Translations under genes and position numbers: made by a program | Virus record (IMG/VR): IMGVR_UViG_3300011725_000001 | Location: 62,001-93,023 of that record | Source: an uncultured virus (IMG/VR IMGVR_UViG_3300011725_000001) | Lineage: Duplodnaviria; Heunggongvirae; Uroviricota; Caudoviricetes | Strand: one strand, 5' to 3' | DNA length: 31,023 nt | Part shown: piece after piece, positions 1 to 31,023 of the stretch | Position numbering within the stretch: position 1 is the stretch's first letter | How the letters are laid out: each line of letters opens with the position of its first letter | Notes under the pieces: generated by a model | The model's database searches: none | What the model saw: the letters and a program-made list of their open reading frames with translations, nothing else | Told to the model about the DNA's origin: nothing

Positions 1-204
1 GTGACGCGTCCTGCCCTGGAGCATCTGCGCGTAACGCTCGACTTTGACGAAAACGCCGTGCTGGTGGCCATGAGCTATCTTGGCTACATGACGCAGAAGG
101 AATACGAAACCGGACGCGTGCGCCCGCCGTCCGTTTTACTGCAGGCATTCTGGTTGATTGTTGCAGCCGCTGCGCTTTACTGCGCGGTTCTCCTCGCAGG
201 TTAA
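1..204 (+). CDS. hypothetical protein, probably 5'-truncated, with hydrophobic C-terminal helix
   Basis: Open frame from the window edge; C-terminal VLLQAFWLIVAAAALYCAVLLAG; followed by a hairpin. Confidence 0.55.
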   Translation: MTRPALEHLRVTLDFDENAVLVAMSYLGYMTQKEYETGRVRPPSVLLQAFWLIVAAAALYCAVLLAG

Positions 205-213
205 ATTTATACC

Positions 214-236
214 AGGCAGGGGATCTCCCCCTGCCT
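214..236 (+). terminator. hairpin, possible terminator
   Basis: AGGCAGGGG-ATCTC-CCCCTGCCT 9-bp stem just after the stop codon; weak T-tract. Confidence 0.5.
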
Positions 237-260
237 CTTACAGTAACTCCCGCCAAAAAT

Positions 261-277
261 CACACGCAATTCTAAAA
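261..277 (+). promoter_or_regulatory. candidate C1-type operator upstream of pmgS
   Basis: CACACGCAATTCTAAAA matches the motif YACAYRYRWTTCTAAAW seen four times; adjacent to a possible promoter TAGACA(285-290)-16 bp-TAGAAT(307-312). Confidence 0.6.
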
Positions 278-346
278 CATTCTATAGACAGTGGTTAATT
301 TCACGTTAGAATCAGCCGCAAATTTACAGCGGATCTGAAACCAATC

Positions 347-1636
347 ATGACTTCTCAAAATGTTCTCAAGCAGCTGCAGAAACTCCCTGAATGCCCCGTT
401 GACGATGAAGTACTTCACCAGACGTTTGTAACGGCCTATGGCCAGCTGAGTTCTATGCGCAAACGCCTGAAACTCGACGATCTTGAAAAGCGCCTGCTGG
501 ACAACTGCCTGTCTGCGCTGGAGCAGGTGCAGATTGATATCAACCTGCGCCTTAACCACGAAGCTGATACCTATAACGTGCTGGCAGATGCGCTGGAGCA
601 CGTCCAGCAGGAGCTGGACGGCCATTCCGTGCTGGCCGCAGAGATAGCTCAGATTCGCCTTGAGGCGAAGAACGCCGCTGATGAAGCCATTCAGGAAGCC
701 CGTATTCGTGAAGGTGAGGCCGAAAATCGCGCTATCAATGCTGAAAACGCCCGTGATCGCAACGCAGATGCGCTGGTTACCGCTCAGCTGGCGCTGACCA
801 CTCTGAATCAGGAATTTACACACTACCGCCGCAAGAATCCTGAACGCCTGGCGTCGGATCTGCAGGAGCGCGACAAAACCATTTCTCAGCACCGCGCCGA
901 CCGAAAAAAGCAGAGCGCACTGATACAGGAACTGCAGCAGAAGCTGAATATTGCAGATAAAGAAGTGGGTAAAGAGCGTCGCCTGCGAGGTGAGACGGCC
1001 AACGATCTCATTAAACTCACTGCCTCGCACAATCATTTGAAAGAGCGCGTGGAGTTTCACGACGGGCAGGAAGATGTGGCGCAATTCCTGCTGCAGCTGC
1101 CGGACGGCAGCGGTGACGTGGGCTGCTATATCTATAACTTCCACTTCGGGCTTAGCGTGTTTCACGGCATCCGTGACGTGTCCATTGAGACGGCAAATTT
1201 CCACTACCAGATCCGCACGGCGATGATGCTGGCAATGGACGTGGTGCCGGGTATATGGGGCAATCCGGTGTTCCGCATCCTGCCTGATTTACTCCCTATG
1301 TGGGACACGGCCATCAACGACGAACTGCATGAGCGCATCATGACCCGCCTGGCGCTGGACTTCCCACGACTCCACAAGCGCATCATGGACGGTAAGGCCG
1401 CGCCGGTCTCCGAGCTCGCTATCCCGGCGCGTGCGCTTAACGCGCTGGTAAAAGCCGGTTATGACACGGTGGCGGCTGTGGGCGGTGAGCTACCGCCGGA
1501 ACTGGTGAAGGTCAAAGGGCTAAGCGAGGCCACGGTAGACGAGATCCGCGCTGCTGTTAACAGCTGGTGCATTGCCTGGTCAAAAACCAATGGCGACATT
1601 GAAAACCTCAAAAACCCAAATACCAGACGTCGTTAA
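347..1636 (+). CDS. pmgS: P1 PmgS-like protein (coiled coil with C-terminal HhH/alpha-CTD-like domain)
   Basis: 429 aa; N-terminal DDLEKRLLDN...NHEADTYNVLADA and C-terminal AWSKTNG resemble recalled P1 PmgS; position upstream of lpa fits. Confidence 0.75.
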   Translation: MTSQNVLKQLQKLPECPVDDEVLHQTFVTAYGQLSSMRKRLKLDDLEKRLLDNCLSALEQVQIDINLRLNHEADTYNVLADALEHVQQELDGHSVLAAEIAQIRLEAKNAADEAIQEARIREGEAENRAINAENARDRNADALVTAQLALTTLNQEFTHYRRKNPERLASDLQERDKTISQHRADRKKQSALIQELQQKLNIADKEVGKERRLRGETANDLIKLTASHNHLKERVEFHDGQEDVAQFLLQLPDGSGDVGCYIYNFHFGLSVFHGIRDVSIETANFHYQIRTAMMLAMDVVPGIWGNPVFRILPDLLPMWDTAINDELHERIMTRLALDFPRLHKRIMDGKAAPVSELAIPARALNALVKAGYDTVAAVGGELPPELVKVKGLSEATVDEIRAAVNSWCIAWSKTNGDIENLKNPNTRRR

Positions 1637-1661
1637 GGGCCAAAAAGCTGCCTGAAATAAA

Positions 1662-1678
1662 CACATACATTTCTAAAA
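1662..1678 (+). promoter_or_regulatory. candidate C1-type operator
   Basis: CACATACATTTCTAAAA, just upstream of the promoter at 1696. Confidence 0.6.
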
Positions 1679-1695
1679 TACAGAGCCATTTTTAA

Positions 1696-1724
1696 TTGAT
1701 TTTTTCCGTATTTTTGTGTACATT
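1696..1724 (+). promoter_or_regulatory. sigma70-type promoter for the ncRNA array
   Basis: TTGATT(1696-1701)-17 bp-TACATT(1719-1724). Confidence 0.55.
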
Positions 1725-1860
1725 TCTTCTCGCTGTAACATCGTGTCTTTAAAAATTTAGTGCAATCAGGCTGGACGGTAACATTTTGTTTAGCCTGTCT
1801 TTTTCCCCTCTCTAAAGCGCATTTTGTGAGTGCGCTTTATATTGGTTGGTAACATTTAAT

Positions 1861-1886
1861 GCCCGATAGTTTTCGGGCTTTTTTTT
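1861..1886 (+). terminator. Rho-independent terminator
   Basis: GCCCGA-TAGTTT-TCGGGC followed by T8. Confidence 0.75.
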
Positions 1887-2061
1887 CAGGTTTAACCGTG
1901 AGCGCATGAGGTGTGCTCACGGCTAAATCGGAGAGAGGATTCAGCAGCGAGGCAGACGCAATGCAAATCTGGCAGGGGTGGTTCTTCCCTTTTGTTTCGC
2001 AAGCGGACAGGTTGACCAGACGCCTAAGTGTCCGCGCCGGGTATGCACCGGCACTAATTCA

Positions 2062-2134
2062 GCATGGGTAGCGAAGAGGCCGAACGCAGAAGTTGTTAAG
2101 TCCGCCGCCGGTTCAAATCCGGCCCCATGCACCA
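2062..2134 (+). tRNA. tRNA-like RNA / pseudo-tRNA with shrunken, poorly paired anticodon arm
   Basis: Acceptor GCATGGG/CCCATGC, D-arm GCG...CGC, T-arm GCCGG-TTCAAAT-CCGGC, ends ACCA; only 19 nt between the D and T arms. Confidence 0.75.
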
Positions 2135-2306
2135 GTTCGTAACAGGCCGCCCCCGGTAGTCTCCAGATTTTCCGGGTGTGTTATGAGTAGGGTGAACGGC
2201 ATGTAGCCCCTCCTGTCACGGCAGTGAACGCGGTTTTGGACTATCCCGCGCATAGAACGCCCCGTGAGGCTTAAACAAGTTCCCGCCTGATCCCCGTAAG
2301 GGATCG

Positions 2307-2383
2307 CCATTTGTGAGCGTGCTGGCATCCTCTTGCTGCCTGGCGACGGGTGTAACTACCTCTGACAGCACGCTCACAAATGG
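2307..2383 (+). repeat. perfect 18-bp inverted repeat (long RNA stem)
   Basis: CCATTTGTGAGCGTGCTG (2307-2324) / CAGCACGCTCACAAATGG (2366-2383). Confidence 0.85.
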
Positions 2384-2496
2384 GGGAATGCGGCTATGCG
2401 CACGCGGGGCGGAACTCAGATATATACTCTTGGTAACTGTTCAATATCCCCGTCCGTAGGTTCCGTATCGGACAGCTGGAGGCACCAGCCCCCCAT
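2380..2496 (+). ncRNA. tRNA-shaped structured RNA
   Basis: Closing stem ATGGGGG/CCCCCAT, 5' hairpin GCGG-CTATGCG-CACGC, two internal stems, 3' hairpin GCTGG-AGGCA-CCAGC stacked on the closing stem. Confidence 0.6.
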
Positions 2497-2609
2497 GCAT
2501 TACACGCCAACACCGGGCGACGCGCTGCTTACTGGCTAATTTGGCTGCTGGCAGGGCAAGGTCAGCGGCAGACCTCAAAAAAGTTCGTGACAGCCGGGAA
2601 AGACCGGCA

Positions 2610-2688
2610 CACAACGGTGAGAGCACTGGGCGGAGACTGGTAAAGGCTCCGTTATCCGGGCAGGGAGTCAGTGCTCTCAGCCGTTGTG
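2610..2688 (+). repeat. 19-bp stem with one bulge (RNase III-type substrate candidate)
   Basis: CACAACGG-TGAGAGCACTG / CAGTGCTCTCA-G-CCGTTGTG; related stems at 3137-3177 and 3539-3577. Confidence 0.75.
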
Positions 2689-2857
2689 GTGATTGCTTTA
2701 ACACACCGTAGGAGTTGTGGAGTCAATCCACGGGGCGAAAGCCCTGCCGGCGAATCGACGCCGGCGGTCAGCGATGGGCTGCGAAGGCAAAGCGGGTATC
2801 ACTCCCGCCTCATTGAACAATCGCGCTAACGGAAACCGATCACAGCAACGCGTTTAT

Positions 2858-2941
2858 GGTGATGTAGCTCAGGGGAATGAGCGTCCGGCTTTAACTCAGG
2901 AGTACGGAAGGTCGCTGGTTCAAATCCAGCCGTCACTGCCA
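2858..2941 (+). tRNA. tRNA-like RNA with expanded anticodon arm (84 nt); isotype not assignable
   Basis: Acceptor GGTGATG/CGTCACT, TA-GCTC...GAGC D-arm, TCCG...CGGA enclosing 17 nt, AGGTC variable loop, GCTGG-TTCAAAT-CCAGC, ends GCCA. Confidence 0.8.
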
Positions 2942-3176
2942 GTTTCAGTACAGACCAGTTGCATTGGAGACAGCATCCCTAACAGACAGGACACGATATG
3001 CCGTTTTTAGCGTTTGCTGCAGAGCATCCAGGCCTCACCATCATTTACACGCTGGTGATCATTTACGGCTTTGAAACGGTTATTAAAGCCTGTCGCAGCG
3101 ACGCGAAGAAAAAGCGCCGCAAATAGCACGACACCCCAACAGGAAAGCGCATTAGCCGCTCAGTGCTCTCTCCGTT

Positions 3177-3317
3177 GTGGTGCATTCGCAGTTGCTGCTG
3201 CGATCGCAAGACTGGCCCCCGCTTCATCAATCGCACCGCATAGGGGTTTAAGCCGCCAGTAACCGAGTTGACCAGTCGCTTGAGAGGTTACTTGCCGGGT
3301 ATGGCACCGGCCACCAC
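3177..3317 (+). ncRNA. tRNA-shaped structured RNA
   Basis: GTGGTG/CACCAC closing stem, TCGCAG/CTGCGA 5' hairpin, large internal stems, GCCGG-GTATGGCA-CCGGC 3' hairpin. Confidence 0.6.
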
Positions 3318-3366
3318 TAACGCATAACAGATACGCACGCATAAGCGCTGACATGAAAATTCAGGC

Positions 3367-3531
3367 ATGATTAAAGCAATTCAGTCAGTTAATCAGGGTT
3401 TAAGCAGTATGGACACCAGCATGTACACCAAAACAGTCAGAGCGATGCAGTTTGTCATGTTTCATCTGCTGCTGAATGCCGGACTGTTTGCCGGTCATAA
3501 ATGGCTAATCGCACAGCTGGTGGCCAGCTGA
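3367..3531 (+). CDS. possible small hydrophobic protein (54 aa)
   Basis: Hand-translated MIKAIQSVNQ...FVMFHLLLNAGLFAGHKWLIAQLVAS; fills the gap between two RNA elements. Confidence 0.35.
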   Translation: MIKAIQSVNQGLSSMDTSMYTKTVRAMQFVMFHLLLNAGLFAGHKWLIAQLVAS

Positions 3532-3575
3532 TACAGGCCAACAGGTAAGAGCACCGGCAGACGGGCTTTTATCGT

Positions 3576-3676
3576 TGTGTTGAAGCTCAGCGGCAGCAGC
3601 GTTCGCTCTTTTATTCGGCCTGCAGGGCGGTGAAAGGGACAAGCGAAAGGTCGCCAGTTCATATCCGGCCAGCACA
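3576..3676 (+). ncRNA. tRNA-like RNA with a long hairpin replacing the anticodon arm
   Basis: Acceptor TGTGTTG/CAGCACA, D-like AAGCTCAGCGGCAGCAGC, TTCGCT...AGCGAA extended stem, AGGTC, GCCAG-TTCATAT-CCGGC; no encoded CCA. Confidence 0.6.
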
Positions 3677-3817
3677 ATGCCTACATAGCCACCCGGCCAG
3701 TCGCCGGGACAGGCCTCAGAACATCCCCGTGCGCACCCGGCGCCGGAATTAATCAGGTGAATTTTAATCACCGGCAATCGCCGGGGATTCTGCACGCCTG
3801 CACGACAGAGAGAGAGC

Positions 3818-4069
3818 ATGAAAAAGATCGCACTGATGGGCGCATTAATGGGAAGTCTCACCTGGCTGGCGCGCCGGCCGCCAACCGTTCCCGTGCTGCA
3901 GGTCAGGTCGCTGCAGCTGCCGGACCGCCCACAGCTGACCGCCGAGGACGGAATACAGCGTCTGGCCACCAGCATGGAAGAAGCGCATCAGCACCGCGAA
4001 CGTGAACGGCAGACCGCGCAGAAGCGCAGGCAGAGCGCCCACAAGCGCAAAATCAAACGGGGTTACTAA
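3818..4069 (+). CDS. hypothetical protein (basic C-terminus)
   Basis: 83 aa, GAGAG upstream, stop 2 nt before the next ATG. Confidence 0.6.
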   Translation: MKKIALMGALMGSLTWLARRPPTVPVLQVRSLQLPDRPQLTAEDGIQRLATSMEEAHQHRERERQTAQKRRQSAHKRKIKRGY

Positions 4070-4071
4070 GG

Positions 4072-4650
4072 ATGAACGATCAACAAATAAACGGAATGGT
4101 TGGCATGATTGCCGGCGCTGCAGGCAACTATACCGGTGACTATATGGCGCTGCTGAACGTTCTGGAGCACCTGGGCTTTGTGGTAACGCACCAGTCACAG
4201 ACCGCAACAGACTGGTCAGCCACGGTGAGCAAAGGCGCACTGACCATGACCGCCCGCGGGGAATCGCTTAATCATGCTGCCTGTCTGGCCATGCTGAAGC
4301 TGAACGATCTGATCCTGCGCAACGAGCAGCTGATAGACGAGGGCATGCTGAAATTCAGGGAAGAGGGCGCGCCGATAGCCGTCGCGCATGTGTGGCTCTC
4401 TGACGGCGCAAAAGTGGCACGTAAAGCGTGGGGAGAGGGAACACATCTGCGCCTCAACAGAGGCACCACACGGCACCCGCTAAACGGCACCGATATGTAC
4501 GGCGTGCCGGCGCGATTCTTTGACCACGATCCGCAGGCGTCCGTAACGCGTATGCCTCAGTTCGTTCTGACCAATACTGAGCAGCTGACAACGGCTGACT
4601 GGACGCCCGTAACCGCCGATCTGCTGGCAAGCGACTGGAGACTGATTTAG
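4072..4650 (+). CDS. phage ABA-sandwich-like domain fused to a DUF2829/Tad2-like domain
   Basis: C-terminal GAKVARKAW...WTPVTADLLASDW fits the DUF2829 pattern; N-terminal YTGD...WSA...ARGESLNHAACLAMLK fits the ABA-sandwich pattern. Confidence 0.7.
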   Translation: MNDQQINGMVGMIAGAAGNYTGDYMALLNVLEHLGFVVTHQSQTATDWSATVSKGALTMTARGESLNHAACLAMLKLNDLILRNEQLIDEGMLKFREEGAPIAVAHVWLSDGAKVARKAWGEGTHLRLNRGTTRHPLNGTDMYGVPARFFDHDPQASVTRMPQFVLTNTEQLTTADWTPVTADLLASDWRLI

Positions 4651-4826
4651 TGGAAACGCTAATACTTAAAGGGCTGGAACTGCTGGGCTGGCGTACGGAT
4701 CACTGCAAAGTCACATCGGTGGCATGCCGCAATAAGTCACTGTCTACAGGTGAGAAGCAGTCAGCAATGCTGGTGGAGGGGACCGTTGTGTTTGAGCTCA
4801 GGAATCTGAGTGGTGCGAAGTGTTAG
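4650..4826 (+). CDS. small hypothetical protein (58 aa), possibly truncated by the cassette
   Basis: GTG start overlaps the previous TAG; open to TAG at 4824-4826. Confidence 0.4.
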   Translation: METLILKGLELLGWRTDHCKVTSVACRNKSLSTGEKQSAMLVEGTVVFELRNLSGAKC

Positions 4827-5209
4827 CCAGTTGCATGCGTTCAATTCTTCAGGCTTGAAAAAATGAATGGTCCGCTATGAGCGAGGAGCGGAAGTTCAGT
4901 GTTACTAAGTAATCAATCCATTTTCAGTCACTGCCTAAACGGATTGATAGTATTAAGTTGCATCAACCCATTATCTTTCTACGAATTTTTACCTTTGGCT
5001 GCATCGACTTCGACATCCCTGTTAGCTTTATCAAAGATAAATTTTTCTCATTGGAAGAGGGCGTGACTATTCTTCTAATTTCTTAAAAAACATACAGTTG
5101 TGTTTTTTTTAGGTGTTTAGTTCATTAATTATTTAACTTTAAATTTAGATTTTTGTAATATTCTACAGTCCAATAAACCTGATCAAAACTAATCATAAGG
5201 AACTTCATC

Positions 5210-5923
5210 TTGGCTGAAGACACCCATGCTCCTCGTCAACCTATACAAGACCTCCTCGGCGCGTTACACGATAAGTTTGGTCACAACTTAAAAGAAGCTG
5301 TTGATGTTTCAACGGCACCTCTTTTAGAAGAGATAGATCTTAATTCCAGAATAATTGGTGCCTTTCAAGCTGCACTTATTAAAGAATACAAAGAAGACGC
5401 TCATAAAACAGGATGTGCTGAAATACTTGATGAGGTTTTCAGTGACTTTGCAATTGCAATGTACCTTAATTCAATCGGCCTTATTGTTCCGGCGCGAATG
5501 TCTACAAGGAGAGCGTTTGAGCTTGGACTTTCTGTCGTATACATGTGGGATATGCCACAGGAATACTGGGGTTGGAAAAAATGCGATCAAGATTTAAGTT
5601 TCTCTGCAATGGTTTCACACTTGAATTCTTTAGGTTATTGCGAATATATGCAGCAATTAAGCAAAGGGTCGCGAAATTCATGCTTTTGCGATCAAACAAC
5701 TTTTCAAAGGCTTTATAGAATTCTTAGTAATACTGTTCACGGTAAATTTGCCGATCTACCGGCATTGGCACCGGAGCGATTTTCAACAATTTCAAATGGA
5801 CTATTAGATCATCTACAGCTAATCGTCGAGACTCAGAAAGCTGTTATATCTTTACTTTTTGGCCGTTTCTCCGAGCTTGAGCAAAAAATTTGCACTATAT
5901 TTCCTCAAATCAAAAGGAATTAA
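5210..5923 (+). CDS. HEPN-like helical protein (putative RNase effector)
   Basis: TTG start after TAAGG; motifs RRAFE and LYRILSNTVHG fit the R..E / Y..LS..VH pattern of divergent HEPN families. Confidence 0.6.
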   Translation: MAEDTHAPRQPIQDLLGALHDKFGHNLKEAVDVSTAPLLEEIDLNSRIIGAFQAALIKEYKEDAHKTGCAEILDEVFSDFAIAMYLNSIGLIVPARMSTRRAFELGLSVVYMWDMPQEYWGWKKCDQDLSFSAMVSHLNSLGYCEYMQQLSKGSRNSCFCDQTTFQRLYRILSNTVHGKFADLPALAPERFSTISNGLLDHLQLIVETQKAVISLLFGRFSELEQKICTIFPQIKRN

Positions 5924-5927
5924 ATGT

Positions 5928-7688
5928 ATGATCATACAAACCACAACATCAAACCTGAGCGGAGAAGATCTCCTGCAAACAGCAAGATGTGAAGACTTGT
6001 TATACGACCAAATAAAGATGGTATCAGTATTAGGTGATTTTGAAAGGCGCATTATTGACTCGTTGAAAGGGAGTGGTGCCAACCTGCTTGAAGGTGCCCG
6101 AGGTGTTGGAAAATCTATGCTACTCCGCATGGCGGAAATTGAGTTAGACAAAGAATTTCCTGCAGATAAAAAACTTGGAGTCTATGTAAATTTCAAAACC
6201 AGTACTTTACTTGAAGGTGTTAAGGCTGATGAACGTGATGCTTTTCAGATTTGGGTTAATATAAAAATTTTAGAAGCCTTGCACGAAAAAATGCTTACAT
6301 TAAATCTAATTGCAAAAACTGGAGTAGCTGACCCATATCAGCGAGTTTTTGGGGTATCTTCCGTACTCGAAACAAAAGCAATGCTTGAAGAGAAAATCCA
6401 TTTGCTTCAAAAGTTGGCTTTTAGTAGAAATTCACATGCCGAAATTCTTGACCAAATAGGTGAAGATTTTCTAGCAAAAGCCCAAGACACCAGCTTTTTG
6501 GTGAATATAATAAAAGATATAGCGAATTTATTTTCACTTAAAAAAATAATTTTCTTTTTTGACGAGGCAGCTCATACTTTCATTCCTACCCAACAAAATA
6601 TTTTCTTCGAAATATTCAAGCTGTTGCACGGAGGTATGGTTGCCTGCAAAGCAGCAGTTTATCCAACAGTAACTAATTACGGTCGCAATTTTGAAGTTGG
6701 TCAAGATGCAATAGTTTTACCAGCAGTTAGATTCGATCCTGGTGAGTCTGGGCGTCGTGAGAATCGATTGCATTTTCGCTCGATTCTTGATAAGCGCTTA
6801 CCGAAGACAAGCAATTTAAGGAAAAAAATGTTCACAAGGGGCGCGGAGCTTGATCTTTGTATTGATCTCTCAAACGGTAACCCGAGAGCACTCCTACATA
6901 TATTGAATAGCGCGTTATCCAGTAATGCTTCACTATCAGAACGCTCAGTGGGATTAGCAGTCCAGAACTATGTTGATCAGGCATTAATTCCATATCATCA
7001 AAGTCTTTCCAAAAGACTTCCTAAGTACTCATCACATATTAGAGTTGGACTAGATTTATTGAGAGGTTATATCATTCCAGAAGTAAGGACAAAGAATCAC
7101 AGGAAGACAAAGAGTGAGTATCAGTCGGTGTTTTTTACACTGCAACGTGATATGTCGCCTAATTTAAAACTTTCTTTAGATATTCTAAGCTATTCAGGTA
7201 TGGTATCTCAACTTGGAACTGTTAAAATAGCTAACGGAACAGGGCCTCGATATATGATTAACCTAGCTATGATGGCTACTGAAAAAGGATTTGACACTCC
7301 AAAAACTTCAGATGCTATAGCTAGATTAAGCCTTACTGATTACCGTGAATTCTCATCGTCAGATACACAGATAAAAACTTATCTGGATTCACTCTTATTG
7401 CCGACTGAGACCTGTTCACAATGTAATGCTCCACTTCAGCAAAATGCGAAATTTTGTAGTGAATGTGGGAATAAAATTACTGAAGTTTCCATAGTTAGTA
7501 CTTTGCTTGAAGAGTCTATTAGTGAGTTATCAATAAGCGAACGATTGAAAGAAAGAATTCGACCAAAATTTTCCACTGTTGGATCGATAGTTCAAGCAAA
7601 GAGAGATGAACTTATGGCAATCTCTTATATTAAGGATGTTCGTTCAAGGATCATAAAGAATGCAGCTGATGAATTCATTTCCGGCTAA
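5928..7688 (+). CDS. ORC/CDC6- or STAND-like P-loop ATPase with C-terminal zinc ribbon and HhH (alpha-CTD-like) domain
   Basis: Walker A GARGVGKS, Walker B FFFDE, SNGNPR helix, CSQC...CSEC, terminal SISELSISERL...ELMAISYI; ATG 4 nt after the upstream stop. Confidence 0.8.
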   Translation: MIIQTTTSNLSGEDLLQTARCEDLLYDQIKMVSVLGDFERRIIDSLKGSGANLLEGARGVGKSMLLRMAEIELDKEFPADKKLGVYVNFKTSTLLEGVKADERDAFQIWVNIKILEALHEKMLTLNLIAKTGVADPYQRVFGVSSVLETKAMLEEKIHLLQKLAFSRNSHAEILDQIGEDFLAKAQDTSFLVNIIKDIANLFSLKKIIFFFDEAAHTFIPTQQNIFFEIFKLLHGGMVACKAAVYPTVTNYGRNFEVGQDAIVLPAVRFDPGESGRRENRLHFRSILDKRLPKTSNLRKKMFTRGAELDLCIDLSNGNPRALLHILNSALSSNASLSERSVGLAVQNYVDQALIPYHQSLSKRLPKYSSHIRVGLDLLRGYIIPEVRTKNHRKTKSEYQSVFFTLQRDMSPNLKLSLDILSYSGMVSQLGTVKIANGTGPRYMINLAMMATEKGFDTPKTSDAIARLSLTDYREFSSSDTQIKTYLDSLLLPTETCSQCNAPLQQNAKFCSECGNKITEVSIVSTLLEESISELSISERLKERIRPKFSTVGSIVQAKRDELMAISYIKDVRSRIIKNAADEFISG

Positions 7689-7773
7689 GAAAATACCTAT
7701 ATTAGCTCGGGTTATTTCATGTAAAAATAGCTTATTTGTGTTTGATTTATTATATTAAACACAAGGAATTATA

Positions 7774-7800
7774 GTGGGGATGTAATTTCAGTATCCCCAC
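7774..7800 (+). terminator. hairpin downstream of the ATPase gene
   Basis: GTGGGGAT...ATCCCCAC 8-bp stem; no strong T-tract. Confidence 0.4.
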
Positions 7801-8522
7801 AATATATCAAATTAATTACTAGCTAATTTGCAAATACCTGCACCTTTAATTATCAATCTTTATTTGTCTAAATTGGCAATTTTAGATAGGATGATGGTTG
7901 CCTGACAGTCTTTATTTCCATCGTTTCAAATATATTCAAGGCAGCTAACCCGCCGATTCGATGCATGCAATGTCCGCTTCTGGCACATAGCGGACGTTAT
8001 GTCCGCGTCTCATATTTTACCGATGCTAAGTTCATAAACTAAGCAAGGTTTACGGGGCAAAGGGTAAGTTTGATTACAGCGTGAATATGAGTAAGTCAGG
8101 CACGACGGAAGGATTACGGTTTGAGGATGAAGCCGGGGAGCCGTTGCCGGATAACCTTTACAGCCAGGTTGTCCACCGCTTAGCCCGTGACACTGTAACA
8201 AACTGGTCGAACACTGTCAGCCACCTGCTGAAAAGCTACCGCTGATCTGGATGGGCTGGCCGAACCAGCCCTGAATACAGGTTTCTAAAACAGTCTTTAG
8301 GGAACGCATACCCCAAAGTAGAAAAATTCAATTTTAGCTGGTACTAATTTTAGATAATTCACTCCGCGCAGAACTATTTACGCTCTGCTTCACGCCCCCG
8401 TAACAGCCCTTAACCTTAACCAAACTTAATCCAGCCAGACTGGCATAAATTCATAGCACGATGAAAATCTGAATGGGAAAACTCTAAAATGCGCGTTTTG
8501 TAATCCACGCAAAATTAACATC

Positions 8523-8539
8523 ATTTAGAATCGCATGTA
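8523..8539 (-). promoter_or_regulatory. candidate C1-type operator upstream of lpa
   Basis: Reverse complement reads TACATGCGATTCTAAAT; the P1 lpa promoter is C1-controlled. Confidence 0.6.
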
Positions 8540-8562
8540 TTATTTTTGTGGCGGAGTGATAC

Positions 8563-8970
8563 ATGGTCAAAAAGGTGAGCAGTATAGAGGTGGCGGATCT
8601 GCTGGTTCGCTATCGTGATTATATGACGGTAGCAGAGGTTACCCGGCTGGTGGAAGCAAAGTACCCGCACTTATTAGTCAATCCCGGTATCATCACTAAT
8701 ATTCTGCGCTCTTTTGTCCGCTCTCCGTTTGCGCAATGCTGCGTACACCCTGACGCTTATCCACGTCAGTACCGCCTGGATGCGTTAAAAGGCTACACCT
8801 TCAAAGCGCGCGGCCGCCCGGACATTGACTACGATTCGCTGATTGTTACCAGCGCCACGAAGCGCCGCCTCCAGTCAAAGGAAATGGAGCTACGTTCTGT
8901 ATGCGTAATGGCAAGGGAACTGATGGACAGGTGTATGCGGGGAAGGATAGAAAACACCCCGCTCATGTGA
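8563..8970 (+). CDS. lpa: late promoter activator Lpa homolog
   Basis: SIEVA...KYPHL...PRQY...VMAREL resembles recalled P1 Lpa; GGAG RBS; upstream of pacA. Confidence 0.75.
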   Translation: MVKKVSSIEVADLLVRYRDYMTVAEVTRLVEAKYPHLLVNPGIITNILRSFVRSPFAQCCVHPDAYPRQYRLDALKGYTFKARGRPDIDYDSLIVTSATKRRLQSKEMELRSVCVMARELMDRCMRGRIENTPLM

Positions 8971-8978
8971 ACGGGGTG
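8955..8978. terminator. hairpin between convergent lpa and parR
   Basis: CACCCCG...CGGGGTG. Confidence 0.5.
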
Positions 8979-8990
8979 GAGAAGGCAGGA

Positions 8991-9578
8991 TCAGCTTTTC
9001 GCGCCTGCCGGGTTTATCAGGCTGCGCCCTTTACCCGACTTTTTGCGCGTTGAGCCAAACACCTTCGCTTCACCTTCCGAATCTGCGTCAGGGGCAACTG
9101 ATGCAGACGTTTTCTCTTCAGGATTGCTGGCTTCGGCTGCCGGCTCTGCTGGTGGCACCGGGTTCTGCTCTGGCTCTGGCTCGCTTACAGTGGCCACGGG
9201 TTCCGGCTGTGATACCGGGGCTGCAGCTGGTGGCTCTGCAGGGGCTGGCGCGGCCTTTACCACTGGCGCTGGCGCAGGCTGTACGTCTGACTCCGGCAGC
9301 TCCGGTACATCTTCACACATAACGACGTTAATCAGGCTCAACAGACGCTTCATACGGTCGCGCTGGTTCATCTTCATGAACTTTTTGCCGTCAGTCGTCT
9401 GTATCAGCTCAATAAGGGTGCTAAGCCCCATTTCATCCACTGCGTACCCGTTGCGCACTATGCGCGCCAGATAGTTACGCTTATGGCTGTGGCTTGCCAG
9501 ACCATTGTATGACTTTAAAACGGCGGAACCGAAAAGCCCATCTTCTTCCAGGCCTACAATTCTTAATACCTGACTCAT
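8991..9578 (-). CDS. ParR/StbB-like partition adaptor with long Pro/Ala/Glu-rich linker
   Basis: Directly downstream of parM (2-nt gap); compact N-terminal domain, disordered linker, basic tail. Confidence 0.6.
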   Translation of the reverse strand: MSQVLRIVGLEEDGLFGSAVLKSYNGLASHSHKRNYLARIVRNGYAVDEMGLSTLIELIQTTDGKKFMKMNQRDRMKRLLSLINVVMCEDVPELPESDVQPAPAPVVKAAPAPAEPPAAAPVSQPEPVATVSEPEPEQNPVPPAEPAAEASNPEEKTSASVAPDADSEGEAKVFGSTRKKSGKGRSLINPAGAKS

Positions 9579-9580
9579 GA

Positions 9581-10708
9581 TTAACCTTTATCGCTGACGC
9601 GACTGGTAATATCGCTGACGTTGCTGGCGTCTTTTACCATATCGCGCAATTCATCTTCTGCATCCATCAGTGCAATGAATACGCCGCGTGCGTTAGCCTC
9701 TTCCGGGTTCTCCGGCACCATGACCACATCATGCCAGTCCGCTGTAAAGTCGGTCAGCCCTTCCTGACGGCCAGCCAGATAGTTAGCGCCGCCACCTACC
9801 ACCAGCACTGCATCAACCGCAATGGCGTTACGCAGCAGAGAGCGCACGTCGCGCCAGATTTCTGCTGCCAGCTCGCCTGCGGCCTGATTAATTACGCTGG
9901 TGACGTCGATACGCTTGGCTTTTGCTGCTTCCAGACGTGAGCCGATATAGCCCTGACGGATAATGTCGTCGATTGCACCTGGCGGGATCTCTTCTGCATT
10001 AAAAGAGCGGCCAGAGGTGACTTCAAACTCCTGCAGCAACACGCGAACGCGGTTGATCATCTTCTGAATGCCATGCTCAAAGCTGGCCTTTTTGATTGGA
10101 ACCAGTTCTTCATCAACGATAGCGATATCACAGGTGAAGCGGCCAATATCCACTACCAGAATGGTCTGCGCTTCTTCTTCCAGCTCCGGGAACTCAGATT
10201 GAGCCGCCAGAATAGCCGGGATTGCTTCCGGGAATACCTGTACGTGCTTAATGCGCGCTGGCTGTACGTCGTCGCTGTAGTTGCGCACAGGCTTTTTGAG
10301 GCTGGCAACTTTCTTATCAATACGTGCCTGATTGATTACGCCGTTGCCGCTGTAGTACTGCCCGATAGGCAGCGTCTCACCAAGAATGACGTCGCAGTCC
10401 ACGATACCCGCGCGTTTCAGGCATTCATGCACCAGCACGCGGTGAGGCGCGGAGATCTGATAGTCCGGGTCGCAGGTGTCGTAGAGGTCGGTAAAGCCCT
10501 TTTTAACGACGGTGTATGCGGTCTCTTTGCCAAAGTCGCCTTCTGTCAGCCAGATAGAGGAGGCGTTGCTGGAAATAGACTGCTGGTGGCCTACTTCAAC
10601 AAGGGATGGCGTGATACGAGAGACCCACTGACCTTTTTCCTCATAGGCGATAGTCACGTTTCCGGAACCAGCATCCACTGCTACTAAAACTGCTTTCTTG
10701 TTAGACAT
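9581..10708 (-). CDS. parM: actin-like plasmid segregation ATPase ParM/StbA
   Basis: Actin-fold motifs VAVDAGSG, VFPEA, VVDIGRFTCD, VVGGGA, ANARG. Confidence 0.9.
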   Translation of the reverse strand: MSNKKAVLVAVDAGSGNVTIAYEEKGQWVSRITPSLVEVGHQQSISSNASSIWLTEGDFGKETAYTVVKKGFTDLYDTCDPDYQISAPHRVLVHECLKRAGIVDCDVILGETLPIGQYYSGNGVINQARIDKKVASLKKPVRNYSDDVQPARIKHVQVFPEAIPAILAAQSEFPELEEEAQTILVVDIGRFTCDIAIVDEELVPIKKASFEHGIQKMINRVRVLLQEFEVTSGRSFNAEEIPPGAIDDIIRQGYIGSRLEAAKAKRIDVTSVINQAAGELAAEIWRDVRSLLRNAIAVDAVLVVGGGANYLAGRQEGLTDFTADWHDVVMVPENPEEANARGVFIALMDAEDELRDMVKDASNVSDITSRVSDKG

Positions 10709-10893
10709 TTATTTACCCAATGGTTAATTTCGTACTTCGATTGAGACATAAAAATAACACAGTTTTTTATAAAAGTGTCTCTGCATCTGACAAATTCAGA
10801 TGCGTTTGCGCGCTTCGTGATCATTATTGTGATCACTGCAAAATACAGACTCCTTACCATCCCGGTTTATTGGCCTCATTTGAACGATAAACC

Positions 10894-12189
10894 ATGTCCA
10901 AAGTTAACTGGGATGAACACAGAAGGGCTTTCATTGAGCAGAAGGCCGAGAGCGGGATAACCGTCAAAGAGTACTGCGAGTACCATGGCCTGCCATTCAA
11001 CACGGCCCGCCGGGAGCTGAACGGTAAAGCGCTGGCCGCGATGGGTGATCAAAGTGGTGATCACAATCATGATCATTCGGATGATCACGCTTCTGATCAT
11101 CAAAATGATCACACCAGAAAAGACGACCTCACCATACGCCGGAATGGGCGCAAACTCAGGCACAGCGCGGCTTTAGAGGGGGTGCTGGAACCACGCGCTG
11201 ACGCAGCGCCGCAGCCTGGCGGGAAGAAAAAGCCTAATGCTTCACATGCCAAAAAGATCATAAATGACGGTGATCAAAGTGAAGGACGCCCGAAGCACAC
11301 CGCAAAGCCCCGCGGCGAGGGTAAACCGTTTGAGGAAGGCCATGAAACCAAGCTGGTTGCCAACCGGCGCGCCTACCCGCGACCGCAGGATTATGAGTCC
11401 GCGTTAGAGGTGCTGGGCGAGGGGCTGGAAGCCAGCGCCATGACGGCGCTATTTGACTCGCTGGCGCATATGGACCTGCTTAAACGCACCACGGCGCGTG
11501 CGGTAGAGCTGTTTGAGCTTGAAGCCGAAAACATGGCCAGCGGCAAAAAGAAGGATGACGACGGCGGCGGCGGCGGCGGACCACACCCTATCCTGAAAAT
11601 GACCAAGCTGATGATTGAAGTCGGCTATCTGGTTAATGACCACGCCTCACGGGTAGCGGCGATCGCCGGCAGTACCGATAAGAACCGGCGCGACAATGAG
11701 AAGCATGCGCTGACGCATAATGCCGGCGAGGTTATCAGCCGCGCATACCAGCTGCGCGAGGCGGAGGACTGGGATCTGCTGCAGACGGCAGAGTACATCG
11801 AGCGCCACGGCATCAAACTGCCTGAGTCACTGTCCAGACGTCTCGAAAACGAGCTCAAGAACGCCGAGCCACCGGTAGATGAAAGCGGTCAGGTCAGCGA
11901 GGCGGAGCTGGAACTGGAGGCGCAGGAGTATCGCCGGCAACAGGCCGCGTCCGCTGCCTTTGTTGAGACGCGTCGCGCTGAGGTTGCCGTGCTGGTGGAC
12001 AAAGGCGGGTTTGGTGACGTCCAGGCAGACGGAGAGCTGCGCGCCGGCGAAACCGCAGGCGAGGGCAATCTGAGCGGCAACTTTGACTATGAGGCTACTG
12101 CTGACCTGTACGACGACGATATCCCGCCGGAGATATCCGTTATGACCGATACGATATCCGTTATGAAAGACAAGGATGGCGCAGAATGA
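10894..12189 (+). CDS. pacA: terminase small subunit PacA
   Basis: N-terminal HTH WDEHR...TVKEYCEYHGLPFNTARREL; internal TGATCA cluster; overlaps the pacB start. Confidence 0.88.
   Translation: MSKVNWDEHRRAFIEQKAESGITVKEYCEYHGLPFNTARRELNGKALAAMGDQSGDHNHDHSDDHASDHQNDHTRKDDLTIRRNGRKLRHSAALEGVLEPRADAAPQPGGKKKPNASHAKKIINDGDQSEGRPKHTAKPRGEGKPFEEGHETKLVANRRAYPRPQDYESALEVLGEGLEASAMTALFDSLAHMDLLKRTTARAVELFELEAENMASGKKKDDDGGGGGGPHPILKMTKLMIEVGYLVNDHASRVAAIAGSTDKNRRDNEKHALTHNAGEVISRAYQLREAEDWDLLQTAEYIERHGIKLPESLSRRLENELKNAEPPVDESGQVSEAELELEAQEYRRQQAASAAFVETRRAEVAVLVDKGGFGDVQADGELRAGETAGEGNLSGNFDYEATADLYDDDIPPEISVMTDTISVMKDKDGAE
11046..11276. other. pac packaging-initiation site (Dam-site hexamer array inside pacA)
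   Basis: TGATCA at 11046, 11058, 11070, 11082, 11094, 11106, then AGATCA 11255 and TGATCA 11271; P1 pac is a TGATCA/G hexamer cluster within pacA. Confidence 0.8.
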
Positions 12190-13697
12190 GCGGAAAAAAA
12201 CGCATCAGGAGCGTCACCACGGACCCGCGCTGGCGCGATATGGTGATCCGCTATCGCTATGACTGGGCGACGGCGGTAGTCGAGCTATTTGGCCTTATCC
12301 CCACCTGGCAGCAGGAAGAGATACTTAACTCCGTACAGGAGACCGGAAGCCAGACTACAGTAACGTCCGGCCACGGTACCGGCAAATCATCCCTGACGGC
12401 TATGATGCTGCTGATCTACATGATCATGTTCCCGGATGCGCGCGTAATCATCGTGGCCAACAAAATCGGGCAGGTTAAAACGGGCGTATTCAAATACGTC
12501 AAAACCTACTGGGCTAACGCCGCCAAACGTCACCCCTGGCTACAGAACTACTTCACCCTGACGGACACCATGTTTTATGAGAAGTCGCGTAAGGGGATAT
12601 GGGAAGTGCTCTGTAAGGGCTTCCGCTTGGGTAATGAAGAAGCGCTGGCCGGCGAGCACGCCGCGCATATCCTGCTGATCCTCGATGAAGCGTCAGGTAT
12701 CTCTGATAAAGCGATAGCTATCATGCGTGGTGCGCTGACAGAGACCGATAACCGCATGCTGATGATGTCGCAGCCCACGCGGCCAAGCGGCTATTTCTAT
12801 GACTCGCACCATTCGTTAGCCCGTAACCCCGATAACCCGGACGGGATCTGGAATGCCATTGTCCTTAATTCTGAGGAGGCGCCGCACGTCACCCTGAAGT
12901 TCATCAGGGAAAAGCTGCTGGAGTACGGCGGGCGCGACTCTCTGGAGTACATGGTGAAGGTGCTGGGGCGCTTCCCGCGCAACATCAGCGGCTATCTGCT
13001 GGGGCGTGACGAGTGCGATCGCGCTGCACGGCGCAAAGTATACCTGGAGAAAGGCTGGGGCTGGGTGGCTACTGCTGACGTCGGTAACGGGCGCGATAAG
13101 TCGATACTTAACATCTGCAGGGTGTCCGGGCATGGTGATGCGCGGCGCGTGGTGTCGTTTAAGCTGGTGGAAATGCCTGGCACGATGGACCCGATATCCT
13201 TCGGTGACTTCATCGCTAACGAGTGCACGCATGAGCGCTATCCGGGGATCACGATTGCCGTCGATGGTGATGGCGTGGGTTCTGCCACGCTGAAGCAGCT
13301 GGAGCGCCGGGGCGTGAATGCGGTCAATATCCGCTGGGGGCAACCGCCGTTCAGTAAGAAGGTGCGCGAGCGCTTCAAGAATCAGCGCGCCTGGGCGAAC
13401 ATCATGGCCGCTGATGCTGTCCGGTCCGGCAGGATGCGCATAGACGCCTCTCAGCACACAGCGGAGCAGGGATCGAAGATACCGTATTACATGGATGAAA
13501 TGGGGCGGATCATGATGGTGCCGAAGCCTCAGATGCGCCAGAAACTCAACATCAAGTCGCCTGACCGCTGGGACACGTACTGCTTTATCTTCCTGATTGG
13601 TTACCGTCCGGCAGAGGCAGAGATTGACGAAGGCATGGCAGACTTTGCGGAGAGCAAACTCAAAGAGCTGGAGGAGCTGGACGCGCTGCTGGCGTGA
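12186..13697 (+). CDS. pacB: terminase large subunit PacB
   Basis: Walker A SGHGTGKS, LAGEH, Walker B LILDEASG, nuclease motifs ADVGNGRD and SPDRWD. Confidence 0.95.
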   Translation: MSGKKRIRSVTTDPRWRDMVIRYRYDWATAVVELFGLIPTWQQEEILNSVQETGSQTTVTSGHGTGKSSLTAMMLLIYMIMFPDARVIIVANKIGQVKTGVFKYVKTYWANAAKRHPWLQNYFTLTDTMFYEKSRKGIWEVLCKGFRLGNEEALAGEHAAHILLILDEASGISDKAIAIMRGALTETDNRMLMMSQPTRPSGYFYDSHHSLARNPDNPDGIWNAIVLNSEEAPHVTLKFIREKLLEYGGRDSLEYMVKVLGRFPRNISGYLLGRDECDRAARRKVYLEKGWGWVATADVGNGRDKSILNICRVSGHGDARRVVSFKLVEMPGTMDPISFGDFIANECTHERYPGITIAVDGDGVGSATLKQLERRGVNAVNIRWGQPPFSKKVRERFKNQRAWANIMAADAVRSGRMRIDASQHTAEQGSKIPYYMDEMGRIMMVPKPQMRQKLNIKSPDRWDTYCFIFLIGYRPAEAEIDEGMADFAESKLKELEELDALLA

Positions 13698-13713
13698 CCA
13701 CCAGCCAGGCAAT

Positions 13714-13739
13714 AAAAAAGGGCGCTTGTGCGCCCTTTT
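13714..13739. terminator. bidirectional terminator between pacB and c1
   Basis: AAAAAAGGGCGC-TTGT-GCGCCCTTTT. Confidence 0.8.
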
Positions 13740-13751
13740 CATGCTGTCCGG

Positions 13752-14828
13752 TTATACCTTTCTGAGCTTCTGCGCACGCTCCACCAGCTGCTGCAGAGTA
13801 TGGCCACTGCGGCGACCAAACTCATTTGCATAACGCGCGCGCATTTCTGGCACGGTCAGCAATTCAGTGTCGCCGGCTGCTGTTTTCATGTTCATCAGTT
13901 CACGATCCATGGCATTCAGTTCAGCAACGGCTTCTGCGCCAGCTTTAATCTTCTCCTGCGCTTTCTGCGCCTGCTCCTGCGTGTCGGAGCGCAGCATCAG
14001 CGCCTCGCTGCGCTTTTTAAACAGGCGTTCGCGCTGGTAGATAGCCGTCTCAATGACGTAAATCTGCTTGTGGTGGAGCTTGGCGGCGTCCACGTCGTCC
14101 ATCAGGTAAACAGTGGCGGACGGCAGCACAGCGCATGGCAGCGGCTTTATCAGGTCAAATACTGATACTGCACCGCTGGAGGGATTCAGGTTTGCCGTGA
14201 AATCCGTTTTAAGATCCATGTGCTCGCTGTAAATCAGCATGCCGTGAGCGCCGTAACGGTAGTTATCCACGTTTCTTTCATCGTTCGGGCTATCAAACCG
14301 CGCCATAACCTGCGTATCGAAGTAGTTGCTCATGCGCAGGCGGTAAAGCGCCCCTTCCGGTGCGTTTTCAAAGCCCTTCATTTCCTCTTTCAGTGAGAGG
14401 ATAGCGCCGGCAGCAAAAGGAACCTTATCCAGCTTACGCAGCTGCTGGTGATAGCGGTTCAGAATGCTCTCACGGGTGGCTTTGCCTGATGACGTTCCGG
14501 GAAAACGGGTTACTGTTACCTTGCGCGGGTTTACCATGATCGTCGGTACCGGCGAGTAGCCCGAGATATGGACGGCCAGCGTTTTAGACTGGGTCTCTGC
14601 GCGCTTGGCGTCCGCCAGGTCTGCAAAGCGCTGCCATTCGGTAATCAGGTGCTGTGCACGGTCCAGAATCTTTTTGTCGTTCGTGAAGGCAATCGGGCGT
14701 GCATCTTCGCCATTGGCGTTTTCCTCTGAGTACACGATTAGAGGTGTAATGAGGCCGAACCATTCACGCTGAACCTGCAGGAAATGTTTATAGCTTTGTT
14801 CAAATTCTACGTCGCTAAACTTAGGCAT
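13752..14828 (-). CDS. c1: C1 master repressor homolog
   Basis: YSPVPTIMVNPRKVT and SVFDLIKPLPC..LPSATVYLMDDVD align with recalled P1 C1; convergent to pacB as in P1; start taken at the ATG of MPKFS. Confidence 0.8.
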   Translation of the reverse strand: MPKFSDVEFEQSYKHFLQVQREWFGLITPLIVYSEENANGEDARPIAFTNDKKILDRAQHLITEWQRFADLADAKRAETQSKTLAVHISGYSPVPTIMVNPRKVTVTRFPGTSSGKATRESILNRYHQQLRKLDKVPFAAGAILSLKEEMKGFENAPEGALYRLRMSNYFDTQVMARFDSPNDERNVDNYRYGAHGMLIYSEHMDLKTDFTANLNPSSGAVSVFDLIKPLPCAVLPSATVYLMDDVDAAKLHHKQIYVIETAIYQRERLFKKRSEALMLRSDTQEQAQKAQEKIKAGAEAVAELNAMDRELMNMKTAAGDTELLTVPEMRARYANEFGRRSGHTLQQLVERAQKLRKV

Positions 14829-15201
14829 AATGTGTTCCAAAAATTTTTAGGCGGCAGCTGTGCAGTCTCTCTGGACTTAATAAGCGGAAATATAGACGGG
14901 CAAAGAAATGCTGTAAAACGATAACTTCTTAGAAACCCCTATATTAAGAATAGTCCGTATTTAGTGACCTTATAAATTATCTACAAGTCCGCATGTCTCT
15001 CACAGGTGTTATCGCCGCCGTTACGCTTTATGTTACCTGCAATGTTACGAGTCAGAACTATAACCCGAAGTAACAAACCAGACTGCCAGATGATCATATA
15101 TGAAGCCCTGAGACCGATCACGCGGAAAAACCTCCCGGATTCTAAATTTTACACTTTTCTGACGCTTCAGCACGCGCCGCGCCTGTTTTTGGCCGGAAAA
15201 T

Positions 15202-15235
15202 GAAACTTTAAATAATTACTCTTATATAAAGTTTG
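15202..15235. other. 34-bp lox-type recombination site (rox/pox-like)
   Basis: GAAACTTTAAATA-ATTACTCT-TATATAAAGTTTG: 13-8-13 with 11/13 arm symmetry, about 200 bp upstream of the recombinase. Confidence 0.88.
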
Positions 15236-15437
15236 ATAGCTTTCATGTATGCTTGATCAGTAGTTGGATGATCAAATGATCAGTTGGTGCAAAACGTGGC
15301 ATTCTGTACAGATTCTGAGCTAAACAGCAGTGAGGCATAGTCAGACGCCGCTACGTGAAATCTGACGCATAACCCCCCTGACGTTTTGATAACTTTTGCG
15401 TAGCGACGCCATGCCGTTTTTTAAGGAAAATATATAA

Positions 15438-16469
15438 ATGAAAGATTTGGCGGAAATTAAAAGCAGCGTGATTCCGGCGGAATTAACCGTATTAACGCCG
15501 CAGGACGTCGCTAATAATCTGCGCCGCTTTATTGCGGATAAAGGCGCTTATTCTGAGAACACCTTTCGTGACCTGCTTTCGGTGATCCGCCGCTGGGCGA
15601 CGTGGTGCAGCGCGCGCGGCCTGACGTATCTGCCGATCGACCCGGAGCTGGCCCGCATTTACTTTTTGTCCATGGCGGAAAGCGGGCTTGCATCGAGCAC
15701 CATCGAAAAGCACTACGCCATGATGAACATGCTGTGCAAGCAGTGCGGCCTGCCGCAGCTGCTGCTGAACGTGGACGTGCAGCGCGCCATGAAGCGCATC
15801 AAGCGCGAGGCCGTGGTGGGCGGCGAGCGCACCGGCCAGGCTATCCCGTTCCGGCTACCGGATCTGCAGCTGCTGTCGCACATCATGGGGCGATCCGACA
15901 AACTGACCGATATGCGCAATCTGGCGTTTCTCTACCTGGCCTACAACACCCTTTGCCGCATGTCCGAACTGAGCCGCATCCGGGTGCGCGATCTGGATAT
16001 CGACGAAAGCGGCCATGTGATCGTTAACCTGACCCACACAAAAACGATGGTGACCGCTGCCGGCGTGATAAAGCACCTGAGCAAATCTGCCGCCGGCCAC
16101 CTGCTGCGCTGGCTGGACGTGTCCGGGCTGATTAACTGCCCCGACGCCGTGATATTTGGCCCCGTCCGCCACAACAACACAGCCGGCGTATCGGAAAAGC
16201 CCATGAGCGCCCCGGCCACGGAGAAGATTTTCAAAGATGCGTGGGATTTGCTGGGTAAAGATCCGGTTAAAGACAATAAAGGGCGCTACACGAAATGGTC
16301 CGGCCATAGTGCGCGCGTGGGCGCGGCGATGGATATGGCGGAGCGCGATGCTACCATCACGCAGATCATGCAGGAAGGCACCTGGACTGACCCAAAAACC
16401 GTTATGCGCTACCTGCGCCGCTCTGAAAGCCAGAAAGGCAAAATGTCCGGGATTCTCGACGGAGAATGA
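15438..16469 (+). CDS. cre: Cre/Dre-family tyrosine recombinase
   Basis: 343 aa; catalytic R (LCRMSE), K (HTKT), GHSARVG, W (GTW), Y (MRYLR); closely resembles recalled Dre. Confidence 0.95.
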   Translation: MKDLAEIKSSVIPAELTVLTPQDVANNLRRFIADKGAYSENTFRDLLSVIRRWATWCSARGLTYLPIDPELARIYFLSMAESGLASSTIEKHYAMMNMLCKQCGLPQLLLNVDVQRAMKRIKREAVVGGERTGQAIPFRLPDLQLLSHIMGRSDKLTDMRNLAFLYLAYNTLCRMSELSRIRVRDLDIDESGHVIVNLTHTKTMVTAAGVIKHLSKSAAGHLLRWLDVSGLINCPDAVIFGPVRHNNTAGVSEKPMSAPATEKIFKDAWDLLGKDPVKDNKGRYTKWSGHSARVGAAMDMAERDATITQIMQEGTWTDPKTVMRYLRRSESQKGKMSGILDGE

Positions 16470-16480
16470 CCGATATGAAA

Positions 16481-16497
16481 CACACATAATTCTAAAT
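16481..16497 (+). promoter_or_regulatory. candidate C1-type operator downstream of cre
   Basis: CACACATAATTCTAAAT, at the position equivalent to P1 Op2a. Confidence 0.6.
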
Positions 16498-16563
16498 AAA
16501 TTACCGTTGTAACTTGGCGTTTTTTAGCCCACAATTCAGGCCGTCCCGCACCTGCGATTAACG

Positions 16564-16896
16564 ATGGCCACACAACAGATACTGCTGCACCGCACCTTTG
16601 ACATAGACGCCCACCAGCTGAGCTTTACCGCCATTATGCGCGGCGGAGTTGCGCTGGTGGAGTTTGGTGTCAGCACCCTGTCAGAAGCAGCCCCGCTGCT
16701 TACCCTCGATAAGACCTACCGCGACCGACACAGCGCCTGCTACTACGTTTCCAACATCACCGACCGCGCCGCAAATAAACTCCTGGAGTATTACAGAAAG
16801 GAATTTGCCGGATTTGTCGGGCTGGTGGACGACGCATTCAGCCAGCAGGGTAAACCCATGTTCAGCAGCCGCCAGCGGCTTTTTGCGGGGCAATAA
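16564..16896 (+). CDS. hypothetical phage protein
   Basis: 110 aa; TAATG coupling to the next ORF. Confidence 0.7.
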   Translation: MATQQILLHRTFDIDAHQLSFTAIMRGGVALVEFGVSTLSEAAPLLTLDKTYRDRHSACYYVSNITDRAANKLLEYYRKEFAGFVGLVDDAFSQQGKPMFSSRQRLFAGQ

Positions 16897-17354
16897 TGTC
16901 TGTTACCGGCAATGTCGTCAGCTTCTTCGTCGCAGTGGCGACCGCACACGACGTCTCTAATCCTATCGGCACCTATTCCAACGGCTCTTACGTTGACTCC
17001 TGCACCGGACATTACTGGGGCGAGGAGATATTCAGGCACCCCAAAACCATTGCCAGCCTGGCGAAGTATGGCGCGATTGAGTACGCCCGCTGCCAGGACC
17101 GGGGCGAAACAATACGTTTTGAGGATCGGCGCGAAGTGCTGGACGAGTTTGCCCGCGGCTACAGCGATGCTGAGGACGGCTTGTGCACCGAGGAAGGGGC
17201 GATTGATTCCGCCGTTCCGCATGCCTATCTGTCAGGCGCGCAGCACTGCCGCAAACGCATAAAGCTGGGGGGCATGGCCTACCGTCTGGATCAGGGGCGC
17301 GTGTGTCATGGCGTGGAGTGTGCTGATACGGGCGAGAAGTGGACGCAGGACTAA
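16896..17354 (+). CDS. hypothetical phage protein
   Basis: 152 aa; coupled start; followed by hairpin 17361-17382. Confidence 0.7.
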   Translation: MSVTGNVVSFFVAVATAHDVSNPIGTYSNGSYVDSCTGHYWGEEIFRHPKTIASLAKYGAIEYARCQDRGETIRFEDRREVLDEFARGYSDAEDGLCTEEGAIDSAVPHAYLSGAQHCRKRIKLGGMAYRLDQGRVCHGVECADTGEKWTQD

Positions 17355-17360
17355 AGAAAA

Positions 17361-17382
17361 AGGGAGCCATCGCTGGCTCCCT
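17361..17382. terminator. hairpin / terminator
   Basis: AGGGAGCCA-TCGC-TGGCTCCCT. Confidence 0.55.
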
Positions 17383-17460
17383 GATTCCGTTCAATCGGGT
17401 TTACTCATAACCATTGGGTTTTGGATTCTGAAATAAACCATTGGCAAGGATAACAGAACT

Positions 17461-17937
17461 TTGAGCAGACTTTTAACTAAATTAGGTATTTTTCGCGCCA
17501 GGTACCCGGAAACCGCTTCCGCTATTCTGGCGCTGCTGACCGTGAAGCCATCAGCCCTGCGCCGGGGCATTACCGCCGCCCTGCCCGCTGAGACGTCCGC
17601 CTGCGCTATCCGCGAGTCGCTGGCCGATCTGATGGATATCGGCCTGATCAAACTGTCGCCGGAGAAAAGCTATCGCCTGGCGCGCCCCGTGAAATTTATT
17701 GCGTCCCTTGCGCCGGTCCGCATGTCCAAGATGGAAAACAACATTCTCGCCCTGCTCAACCAGAAAAACGTCATTACTGCATCAGACGTTTTCAACGAGT
17801 ACGGCGTGATCCGCGCGCAGTTTCTTAAACCCGTCCGCCGCCTGATTGAGCGCGGGCTGGTGGAGTTTCACGACGTGCCGCTTGCGCCTCTTTCGACAAG
17901 CTACCGCCGTCACTACACCTTCAAAAATCCGGAGTAA
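17461..17937 (+). CDS. mat: Mat-like maturation control protein (tandem winged helix)
   Basis: 158 aa with two wHTH-like repeats, ITASDV and terminal YTF resembling recalled P1 Mat; syntenic after cre. Confidence 0.55.
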   Translation: MSRLLTKLGIFRARYPETASAILALLTVKPSALRRGITAALPAETSACAIRESLADLMDIGLIKLSPEKSYRLARPVKFIASLAPVRMSKMENNILALLNQKNVITASDVFNEYGVIRAQFLKPVRRLIERGLVEFHDVPLAPLSTSYRRHYTFKNPE

Positions 17938-17940
17938 GTC

Positions 17941-18585
17941 ATGCCTGAAGTAAAGATTAAACGCCTCACCCCTGATGCCGTCCTGCCTTTCCGTGGCTCA
18001 AAAGGCGCTGCAGCGTGGGATATCACCGCGCTGGACGTGAAACTCAACGTTGTACAGACGCAGGGCGGCGCCCGTCAGCCGCGCGCATGGTGGATCACTA
18101 CCGGGCTGGCCGTGGAGATCCCCGAAGGCTACTGCATGAAGATTTACGCGCGTTCCGGGCTGGGTACCGCTAACTTCCTGCGCCCGTCTAACTGCGTGGC
18201 CATCATCGACAGCGACTACCGTGGTGAGATCAAGCTGCGCATGATTGCTGATGAAGGCGGTCTGGCCATCGAGCCGAAGGCAGGTATGGTTATTGCGCAG
18301 GCCGTGATTGAGAAGGTGGAGCCAGTCACCTGGACAGAAGTTGATGAACTGTCCGAAACCGACCGCGGCGACAACGGCTTTGGCTCCACCACCCCGGCGG
18401 AAACCGATCCGACGCCTGCTGCCGACAGCACGCCGGCCGACGACACCACCGCAACGGTTTCGCAGGAGCCAGCGCCAATTGACGTGCCGGTCACGTCGCA
18501 GGATGCCCCTGCAGAGTCGTCGGATGCTGAGCCAGCTGAAGAGACCAAAAACACCACGACCACCAAGAAAACCACCAGCAAGTAA
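17941..18585 (+). CDS. dut: trimeric dUTPase with long disordered C-terminal tail
   Basis: Five motifs AAAWD, ARSG, IIDSDYRGEI, IAQ, RGDNGFGST; then about 60 aa rich in P/T/A/D/E. Confidence 0.92.
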   Translation: MPEVKIKRLTPDAVLPFRGSKGAAAWDITALDVKLNVVQTQGGARQPRAWWITTGLAVEIPEGYCMKIYARSGLGTANFLRPSNCVAIIDSDYRGEIKLRMIADEGGLAIEPKAGMVIAQAVIEKVEPVTWTEVDELSETDRGDNGFGSTTPAETDPTPAADSTPADDTTATVSQEPAPIDVPVTSQDAPAESSDAEPAEETKNTTTTKKTTSK

Positions 18586-18594
18586 GGCCAGACC

Positions 18595-19395
18595 ATGACC
18601 AAATATATTCTCAGCAGCAAAACGTCCATTGAGCTTAACGAGAAAGGCGAGATCAGCCCTGCCGATCTGGAAATCGCCCTGCTGGCCACGATGGGTTTTA
18701 CGCCGCAGAACGTTGGAGGCGTTACCGTCTGGAGCCATGAGAATGACGACAAATCGTTCTGGCTGGCGCATGAGCAGTCGCTGACGGCGGACGACGAAGA
18801 ACGCGCCGCAGCGGTGAAAGCCATCAATGAGAAAACGGGCGCCCACCTGCTGATGCCGTCAATGGATCATAGCTTTGCGCAGCATCTCATGAGCCAGCTG
18901 CCAATGAACGTAACCGGCGAAGCGTTTGTGTCGGGCTCCCTGACGGGCCAGTGGCGCGCGGAGACCGTTTCCCGCTTTAACCCGTATGACGTGCAGAGCC
19001 ACGGCCTGCTGGTAAACAGGCAGCAGCACGTCAGCTGCGCGTCGCAGTCCCTGCCGCTGGCGGTTGCCCTGCTGTTCCTGCAGGTCCTGGGTGTGGGCCA
19101 GCGTGCTTACGTGTTGTTCCCTGCCGGCGCGGACGCGCAGGGGCAGCTGGTCTACCTGACTCCGGATAACGAAAAGAACATGCTGCAGTTCGTGCCGGAA
19201 CTCGACCGTCACCGCATGGAAGGCCTGGATAAATATGCTGTAGTAGGTATGGATCAGGATCTGGTGCAGGAAGCGGTTGAAAAAGCGCAGCTGCTGCGCA
19301 CGATTGCACTGGGAAAAGCGAAAACTGACGCCCCACAGCCTGAGCCGGAGCTGGTGGCCGCAGCGGCAGAGGCTGCGCCGGCGACAGCGGAATAA
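18595..19395 (+). CDS. hypothetical phage protein, N-terminal NinX/ABA-sandwich-like region
   Basis: 266 aa in operon; PSMD...WRA...SLPLAVALLFLQVLG pattern. Confidence 0.65.
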   Translation: MTKYILSSKTSIELNEKGEISPADLEIALLATMGFTPQNVGGVTVWSHENDDKSFWLAHEQSLTADDEERAAAVKAINEKTGAHLLMPSMDHSFAQHLMSQLPMNVTGEAFVSGSLTGQWRAETVSRFNPYDVQSHGLLVNRQQHVSCASQSLPLAVALLFLQVLGVGQRAYVLFPAGADAQGQLVYLTPDNEKNMLQFVPELDRHRMEGLDKYAVVGMDQDLVQEAVEKAQLLRTIALGKAKTDAPQPEPELVAAAAEAAPATAE

Positions 19396-19512
19396 GCGCC
19401 GGTAACGCTGACCAGCATCAGGAATTGTGCGGAGCTGGGGTAAATTAACCACCCCACTATCTAAATTATATGCGATTATAGCATTTGATTAAGTGACCCA
19501 TGCAGCCTTGCC

Positions 19513-19540
19513 AAAAGCCCCGTAACAGGGGCTTTTTTTT
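19513..19540 (+). terminator. Rho-independent terminator
   Basis: AAAAGCCCC-GTAACA-GGGGCTTTTTTTT. Confidence 0.85.
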
Positions 19541-19799
19541 ATTCGTTTTTGGCTATTGGTTGCAGGGAGATCTCACTGCCTGGTTACGCTAAAACGAGCC
19601 TGTAAACATACACCAGCAGCAGCATCAAAATCTGCGTTTTCCCAATAACCATAAGGCTTTTTGCGCCTCTCTGATTGCAGATTGCCACCATGCGCAGTAG
19701 ATTTAGTGAACGGGTGATGTTTTCGTCAGCTGTCTTTATCAGCTCATTAGATTGAGTGTCTGCCAGGCAATACATGCGTATTTCGGCTAAGGTGGGAAA

Positions 19800-20171
19800 A
19801 TGTTACATAGCGAGGCTAAAACGAAAGGCCAGCGTTCAATTCATTCGATTATGGGTAACACCAGCGTAATCGACACGATTGAGCCTGAGCGCTCTCGGTT
19901 CTCTGACACTATTGAAGTGCGCAGAATGCTTAGCCGTTCTCACAAAGAATCTCAGCACTTCATCGTAACCTTACTGAGTGACGTAAATCGCGCTCAGGGT
20001 ACAGAGGTTGTTAAGCCCTTTGCCGAACTGGCTATACGCGGCGACAAACTTCGTTTTACCCTGAAGCCGCAAAAGCAGTACCCAGACCTGTGCGTGAACG
20101 ATGATATTCTTCACATGATTGAGCGTTCAGTTGCCGCGTTTATGCAGAGCTGTTTTCATAAGACGATATAA
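19800..20171 (+). CDS. hypothetical protein
   Basis: 123 aa with AAGGTGG upstream. Confidence 0.6.
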   Translation: MLHSEAKTKGQRSIHSIMGNTSVIDTIEPERSRFSDTIEVRRMLSRSHKESQHFIVTLLSDVNRAQGTEVVKPFAELAIRGDKLRFTLKPQKQYPDLCVNDDILHMIERSVAAFMQSCFHKTI

Positions 20172-20252
20172 AAAGCTGCAATCATATAGTCTTAATCGTT
20201 TCCCGGTAATAAACCCGCTTATGCGTGTTTTTTGCCATACAGCTGCCGCCTG

Positions 20253-20684
20253 TTACTCACTACAGCTTATACACTGATTACAGTGAACGTTACCGCCGGA
20301 CTGCAGGCGGCTAACTTCTGTCCGTAGCGTGTCACACTCTTTCTGTGCGTCCACCAGCCGCTGTGAGAGCATCATCAGGCCATTATGGTGCGTGTACTCC
20401 GCCAGTTGCGTCTCCGCTTTATCCAGTTTCTCCTGCTGTTCGGTCCACTGCTGCGCGTGCCGGCGCGTTACCGCATCGATAAACATCTCCGCTGCAGCGT
20501 CAGGATCGCCCTCAAACGTCACCGTTCCGTTATTCACTGTAAGCTGCGCCCGCGTGCCGTCGTTGCCGATTAACGTCATCACCAGCGGCATCGGGACGAG
20601 TGGATAAGACAGGCAGACGTTCTCTCTGACGGAAAGCGTTTCGCCGGCGACGACTGGTACGGGTGTGAAGGTTTCGTTTTTCAT
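20253..20684 (-). CDS. hypothetical phage protein with C-terminal coiled coil
   Basis: 143 aa, GAGG RBS. Confidence 0.65.
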   Translation of the reverse strand: MKNETFTPVPVVAGETLSVRENVCLSYPLVPMPLVMTLIGNDGTRAQLTVNNGTVTFEGDPDAAAEMFIDAVTRRHAQQWTEQQEKLDKAETQLAEYTHHNGLMMLSQRLVDAQKECDTLRTEVSRLQSGGNVHCNQCISCSE

Positions 20685-20846
20685 GCTGGTGGCCTCAGAG
20701 TCAAAGGAGCCAGGTTAAGCGGTTTGTAATTTAAACCGTGAGCGCGGTATCGCATTTATCTGAATTGAAAGGCTTTACTCTGTTCTCTCTCACCGCAACC
20801 GCGTATCGTGGCCGCGAGTGAGATAAAACCTCCGTTTGAATGACTT

Positions 20847-20869
20847 AACCCGCTCCGGCGGGTTTTTTT
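20847..20869 (+). terminator. terminator of candidate sRNA 1
   Basis: AACCCGC-TCCG-GCGGGTT followed by a T-run. Confidence 0.8.
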
Positions 20870-20912
20870 CTGCCTGTCATACGGGATTCACCGCTTCGGC
20901 TATACTTTATAC

Positions 20913-20972
20913 CGACTCCTAAAATAGTGACGAACTCCTAATCAGTTGGCCCGCTCCTGCGGGTCTTTTTTT
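20913..20972 (+). ncRNA. candidate ~60-nt sRNA
   Basis: CTATACT -10 element (20900-20906), two ACTCCTAA motifs, terminator GGCCCGC-TCCT-GCGGGTC-T7. Confidence 0.45.
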
Positions 20973-21140
20973 GCCTGCCATCCGGCGCCGGCGCAGCCTT
21001 CCCGGCAGTCAGTGATTTATGATTCAGTGCAGATAATATTCTTAATTTAAGACTAATGTCTTGTCTGTACTATGCCGCTACGCTTGCAGGAGACGCTTTG
21101 CAGGCGTGTTACGAGATTTGCACCTTTTGATTCGTCTGGC

Positions 21141-21163
21141 CCGCCCTGCGCGGGCGGTTTTTT
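21141..21163 (+). terminator. terminator of candidate sRNA 3
   Basis: CCGCCC-TGCGC-GGGCGG-T6. Confidence 0.75.
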
Positions 21164-21357
21164 AAGCCGTTCCGCATCCGCCCAGGGTGAGCACGCGCAC
21201 CGCACCGATCCACCAGCACCAGTCGCATCTGGAATTAACATCACGCCCGTTATTATCACTGCTTCCATCGCTATTTGTGCTGGAAAAACAATCACTTTCC
21301 CTTTCTGCAGCTTCGCCTATGCTGGCTGTTCGCAAGTTCTACACAGAGGGAATTGAG

Positions 21358-21714
21358 ATGTTTATTATACCCGCATCCTACAGTGCAGAATCAGTACAGC
21401 AGTTACATGAAATTATCGACACGTTGAGCCTCAACGGCGCGCGCTGTCACGTTATCTATAACAGCACGGCACCCGGCGCCGCCGTAATTGAGATGGACGC
21501 CACGCAGACGGACGGCAGGACGGGCCACCGGACGCTGGCGGTGCTGGAACTGGAGCGCGTGAGCGGCATAAATACCATGCTGCGCATAAAGTCGTTCTGG
21601 GCCGATCCGGATAGGGTGCAGTCAGGAGCGGGCTACGTGGAGCCTGCAAGCCTGGCTAAAGCGCTCTATGACGCGCTGGCGGCAAAGAAACATATCACGC
21701 TGGTGGGGCTATAA
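21358..21714 (+). CDS. hypothetical protein (118 aa)
   Basis: ATG at 21358 after GAGGG; in frame with the track ORF. Confidence 0.65.
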   Translation: MFIIPASYSAESVQQLHEIIDTLSLNGARCHVIYNSTAPGAAVIEMDATQTDGRTGHRTLAVLELERVSGINTMLRIKSFWADPDRVQSGAGYVEPASLAKALYDALAAKKHITLVGL

Positions 21715-21787
21715 TCAGATAGCATATGCTGAGACAAAACAGCAAAAGCCTGCAGGGTGCGGGCTCTTTAAATTTCAGGAGCAATGC

Positions 21788-22195
21788 GTGATATCTGTTA
21801 AATCAGTGGGGCAGATCGCTATGCTGGTGGTTTTGGGTAGCCTGGCTACGGGCTGCACGGCGTTACATCCTTCTGATTGCCATAAGACAACGGCATTAGG
21901 CGGCTGTGGTTCCGGTACCTGGAATGACAAAGATGAATGGGGCGCGCAGGCGCGTGCAATCAGGAACGCTATCAACGCTAATGTTACTGATCCGCAAAAG
22001 TGGAAAGGGAAATATTGCCGGGTATATCTGGAATTTAAGCAGGACGGCACTGTTACAAGCGTCAGAACCAGTGAAGGCAATCCGGCCTATTGCGAGGCTT
22101 TAAAATCAGCGGTTCGCAATGCCACTTTCCCCGCTTTCAGGAACCCGGCGGTTTATCATGATTTTGAAAAATCCCGCTTTGAGATGAAAGGATAG
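21788..22195 (+). CDS. lipoprotein with TolA C-terminal-like domain
   Basis: GTG start after AGGAG; lipobox LATGC; WKGKYC...DG.V..V...EGNPAYCEA resembles TolA domain III. Confidence 0.75.
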   Translation: MISVKSVGQIAMLVVLGSLATGCTALHPSDCHKTTALGGCGSGTWNDKDEWGAQARAIRNAINANVTDPQKWKGKYCRVYLEFKQDGTVTSVRTSEGNPAYCEALKSAVRNATFPAFRNPAVYHDFEKSRFEMKG

Positions 22196-22222
22196 TTCTT
22201 CGCTGGTGGGATCGTAATGCAG

Positions 22223-22246
22223 AAAAAAGCCCGCTCGATGCGGGCT
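22223..22246 (-). terminator. terminator for the MqsA-like gene (likely bidirectional)
   Basis: AAAAAAGCCCGC-TCGAT-GCGGGCT. Confidence 0.7.
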
Positions 22247-22252
22247 GTTGGG

Positions 22253-22459
22253 TCAATGATTGTGTGCCGCTGCAGCTTCCAGCGCGCTGATCTTTCGCAT
22301 GAAAGAATCGGCCTCTGACATATCCACGATCACCTCTCCGCAGGCCAGGCAATGACTCCCTTTCACATCCTCTACAATGTCATCCGGGTTGCCCGTATTC
22401 AGCTGGACGTCGCGTGTGTCATAAACAAAAGCCTCTGCACCGCATGTCGGACATTTCAT
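22253..22459 (-). CDS. MqsA/YgiT-type zinc-finger domain only (no HTH, no toxin gene)
   Basis: MKCPTCG...HCLACGEVI; 68 aa; AGGAG RBS. Confidence 0.75.
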   Translation of the reverse strand: MKCPTCGAEAFVYDTRDVQLNTGNPDDIVEDVKGSHCLACGEVIVDMSEADSFMRKISALEAAAAHNH

Positions 22460-22755
22460 CGCTTACTCCTTTGTTGAGCCTGTCCACTAAGTATAGCTGA
22501 CAGGCTTGAAGCCATGCGGCACATGCATTCCAGCGTATTTAACTCAACTGAGCAACTTTCCCAGCACTATCGCACTATCGATTTTTTCATAACTAATAAG
22601 AAACCATCTGCTACAGTTACCCTACAGCTTGTCTCGTTTACTTACGCAGCGTTTGTGCACCTACACAGACTGTATAGCTACTCATACATTGGTAGACTAT
22701 TTACTATACGAACGCTATACTGGCCAACTTATCGAAGTTCTCTGGAGAATGCTCA

Positions 22756-22965
22756 ATGGCTAACCAACCCACTCGAAGCGATGAAACTGTTACTGTAAAA
22801 ATTCGCGGCGGAAGGTCTGGTTCTCACAATGTAAGCCGCCGTTCTATTGCACAATCTGCTATGAATAACGCAAAAACATCGTTTGAAATTGAAGGTCACC
22901 GCTACAGCAATTCTGATTGGTCTAAAATCATGCGAATTGCTGGTCAGCTGGAAGCCGTCATTTAA
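22756..22965 (+). CDS. small VbhA/FicA-type antitoxin
   Basis: 69 aa with inhibitory motif SFEIEG, matching (S/T)xxxE(G/N); GGAG RBS; convergent with the Fic gene. Confidence 0.65.
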   Translation: MANQPTRSDETVTVKIRGGRSGSHNVSRRSIAQSAMNNAKTSFEIEGHRYSNSDWSKIMRIAGQLEAVI

Positions 22966-22969
22966 CCCA

Positions 22970-23998
22970 TCAACGCTTTGGTTCGATCAATGCTTTGTCC
23001 AGTAAGGCTGTCAGTTTATTAGGGTACCCCTGGACAGCCTTCCATACCGCAAAGTGATAGTACCTTTTCTTCCTCGCGCTATTCATAGATGCAGTCAGAT
23101 CAAAACCATAACCCCTCGTTTTAGCCACTATCTCTAAGTAAAGCCTCATCGTTCGGCCATTCCCATCTTCAAAAGGATGTATCCACGCAAGCTCTTTATG
23201 AGCAAAGACTAACGCGTTTAACATGAGCACCCTGTTTTTACCGACTTTAGGTAAATACTTGGTACTAAAGGCATGGCAAAAGTCTTGCATTGCTTCTGGA
23301 ACTTTAGAGGGATGCATTGTTGGGTGAGAACGACTTCCTATAACTAGCTCATGGGTTCGGTATTCACCTGCCCATGAATATATTCCTCTGAATAGCGCGT
23401 GATGACATTCGCAAAATGCTTTCTCTCCCATATGAAGATTCTGATTTGTTAAGTACCTGATTATAAGCCTATAGCTTCTTATAGGTGCAAAGATCTCTTC
23501 AATTTTGTCGAGTTCGTCCTGATAGACAGCGTAAACTTGATTTGGGATAGCATACGACCGTTCTTCCAAGTTGTTTGAAGCAAGAAAAAAATTGTCTGGC
23601 TTGTATTCTGCCCAAGTTTCAAAAACTTTTGATTGATGGTGGTTAGGGTGTAGCCGAAGCCAAACTTTGCCAAATTCTTTTTTAATACCTATGACTGTTG
23701 CACATACCAGCGGTTGTATAATCCTGCCAAAGAAGTAAACAACAGAGTCTCCCATTTGGATTTCTTCTCTGTTTGTATCAAAATAAGGATTTTTATATCT
23801 TTCAAGATGCGCAATAGAAGGTACGGGGAAATGTACTTTAGAACCGATAATCAGTTCTTCCCGTTTTTTATTCCAGTAAATGTGAGTTTTACCATGTTTT
23901 GATGGTGTAGTTTTTAGATGAACAATTTTATATTTTTTGAAAAAAGGGTCATTAAGATGTACGACATTATCTGGAGTTCTTATGCGTTTTTTCATCAA
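22970..23998 (-). CDS. Fic-domain AMPylase with extra N-terminal domain
   Basis: Canonical HPFEDGNGRTMR and WAGEYRT; AT-rich. Confidence 0.88.
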   Translation of the reverse strand: MMKKRIRTPDNVVHLNDPFFKKYKIVHLKTTPSKHGKTHIYWNKKREELIIGSKVHFPVPSIAHLERYKNPYFDTNREEIQMGDSVVYFFGRIIQPLVCATVIGIKKEFGKVWLRLHPNHHQSKVFETWAEYKPDNFFLASNNLEERSYAIPNQVYAVYQDELDKIEEIFAPIRSYRLIIRYLTNQNLHMGEKAFCECHHALFRGIYSWAGEYRTHELVIGSRSHPTMHPSKVPEAMQDFCHAFSTKYLPKVGKNRVLMLNALVFAHKELAWIHPFEDGNGRTMRLYLEIVAKTRGYGFDLTASMNSARKKRYYHFAVWKAVQGYPNKLTALLDKALIEPKR

Positions 23999-24115
23999 TC
24001 AACATCCTTTGTTCTGACTAAACTGATAAAAGCCTGCATGTTGCAGGCTTATGAATTTAAATAGACATGATCTTCTAGTAGAATTCAAGACATTCAGCGA
24101 CATTATTGCTTAAAG

Positions 24116-25195
24116 TCATTTTAGCCTGATATTGCTAGCTTTCTGATATACAGTAACTCGCCGGCGCGCTATCTTTTGGCCGATTGGCTCAATGTAGCGG
24201 TAGCTGAGCCAGCCCACCAGCAGTGCCAGCAGGACGTTGCATACGAAGAACGTCATACCCTGATCCGTGAAGGCTTTTGATAACCGGTCTTTAGTCACGA
24301 TGTGGATCAGGTATACGGAGAAGGAGATATCACCCAAGAATACCAGCCAGCGCGGCGTGATGCGCCCTAACCAGCTGTCGTTGAACGCCACAGCGGCCAG
24401 CAGCAGCGCCAGCACGGTCCCGGACGCCATCAGGCCATGCCCGATATGCTGATAGCTGATAATGTGCTGCACAAACAGGGCAACCGCTGCCAGCAGGAAC
24501 GGCACCCGCGTTGCAACCGGCAGGCGCGACATATGCGGATAGACCAGGCCAATCAGTACGCCCGCGGCAAACTGCCAGATAATCGGGTTGGTCATCAGGT
24601 TAATGTAGGCGTAACCCATATCGTAGCCATGCACCAGCAGCGTCGGCTGGTGGCCTGCTGCCATTGGTACCGCCACCAGCAACGCGCCCAGCATTGCGGC
24701 CAGCGCTACCCAGCGTGCGCGCACCAGCAGGCATACGGCCATCATCAGGTAAAACAGAAACTCATAGTTGAGCGTCCAGCGCACGCCCATAAATCCGCTG
24801 TCGTCCACGTAAAACGGCGCGTGCTGCGGCAGGTAGACGGAGAGCGTCGCCGCGCTAATCAGCGCCTGAGTCTTATCCGCATAGTGGAACGTCGCCATAG
24901 CGCCGCTTAACAGGAAGTTGATCAGCAGCAGGATGAAATAGGCGGGCAGCAGGCGCAGCGCGCGGCGTTTCAGGAAGTCACCCGCTGCCGCGAACCCTGT
25001 ATCCATGCGCGACACGGAGAGCGTGATAACAAAGCCACTGAGGATGAAAAACAGATCCACGCCAATAGCGCCGGTTGAAAGCACTTTGGTTAACGCCGGA
25101 TAGTGCGCTTTGATCTGATAGCGAAAATGAAAAGTTACGACGGCAAGGCAGGCAAGCCCGCGCAGCGCCTGAATAGATTTGAGCTGTTGTGTCAT
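24116..25195 (-). CDS. acyltransferase-3 (OafA-like) membrane O-acyltransferase
   Basis: LRGLA...H, GVDLFFILSGF, RRALRLLP, WTLNYEFLFY, LGDISFSVYLIH, SYRYIE. Confidence 0.9.
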   Translation of the reverse strand: MTQQLKSIQALRGLACLAVVTFHFRYQIKAHYPALTKVLSTGAIGVDLFFILSGFVITLSVSRMDTGFAAAGDFLKRRALRLLPAYFILLLINFLLSGAMATFHYADKTQALISAATLSVYLPQHAPFYVDDSGFMGVRWTLNYEFLFYLMMAVCLLVRARWVALAAMLGALLVAVPMAAGHQPTLLVHGYDMGYAYINLMTNPIIWQFAAGVLIGLVYPHMSRLPVATRVPFLLAAVALFVQHIISYQHIGHGLMASGTVLALLLAAVAFNDSWLGRITPRWLVFLGDISFSVYLIHIVTKDRLSKAFTDQGMTFFVCNVLLALLVGWLSYRYIEPIGQKIARRRVTVYQKASNIRLK

Positions 25196-25336
25196 AAGTC
25201 TGTATGAGGATTGTCTGATAAACGTAAAGATGGCCGCATTCTAGGGATGTGCTATCCCAAGAGCAACCATGGAAAAGGCGCACCAAGCGCCTATTTAATA
25301 ACGGGGAGTTACTTTATTCAAAGGTTATGCTGGTAG

Positions 25337-26086
25337 CTAAATATCTACATTTTCTGACAGCTCAATTTTTTCTAGTTTGTATGAAGAAACAGATTCCCTC
25401 ATTTTAAAAACCCTGATGCTTGAGCCAATTAAAGTCCTAGCATACGCTTTCAATTCTTCACTCGCTCGACAACCAAGTACAATTTCTTTTATTGATGAAG
25501 TGCTTATTTTTTTTATGCCAGCACTCCTAAATATTAATCTAAATTCCTTCTCATATTCCCACACTTTACTTTTGTGCATAAATACTGCGCGACTAACATC
25601 TTCAATGCTTGCAGTATAAAAGTTTACTGAAGGTGGTCTTTCTTCATATCTAACAAAGGCATGCGCTACAATATCTTTTGATATAAATTGGTTAAGAACT
25701 TGGTCGGAAAAACCAATGCAAAACCCAGAATGAGAGTGTGCATAATGAGACCACATTAGATAGTTGTCTGGGTCAAGCGTAAGGCATATAACGCCTGAAG
25801 TTTGAATTAGAGAGTGACGAAGATTTAAGGCATCATTACTTTTAGCAATTTTATCATTATTATCGATCCAAAAATTTACACCCTCCTCATTTATATGAGG
25901 CCAGATGAGGTTAATGCGCGCTCTAATTTCGCTTTTTGTAGCTTCAAAAGAAAAGTTAGCTTTTAATTCTGCGGGATCGTTAAATTCTTGTGGGGCAGTA
26001 GCTTTAATAGTCCCATTGTTCACGAAGCGTTGTAGATAATCGACTACCTTTTTAGGATCTTCATTCCCTACATATTTGTAAAGCAC
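25337..26086 (-). CDS. DUF2971-family protein
   Basis: LYKY, FNDP.E, LMWSHYA..HSGFCIGF, K...WEYEKEFR; AT-rich. Confidence 0.8.
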   Translation of the reverse strand: MLYKYVGNEDPKKVVDYLQRFVNNGTIKATAPQEFNDPAELKANFSFEATKSEIRARINLIWPHINEEGVNFWIDNNDKIAKSNDALNLRHSLIQTSGVICLTLDPDNYLMWSHYAHSHSGFCIGFSDQVLNQFISKDIVAHAFVRYEERPPSVNFYTASIEDVSRAVFMHKSKVWEYEKEFRLIFRSAGIKKISTSSIKEIVLGCRASEELKAYARTLIGSSIRVFKMRESVSSYKLEKIELSENVDI

Positions 26087-26140
26087 AACACTCTCCTTTT
26101 TAGTTGCGACCAGTTATTACAGTAAGCGAATCAAAGCTAT

Positions 26141-26566
26141 TTATCGGATGAATATATCGCCGCATTTGCTGCAATACCATTGCCTTTCGTAGCTTTCCCG
26201 CGCCCTGCGCCGGTTATGCCGGTTCAGGTATGCCACCAGCCCTGTAACCACTATGGCAAGGGCAGCGCCCGCCGCCAGCGACGATTGCAGCGTTGTTCCC
26301 TGCACGCAGAGAGCCAGCCAGGTAAACAGGAAGAACGCGCCGGTAAATACGATGCCTTCCAGTTTGCGGCCGGCGGGCGCATTACGCGATGCAGCAACTG
26401 ACTGGCGCGTTGATTTGCCCTGCCGCCGGCTGCCACCCGATCCCCGATTTGAGATCCTGCCCGTGTGGCTCACGCTGCGCGTCTTTGAGGTTCCCTGCTC
26501 ATAAACCGCCCTGCTCTTTTTGACGCTCCCTGATCCACAGTGCGGGCATTTAATCCTGATTTCCAT
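26141..26566 (-). CDS. membrane protein with split zinc ribbon
   Basis: CPHC at the N-terminus, two TM helices, CSKC at the C-terminus. Confidence 0.7.
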   Translation of the reverse strand: MEIRIKCPHCGSGSVKKSRAVYEQGTSKTRSVSHTGRISNRGSGGSRRQGKSTRQSVAASRNAPAGRKLEGIVFTGAFFLFTWLALCVQGTTLQSSLAAGAALAIVVTGLVAYLNRHNRRRARESYERQWYCSKCGDIFIR

Positions 26567-26638
26567 TTTTTACCATTCTGTATTGCTGTTATTGAAACAC
26601 TGACACCAGCCTGGTAGCTGGTGGTCAGTAAAAAGGTG

Positions 26639-27001
26639 TTAACGCCACTTTGGCAGGCCAAGCTGGTCAAATTCCACGTACAGCGGCAGGTCTGTTGTAT
26701 GCCGATGCCCCACCAGCGACTCCCGGCGCACCGGAATTTCGTCATACTCCACGGCGGTTTTATAGAAGTGTGCCGCCTCTATCGGATCTTCAAAGCACCA
26801 GCGGTACACGTAAGCGTCAGTGGGCGTGATCCCCATGCAGACGCTGAGCGTATACAGCAGCTGCAGCAGCCCGCACCAGCTGCCATCGGATAGCTGGCGG
26901 GCGTGGAGTATATGGCATTTGTTAGTCAGGAAGTCGCGCACTTCGCTTTCCGGCCAGCCCTCAAACGAGCCCCAGCCGTATTGCCTTAAACGGTCGTCCA
27001 T
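26639..27001 (-). CDS. hypothetical phage protein
   Basis: 120 aa; TGATG coupling with the upstream ORF. Confidence 0.7.
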   Translation of the reverse strand: MDDRLRQYGWGSFEGWPESEVRDFLTNKCHILHARQLSDGSWCGLLQLLYTLSVCMGITPTDAYVYRWCFEDPIEAAHFYKTAVEYDEIPVRRESLVGHRHTTDLPLYVEFDQLGLPKWR

Positions 27002-27309
27002 CAGCGCGCGAACGCCGGATTGGTGCTGGTGGCCAGCGCGGGCTTTTGGGACGGTTCACGCATGACATACACGGGAAACTCAATGCTCGCTGCCTTATCG
27101 TGAAAGAGCGGCACTGTCCGTGCCTCTGCGCCACCAGAAGCGGCGATCTCCACGTTTCCTACTGGTTGCCCGTAGATATCGTTAAAACACTCTGCGAGCG
27201 CCTGAGCGACGCTGTAATACGCCGGGTCAAAATCGGTACTGCCGTCAGGTTGCGGCTCCATGCTAAAGCCATGCGCCAGAAACAGCGCCCTGATTTCCTG
27301 TTTAATCAC
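27001..27309 (-). CDS. hypothetical phage protein (start uncertain)
   Basis: IRALFLAHGF...QPDGSTD motif typical of phage ORFs; GTG at 27309 chosen. Confidence 0.5.
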   Translation of the reverse strand: MIKQEIRALFLAHGFSMEPQPDGSTDFDPAYYSVAQALAECFNDIYGQPVGNVEIAASGGAEARTVPLFHDKAASIEFPVYVMREPSQKPALATSTNPAFAR

Positions 27310-27418
27310 TGGTGTTCTAATTCTGTTGCAGCAGTGATGCACCGTCTCTCGCATAATGTTGACGGATGTCAACACCAAGAATAGGATGCTTCTATTTAGA
27401 AAAGAAAGAGGAGGTACT

Positions 27419-27976
27419 ATGGCGCTTTATAGCTTCACTCTGACACTTTCAGGCGTAACGTTTGAGACCGAAGGACTGGAAGATGCATTATTTAATAGCG
27501 GCTGTGAGGATGCACTGATTTGCGCATATGGCCATTCCGTTTATCTGGGATTTGACCGCGAAGCAAAATCCCTGGATGAAGCCATTGCGTCTGCAGTTGA
27601 TAACGTGGAATCAGCCGGAATTGGCGCTATAGTTGCATCTGTCGATTCGGCGCTGGTGGGGCTGAGCGACATTGCGGAGAACACCGAAATGTCACGCCAG
27701 GCAATCGCCATGCTCAAAGACGGCACGCGCGGAAGCGGCAATTTCCCCTGCCCGGTCCAGCGCATCAAAGGCCAGTCTCCGCTTTGGGATTGGGCTGACG
27801 TTACTGAATGGCTGGCAAAAAATGGTCGAATTAAAGCGGATAGCGAACTGATTGTTAACGCCCACACCCTCAGTAAGTGGAATCTGGCGCTAAGAGCCAG
27901 TATCTCAAAGGACTTTGCAGAAGTAGAATCTATTGCCACCAGATTGATTGAGCGCCGTCACCTGACGCACTCATGA
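27419..27976 (+). CDS. HicB-like fold plus AlpA-type HTH DNA-binding protein (putative antitoxin, no upstream toxin)
   Basis: GAGGAGG RBS; FDREAKSLDEAI.SA...V and LVGLSDIA....MSRQAI...FP.P...PLWDW. Confidence 0.75.
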   Translation: MALYSFTLTLSGVTFETEGLEDALFNSGCEDALICAYGHSVYLGFDREAKSLDEAIASAVDNVESAGIGAIVASVDSALVGLSDIAENTEMSRQAIAMLKDGTRGSGNFPCPVQRIKGQSPLWDWADVTEWLAKNGRIKADSELIVNAHTLSKWNLALRASISKDFAEVESIATRLIERRHLTHS

Positions 27977-27992
27977 ATAATATGGAGAAATC

Positions 27993-28175
27993 ATGACCAT
28001 ACTGAAAAACACCCTGCCTCCTGAAGACGAAGTGCAGTTTCTGGCTTATCTTGAACATGATTTCAGTACACATCCAGAGAACATTATCCCGGCATCTGTA
28101 CTTTACTGGGAAAGAATAAAGGCGTTAGCTGCTGGTGTGGAAGTAGATTTAGACGCTACGCTCGCTAATCACTGA
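27993..28175 (+). CDS. PrlF/SohA antitoxin C-terminal-like peptide
   Basis: FLAYLEHDF..HPE...RIKAL..GVEVDLDATL; GGAG RBS; lacks the AbrB domain. Confidence 0.65.
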   Translation: MTILKNTLPPEDEVQFLAYLEHDFSTHPENIIPASVLYWERIKALAAGVEVDLDATLANH

Positions 28176-28201
28176 AAGCACGATTTTGATGGTGGTTTAA
28201 C

Positions 28202-28342
28202 ATGGCAACGCTGAAAGAATTAATGGACAGGCTCACCCCGGAACGCCGCGCTCGCGTGAAAGCCCGCGCGGCTGAACTCAACAAAGAAATCGAAGCCAGC
28301 ACGCGCCGGAAAGCGCAAAAAGATATAACAAAGGCTGACTAA
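28202..28342 (+). CDS. HigA-type antitoxin N-terminal-like peptide (46 aa, no HTH)
   Basis: Hand-translated MATLKELMDRLTPERRARVKARAAEL...; GGTGG upstream. Confidence 0.55.
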   Translation: MATLKELMDRLTPERRARVKARAAELNKEIEASTRRKAQKDITKAD

Positions 28343-28530
28343 TCGCGGTGCTGGTGGCGCTGAATGCTCGCCATATCCGGCACGGCACCGCCAAGCTCCG
28401 ACAGCTTTTTAGCAGCCTGCACCCGGATAAACGTCTTTAATGCCTCATTCAGAATATCTGCTTCGCCCATGCCCGGATTACCCAGCTCCAGCGCATACAG
28501 TTCATCATCAATCGTGAAAGTAACCTTCAT
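28339..28530 (-). CDS. VapB-type antitoxin (no vapC)
   Basis: MKVTFTIDDELY...EALKTFIRVQAAKKLSELGG..PDM. Confidence 0.7.
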   Translation of the reverse strand: MKVTFTIDDELYALELGNPGMGEADILNEALKTFIRVQAAKKLSELGGAVPDMASIQRHQHRD

Positions 28531-29132
28531 AAAATCGCCCTTTGTTTGCAGTCTTAGTTATTGGCGTGTCTGAATCGAGCAGTTGCAGGATTGCTTTCAA
28601 CAGGGCTGATTGCTTTCAGGTTGTCCCACGCCTAGATTATCATATCGATCCAGCCAAGCAGCCCTGCTTTCAGTTCATCCCGGTTTTCGCCTAGATGCTC
28701 AACAAAGACTTTCAGGCCGGCCAGTACAGCAATTTTTTTGATGCATCGCTGCTGGCTATAGTGGTATAGGCAATTTTTGCTATCCAAACAAATTATGTGC
28801 CAGCTCAGGAGATAATCTTTGACACTTCAATTGTTGCATATAAGTGATAAGTGCTGTAGCGACAACCGTCTGTCGTTATGAAACCAGCACTTTCACATTG
28901 AAAAGTGAAGCCTGTTGGGTTCGCAGAATACGCCGCGTAAGGGAGGGCACCAGTTTTATGATTCAGCAGGTTGCTGGTTTCATGGCGTGTTGCAGTGAGT
29001 TGATAAACAAGCCGCGTAATCCTTTACGCGGCCAATCGATATTTTCATTTTATTTTTTATTATCGGACATACACTCACATACCTGGGTCAGCACAAATAC
29101 TCCTGCATCATTAAGGTATAGCTTATGTTATA

Positions 29133-29459
29133 TCAAACAGCCATATGCCTGACCGGGCGAACGCAGCTTTTGAATTCCACGACCGGCTTATTTTCTTTTG
29201 AAATTTTTGCTGCAATATCGGCTGCACGCCTTACCTTTTTAGCAGGCTTTGCTTTAACTTCTGGCTTTGCCACACAATGCACGCAGAGTTTTACCCCTTT
29301 AAAATTGGCTGCCGCCACTGTTCTGGCCTGATTCAGCGAGTAGCAGCTTCCGATAAAAACACGAGCCGCCTGATCGGGCAGGTGCGCGCAATCAGCACGG
29401 TGAAGCAGTAAGCCTTCAGGATTGTTATCGCTTACGTAATATTTTAAAGCTGTGTACAT
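29133..29459 (-). CDS. hypothetical protein with HxxxC...CxxC metal-binding motif
   Basis: LHRADC...CVHC; AAGGA RBS before MYTALK. Confidence 0.65.
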   Translation of the reverse strand: MYTALKYYVSDNNPEGLLLHRADCAHLPDQAARVFIGSCYSLNQARTVAAANFKGVKLCVHCVAKPEVKAKPAKKVRRAADIAAKISKENKPVVEFKSCVRPVRHMAV

Positions 29460-29772
29460 GGTAAATCCTTTGCTGTTTATCATCTGATGTTAAATGATAT
29501 TGATTATTATTTACTTCACCTGATGGGATTTCATGCGTCACAAACGTGCCGATGACAAAAATAACTACGGAATATTCTTATAAGCGGATTAACACAAATA
29601 ACGTGATCCTTATCAACTACTATTTTTAGGACAAATTTAATTATTGGCCTGCAATTAACTTATGAAAGTTAATTTTTTAGTTTAAAAAACCATTAACTGC
29701 ATGATTTATATAGCCTATTCTCTTGGGCTAAATTTATGGGTAGTTCAGACCATATGGTCAAAAAAGTATTTC

Positions 29773-29860
29773 AGTACCAGCGCACTCATTTAAAAATTTT
29801 GATAAATCACAGTGTGAAATTAACGTATTCAAATAAAATGAATTAAAGTGCGCTGGTACT
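29773..29860. repeat. perfect 14-bp inverted repeat with 60-bp AT-rich spacer
   Basis: AGTACCAGCGCACT (29773-29786) / AGTGCGCTGGTACT (29847-29860). Confidence 0.85.
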
Positions 29861-29974
29861 TCAGTTTTTTGGAAAAGAAATTAACAGATGTTTCAGGCAT
29901 GATGCCGCGTGCGGCTGAAACAGCAACTCAGCGCAACTAGTGGGCAGCTATCAGCGTGTCATACAGAGCCCGAG

Positions 29975-30214
29975 CCTTTATGCTGCCCGCCCCGGTCAGG
30001 CTGAGCTACTTTCGATTGGAATCATCACTTTCCCGCACCACCAGCCGTGATCGTCTAGGCGAATACAGGATGCCCGGAAGTTGTTAGGATAGATATCGCC
30101 TGATCGCTCATTAATTATGTGCAGGATCGTTCGCTGAGGAACCGTTTGGCACCGGTTAAGGGAAAACTGATACAGAATGAGCAAAGTCTGTTTCTGAACG
30201 ACTGACAAGCGCAT
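29975..30214 (-). pseudogene. frameshifted small plasmid winged-helix gene
   Basis: MRLSVVQKQTL...NFRASC; the plausible continuation LVVRE...LSLTG lies in another frame and contains a stop. Confidence 0.45.
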
Positions 30215-30842
30215 ACTTGCCTCAGCTCGGCGCGTGTTGCCGGTAATGCACCTGCATGGCATAAAGATGTACAAATTGCCCTCACGTGGCGGGCGTAAAG
30301 CAGACTTGTATGATTAAACGATAAGGACAGGTATTTTCACTATGAGCGTGTCCTTCTCAATCATTTCCTGCAGCAGCGTATCGCGCCAGACTTTCCAATC
30401 CAGAGAACGGTAGCAAACGCTTAATCCCGCAGATTAAGATGAACTGTCTGGCCGGTTGCTTCAACTCGGGTTTTAATAAAGTACAGGACGGCGCTCTGAT
30501 CGCACGTAAGATTATCCTTATGGGCGCTGGCAGGCATATAGCCGACATAATCAGTAGTTGCCTGCTTTTATTGCACCTTTGATTCGCTGAGGCAGTTTGC
30601 GTATCCTGAGACTGTATTTGCCTTTGCCAGCTTCAAGCGGGAACTTCCGATCTTCTTCAGAAATAAACGCAGAAATCGGTTTGCCCTTACTGACTGCGCT
30701 TCAGCCATACAATTAAGCTAGGTCTATTTCGTTTTCATGACTTTAATAAGGTATCGTACAGGCATGTTTTGAATGCCAATTCATTCTGAAAGTAAATAAA
30801 TTGCTGTTTAAGTACATTCACAATATTTTTAGATTTGGGATT

Positions 30843-31023
30843 TCATCGCACAGCTATTCTTTGTAATTCTGCTGCAATCATCGCTCTATCAGCTTCTCCG
30901 GTAGCTGCGCTGACGGTCAGCTCTTCCAGAGCATTACCTTCCGGGTTCAAATCTATACCGTTACGGCGCAGGAAAAGCATCATTGCGAAAAATGCGGTTC
31001 GCTTATTATAGTCAGCGAACACA
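30843..31023 (-). CDS. doc: Doc toxin, C-terminal part (runs off window)
   Basis: Hand-translated VFADYNKRTAFFAMMLFLRRNG...LEELTVSAATGE resembles P1 Doc. Confidence 0.85.
   Translation of the reverse strand, partial: VFADYNKRTAFFAMMLFLRRNGIDLNPEGNALEELTVSAATGEADRAMIAAELQRIAVR

Follow-up and report, generated by a model that had tools for sequence, protein, structure and literature searches.

Discussions of phage tRNA genes usually treat them as decoders and, lately, as substitutes for the tRNAs that host immunity destroys. The tRNA shape is also read by processing enzymes, as in plant mitochondria, where the available text of PMC5499578 describes t-elements, degenerate tRNAs, some of them without an anticodon arm, that direct RNase P and RNase Z cleavage of mRNA ends. 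Among the references of that source is RNase P processing of the C4 RNA of P1 and P7 and of the immunity RNA of P4. Mycobacterial YrlA is likewise cut by RNase P and receives CCA, and likely Y RNAs are reported close to Ro60 in >250 species of bacteria and phages (available text of PMC4201824).

Here, we compare with such systems a ~2-kb island in the window, by which we mean the whole stretch of DNA analysed, 31,023 nt in length. The window is part of a D6/P1-like phage-plasmid, in its Pantoea version, and the island is the "tRNA slot" of P1 and D6, with pmgS on one side and a Tad2-like gene on the other. Its features and borders are as follows.

347..1636, + strand: PmgS-like head-morphogenesis gene, the upstream border (phrog_1660, 1.2e-93)
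1652..1679, + strand: weak sigma-70-like promoter match (9/12 positions)
1767..1886, + strand: three terminator-like hairpins, between the weak promoter match and the array
1957..2061, + strand: module P, stem 2003-2035 and loop with GUUGACCAGACGCCUAAG (alifold)
2062..2134, + strand: element A, tRNA-like, 40.9 bits on the Rfam tRNA model RF00005
2135..2306, + strand: module Q, structured RNA, not tRNA-shaped, 91% identity to divergent relatives
2307..2383, + strand: long hairpin with 21-nt arms and variable tip (inverted repeat I2), its 3' arm overlapping the 5' strand of B
2380..2496, + strand: element B, tRNA-shaped RNA, kin to the prophage sRNA STnc100
2497..2607, + strand: module R, hairpins, with D-arm-like GGUC-AGCGGCA-GACC and with GCCGG-GAAAGA-CCGGC (repeat labelled D6)
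2610..2688, + strand: long hairpin CACAACGG...CCGUUGUG ahead of X (alifold, 3 compensatory pairs)
2689..2848, + strand: module X, multi-helix RNA with GAAA loop, 88% identity, 45 predicted pairs of which 2 compensatory
2858..2941, + strand: element C, 84-nt tRNA-like, G73-CCA, 50.2 bits on Rfam tRNA
2998..3126, + strand: orf42, tiny hydrophobic protein ending KKKRRK, frame intact in 15/15 sequences
3177..3317, + strand: element D, tRNA-shaped RNA, 91% identity, common to phage D6
3409..3531, + strand: orf54, tiny protein, probably 40 aa from Met15, third-position excess 213 vs 88 and 119
3535..3580, + strand: hairpin ahead of E, overlapping the 5' strand of the E acceptor; same arrangement in D6
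3576..3676, + strand: element E, tRNA-like, no CCA, with 7-bp acceptor, 3-bp D stem and T arm
3681..3817, + strand: region S, leader rich in hairpins, ahead of the genes that follow
3818..4650, + strand: 83-aa ORF and Tad2-like gene, the downstream border
4072-4650, + strand: Tad2-like gene (PF11195, 5.4e-11)

The PmgS-like gene has a Pfam RNA_pol_A_CTD match and 30.7% identity to its D6 counterpart, and the RefSeq orthologue of the Tad2-like gene is named a Thoeris anti-defense Tad2 family protein. A preliminary description of this DNA had placed the array directly upstream of the Tad2-like gene; the order is right, and the 83-aa ORF lies in between.

The slot between pmgS and the Tad2-like gene and lpa is common to this island and to the P1/D6 tRNA cluster (tRNA-Asn, -Thr, -Ile/Met-CAT, tciA/tciB). 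In D6 and the E. coli D6-like plasmids it holds canonical decoding tRNAs scoring 58-75 bits, and the types found among these distant relatives are Asn/Arg, Tyr, Thr, Ser and Ile/Met-CAT. In contrast, a canonical tRNA was called in the slot of 0/21 distinct Pantoea-type relatives, the only ARAGORN calls there being an odd 'Stop' (tta) and a 'Phe' (gaa at position 28). The whole 93-kb record has matches to the tRNA model at A and C only, and unlike the D6 and E. coli decoders, A has no normal anticodon arm and C probably has none. The preliminary description had taken intact canonical tRNAs in close relatives as a sign of simple pseudogenisation; this applies in part, in that the slot holds canonical tRNAs in distant D6-like relatives and the short allele of A is a tRNA-Thr(UGU) cleanly shortened by 12 nt. 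D-type and B-type modules are common to the D6 slot and the Pantoea island, and cargo of the tciA/tciB type (TerB, DUF3927) is present in some Pantoea relatives.

Five tRNA-like elements had been noted at the outset, none of them a normal decoding tRNA, and both statements are borne out, the second less clearly for C. A, C and E derive from tRNAs, with acceptor, D and T arms kept and the anticodon arm deleted (A), apparently remodelled (C) or expanded (E); B and D are tRNA-shaped families common to phage D6. Both A and C exceed the RF00005 gathering score of 29 bits, and a search with this model gave no match for B or D. The window's own E has no RF00005 listing at E<=10, and its orthologue in a relative (L001) scores 45.9 bits on Rfam tRNA. 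A 7-bp acceptor, a D arm and a T arm with a UUCRANY-type loop are found in A, E and C, and one 19-nt T-arm word is repeated exactly at 2106, 2913 and 3652. The T arm of E resembles that of D6 tRNA-CAT. When only the ends are compared with a Pantoea host tRNA set, which is weak evidence, C is most similar to tRNA-Ser. Neither A nor E has an anticodon stem of 5 bp and a loop of 7 nt at the standard distance: in A, which has a class-II-type D arm, a canonical T arm and A73-CCA, ~18 nt replace the anticodon and variable arms, and E carries a 53-nt expanded arm where the anticodon arm would be. C can be folded with a 25-nt extended arm, which is the lowest-energy structure, or as read by ARAGORN, with anticodon UUA on a stem with one mismatch and two G-U pairs among its five. 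The bare geometry of an acceptor plus a T hairpin occurs at chance frequency (6 found vs 5.0 +/- 2.4 in shuffles).

Covariation among homologues, proposed earlier as a check, was found as compensatory changes in stems of A, B, E and Q. Position A has two unrelated alleles, both without an anticodon arm, that have been swapped between otherwise near-identical flanks; the spacing between D and T arms is 18 nt in the long allele and 11 nt in the short one. The short allele is the D6 tRNA-Thr(UGU) minus a clean 12 nt, and A is related to an 86-nt form in the relative L055. Among 13 distinct sequences, the A acceptor is paired in 91/91 cells, with double changes at three positions, and the T stem in 62/65 cells, with breaks in the remaining 3/65. 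A compensatory change within the short allele (C6-G67 to U6-A67) came after the deletion, and the long allele has one of its own (C50-G64 to U-A). The E acceptor is paired in 105/105 cells counting wobble (15/15 at every pair), and 5 of the 31 pairs compared in E are compensatory, every one in the expanded arm. E is also damaged: the window copy has two T-arm changes, one of them breaking a T-stem pair, that are unseen in its three closest distinct relatives, and damaging mutations occur in some relatives, with T-stem pairs broken in other copies. At 73% identity E is no better conserved than the flanking genes. C is present only in the window's close group, where all known copies are near-identical and therefore provide no covariation test. 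Most relatives lack C, and E is damaged here and in some of them, so individual modules are dispensable.

B runs in the order 7-bp closing stem, AAU, D-like hairpin, hypervariable inner arm, further hairpin and T-like hairpin (GCUGG-AGGCA-CCAGC), the last stacking on the closing stem. Across 15 B-type copies, 92.8% of stem cells are paired vs 75.2% in shuffles (0/500 reach this value), and 14/24 pairs have compensatory changes. The core is invariant and the inner arm hypervariable, and the earlier suggestion of a tRNA scaffold with variable RNA modules fits this element. In D, the stems comprise a closing GUGGUG/CACCAC, a D-like hairpin CGCAG/CUGCG, inner arms and a T-like GCCGG-GUAUGGCA-CCGGC; a copy is found in phage D6 (L049 8511-8656). 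The closing and T-like stems of D are almost invariant, only one divergent copy compensating as judged by eye, so the conservation of D could reflect sequence and not fold.

The array also extends beyond the five elements first listed: no fewer than five additional RNA modules are conserved in it (P, Q, R, X and the long hairpins). P has a T-like hairpin (GCCGG-GUAUGCA-CCGGC, 2036-2052), is a paralogue of the 3' half of D (direct repeat D3), and has an nhmmer match in the Enterobacter plasmid L054. The 18-nt loop word GUUGACCAGNCGC..AG is common to P and D and is also found in an Enterobacter plasmid. Q gave nhmmer scores of 109 and 104 bits in Enterobacter and Leclercia plasmids and has compensatory changes in 8/48 pairs; against Rfam it had no match to any known family. 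The hairpin at 2307-2383 has a compensatory pair, 2320/2370. The hairpin at 2610-2688, whose 3' arm has a second copy at 3156-3179 (repeat I1), is a candidate double-strand cleavage site. One hairpin of X looks by eye like a decayed T arm. Identity is 84-91% for P, Q, B, X and D, as compared to 74% for pmgS and 68% for the Tad2-like gene; this conservation is patchy, and hairpin tips are hypervariable. Compensatory changes are present in 22/281 predicted pairs. The preliminary argument that random decay would not spare acceptor/T halves is strengthened by the two unrelated arm-less alleles of A and by modules that are better conserved than the neighbouring genes.

The order of the island is X-C-orf42-D-orf54-E-orf83/Tad2-like, such that each small gene has tRNA-shaped modules on both sides: 57 nt separate the end of C from orf42, D sits between orf42 and orf54, and E between orf54 and orf83. 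In relatives, cargo is inserted at the ends of modules or genes or close to them (before 2852, 2966, 3130 and 3327/3339), and because module order differs between lineages, the modules can be regarded as independent units. The region had been described as nearly ORF-free, and indeed 0/14 mechanical ORFs match Pfam, but the two tiny genes at 2998-3126 and 3409-3531 are real. orf42 has a third-position excess of 216 vs 132 and 92, and orf54 is annotated as a 123-nt CDS in relatives. By eye, orf42 is similar to a small ORF ahead of tRNA-CAT in D6.

The single promoter and operator proposed earlier for the array were not substantiated. The sole sigma-70-like site is not above chance (1 found vs 1.4 expected) and is separated from the array by the three terminator-like hairpins, the last of which is GCCCGATAGTTTTCGGGC with T8 after it. 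Identity across 21 relatives is 83-85% at positions 1857-1896. These hairpins may terminate a separate small RNA or form an attenuator before the array.

The same build occurs outside this group. We found 48 distinct unrelated viral sequences with tRNA-like elements in which 4-16 nt link the D arm to the T arm. Perfect 7-bp acceptors, of 32 different sequences, are present in 34/48 (slid control 0/72), and the acceptors covary among the 48. Rfam tRNA matches were obtained at 18/20 unrelated loci scanned (33-54 bits, 56-59 nt), and in the alignment of one such element the anticodon arm is empty. In 28/46 cases the element lies between same-strand genes; in T7-like contigs it separates the capsid gene from either the scaffold gene or the tail-tube gene. 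CCA is encoded by only 3/48. Full-text literature searches, with most subscription journals outside their coverage, returned no paper describing phage elements of such build.

The explanation we tentatively prefer is that the tRNA-like modules are t-element-like signals for cutting by RNase P and RNase Z and for stabilisation, interleaved with tRNA-shaped small RNAs. The island RNAs would then most likely mark the cut and stabilisation points of a long transcript, rather than aid translation. The decoding tRNAs of the ancestral cluster have either become tRNA "top halves" (acceptor stem, T arm and D arm, the elbow) or given way to them. Sequence comparison shows the tRNA ancestry, the folds, the selection, the modular order and the way genes are bracketed. 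We infer that the island could be transcribed as one precursor, with RNase P cutting at the 5' side of the modules and RNase Z or RNase E at the 3' side; this would convert a long transcript into discrete RNAs and mini-mRNAs with stable tRNA-like folds as caps at their ends. Further cleavage, of double strands, would take place at the 20-bp hairpins that precede X, D and E, and B (STnc100-like), D, Q and X are probably released as stable RNAs that may act in trans. The parts retained are those that RNase P needs, namely the acceptor, T and D arms, plus RCCA in A and C. A processing role fits the anatomy better because tRNA-shaped modules bracket the small genes and insertions fall at or near module or gene ends. 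Processing alone, however, leaves the strong sequence conservation of Q, D and X unexplained. The lack of a located promoter, the terminator-like hairpins before the array, the dispensability of individual modules, the T-stem breaks in A, the near-invariant stems of D and the rarity of CCA among the unrelated elements also count against this reading. Among sequencing runs, none recorded as RNA contained the stretch, and the contigs obtained were few, of low depth and possibly DNA.

It is possible, if unlikely, that B, D (and P) are trans-acting regulators of the STnc100/PasD kind: the tRNA-like frame would provide stability and defined ends, and the variable inner arm or conserved loop would pair with targets. 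For PasD, the available text of bioRxiv 10.64898/2026.05.13.724894 gives RIL-seq targets, a predicted seed and a structural relation to STnc100, and in agreement with such a role the D6 copy of B fits the STnc100 model RF02076 at 39.6 bits (E 1.5e-7) with the same layout, the inner arm of B varies within its invariant frame, and the loop word of P and D recurs in an Enterobacter plasmid. That score is below the gathering score of 47, the match spans no more than model positions 31-147 out of 206, and the window's B had no match at E<=10 in Rfam including RF02076. A search for a complementary host site for the P/D loop found none (6 hits at 2-3 mismatches, one being the plasmid's own, vs 2 for the reversed control). 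Moreover, the function of STnc100 itself is not established according to the available text of PMC12370729, and A, C and E are left unexplained. More doubtful is a role of the top halves as decoys or inhibitors of tRNA-directed immunity, binding host or rival-phage effectors that recognise the acceptor end or elbow, for example nucleases acting on tRNA tails or acceptor stems or CCA-modifying enzymes, so that real tRNAs are spared. Phage tRNAs counter PARIS and a retron effector (available text of PMC11464382 and PMC11555353), and immune nucleases cutting tRNA tails as well as bacterial Schlafen nucleases cleaving tRNA have been described (available text of PMC12851939 and PMC13056530). The different decoding tRNAs held by the slot in different relatives, the CCA of A and C, the anti-defence neighbours (the Tad2-like gene downstream; darB/ulx upstream in D6) and the allele swapping at A, as in an arms race, would suit such a role. 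A decoy, however, must outcompete the whole cellular tRNA pool unless its binding is far tighter, and elements without an anticodon cannot distract anticodon nucleases. Processing also suits the unrelated elements better because few of them encode CCA and many are inside structural-gene operons. We would give a similarly low standing to the idea that phages widely encode "top-half" tRNAs as a distinct, unnamed class of RNA genes, which in this island would be active molecules and more than cut marks, either as tight-binding mimics that block immune effectors directed at the tRNA elbow or acceptor end or as chargeable amino-acid carriers. The carriers would feed an amino acid into a non-ribosomal reaction, and the swapping at A would be the record of an arms race.

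Plain decay, in which A, C and E are dying tRNA genes and their conservation reflects recent spread of the segment, is improbable. The simple 12-nt deletion in the short allele of A, the absence of C from most relatives, the T-arm mutations of the window's E and the T-stem breaks in other copies, and the ordinary conservation of E are all what decay would leave. It does not account for the fully paired acceptors of A and E, the compensatory changes that postdate the A deletion, the five compensatory pairs in the expanded arm of E, the same kind of lesion in two unrelated alleles of A, or the same build with covarying acceptors in 48 unrelated viral sequences. Highly improbable, likewise, is that C is a working ochre-suppressor tRNA related to tRNA-Ser. 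Its ARAGORN anticodon UUA lies in the loop CUUUAAC, a Ser-like tRNA of D6 (loop CUUGAAA) has a comparable place after a D-type module, and C has G73, G2-C71 and C11-G24, which we take to be serine identity elements. Against this stand the poorly paired anticodon stem, a 12-13-nt variable region without a proper arm, the lowest-energy fold with its single extended arm, the near-identical copies that show no covariation, and phage genes that read normally under the standard code. Least credible of all is a function of the conserved blocks as DNA, for example as anchors at which recombination exchanges cargo, as relics of attachment sites or as an origin. Cargo that differs between relatives and is inserted at or near module or gene ends, and the shuffled module order, could be so explained, but the compensatory substitutions maintain stems on a single strand, the acceptor stems have both of their halves, unlike attachment-site relics, and a repeat scan gave no iterons or tandem repeats.

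The island represents a third fate of phage tRNAs, in which the decoding part is lost and the part read by processing enzymes is kept under selection. Elements built alike are present in 48 unrelated viral sequences, where they often separate late genes of high expression. Confirmation of tRNA punctuation in phages would provide a simple rule for transcript boundaries in phage genomes, explain many "pseudo-tRNA" calls, and give a structural rationale for STnc100-type prophage RNAs as tRNA-shaped RNAs.

Several known RNAs share part of this design. The tRNA-like domain of tmRNA is, like the island elements, a tRNA "upper half" without an anticodon (available text of PMC3929946 and PMC3985003). 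As an identity for the island elements tmRNA was rejected, with no ARAGORN tmRNA call, no G3-U70 in any element, and neither a tag reading frame nor a pseudoknot ring. YrlA is a non-decoding RNA with T and D arms, as in the island elements (available text of PMC4201824); a search of the window for YrlA / Y RNA-like RNA (RF02553) gave no match, and Ro60/TROVE was found in 0/2 records (the window's own record and a Pantoea host genome), two control genomes giving matches. STnc100 belongs to a lambdoid prophage setting, whereas B sits in the tRNA slot of a phage-plasmid. The layout is nevertheless alike: the RF02076 consensus (model positions 31-147) and the B-type copies have the 7-bp closing stem, AAU, a hairpin and inner arms, and in both a hairpin ..GGAGGCACC.. 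is stacked on the closing stem. In comparison to the plant mitochondrial t-elements, which are organellar, the island belongs to a bacterial phage-plasmid, and its cleavage is a prediction. Unlike t-elements, its modules are interleaved with other structured RNAs, and E, B and D have gained large extra arms, as opposed to simple loss. As in the t-elements described in the available text of PMC5499578, which keep acceptor/T-arm mimics at mRNA ends and of which some are without an anticodon arm, an acceptor/T-arm mimic is kept in the island with another arm lost or degraded, and the tRNA-shaped modules flank orf42, orf54 and the genes that follow, which by position would place them where mRNAs or other functional RNAs end.

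Over 1600–3800 the stretch matches six non-mobilizable plasmids of ~90 kb at 80–96% identity, five from Pantoea and one labelled Acinetobacter, and the 93,023-bp source viral record, of which the window makes up the final 31 kb, has terminal repeats. No DNA match for the stretch was found in the phage collection in either near or distant mode. Taken with a PmgS-like gene upstream and a Tad2-like domain gene downstream, the plasmid matches indicate that the element is a D6/P1-like phage-plasmid, which bears out the guess made in the preliminary description. The plasmid deposited as Acinetobacter venetianus (CP060164.1) is 96% identical to the Pantoea plasmids over the compared stretch; its host label seems questionable, unless the element has crossed between orders. 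Farther along the window, the product of 5859–7688 is 609 aa long and combines an ORC/CDC6-like ATPase region with a zinc ribbon at the C-terminus; it may be the replication initiator. The features under discussion are:

347–1636, PmgS-like gene, upstream of the stretch (phrog_1660, 1.2e-93; 30.7% identical to the D6 protein)
1957–2061, P, RNA module
2062–2134, A, tRNA-derived element
2135–2306, Q, structured RNA, 91% conserved
2380–2496, B, tRNA-shaped element
2689–2848, X, multi-helix RNA; it includes a GAAA loop and, read by eye, a hairpin resembling a decayed T arm
2858–2941, C, tRNA-derived element
2998–3126, orf42, third-position excess, frame kept in all 15 distinct sequences, a CDS in relatives' annotation
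3177–3317, D, tRNA-shaped element
probably 3409–3531, orf54, third-position excess, a CDS in relatives' annotation
3576–3676, E, tRNA-derived element
4072–4650, Tad2-like domain gene, downstream of the stretch (PF11195, 5.4e-11)

Canonical tRNAs occupy the corresponding slot in phage D6 and in the D6-like plasmids of E. coli, Shigella and E. marmotae: Asn or Arg, Tyr, Thr, a Ser-like one and a CAT tRNA (58–75 bits where scored, in D6), with tciA/tciB or SPFH cargo interposed among them. In a Citrobacter relative the slot is absent altogether. The D6 locus (L049) has oddities of its own. Its 87-nt "tRNA-Ser" (8661–8747) is best matched by the tRNA-Sec model, at 43.1 bits and below cut-off, and could be a serine tRNA of an unusual, allo-tRNA-like kind; in some large Escherichia phages, FFH2 and LL12 among them, sequences like it carry the annotation tRNA-Ser. 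Directly 3' of the D6 tRNA-Thr, an orphan T-arm word, GGTTCGAATCC, lies within a long hairpin (8196–8290), and it appears again at about the same offset 3' of tRNA-Thr in two E. coli/Shigella-type D6-like plasmids (L051 at ~6850, L052 at ~6786); this may be another tRNA relic. The 65 nt at 8772–8836, between the tRNA-Ser-like gene and an STnc100-like module, are 98.5% identical to phage lambda at ~44.9 kb; they are a mosaic fragment that lambdoid phages also have.

In the window, ARAGORN called a single gene, 2858–2941, as a "tRNA-Stop" with anticodon tta, and the Rfam tRNA model matched there (2858–2938, 50.2 bits) and at 2062–2131 (40.9 bits), its only matches in the whole record. For scale, 63 of the 64 chromosomal tRNA-model matches in a Pantoea genome with a related plasmid score 48–79 bits, and the two on the plasmid itself 40.9 and 31.1 bits. 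Orthologues of A and E in relatives reach 44–49 bits, with unusual lengths (61 and 102 nt). Shape by itself is no guide: a loose scan for the acceptor-plus-T-hairpin geometry, a 7-bp stem enclosing a hairpin beside its 3' strand, returned 6 cases against 5.0 ± 2.4 in shuffles, and the geometry was set aside as a criterion. Folding of single sequences was likewise uninformative (z-scores −0.2 to −2.7). Three things do exceed chance: the scores against the Rfam model, a T-arm word of 19 nt that occurs three times in the window, and the comparative evidence.

The 13 distinct sequences of A comprise the window's 73-nt allele and two 64-nt alleles, exchanged between almost identical flanks. When stem pairs were counted on the anchored ends of the sequences, 91 of 91 acceptor cells were paired, with positions 4, 6 and 7 changing on both sides, as were 62 of 65 in the T stem; compensatory changes within alleles include C6-G67 to U6-A67 and C50-G64 to U-A. 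The alignment of the 64-nt allele with D6 tRNA-Thr(UGU) extends across acceptor, D arm, variable loop and T arm, interrupted by a clean gap of 12 nt at the former anticodon stem-loop. The 73-nt allele has the acceptor and class-II-type D arm of an 86-nt tRNA-like gene of a Leclercia plasmid. The anticodon arm is therefore missing from two unrelated tRNA-derived alleles of A, and each still ends in A73-CCA. C combines a 7-bp acceptor and a D arm with a canonical T arm and G73-CCA; the best fold of its middle is one 25-nt arm, the ARAGORN alternative being anticodon UUA on a poor stem. Among the relatives, C is confined to the window's close group, where its copies are near-identical. E is present in every relative, and its consensus is a cloverleaf in which a 53-nt bent helix with 5 compensatory pairs serves as the "anticodon arm". 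Each acceptor pair of E is kept in 15 of 15 sequences, wobble pairs counted, and its T arm is similar to that of the D6 tRNA-CAT; in the window, the T arm of E has undergone two changes, and one of them disrupts a stem pair. A, C and E were also set against host tRNAs by their ends only, a comparison that is weak.

B and D are tRNA-shaped but are not tRNA genes. Copies of the B type (17 distinct) occur in Pantoea plasmids, in D6 (two), and in Shigella, E. marmotae, Enterobacter and Leclercia plasmids. A 15-row alignment gives a five-helix structure with 92.8% of cells paired (shuffles 75.2%, with 0 of 500 reaching the observed value; slid controls 34–49%), and 14 of its 24 pairs compensate. 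The 7-bp closing stem of B stacks on a 5-bp hairpin, NNNGG-AGGCA-CCNNN, making a helix of twelve pairs, equal in length to the acceptor/T helix of a tRNA. D is 91% conserved and is also found in D6 (L049 8511–8656); there is hardly any variation in the closing, D-like or T-like stem, and by eye one divergent Shigella-plasmid copy alone compensates. P has its 3' half and an 18-nt loop word in common with D; a search for targets of this loop in a Pantoea genome gave nothing beyond the reversed-pattern control.

Q recurs in the Enterobacter (L054 5620–5795, 109 bits) and Leclercia (L055 1456–1616, 104 bits) plasmids, being common to D6-like plasmids of these genera and Pantoea; 8 of its 48 pairs are compensatory and no Rfam family matched it. 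Hairpins with arms of ~20 nt and bases CACAACGG/CCGUUGUG stand ahead of X, D and E; those before D and E overlap the 5' strand of the element that follows. All five tRNA-shaped elements in the preliminary description are there, but so are P, Q, X and the hairpins. Module order varies between lineages, so that the modules are independent units, and the idea of one giant RNA was rejected on this ground.

The intergenic region was aligned in 21 distinct versions. Identity to 12 divergent relatives is 74% for pmgS and 68% for the Tad2-like gene, and 84–91% for P, Q, B, X and D. Conservation is patchy, hairpin tips at 36–45% identity alternating with invariant cores, which argues against a recent sweep. 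An alifold prediction for 1887–2856 has 281 pairs, 22 of them with compensatory double changes.

None of the 14 mechanical ORFs of the stretch matches Pfam. The layout is X-C-orf42-D-orf54-E-orf83-Tad2-like, and orf54 has a stop in its N-terminal part in one relative. Relatives carry cargo (TerB plus DUF3927, SPFH, others) inserted before 2852, 2966, 3130 and 3327/3339, at or near module or gene ends. The single promoter and operator proposed for the array were not confirmed. A weak sigma-70-like site at 1652–1679 is a single match, no more than chance gives, and three terminator-like hairpins lie 3' of it, the last a GC stem plus eight T's conserved among relatives, so that transcription of the array from this site is unproven. 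A C1-operator-like word (1673–1689) was rejected as an operator family, being unique in the window. The body of 1680–1886 is poorly conserved (41%), but 1717–1736 and the last terminator are conserved; this region could be a separate small RNA of ~200 nt or an attenuator. None of the sequencing runs that contain the stretch is recorded as RNA, and four guessed-RNA runs gave 11 short contig pieces at depth 2–26, two "probably DNA", with no bearing on expression.

Elements without an anticodon arm are not peculiar to this family. A pattern of tRNA D arm, 4–16 nt and T arm occurred at 73 places in IMG/VR, representing 55 distinct elements; 48 of these come from outside the Pantoea family. A perfect 7-bp acceptor was present in 34 of these 48, in 32 different sequences, and in 0 of 72 when the 3' strand was slid five bases. 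At the IMG/VR loci (L107–L234) the elements measure ~58 nt and consist of acceptor, D arm and T arm; 18 of 20 scanned loci matched the Rfam tRNA model (33–54 bits, 56–59 nt), and the one alignment printed has an empty anticodon arm. CCA is encoded by 3 of the 48, and 28 of 46 lie between two ORFs of their own strand; in T7-like contigs they stand between scaffold and major capsid genes or between capsid and tail-tube genes. One such element (L140) adjoins an abiF RNA motif (202–239, 39.9 bits, above cut-off).

The acceptor, T arm, D arm and RCCA are the part of a tRNA read by RNase P, RNase Z and the CCA enzyme. Selection keeps the acceptor, T arm and D arm, and sometimes RCCA, while the decoding part varies freely. 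Retention of the part read by processing enzymes, together with the bracketing of small genes, points to tRNA punctuation, in which the tRNA-derived modules would serve as processing signals. Plain decay of former tRNA genes is unlikely, because the stems are intact and compensated and the same build recurs. A possible alternative is that the modules are decoys, as the preliminary description suggested; published abstracts document both tRNA-cutting immune systems and phage tRNAs acting against them, but processing agrees better with where the unrelated elements sit, inside structural operons.

In the punctuation reading, the stable products may be B and D, possibly together with Q and X. A Y RNA idea was rejected, there being no YrlA match and no TROVE gene. 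The stable RNAs of T4 (species 1 and 2) are a possible analogue. STnc100 of Rfam has the same layout as the B-type copy of D6, which scores 39.6 bits against it, below the cut-off of 47; the window's B had no match to this family at E ≤ 10. For PasD, a relative of STnc100, action in trans has been proposed, and by analogy B and D, perhaps with Q and X, might act in trans. For the tRNA-derived modules, the closest printed description found in the open-access text searched is that of the t-elements of plant mitochondria, which PMC5499578 describes as degenerate tRNAs, some without an anticodon arm, through which RNase P/Z is directed to cut at the ends of mRNAs.

Follow-up and report, generated by a model that had tools for sequence, protein, structure and literature searches.

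A 93-kb Pantoea-type phage-plasmid carries, on a 3.2-kb island that interrupts one of its backbone genes, a two-gene cassette that is most likely an uncharacterised abortive defence module, in which an NTPase is paired with an effector. The first gene encodes a small helical protein, and the second encodes an ORC/Cdc6-like ATPase with a zinc ribbon near its end, followed by a terminal domain similar to the C-terminal domain of the RNA polymerase alpha subunit (alpha-CTD). Judging by association, we lean on balance toward an anti-phage role, in which the island would guard the lysogen and the phage-plasmid through an abortive or growth-arrest mechanism.

Coordinates refer to the window, the whole 31,023-nucleotide stretch that was analysed (positions 62,001 to 93,023 of IMG/VR record IMGVR_UViG_3300011725_000001). 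The features of the island and its borders are as follows.

4650..4804, + strand: 5' remnant of the split backbone gene, from blastn against the sister plasmids
4805..8050, no strand: AT-rich cargo island, 3246 bp, in place of 49 bp of sister-plasmid backbone
4870..4892, + strand: left 23-nt palindromic motif (REP-like), left edge of the transferable unit
4893..5209, + strand: AT-rich leader upstream of gene 1, which moves with the cassette (covered by a contig of run X6)
5210..5923, + strand: gene 1, TTG start, 237 aa, all-helical, with AAGGAA 7 nt upstream
5928..7688, + strand: gene 2, ATG start, 586-aa ORC/Cdc6-like AAA+ ATPase (PF24389)
6093..6116, + strand: Walker A of gene 2, residues 56-63, GARGVGKS, invariant alignment columns
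6546..6575, + strand: Walker B region, residues 207-216, a hydrophobic strand then D212-E213, invariant columns
7413..7466, + strand: C4 zinc ribbon C496/C499/C510/C513, from Pfam and the alignment
7485..7685, + strand: C-terminal (HhH)2 domain, alpha-CTD-like, from the model and from structure and sequence matches
7973..7995, - strand: right 23-nt motif, inverted copy, right edge of the transferable unit
8051..8245, + strand: 3' remnant of the split backbone gene, from the junction alignment

The cassette is compact and compositionally foreign to its surroundings. A sequence-only reading had described an AT-rich operon of two genes with a 4-nt gap, and the open reading frames and base composition bear this out: both genes lie on the + strand (5210-5923 and 5928-7688), the gap is 4 nt because the gene 1 stop ends at 5923, and cassette GC is 0.381 against 0.539 in the flanks (38% and 54%). 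Along the window, GC runs at 0.35-0.39 over 5001-8000 and at 0.51-0.60 on either side. The two genes are translationally coupled and strictly co-inherited. A promoter presumably lies within the leader (4893..5209); we infer rather than place it, since a simple consensus promoter scan gave no sigma-70-like site there, upstream of gene 1. Terminator-like sites were no commoner than in shuffled sequence in a consensus terminator scan, and Rfam at E<=1 returned no credible RNA family within 4500-8600. Two 151-nt pieces of gene 2 (7320-7470 and 7516-7666) occur with 0 differences in the assembly of metatranscriptome run X20, which is no proof of transcription; comparisons with this and other sequencing runs (X2, X6, X20) rest on assembled contigs. 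Within the window, the cassette comes after a Tad2-like anti-Thoeris gene.

Comparison with sister plasmids delimits the island. It is missing from the 97%-identical plasmids pPSP-26e (L001) and CP060164 (L002), and blastn aligns both of its flanks to pPSP-26e at 96-97% identity, the left (window 3137-4804) to 7283-8951 and the right (window 8051-12165) to 9001-13108. The backbone gene that the island splits is uninterrupted in pPSP-26e, where it forms a 132-aa ORF (8797-9195). Phage records held no match to the backbone at 8000-20000, and E. coli genomes and plasmid or phage collections held no near-identical DNA for the cassette at 5100-7800.

The ends of the transferable unit are marked by the 23-nt motif and its inverted copy, a sequence with 2 matches in the window and 0 in 100 shuffles. 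In contigs from run X6 the cassette extends from 4876 to 7995 at about 94% identity, with unlike sequence beyond. Two other accounts of the ends were considered. An integron attC site would form a single imperfect hairpin at the 3' end, a reading that folding does not support, shuffled sequence folding as well as these regions do (z -0.09 to -1.3), and an apparent empty site in run X2, joining 4892 to 7972, has just 24 letters on its shorter side and is best explained by the repeat motif.

The pair travels as a unit across distant hosts. It is kept in 15/15 complete loci examined, where the distance from the end of gene 1 to the start of gene 2 is -22 to +9 nt as listed and cassette GC is below that of the flanks in every case (15/15). 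Gene 1 lies directly upstream of the ATPase in all seven genome loci (7/7), a 228-240-aa ORF holds that position in 10/10 viral-contig loci, and an HMM built from close gene 1 homologues alone recognises 8/8 distinct distant upstream ORFs. Because the gene 2 family numbers at least 521 cluster representatives and the gene 1 family at least 870 (50% identity, E<=1e-3), the features of the cassette lie far beyond chance. Among hosts that include Pantoea-type bacteria, Pseudomonas and Nitrosomonas, the ATPase keeps 85-93% identity; the pair spans several bacterial phyla, and its carriers are P2-like, P4-like, lambdoid and phage-plasmid elements. Some neighbourhoods are of the defence type. In L019 the pair sits between replication gene A and portal/terminase in a P2-like prophage, beside a C5 methylase and DUF4928; in L017 it follows a P4-type primase; in L020 its neighbour is a TIR_2 protein; in L011 it occupies a lambdoid regulatory/late region; and in L004 it has NERD, Fic and Mrr genes on one side and HipA on the other. 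In L003, L007/L008 and L009 the surroundings are ordinary metabolic or housekeeping genes. The pair is horizontally mobile low-GC cargo that lands in the cargo spots of prophages, satellites and genomic islands.

By its motifs, gene 2 encodes an ORC/Cdc6-type AAA+ P-loop ATPase whose ATP-binding and hydrolysis motifs are intact. It matches the ORC-CDC6-like family PF24389 at 42.7 bits (E 4.3e-11; curated gathering cut-off 27), with distant homologues at 30.5-59.4 bits, and Zn_Ribbon_1 at 26.9 bits (cut-off 25). The Walker A and B motifs and CxxC-CxxC ribbon picked out by the earlier reading are invariant in 38/38 aligned homologues: G56-x-R58-G59-x-G61-K62-S63, F211-D212-E213 and all four cysteines, C496/C499/C510/C513. 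The ribbon is missing in distant homologues of 535 aa. A profile of the whole protein searched against solved structures gave zinc-ribbon matches only, and Pfam detected no nuclease or other effector domain in it.

Family resemblance to Orc1/Cdc6 initiators, with which gene 2 shares the AAA+ core, and residence on plasmids and phages could suggest plain mobile-element housekeeping, with gene 2 as a replication initiator and gene 1 as its accessory. We consider this very improbable: near-identical sister plasmids do without the pair, the island disrupts a backbone gene, some chromosomal sites contain no other mobile genes, and gene 1 is always present alongside. Unlike Orc1/Cdc6, gene 2 is cargo without a role in replicating its carrier, has another C-terminal DNA-binding module and comes with an obligatory partner gene.

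The tail of gene 2 is predicted to adopt the (HhH)2 fold of the alpha-CTD. About residues 520-586 were modelled, with a pLDDT of about 97 over the last 60 residues; the model matches RNA polymerase alpha-CTD structures, alpha-CTD sequences match too, and the best solved relatives of a tail profile are RNA polymerase alpha C-terminal domains (E 1.5e-5), in line with the alpha-CTD-like terminal HhH proposed from the sequence. The carboxy terminus, E-F/Y-I/L-S-G, is invariant, and the second hairpin is without its usual glycines in the window's clade. Gene 2 shares this fold and profile-level similarity with the alpha-CTD but is not an RNA polymerase component, and its tail fails the alpha-CTD family model: PF03118 (RNA_pol_A_CTD) has no match on gene 2 at E<=1, and distant homologues reach 13-15 bits, under the 23.8 cut-off. 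When the full 93-kb record was searched in six frames, the sole PF03118 match was an ORF at window 347-1636, and hhalign put the probability at just 9.8% when the tail was aligned with the alpha-CTD-domain protein of the window itself.

Among the phage proteins that target the alpha-CTD are T4 Alt/ModA-type ADP-ribosyltransferases and P2 Ogr / P4 Delta-type activators of late genes. The tail might be a decoy, an idea of the sequence-only reading that is widened here: it would mimic the polymerase domain, so that phage proteins that dock on or modify the alpha-CTD to take over transcription hit the tail instead and trip the ATPase. Their capture would turn on the ORC-like ATPase and set the HEPN-like effector free. 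We hold this specific trigger to be improbable.

Gene 1 may encode a HEPN-like effector, possibly RNA-cutting. The R..E and Y..LS..VH motifs of the sequence-only reading proved invariant in 31/31 aligned close homologues, as R100, R101 and E104 and as Y169-R170-x-L172-S173-N-T175-V-H177-G178-K179. R100, E104, D128, Y169, S173, H177, G178 and R219 are kept even in distant homologues, and because the polar residues R100, E104, D128, S173, H177 and R219 are invariant down to 13-26% identity, they look more like an active site than like a binding surface. The HEPN catalytic motif reportedly follows the rule Rx4-6H. For the HEPN assignment of the sequence-only reading, R170-x6-H177 is present in the window's gene 1 and in all 31 close homologues, and no curated HEPN model matches. 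H177 is invariant, and R170 becomes G in the L012 and L014 lineages. Pfam gave 0 families at E<=1 and no HEPN family among 14 members at E<=10, PADLOC and NCBIfam gave 0 families, Foldseek gave no match to the gene 1 model at E<=1e-3, and a gene 1 profile searched against solved structures gave nothing meaningful.

Gene 1 evolves faster than the ATPase, with 54-76% identity in the same loci where the ATPase keeps 85-92%, a pattern that a sensor role for gene 1 would fit too. The roles could be reversed or the chemistry different, gene 1 being no nuclease but a DUF5677-related sensor or adaptor, and the ATPase using its DNA-binding domains on phage DNA itself, for instance to block replication or transcription. 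This arrangement draws on that faster divergence, on a weak recurrent similarity to DUF5677 (7/84 representatives, all under cut-off) and on the ORC/Cdc6-like ATPase with its DNA-binding-type tail. The active-site-like invariance of gene 1 and the want of a detectable nuclease or effector domain in the ATPase weigh against it, and we think it unlikely. Against a defence role stand this DUF5677 similarity and the loci set among metabolic or housekeeping genes; one DUF5677 gene was tested in a preprint and is absent from the defensive ORFs reported in the accessible part of that source (PMC12632615).

The tightly coupled two-gene layout, carriage by plasmids, prophages and islands, and a possibly HEPN-like gene 1 fold, as in HEPN toxins such as 8xdj_A, would also fit a toxin-antitoxin or addiction pair, in which the ATPase restrains a gene 1 toxin and the pair stabilises its mobile element with no phage sensing. 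Here, however, the partner is a 586-aa multi-domain ATPase, neither a small antitoxin nor a nucleotidyltransferase, sister plasmids are maintained without the pair, and chromosomal copies lie between housekeeping genes (L007); we regard addiction as a minor contender. The HEPN-MNT type of toxin-antitoxin does not fit, as the minimal nucleotidyltransferase is missing and gene 2 has no nucleotidyltransferase domain.

An NTPase governing an RNase has precedents in phage defence. In the anticodon nucleases PrrC and RloC, an NTPase module controls a HEPN-type RNase and infection is aborted; each of them is one polypeptide, has ABC-type ATPase domains and is linked to restriction systems, and PADLOC found no similarity to them.

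The earlier reading had recognised no named system in this architecture, and PADLOC and NCBIfam likewise yield none that matches. PADLOC-DB 2.0.0 gave 0 families at E<=1 for either protein, and distant homologues gave weak P-loop matches to mad8 and PDC-S01 (E 7.5e-5 or worse). Literature searches found nothing on the gene pair, PF24389 or "ORC-CDC6 family AAA ATPase", and for ORC-CDC6 with anti-phage they returned a BREX paper alone (PMC12839542). The accessible text of that paper describes BREX-related "Type-1 BR" systems, in which HEPN is fused to ORC/Cdc6-type DUF499/BrxC-like ATPases. As the cassette would if gene 1 is of HEPN type, these defence systems join an ORC/Cdc6-STAND-type AAA+ ATPase to a HEPN module and to nucleic-acid-binding domains at the C-terminus (PMC12839542), a likeness at the level of described architecture. 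In Type-1 BR, as far as that text goes, the HEPN domain is N-terminal on a much larger ATPase with methyltransferase and PglZ-type partners (PMC12839542), whereas the cassette has a separate helical gene, two genes only, and a zinc ribbon and alpha-CTD-like C-terminus. The same text describes BREX PglW as having an alpha-CTD-like helical domain (PMC12839542), and the tail of one distant homologue (L015, residues 463-524) weakly matches positions 794-855 of the PADLOC PglW model (E 0.007).

Two further ATPase families come near gene 2 at low scores. DS-41 of DefensePredictor (NF053860) is a validated anti-phage P-loop ATPase, given in the accessible part of its source as a single gene of about 500 aa (cds 5322-6830 in the supplement; PMC13092281); gene 2 matches it weakly and locally over residues 284-363 (28.8 bits, cut-off 370). 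That part of the source records neither a partner gene nor a zinc ribbon or alpha-CTD-like tail for DS-41 (PMC13092281). Sll1717-family ATPases (NF047389) score 28 bits, with a cut-off of 75.

We return to the preferred reading, an abortive module of ATPase and effector, which the sequence-only interpretation had anticipated; that interpretation is partly supported. In this module the ATPase would act as sensor and switch, its tail, ribbon and middle region binding nucleic acid or a phage-made complex. ATP-dependent assembly would then release or activate gene 1, the presumed effector. Its likeliest identity is a HEPN-type RNase in which H177 works together with R170 and/or R100 and E104. RNA cleavage by gene 1 would stop growth of the infected cell.

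If the pair is protective, it would represent a widespread defence family missed by current catalogues, and its two-gene design of ORC/Cdc6 ATPase plus effector would be an addition to the NTPase-sensor systems already known. A family of 230-aa proteins that has no Pfam model would gain a function as well. The decoy, if true, would amount to guard or decoy immunity against transcription hijacking, a new class of trigger for AAA+/STAND-type sensors. More generally, the alpha-CTD-like domain, found also in BREX PglW, would be a testable candidate for a sensing or DNA-binding element that recurs in bacterial immune systems.

The AT-rich stretch of the window encodes a real, conserved and mobile two-gene module, laid out as follows.

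5210-5923, plus strand: gene 1, TTG start with an AAGGAA ribosome-binding site upstream, 237 aa
5928-7688, plus strand: gene 2, ATG start, 586 aa

Only 4 nt separate the two genes, and GC content across ~5000-8000 is 0.35-0.39 against 0.51-0.60 in both flanks of the window's GC profile. The sequence-only reading had described a two-gene AT-rich operon with a 4-nt gap, and the ORF coordinates, gap and GC dip all match it.

The window makes up the final 31 kb of a 93-kb virus record that carries direct terminal repeats. Among its backbone genes are those for a terminase, a ParM/StbA segregation protein, a tyrosine recombinase, a dUTPase and a late promoter activator of P1 type. This carrier is 96–97% identical to two non-mobilisable plasmids of 87–96 kb, pPSP-26e (Pantoea sp.) and CP060164 (CP060164.1 is recorded under Acinetobacter venetianus), and is accordingly a phage-plasmid. 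Both sister plasmids lack the gene pair. Window positions 3137-4804 and 8051-12165 align to neighbouring stretches of pPSP-26e, and the island between them (4805-8050, 3246 bp) replaces 49 bp of a backbone ORF (132 aa) whose upstream neighbour is a Tad2-like (anti-Thoeris) gene. The pair is therefore acquired cargo, and its arrival split a backbone gene.

Other features were seen along the carrier. The Tad2-like domain protein (4072-4650, plus strand) is encoded immediately before the insertion point; defence-like cargo thus adjoins a counter-defence gene of the carrier. A second variable spot lies at 3120-3137, where the sister plasmids carry ~1.2 kb absent from the window, with a gene annotated SPFH/Band 7 or serine protease. 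Further low-GC patches (0.39–0.43) at 22970-26086 on the minus strand encode one Fic-domain and one DUF2971 protein, with an Acyl_transf_3 acyltransferase gene between them in a normal-GC stretch; these are likely extra morons or cargo of the phage-plasmid. CP060164.1, according to its annotation table only, has an ISEc9/blaCTX-M-3/blaTEM-1/Tn3 block (20172-28195) inserted beyond the dUTPase region, at a place that other genes occupy in the window.

A 23-nt palindromic motif brackets the island, and a second inverted pair lies elsewhere in the 93-kb record.

4870-4892, plus strand: left motif copy
7973-7995, minus strand: right, inverted motif copy
42748-42770 and 46446-46468 of the whole record (2249-2271 and 5947-5969 of L025, a stretch of it): second motif pair, inverted, 3.7 kb apart

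The two island copies, with 7-bp arms and a 9-nt oriented loop, share 20 of 23 letters; two motif matches occur in the window, as against none in 100 shuffles. Contigs assembled from another organism's sequencing run also contain this cassette, ~94% identical over 4876-7995 and flanked on either side by unrelated sequence, so the segment that moves runs from motif to motif. Inside the second pair lie genes for an MFS transporter, an alpha/beta hydrolase and a LysR regulator; from one motif copy to the other, this segment matches part of a Kosakonia cowanii plasmid at 99.6% identity, and it is missing from pPSP-26e. Both pairs bracket cargo that the sister plasmids lack. The motif is a common repeat, with exact matches in at least 120 viral contigs and seven matches in an 11.7-kb Kosakonia plasmid stretch (both strands counted, some overlapping), and it does not adjoin the gene pair in the other homologous loci fetched; it therefore belongs to this enterobacterial lineage and not to the gene pair. 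Three further contigs have a plus/minus motif pair around 0.5–2.5 kb of small genes, unannotated or glyoxalase-type. No transposase lies inside the bracketed segments. An integron attC reading of the cassette ends was not supported by folding of the end regions; the brackets here are a REP-like palindrome. Such units may move by REP-like or pdif-module-like mechanisms.

Gene 2 belongs to PF24389 (ORC-CDC6-like), above the curated Pfam cut-off, with a zinc ribbon at residues 496–516. Walker A (G56..K62-S63), Walker B (D212-E213), the four cysteines and much of the C-terminal 60 residues, to the terminal E-F-I-S-G, are invariant in 38 homologues with identity down to 58%. PADLOC gave no match, NCBIfam gave only local matches far below threshold (DS-41, 28.8 vs 370 bits; Sll1717-type ATPases, 28 vs 75 bits), and among solved structures zinc ribbons alone were related by sequence. 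PDB chain 9qtr_i, a 68-aa "conserved protein", aligns weakly (E 0.02–0.04) with residues ~495–560, spanning the ribbon and first tail helices, a hint that ribbon plus HhH may also form a protein of its own.

The sequence-only reading of the tail as an alpha-CTD-like HhH domain is right as a description. A model of residues 490–586, for which 14 sequences were used, reaches pLDDT 87 overall and ~97 across the helical domain. Foldseek ranks the alpha-CTD of B. subtilis first (3gfk_B, probability 1.0, rmsd 1.6 Å), with RAD51 N-terminal domains close behind. Against solved chains, the tail's sequence profile ranks alpha-CTD first (E 1.5e-5), and RNA polymerase alpha subunits make up 51 of 58 chains at E<=10; the likeness is more specific by sequence than by structure search. 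Pfam's alpha-CTD model does not reach gene 2; it and HHH_5 weakly match two distant homologues. In distant 535-aa homologues the zinc ribbon is absent and the tail is retained; its hairpin is of the classical G-h-G type, and the carboxy terminus is unchanged. R539 aligns with the DNA-contacting arginine of alpha-CTD, the target of ADP-ribosylation by T4. Alignment rows read by eye show mostly R or K here in the close family; the distant one has W. The extreme terminus E-F/Y-I/L-S-G (residues 582–586, window 7671-7685) is invariant from 93% to ~25% identity, which suggests that the free end is functional in its own right, for example as a docking peptide. Separately, a 429-aa backbone protein (347-1636, plus strand), kept in the sister plasmids and annotated hypothetical there, matches Pfam RNA_pol_A_CTD at residues 351–404 (E 7.8e-7, above cut-off); the same genome thus encodes both a phage alpha-CTD-domain protein and an alpha-CTD-like ATPase tail.

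Gene 1 matched no Pfam, PADLOC or NCBIfam model. Its family has 55 close cluster representatives and 870 at E<=1e-3 in an exhaustive profile search, nearly all of 220–250 aa, and A95, R100, E104, D128, Y169, S173, V176, H177, G178 and R219 are kept at 13–26% identity. R170-x6-H177 fits the HEPN motif rule, but R170 is glycine in two distant lineages. Because R170 varies, H177 falls within the sole modelled segment with pLDDT <50, and weak recurrent sub-threshold matches (7 of 84 representatives) point to DUF5677, we call gene 1 "HEPN-like, unproven".

What the data show directly is the domain make-up of the module, its strict pairing, and its movement as low-GC cargo into known cargo spots. 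Gene 1 lies immediately upstream of the ATPase in 7 of 7 genome loci (Pseudomonas, Phytopseudomonas, Nitrosomonas, Geobacteraceae and others), and a 228–240-aa ORF does so in 10 of 10 viral-contig loci, at ATPase identities of 25–91%; all eight distinct distant upstream ORFs are recognised by an HMM made from the close gene 1 family. Spacing is -22 to +9 nt, and cassette GC is below flank GC, in 15 of 15 loci. Within the same loci gene 1 shows 54–76% identity and the ATPase 85–92%, so gene 1 is diverging faster.

Settings of the pair in homologous loci
L019 (similar in L018): P2-like prophage, between replication gene A and portal/terminase, adjoining a C5 methylase and DUF4928
L017: downstream of a P4-type primase
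L020: adjoining a TIR-domain gene
L011: lambdoid regulatory/late region
L004: genomic island with NERD, Fic, Mrr and HipA genes
L005: transposase in the neighbourhood
L006: MvaT silencer in the neighbourhood
L003, L007-L009: among ordinary genes

We found no publication naming the pair, and neither PADLOC 2.0.0 nor NCBIfam 20.0 has a model for it; the PADLOC novelty check proposed earlier, once run, matched neither protein. The nearest described design comes from BREX-related systems (PMC12839542), in which HEPN is fused to DUF499 ATPases of the ORC/Cdc6 type, whereas here the helical gene 1 product and gene 2 product are separate. The same paper describes PglW with an alpha-CTD-like domain, and PMC13092281 lists DS-41 as a validated single-gene DefensePredictor system.

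We lean slightly towards a mechanism in which the ATPase would sense infection via its DNA-binding-type modules and, with ATP, would activate the gene 1 product, probably an RNase of HEPN type, which would arrest the infected cell. PrrC and RloC operate along similar lines. Less likely alternatives are an addiction module, reversed roles in which gene 1 would not be a nuclease, an alpha-CTD decoy function of the tail, and a replication function. As a defence system the module is a good candidate, which would represent a new form of the NTPase-plus-effector type.

Follow-up and report, generated by a model that had tools for sequence, protein, structure and literature searches.

Toxin–antitoxin (TA) systems rank among the commonest defence and plasmid-addiction modules of bacteria, and to our knowledge very few means by which phages counteract the widespread type II mRNase toxins have been described. 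Phage antitoxins acting in trans have been demonstrated to defeat TA-based abortive infection in the cases of T4 Dmd (RnlA/LsoA), PhiTE pseudo-ToxI and NADAR/AdfA (DarTG), which counteract type II RnlA, type III ToxN and DarT, respectively (PMC11825919, PMC12548467). In chromosomal anti-addiction modules an antitoxin homologue likewise neutralises the addiction toxin of another replicon, and there complete TA systems guard the host (PMC12548467). Toxin-less antitoxins are also found among the anti-defence genes of plasmid leading-region islands, for which umuCD is a frequent boundary (Samuel et al., Nature 2024, PMC11541004). Such orphan antitoxins were proposed to inhibit TA systems of the host or of rival elements, an idea which the relevant part of that article presents without a test (PMC11541004). 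A metagenome survey reported the same antitoxin families in viral contigs and took them as possible counter-defence; the passage concerned is a one-sentence list, which gives no domain analysis, truncation pattern or context. Antitoxin fragments have been studied as laboratory constructs. Residues 1–76 of E. coli MqsA, the N-domain of which contains the four cysteine zinc ligands, were sufficient to rescue cells from MqsR and did not bind DNA (PMC2791442), and a peptide comprising residues 3–22 of V. cholerae HigA2 was sufficient to neutralise HigB2 (PMC5416850). The concept that mobile elements carry orphan antitoxins has been published before, while no description of a domain-trimming pattern of antitoxins was found in our literature searches.

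The window analysed here is a stretch of 31,023 nucleotides at the end of a P1-like phage-plasmid of Pantoea, the complete sequence of which spans 93 kb (record of 93,023 bp). ORFs B, C and D of the window (Table 1) are best read as orphan antitoxin derivatives that together make up an accessory cassette, and an MqsA N-domain gene elsewhere in the window shares their pattern. The original prediction had described A, B, C and D as an array of four toxin-less antitoxins, and all four ORFs were present where it had placed them. The array consists, however, of three genes and not four, because ORF A is, as judged from its family match, a conserved backbone regulator and DNA-binding protein (see below). 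The locus resembles the leading-region islands, but those belong to conjugative plasmids and contain complete antitoxin genes, for example hipB (PMC11541004), whereas here the carrier is a phage-plasmid and three genes are trimmed to the presumed toxin-binding domain. In contrast to the chromosomal anti-addiction modules, it is here the invading element that carries antitoxin fragments, and it does so without the toxins. Unlike Dmd, pseudo-ToxI and NADAR, the genes described here encode truncated homologues of host antitoxins, with RelE-superfamily mRNases and VapC as presumed targets. The MqsA piece and ORF C are fragments of the same kind as the engineered MqsA and HigA2 peptides.

Table 1. 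Features of the antitoxin-derived locus, with positions in the window
Feature	Position	Strand	Length	Remarks
MqsA N-terminal zinc-ribbon domain	22253..22459	-	68 aa	5.5 kb from B-C-D
Sigma-70-like promoter match	27359..27387	+		upstream of A; consensus scan, 9/12 matches
ORF A	27419-27976	+	185 aa	AGGAGG 5 nt before ATG
ORF B (PrlF C-terminal half)	27993-28175	+	60 aa	GGAG at 27984-27987, 5 nt upstream of ATG
ORF C (HigA-type N-terminal segment)	28202-28342	+	46 aa	GGTGG at 28191-28195, 6 nt before ATG
ORF D	28339-28530	-	63 aa	probable VapB-type (ribbon-helix-helix) antitoxin, full length by alignment

The data showed that ORF B corresponds to the C-terminal half of PrlF. It matched only positions 50–98 of the 99 positions of the Pfam profile PF15937 (PrlF_antitoxin; 33.7 bits, cut-off 32; E 4.1e-8) and positions 67–111 of 114 of NCBIfam PRK09974, while its score of 34.8 bits against the full-length PrlF equivalog (NCBIfam NF007429) stayed below the cut-off of 125. 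An alignment with 42 relatives also placed ORF B on the C-terminal half of full-length PrlF, and its relatives formed four clusters of 58–60 aa. The AbrB/SpoVT DNA-binding domain was missing, as originally predicted, and no remnant of it (PrlF residues 1–47) was found near ORF B in any frame. By analogy to the general architecture of AbrB-type antitoxins, ORF B is presumed to be the YhaV-binding half of PrlF; PDB searches found no solved PrlF–YhaV structure, and queries of the PDB with the sequences of A, B, C and D and with profiles of B and C returned chance-level matches only. The nearest full-length relatives of ORF B were PrlF proteins encoded beside yhaV on Enterobacterales chromosomes and conjugative plasmids. 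YhaV accompanied PrlF in 44 of 49 genome loci and in 17 of 20 metagenome loci, and yhaV was missing downstream of B.

The similarity of ORF C to the N-terminal segment of HigA, which had also been predicted, was obtained by a per-genome profile search. Residues 1–30 shared 60% identity with the N-terminal end of an HTH_3 antitoxin of 99 aa (L085:1501-1797; pairwise E 7e-11), whose gene comes after a Gp49-family toxin gene, and 19 of these 30 residues matched the same type of antitoxin in two genomes of the Pantoea genus (L111 and L112). ORF C itself had no Pfam or NCBIfam match, including no match to an HTH family, and no HTH remnant was found near it in any frame. A word-index search for longer relatives of ORF C gave none at E ≤ 0.01; a protein atlas search returned only unnamed small-protein clusters and a single weak lead to HTH_37 (0.86), and pPSP-26e was the only match of the ORF C profile in IMG/VR. 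The relatives of ORF C formed seven clusters of 45–46 aa, in which residues 1–30 were conserved and the tail was variable. Among solved structures, M. tuberculosis HigA2 (PDB 7EWC; E 8e-8) was nearest to the antitoxin matched by ORF C, and about 25 N-terminal residues of this HigA2 are described as the toxin-binding part (PMC8420761). Other solved relatives were M. tuberculosis HigA3 and S. pneumoniae HigA; V. cholerae HigA2, the source of the engineered peptide, was not among the relatives detected. Both B and C begin with ATG preceded by a Shine–Dalgarno-type motif, in agreement with the predicted start codons and ribosome-binding sites of their own.

The MqsA piece matched positions 1–61 of the 131 positions of PF15731 (48.8 bits, cut-off 30) and retained all four zinc cysteines (Cys3, Cys6, Cys37 and Cys40). 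It ended at residue 68, so that the HTH-XRE domain was missing as predicted, and no adjacent mqsR was detected in a search for which the control genomes also stayed below the cut-off. The piece was 99% identical in pPSP-26e, and a tblastn search of a phage collection gave no match to it; a separate DNA-level search of the same collection was also negative. A 342-aa Fic-domain protein was observed near the MqsA piece. In distinction from the three trimmed genes, ORF D is, by alignment, full length and probably encodes a VapB-type antitoxin. Its match to PF09957 (17.9 bits) was below the cut-off of 23.4, but its predicted VapB-like identity was supported by 60% identity over 62 codons to VapB of an intact vapB–PIN pair on the related phage-plasmid L076, the VapB and PIN proteins of which were themselves slightly below the family cut-offs (21.9 bits, and 22.9 versus 23.6 bits, respectively). 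D converges on C with overlapping stop codons, and the place downstream of D, where PIN/VapC was missing, is occupied by C on the opposite strand. Because L076 has an intact vapBC, simple loss of the toxin gene would be a sufficient history for D.

No cognate toxin was found beside the array, in line with the original prediction, or elsewhere on the replicon. Searches of the complete record (93,023 bp) with family profiles detected no YhaV, PIN, RelE/ParE, MqsR, Gp49, HigB-like or HicA protein, although the YhaV and MqsR searches were weak, since control genomes stayed below the cut-off too. Searches of the replicon by tblastn with YhaV, VapC of L076, RelE and PemK-like proteins gave no match either, which for YhaV backs the family search. 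The only complete TA pair found on the replicon was phd-doc, and many ORFs of the replicon had no family match. Other anti-defence genes on the same element were DarA-like and Tad2-like. Among 75 genomes of the Pantoea genus, a Gp49-type toxin was encoded in 48, YhaV in 10, a VapC of the L076 type in 3 and MqsR in 1; the toxins matching D and the MqsA piece are thus rare in this sample.

The B–C pair was found in four genetic contexts with identical truncation boundaries, which indicates that the truncations are not random. The shared homology began some 35 nt before B and ended at codon 30 of C, and the Shine–Dalgarno sequence was kept in every copy, though the start codon of B had shifted by two codons. 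Of the full TA operons or random truncations in relatives that would speak against the original prediction, an intact vapBC was seen for D in L076, while the boundaries of B–C were constant. Comparison of related loci showed a site of variable cargo downstream of A, and umuDC or umuC was located 1–3 kb from the cassette in the relatives pPSP-26e and L091.

The substitution patterns of the three genes differed. For ORF C the dN/dS ratio was 0.10–0.20 in five of six pairs and 0.44 in the closest pair, and for ORF D it was 0.19–0.29, whereas the ratio of 0.46–1.36 for ORF B (9–27 substitutions per pair) gave no sign of purifying selection. Columns conserved in the family showed no deficit of substitutions in B (permutation p 0.26), and one of the substitutions replaced Pro by Thr in the DAPL motif. 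Purifying selection was thus seen for C and D, but not for B. The dS value for C exceeded 1 between the copies in the window and pPSP-26e and those in L091 and L092. The higher dS in C than in B suggests mosaicism, and selection on donor full-length higA genes could thus be responsible for part of the constraint on C.

These observations are consistent with ORFs B, C and D and the MqsA piece being trans-acting, toxin-neutralising decoys, to which we assign a probability of about one half. The exact trimming, the failure to find the toxins on the replicon, the fixed boundaries, the purifying selection on C and D and the toxins of the host genus argue for the predicted anti-TA function. So do the published sufficiency of MqsA residues 1–76 and HigA2 residues 3–22, the recurrence of PrlF-C proteins in unrelated phages and the other anti-defence genes of the element, while the assignment of A as a non-antitoxin, the fit of D to toxin loss and the unconstrained sequence of B argue against it. 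We infer that the peptides are translated and are expressed from the element's own promoters; B and C would probably share a transcript with the backbone gene A. The retained parts would be those which bind the toxin in the parent antitoxins, the DNA-binding and autoregulatory domains and the toxins having been lost. The peptides would then bind and neutralise in trans the RelE-superfamily mRNases (YhaV, Gp49/HigB-type and MqsR) and the VapC PIN toxins, whether these come from the chromosome of the host or from plasmids in the same cell. Such neutralisation could blunt the abortive infection or post-segregational killing that is set off when labile resident antitoxins decay, and peptides devoid of DNA-binding domains would neither repress the resident operons nor depend on them. 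If so, such genes could help to explain how phage-plasmids become established in TA-loaded hosts or displace resident plasmids, and their products would be naturally occurring minimal peptides that bind YhaV, Gp49/HigB and MqsR.

The main rival explanation, which we consider rather unlikely, is that these genes are functionless, eroding leftovers of the addiction modules prlF-yhaV, higBA, vapBC and mqsRA, from which the toxins were deleted first because their loss was harmless; the locus would then be a record of orderly addiction-module decay. The near-neutral evolution of B fits such erosion, as do the intact vapBC with a VapB 60% identical to D, the variable cargo site downstream of A, and pPSP-26e, in which an intact RelE/ParE–HTH pair is located beside the same cassette. 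The gene orders prlF-yhaV and higB-higA also mean that one deletion across tandem modules could join prlF to higA. On the other hand, erosion does not readily account for truncation boundaries and Shine–Dalgarno sequences of B and C that are constant in four contexts, or for dN/dS values of 0.1–0.3 in C and D. It would also have to leave three independent remnants each consisting of the toxin-binding part and never of the DNA-binding part, and it is at odds with the conservation of PrlF-C-only genes of the same size in jumbo phages.

It is improbable that B and/or C are instead the cognate antitoxins of an unrecognised toxin on the element or its close relatives, i.e., parts of unconventional TA modules and not decoys. 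A candidate partner is a 154-aa PemK/MazF-family protein (PF02452, E 3.4e-14), which is encoded 240 bp upstream of B–C in L091 and L092, and for which no other antitoxin candidate was seen there; the many replicon ORFs without a family match and the Fic-domain protein near the MqsA piece could also be considered. However, the PemK-like gene is missing from this replicon and is separated from B–C by a strong hairpin in L091, and the sequence affinity of B is to PrlF of genuine prlF-yhaV pairs. In addition, the gene preceding B here is A, which also occurs in 27 related viral loci without B–C. Still less probable, to the point of being very unlikely, is the explanation of B and C as chance frames in a non-coding intergenic or regulatory stretch. 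The ORFs are indeed short (60 and 46 codons), and C was left uncalled in one of two annotated relatives, but B scores above a curated Pfam cut-off, C resembles real antitoxins with an E-value of 7e-11 and shows dN/dS of 0.1–0.2, and gene calls for both exist in several independent assemblies.

Proteins related to ORF B also occur in unrelated phages. AbrB-less PrlF-C proteins were found at 12 IMG/VR loci, and in none of the 12 was YhaV encoded within 2.5 kb. PrlF-C genes of 60–61 aa were detected in Cronobacter phage GAP32 (GAP32_457; 43.8 bits) and Erwinia phage Kaldavass (CDS0155; 43.6 bits; cut-off 32), which are jumbo phages with AbrB-less, toxin-less PrlF-C proteins. These jumbo phages are, as far as is known, strictly lytic and would therefore have no need of addiction modules, which counts against decay. 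The trans-acting decoys proposed above could thus belong to a wider, more tentative scheme, in which phages of very different lifestyles, namely this temperate phage-plasmid and jumbo phages of Cronobacter, Erwinia, Pectobacterium and Xanthomonas, may carry a domain-minimised antitoxin kit (PrlF-C, HigA-N and MqsA-N) against TA defence based on RelE-superfamily mRNases. The PrlF-C-only proteins of about 60 aa (ORF B, GAP32_457 and Kaldavass CDS0155) might then be an undescribed anti-defence family neutralising YhaV-type toxins, and the loss of DNA binding would be adaptive, because it would uncouple the decoy from the autoregulation of the resident operon. The combination of an antitoxin homologue, a missing DNA-binding domain and a missing toxin would, if the proposal is correct, be a searchable rule for anti-TA genes in phages and plasmids.

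ORF A, which had been described as HicB-like, matched PHROG 2620 (excisionase and transcriptional regulator) with an E-value of 1.6e-92, while no HicB family (PF15919 or PF15970) was matched at E ≤ 1. It was found in all 28 related viral loci with 77–86% identity, whereas B–C–D was present in only one of the 28, and its dN/dS was 0.15. The structure model of ORF A had a mean pLDDT of 59.2, with a beta-alpha-beta-beta-alpha-beta arrangement in the N-terminal 78 residues. A Foldseek search with this low-confidence model (pLDDT ~59) gave no match at E ≤ 0.001, and the top 50 matches in VIA-align were generic ferredoxin-like folds (Z 5.5–7.3), with HicB absent among them. The HicB-like identity of A was set aside, as it gained no support from the profile, Foldseek and VIA-align results, and none of the tests run marked A as an antitoxin. 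A is located directly upstream of B and C and is probably cotranscribed with them, and it is possible that the predicted promoter upstream of A drives an A–B–C transcript. The region contained five sigma-70-like sites versus 2.8 ± 1.5 in shuffled sequences, which is a weak excess, and overall the promoter and terminator scans performed no better than on shuffled sequence. Two further observations were made on HicAB-like genes. In relatives, a 74-aa ORF upstream of A, which is absent from this replicon and has no Pfam match, was suspected to be HicA-like. Outside the window, at positions 2595-3044 of the record, another gene matched HicB-like_2 with 29.8 bits versus a cut-off of 30.

Four adjoining ORFs, A to D, were found back to back where the original prediction had placed them, and the short ORFs B and C are preceded by plausible ribosome-binding sites of their own. 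ORF A, which had been described as a HicB-like antitoxin with a helix-turn-helix (HTH), was no antitoxin by any test run. A family profile search gave no match to HicB families at E≤1, while ORF A matched PHROG 2620, labelled excisionase and transcriptional regulator (E 1.6e-92). It was found in all 28 IMG/VR loci retrieved with it, at 77–86% identity, only one of which (plasmid pPSP-26e) also carried B, C and D. In the structural model (mean pLDDT 59.2) the N-terminal beta-alpha-beta-beta-alpha-beta domain was confident; Foldseek found no match to this domain at E≤0.001, and VIA-align found generic ferredoxin-like folds alone (Z 5.5–7.3). A HicB-like nature of ORF A was thus not confirmed. 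ORF A is a backbone gene, and hence the array has three genes; judged from the loci compared, B, C and D form it in a variable cargo site downstream of A. In other relatives this site holds a Bro-N protein, a DUF7740 protein, putative lipoproteins (called from the sequences by eye), or nothing recognisable. Many relatives have, some 80 bp ahead of ORF A, a conserved ORF containing Cys/His-rich motifs; Pfam gave no match for it, and neither the replicon nor pPSP-26e carries it. Additionally, in pPSP-26e and its near-twin a RelE/ParE toxin (PF05016) and an HTH_3 antitoxin form an intact pair; the corresponding place in the window holds two uncharacterised genes.

Coordinates of the features discussed. 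Positions are those of the window unless the record or a contig is named; L134, L135 and L136 are segments of the virus record.
Feature	Position	Strand	Remarks
ORF A	27419-27976	+	185 aa; RBS AGGAGG
ORF B	27993-28175	+	60 aa; RBS GGAG at 27984-27987
ORF C	28202-28342	+	46 aa; RBS GGTGG at 28191-28195
ORF D	28339-28530	-	63 aa; convergent with C, stop codons overlapping
Uncharacterised genes	27001-27378 and 26639-27001	-	
MqsA piece	22253-22459	-	
phd-doc module (Doc putative)	30843-31022 joined to record 3-538 (L134)	-	motif FADYNKRTAF in Doc-like ORF
Phd/YefM-like antitoxin	record 317-538	-	73 aa
HicB-like protein	record 2595-3044 (L134)	-	149 aa
Tad2-like protein	4072-4650	+	PF11195, E 5.4e-11
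Tad2-like protein	record 49675-49929 (L136:11675-11929)		PF11195, E 3.9e-6
DarA-like proteins	L135:19036-19650 and L136:653-2836		
Fic-domain protein	22970-23998	-	342 aa; PF02661, E 7.2e-16; PHROG 10690
AAA/zinc-ribbon protein	5859-7688	+	609 aa
RelE/ParE toxin with HTH_3 antitoxin	L001:1152-1955 (pPSP-26e); L002:4976-5779 (near-twin)		
vapB-PIN pair	L076:2220-2827	-	
PemK/MazF-family protein	L091:1438-1902; L092:145-609		154 aa; PF02452, E 3.4e-14; 240 bp upstream of B-C
Cys/His-rich ORF	L053:2694-2918; same place in L056, L061, L067, L069, L070		74-76 aa
vapB and prlF-yhaV of pECL_B	L081:1757-3156		

ORF B matched only positions 50–98 of 99 of PF15937 (E 4.1e-8; 33.7 bits, cut-off 32) and positions 67–111 of 114 of NCBIfam PRK09974, and when aligned with full-length PrlF proteins it begins where the AbrB-type domain ends. 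In tblastn, residues 49–112 of Pantoea deserta PrlF aligned to the window from three codons before the ATG of B, and residues 1–48 left no trace there, as expected of the proposed PrlF C-terminal peptide without its AbrB domain. This alignment puts the ATG where Enterobacterales PrlF has an internal Met, within the motif IMSRQ. From the usual architecture of AbrB-type antitoxins we infer that PrlF binds YhaV through its C-terminal half; PDB sequence searches found no solved PrlF–YhaV structure.

ORF C had no Pfam or NCBIfam match. A profile of seven 45–46-aa relatives, searched against 301 Enterobacterales genomes, matched (E 4.5e-9) the start of a 99-aa HTH_3 protein encoded after a 123-aa Gp49-family toxin (PF05973, E 2.5e-20). 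ORF C was 60% identical to the first 30 residues of this antitoxin (E 7e-11), and 19 of 30 residues matched the same antitoxin type in two Pantoea-genus genomes. No HTH remnant followed C in any frame, which agrees with its description as a HigA N-terminal segment. The solved structure nearest to the matched antitoxin was M. tuberculosis HigA2 (7EWC, E 8e-8, aligned from residue 3), whose N-terminal ~25 residues are described as the toxin-binding part (PMC8420761). ORF D matched PF09957 weakly (17.9 bits, cut-off 23.4), and it shared 60% identity over 62 codons with a 66-aa VapB-like protein that precedes a 124-aa PIN-domain protein on a related phage-plasmid contig (L076). On this homology ORF D, also predicted to be VapB-like, is probably a full-length VapB without its toxin. 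The intact pair on L076 lies directly upstream of its ORF A copy, a position different from that of D in the window.

Within reach of the searches, the claimed lack of cognate toxins held for the whole record: six-frame family searches found no YhaV, PIN, ParE/RelE, MqsR, Gp49, HigB-like or HicA. The YhaV and MqsR searches were weak on their own, with control genomes falling below the cut-off; tblastn with Pantoea YhaV, the L076 VapC, the pPSP-26e RelE/ParE toxin and a PemK-like protein gave no match with E below 0.5. Two more relevant genes emerged when 62 further ORFs of the record were scanned against Pfam. One encodes a Phd/YefM-like antitoxin (PF02604, 28.7 bits, cut-off 29.8) and is followed by an ORF spanning the record ends, the Doc identity of which is putative, being read from a motif and the gene order. 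P1 carries a phd-doc pair, and this P1-style module, with its putative Doc partner, was the only complete toxin–antitoxin pair found on the replicon. The other gene, between those for a Rep3-type initiator and a Ref-like nuclease, encodes a HicB-like protein whose C-terminal half resembles an HTH (PF15970, 29.8 bits versus a cut-off of 30; PF15919, 26.8 versus 27), for which no HicA partner was found on the replicon; the HicB-like/HTH label given to ORF A fits this protein outside the window better. The 68-aa MqsA fragment was confirmed as an N-terminal domain only (PF15731 positions 1–61 of 131, 48.8 bits; Cys3, Cys6, Cys37 and Cys40 kept). The element carries five toxin-less antitoxin-type genes (B, C, D, the MqsA piece and the HicB-like gene), three of which are reduced to the toxin-binding part.

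B occurs as four clusters of 58–60 aa and C as seven clusters of 45–46 aa. On two metagenome contigs, L091 and L092, B and then C follow a PemK/MazF-family gene and a hairpin, and both A and D are missing. The DNA homology begins ~35 nt before B and ends near codon 30 of C, past which the sequences diverge; the 26-nt spacer with GGTGG is conserved, and the start codon of B is shifted by two codons on both contigs, with the Shine-Dalgarno sequence AGGAGG kept. Length conservation, suggested earlier as a check, was thus observed, and on these alignments the truncations of B and C are not random. The region between the PemK/MazF-family gene, for which no obvious antitoxin of its own was noticed, and B contains a GC-rich hairpin and a TTGACA...TAAGAT promoter-like site.

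The DNA identity between the window and pPSP-26e was 91–95% in B, C and D versus 78% in A, and therefore exchange of the cassette seems to postdate divergence of the backbone. The dN/dS values (Nei-Gojobori method) were 0.15 for A, 0.19–0.29 for D, and, for codons 1–30 of C, 0.10–0.20 in five of six pairs and 0.44 in the closely similar pair L091/L092; dS exceeded 1 between the window and pPSP-26e copies of these codons and those of L091/L092. The values for B, 0.46–1.36 with 9–27 substitutions per pair, were indistinguishable from neutrality, and substitutions were not rarer at PrlF-family-conserved columns (permutation p 0.26). Hence, the proposed dN/dS check pointed to constraint in C and D but not in B. 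Between window 27993-28342 and L091:2143-2471, dS was 0.24 in B and 1.14 in C (codons 1–30), with the first ~9 codons of C nearly identical in DNA. This jump points to recombination with a breakpoint within C or to gene conversion from higA genes of the host, and so large a gap between adjoining genes suggests a mosaic history, so that part of the apparent constraint on C may be inherited from full-length higA donors.

The main rival explanation is simple decay of addiction modules, and the neutral-like B together with the possibly mosaic origin of the constraint on C is the main weakness of a functional reading. The PrlF C-terminal form is found in other phages as well. The B profile, searched with full HMMER against 1.84 billion representative proteins, gave 103 matches at E≤0.001, of which 49 were ≤75 aa (48 with an initial Met), 46 were 76–200 aa and 8 were >200 aa. 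Relatives of the low-GC short forms were encoded at 12 IMG/VR loci, three of them on contigs of 355–371 kb; none had YhaV within 2.5 kb, and five of six proteins tested matched the C-terminal part of PF15937 only. In a cultured-phage collection, tblastn with B found six records representing four phages (Cronobacter GAP32, Pectobacterium CBB, Erwinia Kaldavass and Xanthomonas XbC2). In GAP32 and Kaldavass the genes are small and syntenic, each following a tRNA-Lys gene; their products, GAP32_457 (60 aa) and CDS0155 (61 aa), match PF15937 positions 53–99 (43.8 and 43.6 bits), and no annotated toxin lies near the genes. With these jumbo phages taken as strictly lytic, an addiction-module remnant would be an unlikely explanation for their PrlF C-terminal genes.

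We favour neutralisation of host or rival-plasmid toxins in trans, to which we assign a probability near one half because B lacks measurable constraint; this reading is plausible and better supported than simple decay. Of the four toxin-less antitoxin genes originally reported, all but ORF A were confirmed, and two more lie elsewhere on the replicon. A decoy lacking the DNA-binding domain would be independent of the resident operon, and the benefit could lie either in evading abortive infection or in surviving the post-segregational killing that displaced plasmids exert. Co-expressed MqsA residues 1–76 neutralised MqsR and did not bind DNA (PMC2791442), and the N-terminal 20-residue peptide of V. 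cholerae HigA2 neutralised HigB2 in vitro (PMC5416850). YhaV, the Gp49-type toxins and MqsR are members of one mRNase superfamily, RelE/ParE (BECR fold) (PMC11980606), hence the three trimmed genes point at one toxin class. Orphan antitoxins on plasmids were proposed to counter toxin–antitoxin systems of hosts or competitors (PMC11541004), and phage antitoxin mimics were demonstrated against RnlA, ToxN and DarT (PMC11825919; works cited in PMC12548467). A survey of viral OTUs lists PrlF, MqsA and HigA homologues in one sentence (PMC12783922). In the full texts searched, a collection with few subscription journals, neither the trimming of antitoxins to their toxin-binding domain in phages or phage-plasmids nor the PrlF family of jumbo phages with the C-terminal part only was found described.

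Possible targets were surveyed in 75 species-representative genomes of the genus of Pantoea deserta. A Gp49-type toxin was present in 48 of them, often in multiple copies, YhaV in 10, a VapC of the L076 type in three, and MqsR, for which the search was weak, in one. Chromosomal prlF-yhaV was found in Pantoea deserta and Erwinia phyllosphaerae, and YhaV adjoined PrlF at 44 of 49 genome loci and 17 of 20 metagenome loci examined. PrlF-like genes occurred in 168 PLSDB plasmids, mostly conjugative, among them F-type plasmids with prlF-yhaV near DUF1380 and DUF4942 genes, a neighbourhood which we take to be the leading region. On the F-type conjugative plasmid pECL_B of Enterobacter cloacae ATCC 13047, an orphan vapB lies directly upstream of a complete prlF-yhaV, so that the same antitoxin families adjoin as here, on a different kind of element.

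The 93,023-bp record, of which the window covers bases 62001–93023, is a single one, with direct terminal repeats, and was rated complete. The window encodes a PmgS-like head protein, an Lpa-like late activator, P1-type terminase subunits, a ParM partition protein and an integrase-family recombinase; the rest of the record encodes the Rep3-type initiator, DarA-like anti-restriction proteins, the Ref-like nuclease and tail fibre genes. On this gene content the element is a P1-like phage-plasmid. Among public sequences, those closest to the region come from non-mobilisable Pantoea plasmids of ~90 kb, the top one being pPSP-26e of Pantoea sp. PSNIH1 (86.5% identity over 1,125 bases); CP060164, labelled Acinetobacter venetianus, shares the block of this Pantoea plasmid and is equally identical to the query (86.5%). 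The whole 1.4-kb stretch is also contained, at >99% identity, in an independent assembly from 2025 (X5). Two Tad2-like (Thoeris anti-defence 2) proteins were also noted, and with the DarA-like genes they show, by annotation, that the element is well stocked with counter-defence genes. The gene of a Fic-domain protein, far longer than a Doc toxin, lies about 500 bp from the MqsA piece. The 609-aa protein, in which a zinc ribbon accompanies an ORC/Cdc6-like AAA region (PF24389, E 4.9e-11), is unusual in a P1-like element and could be the product of a defence or replication-control gene.
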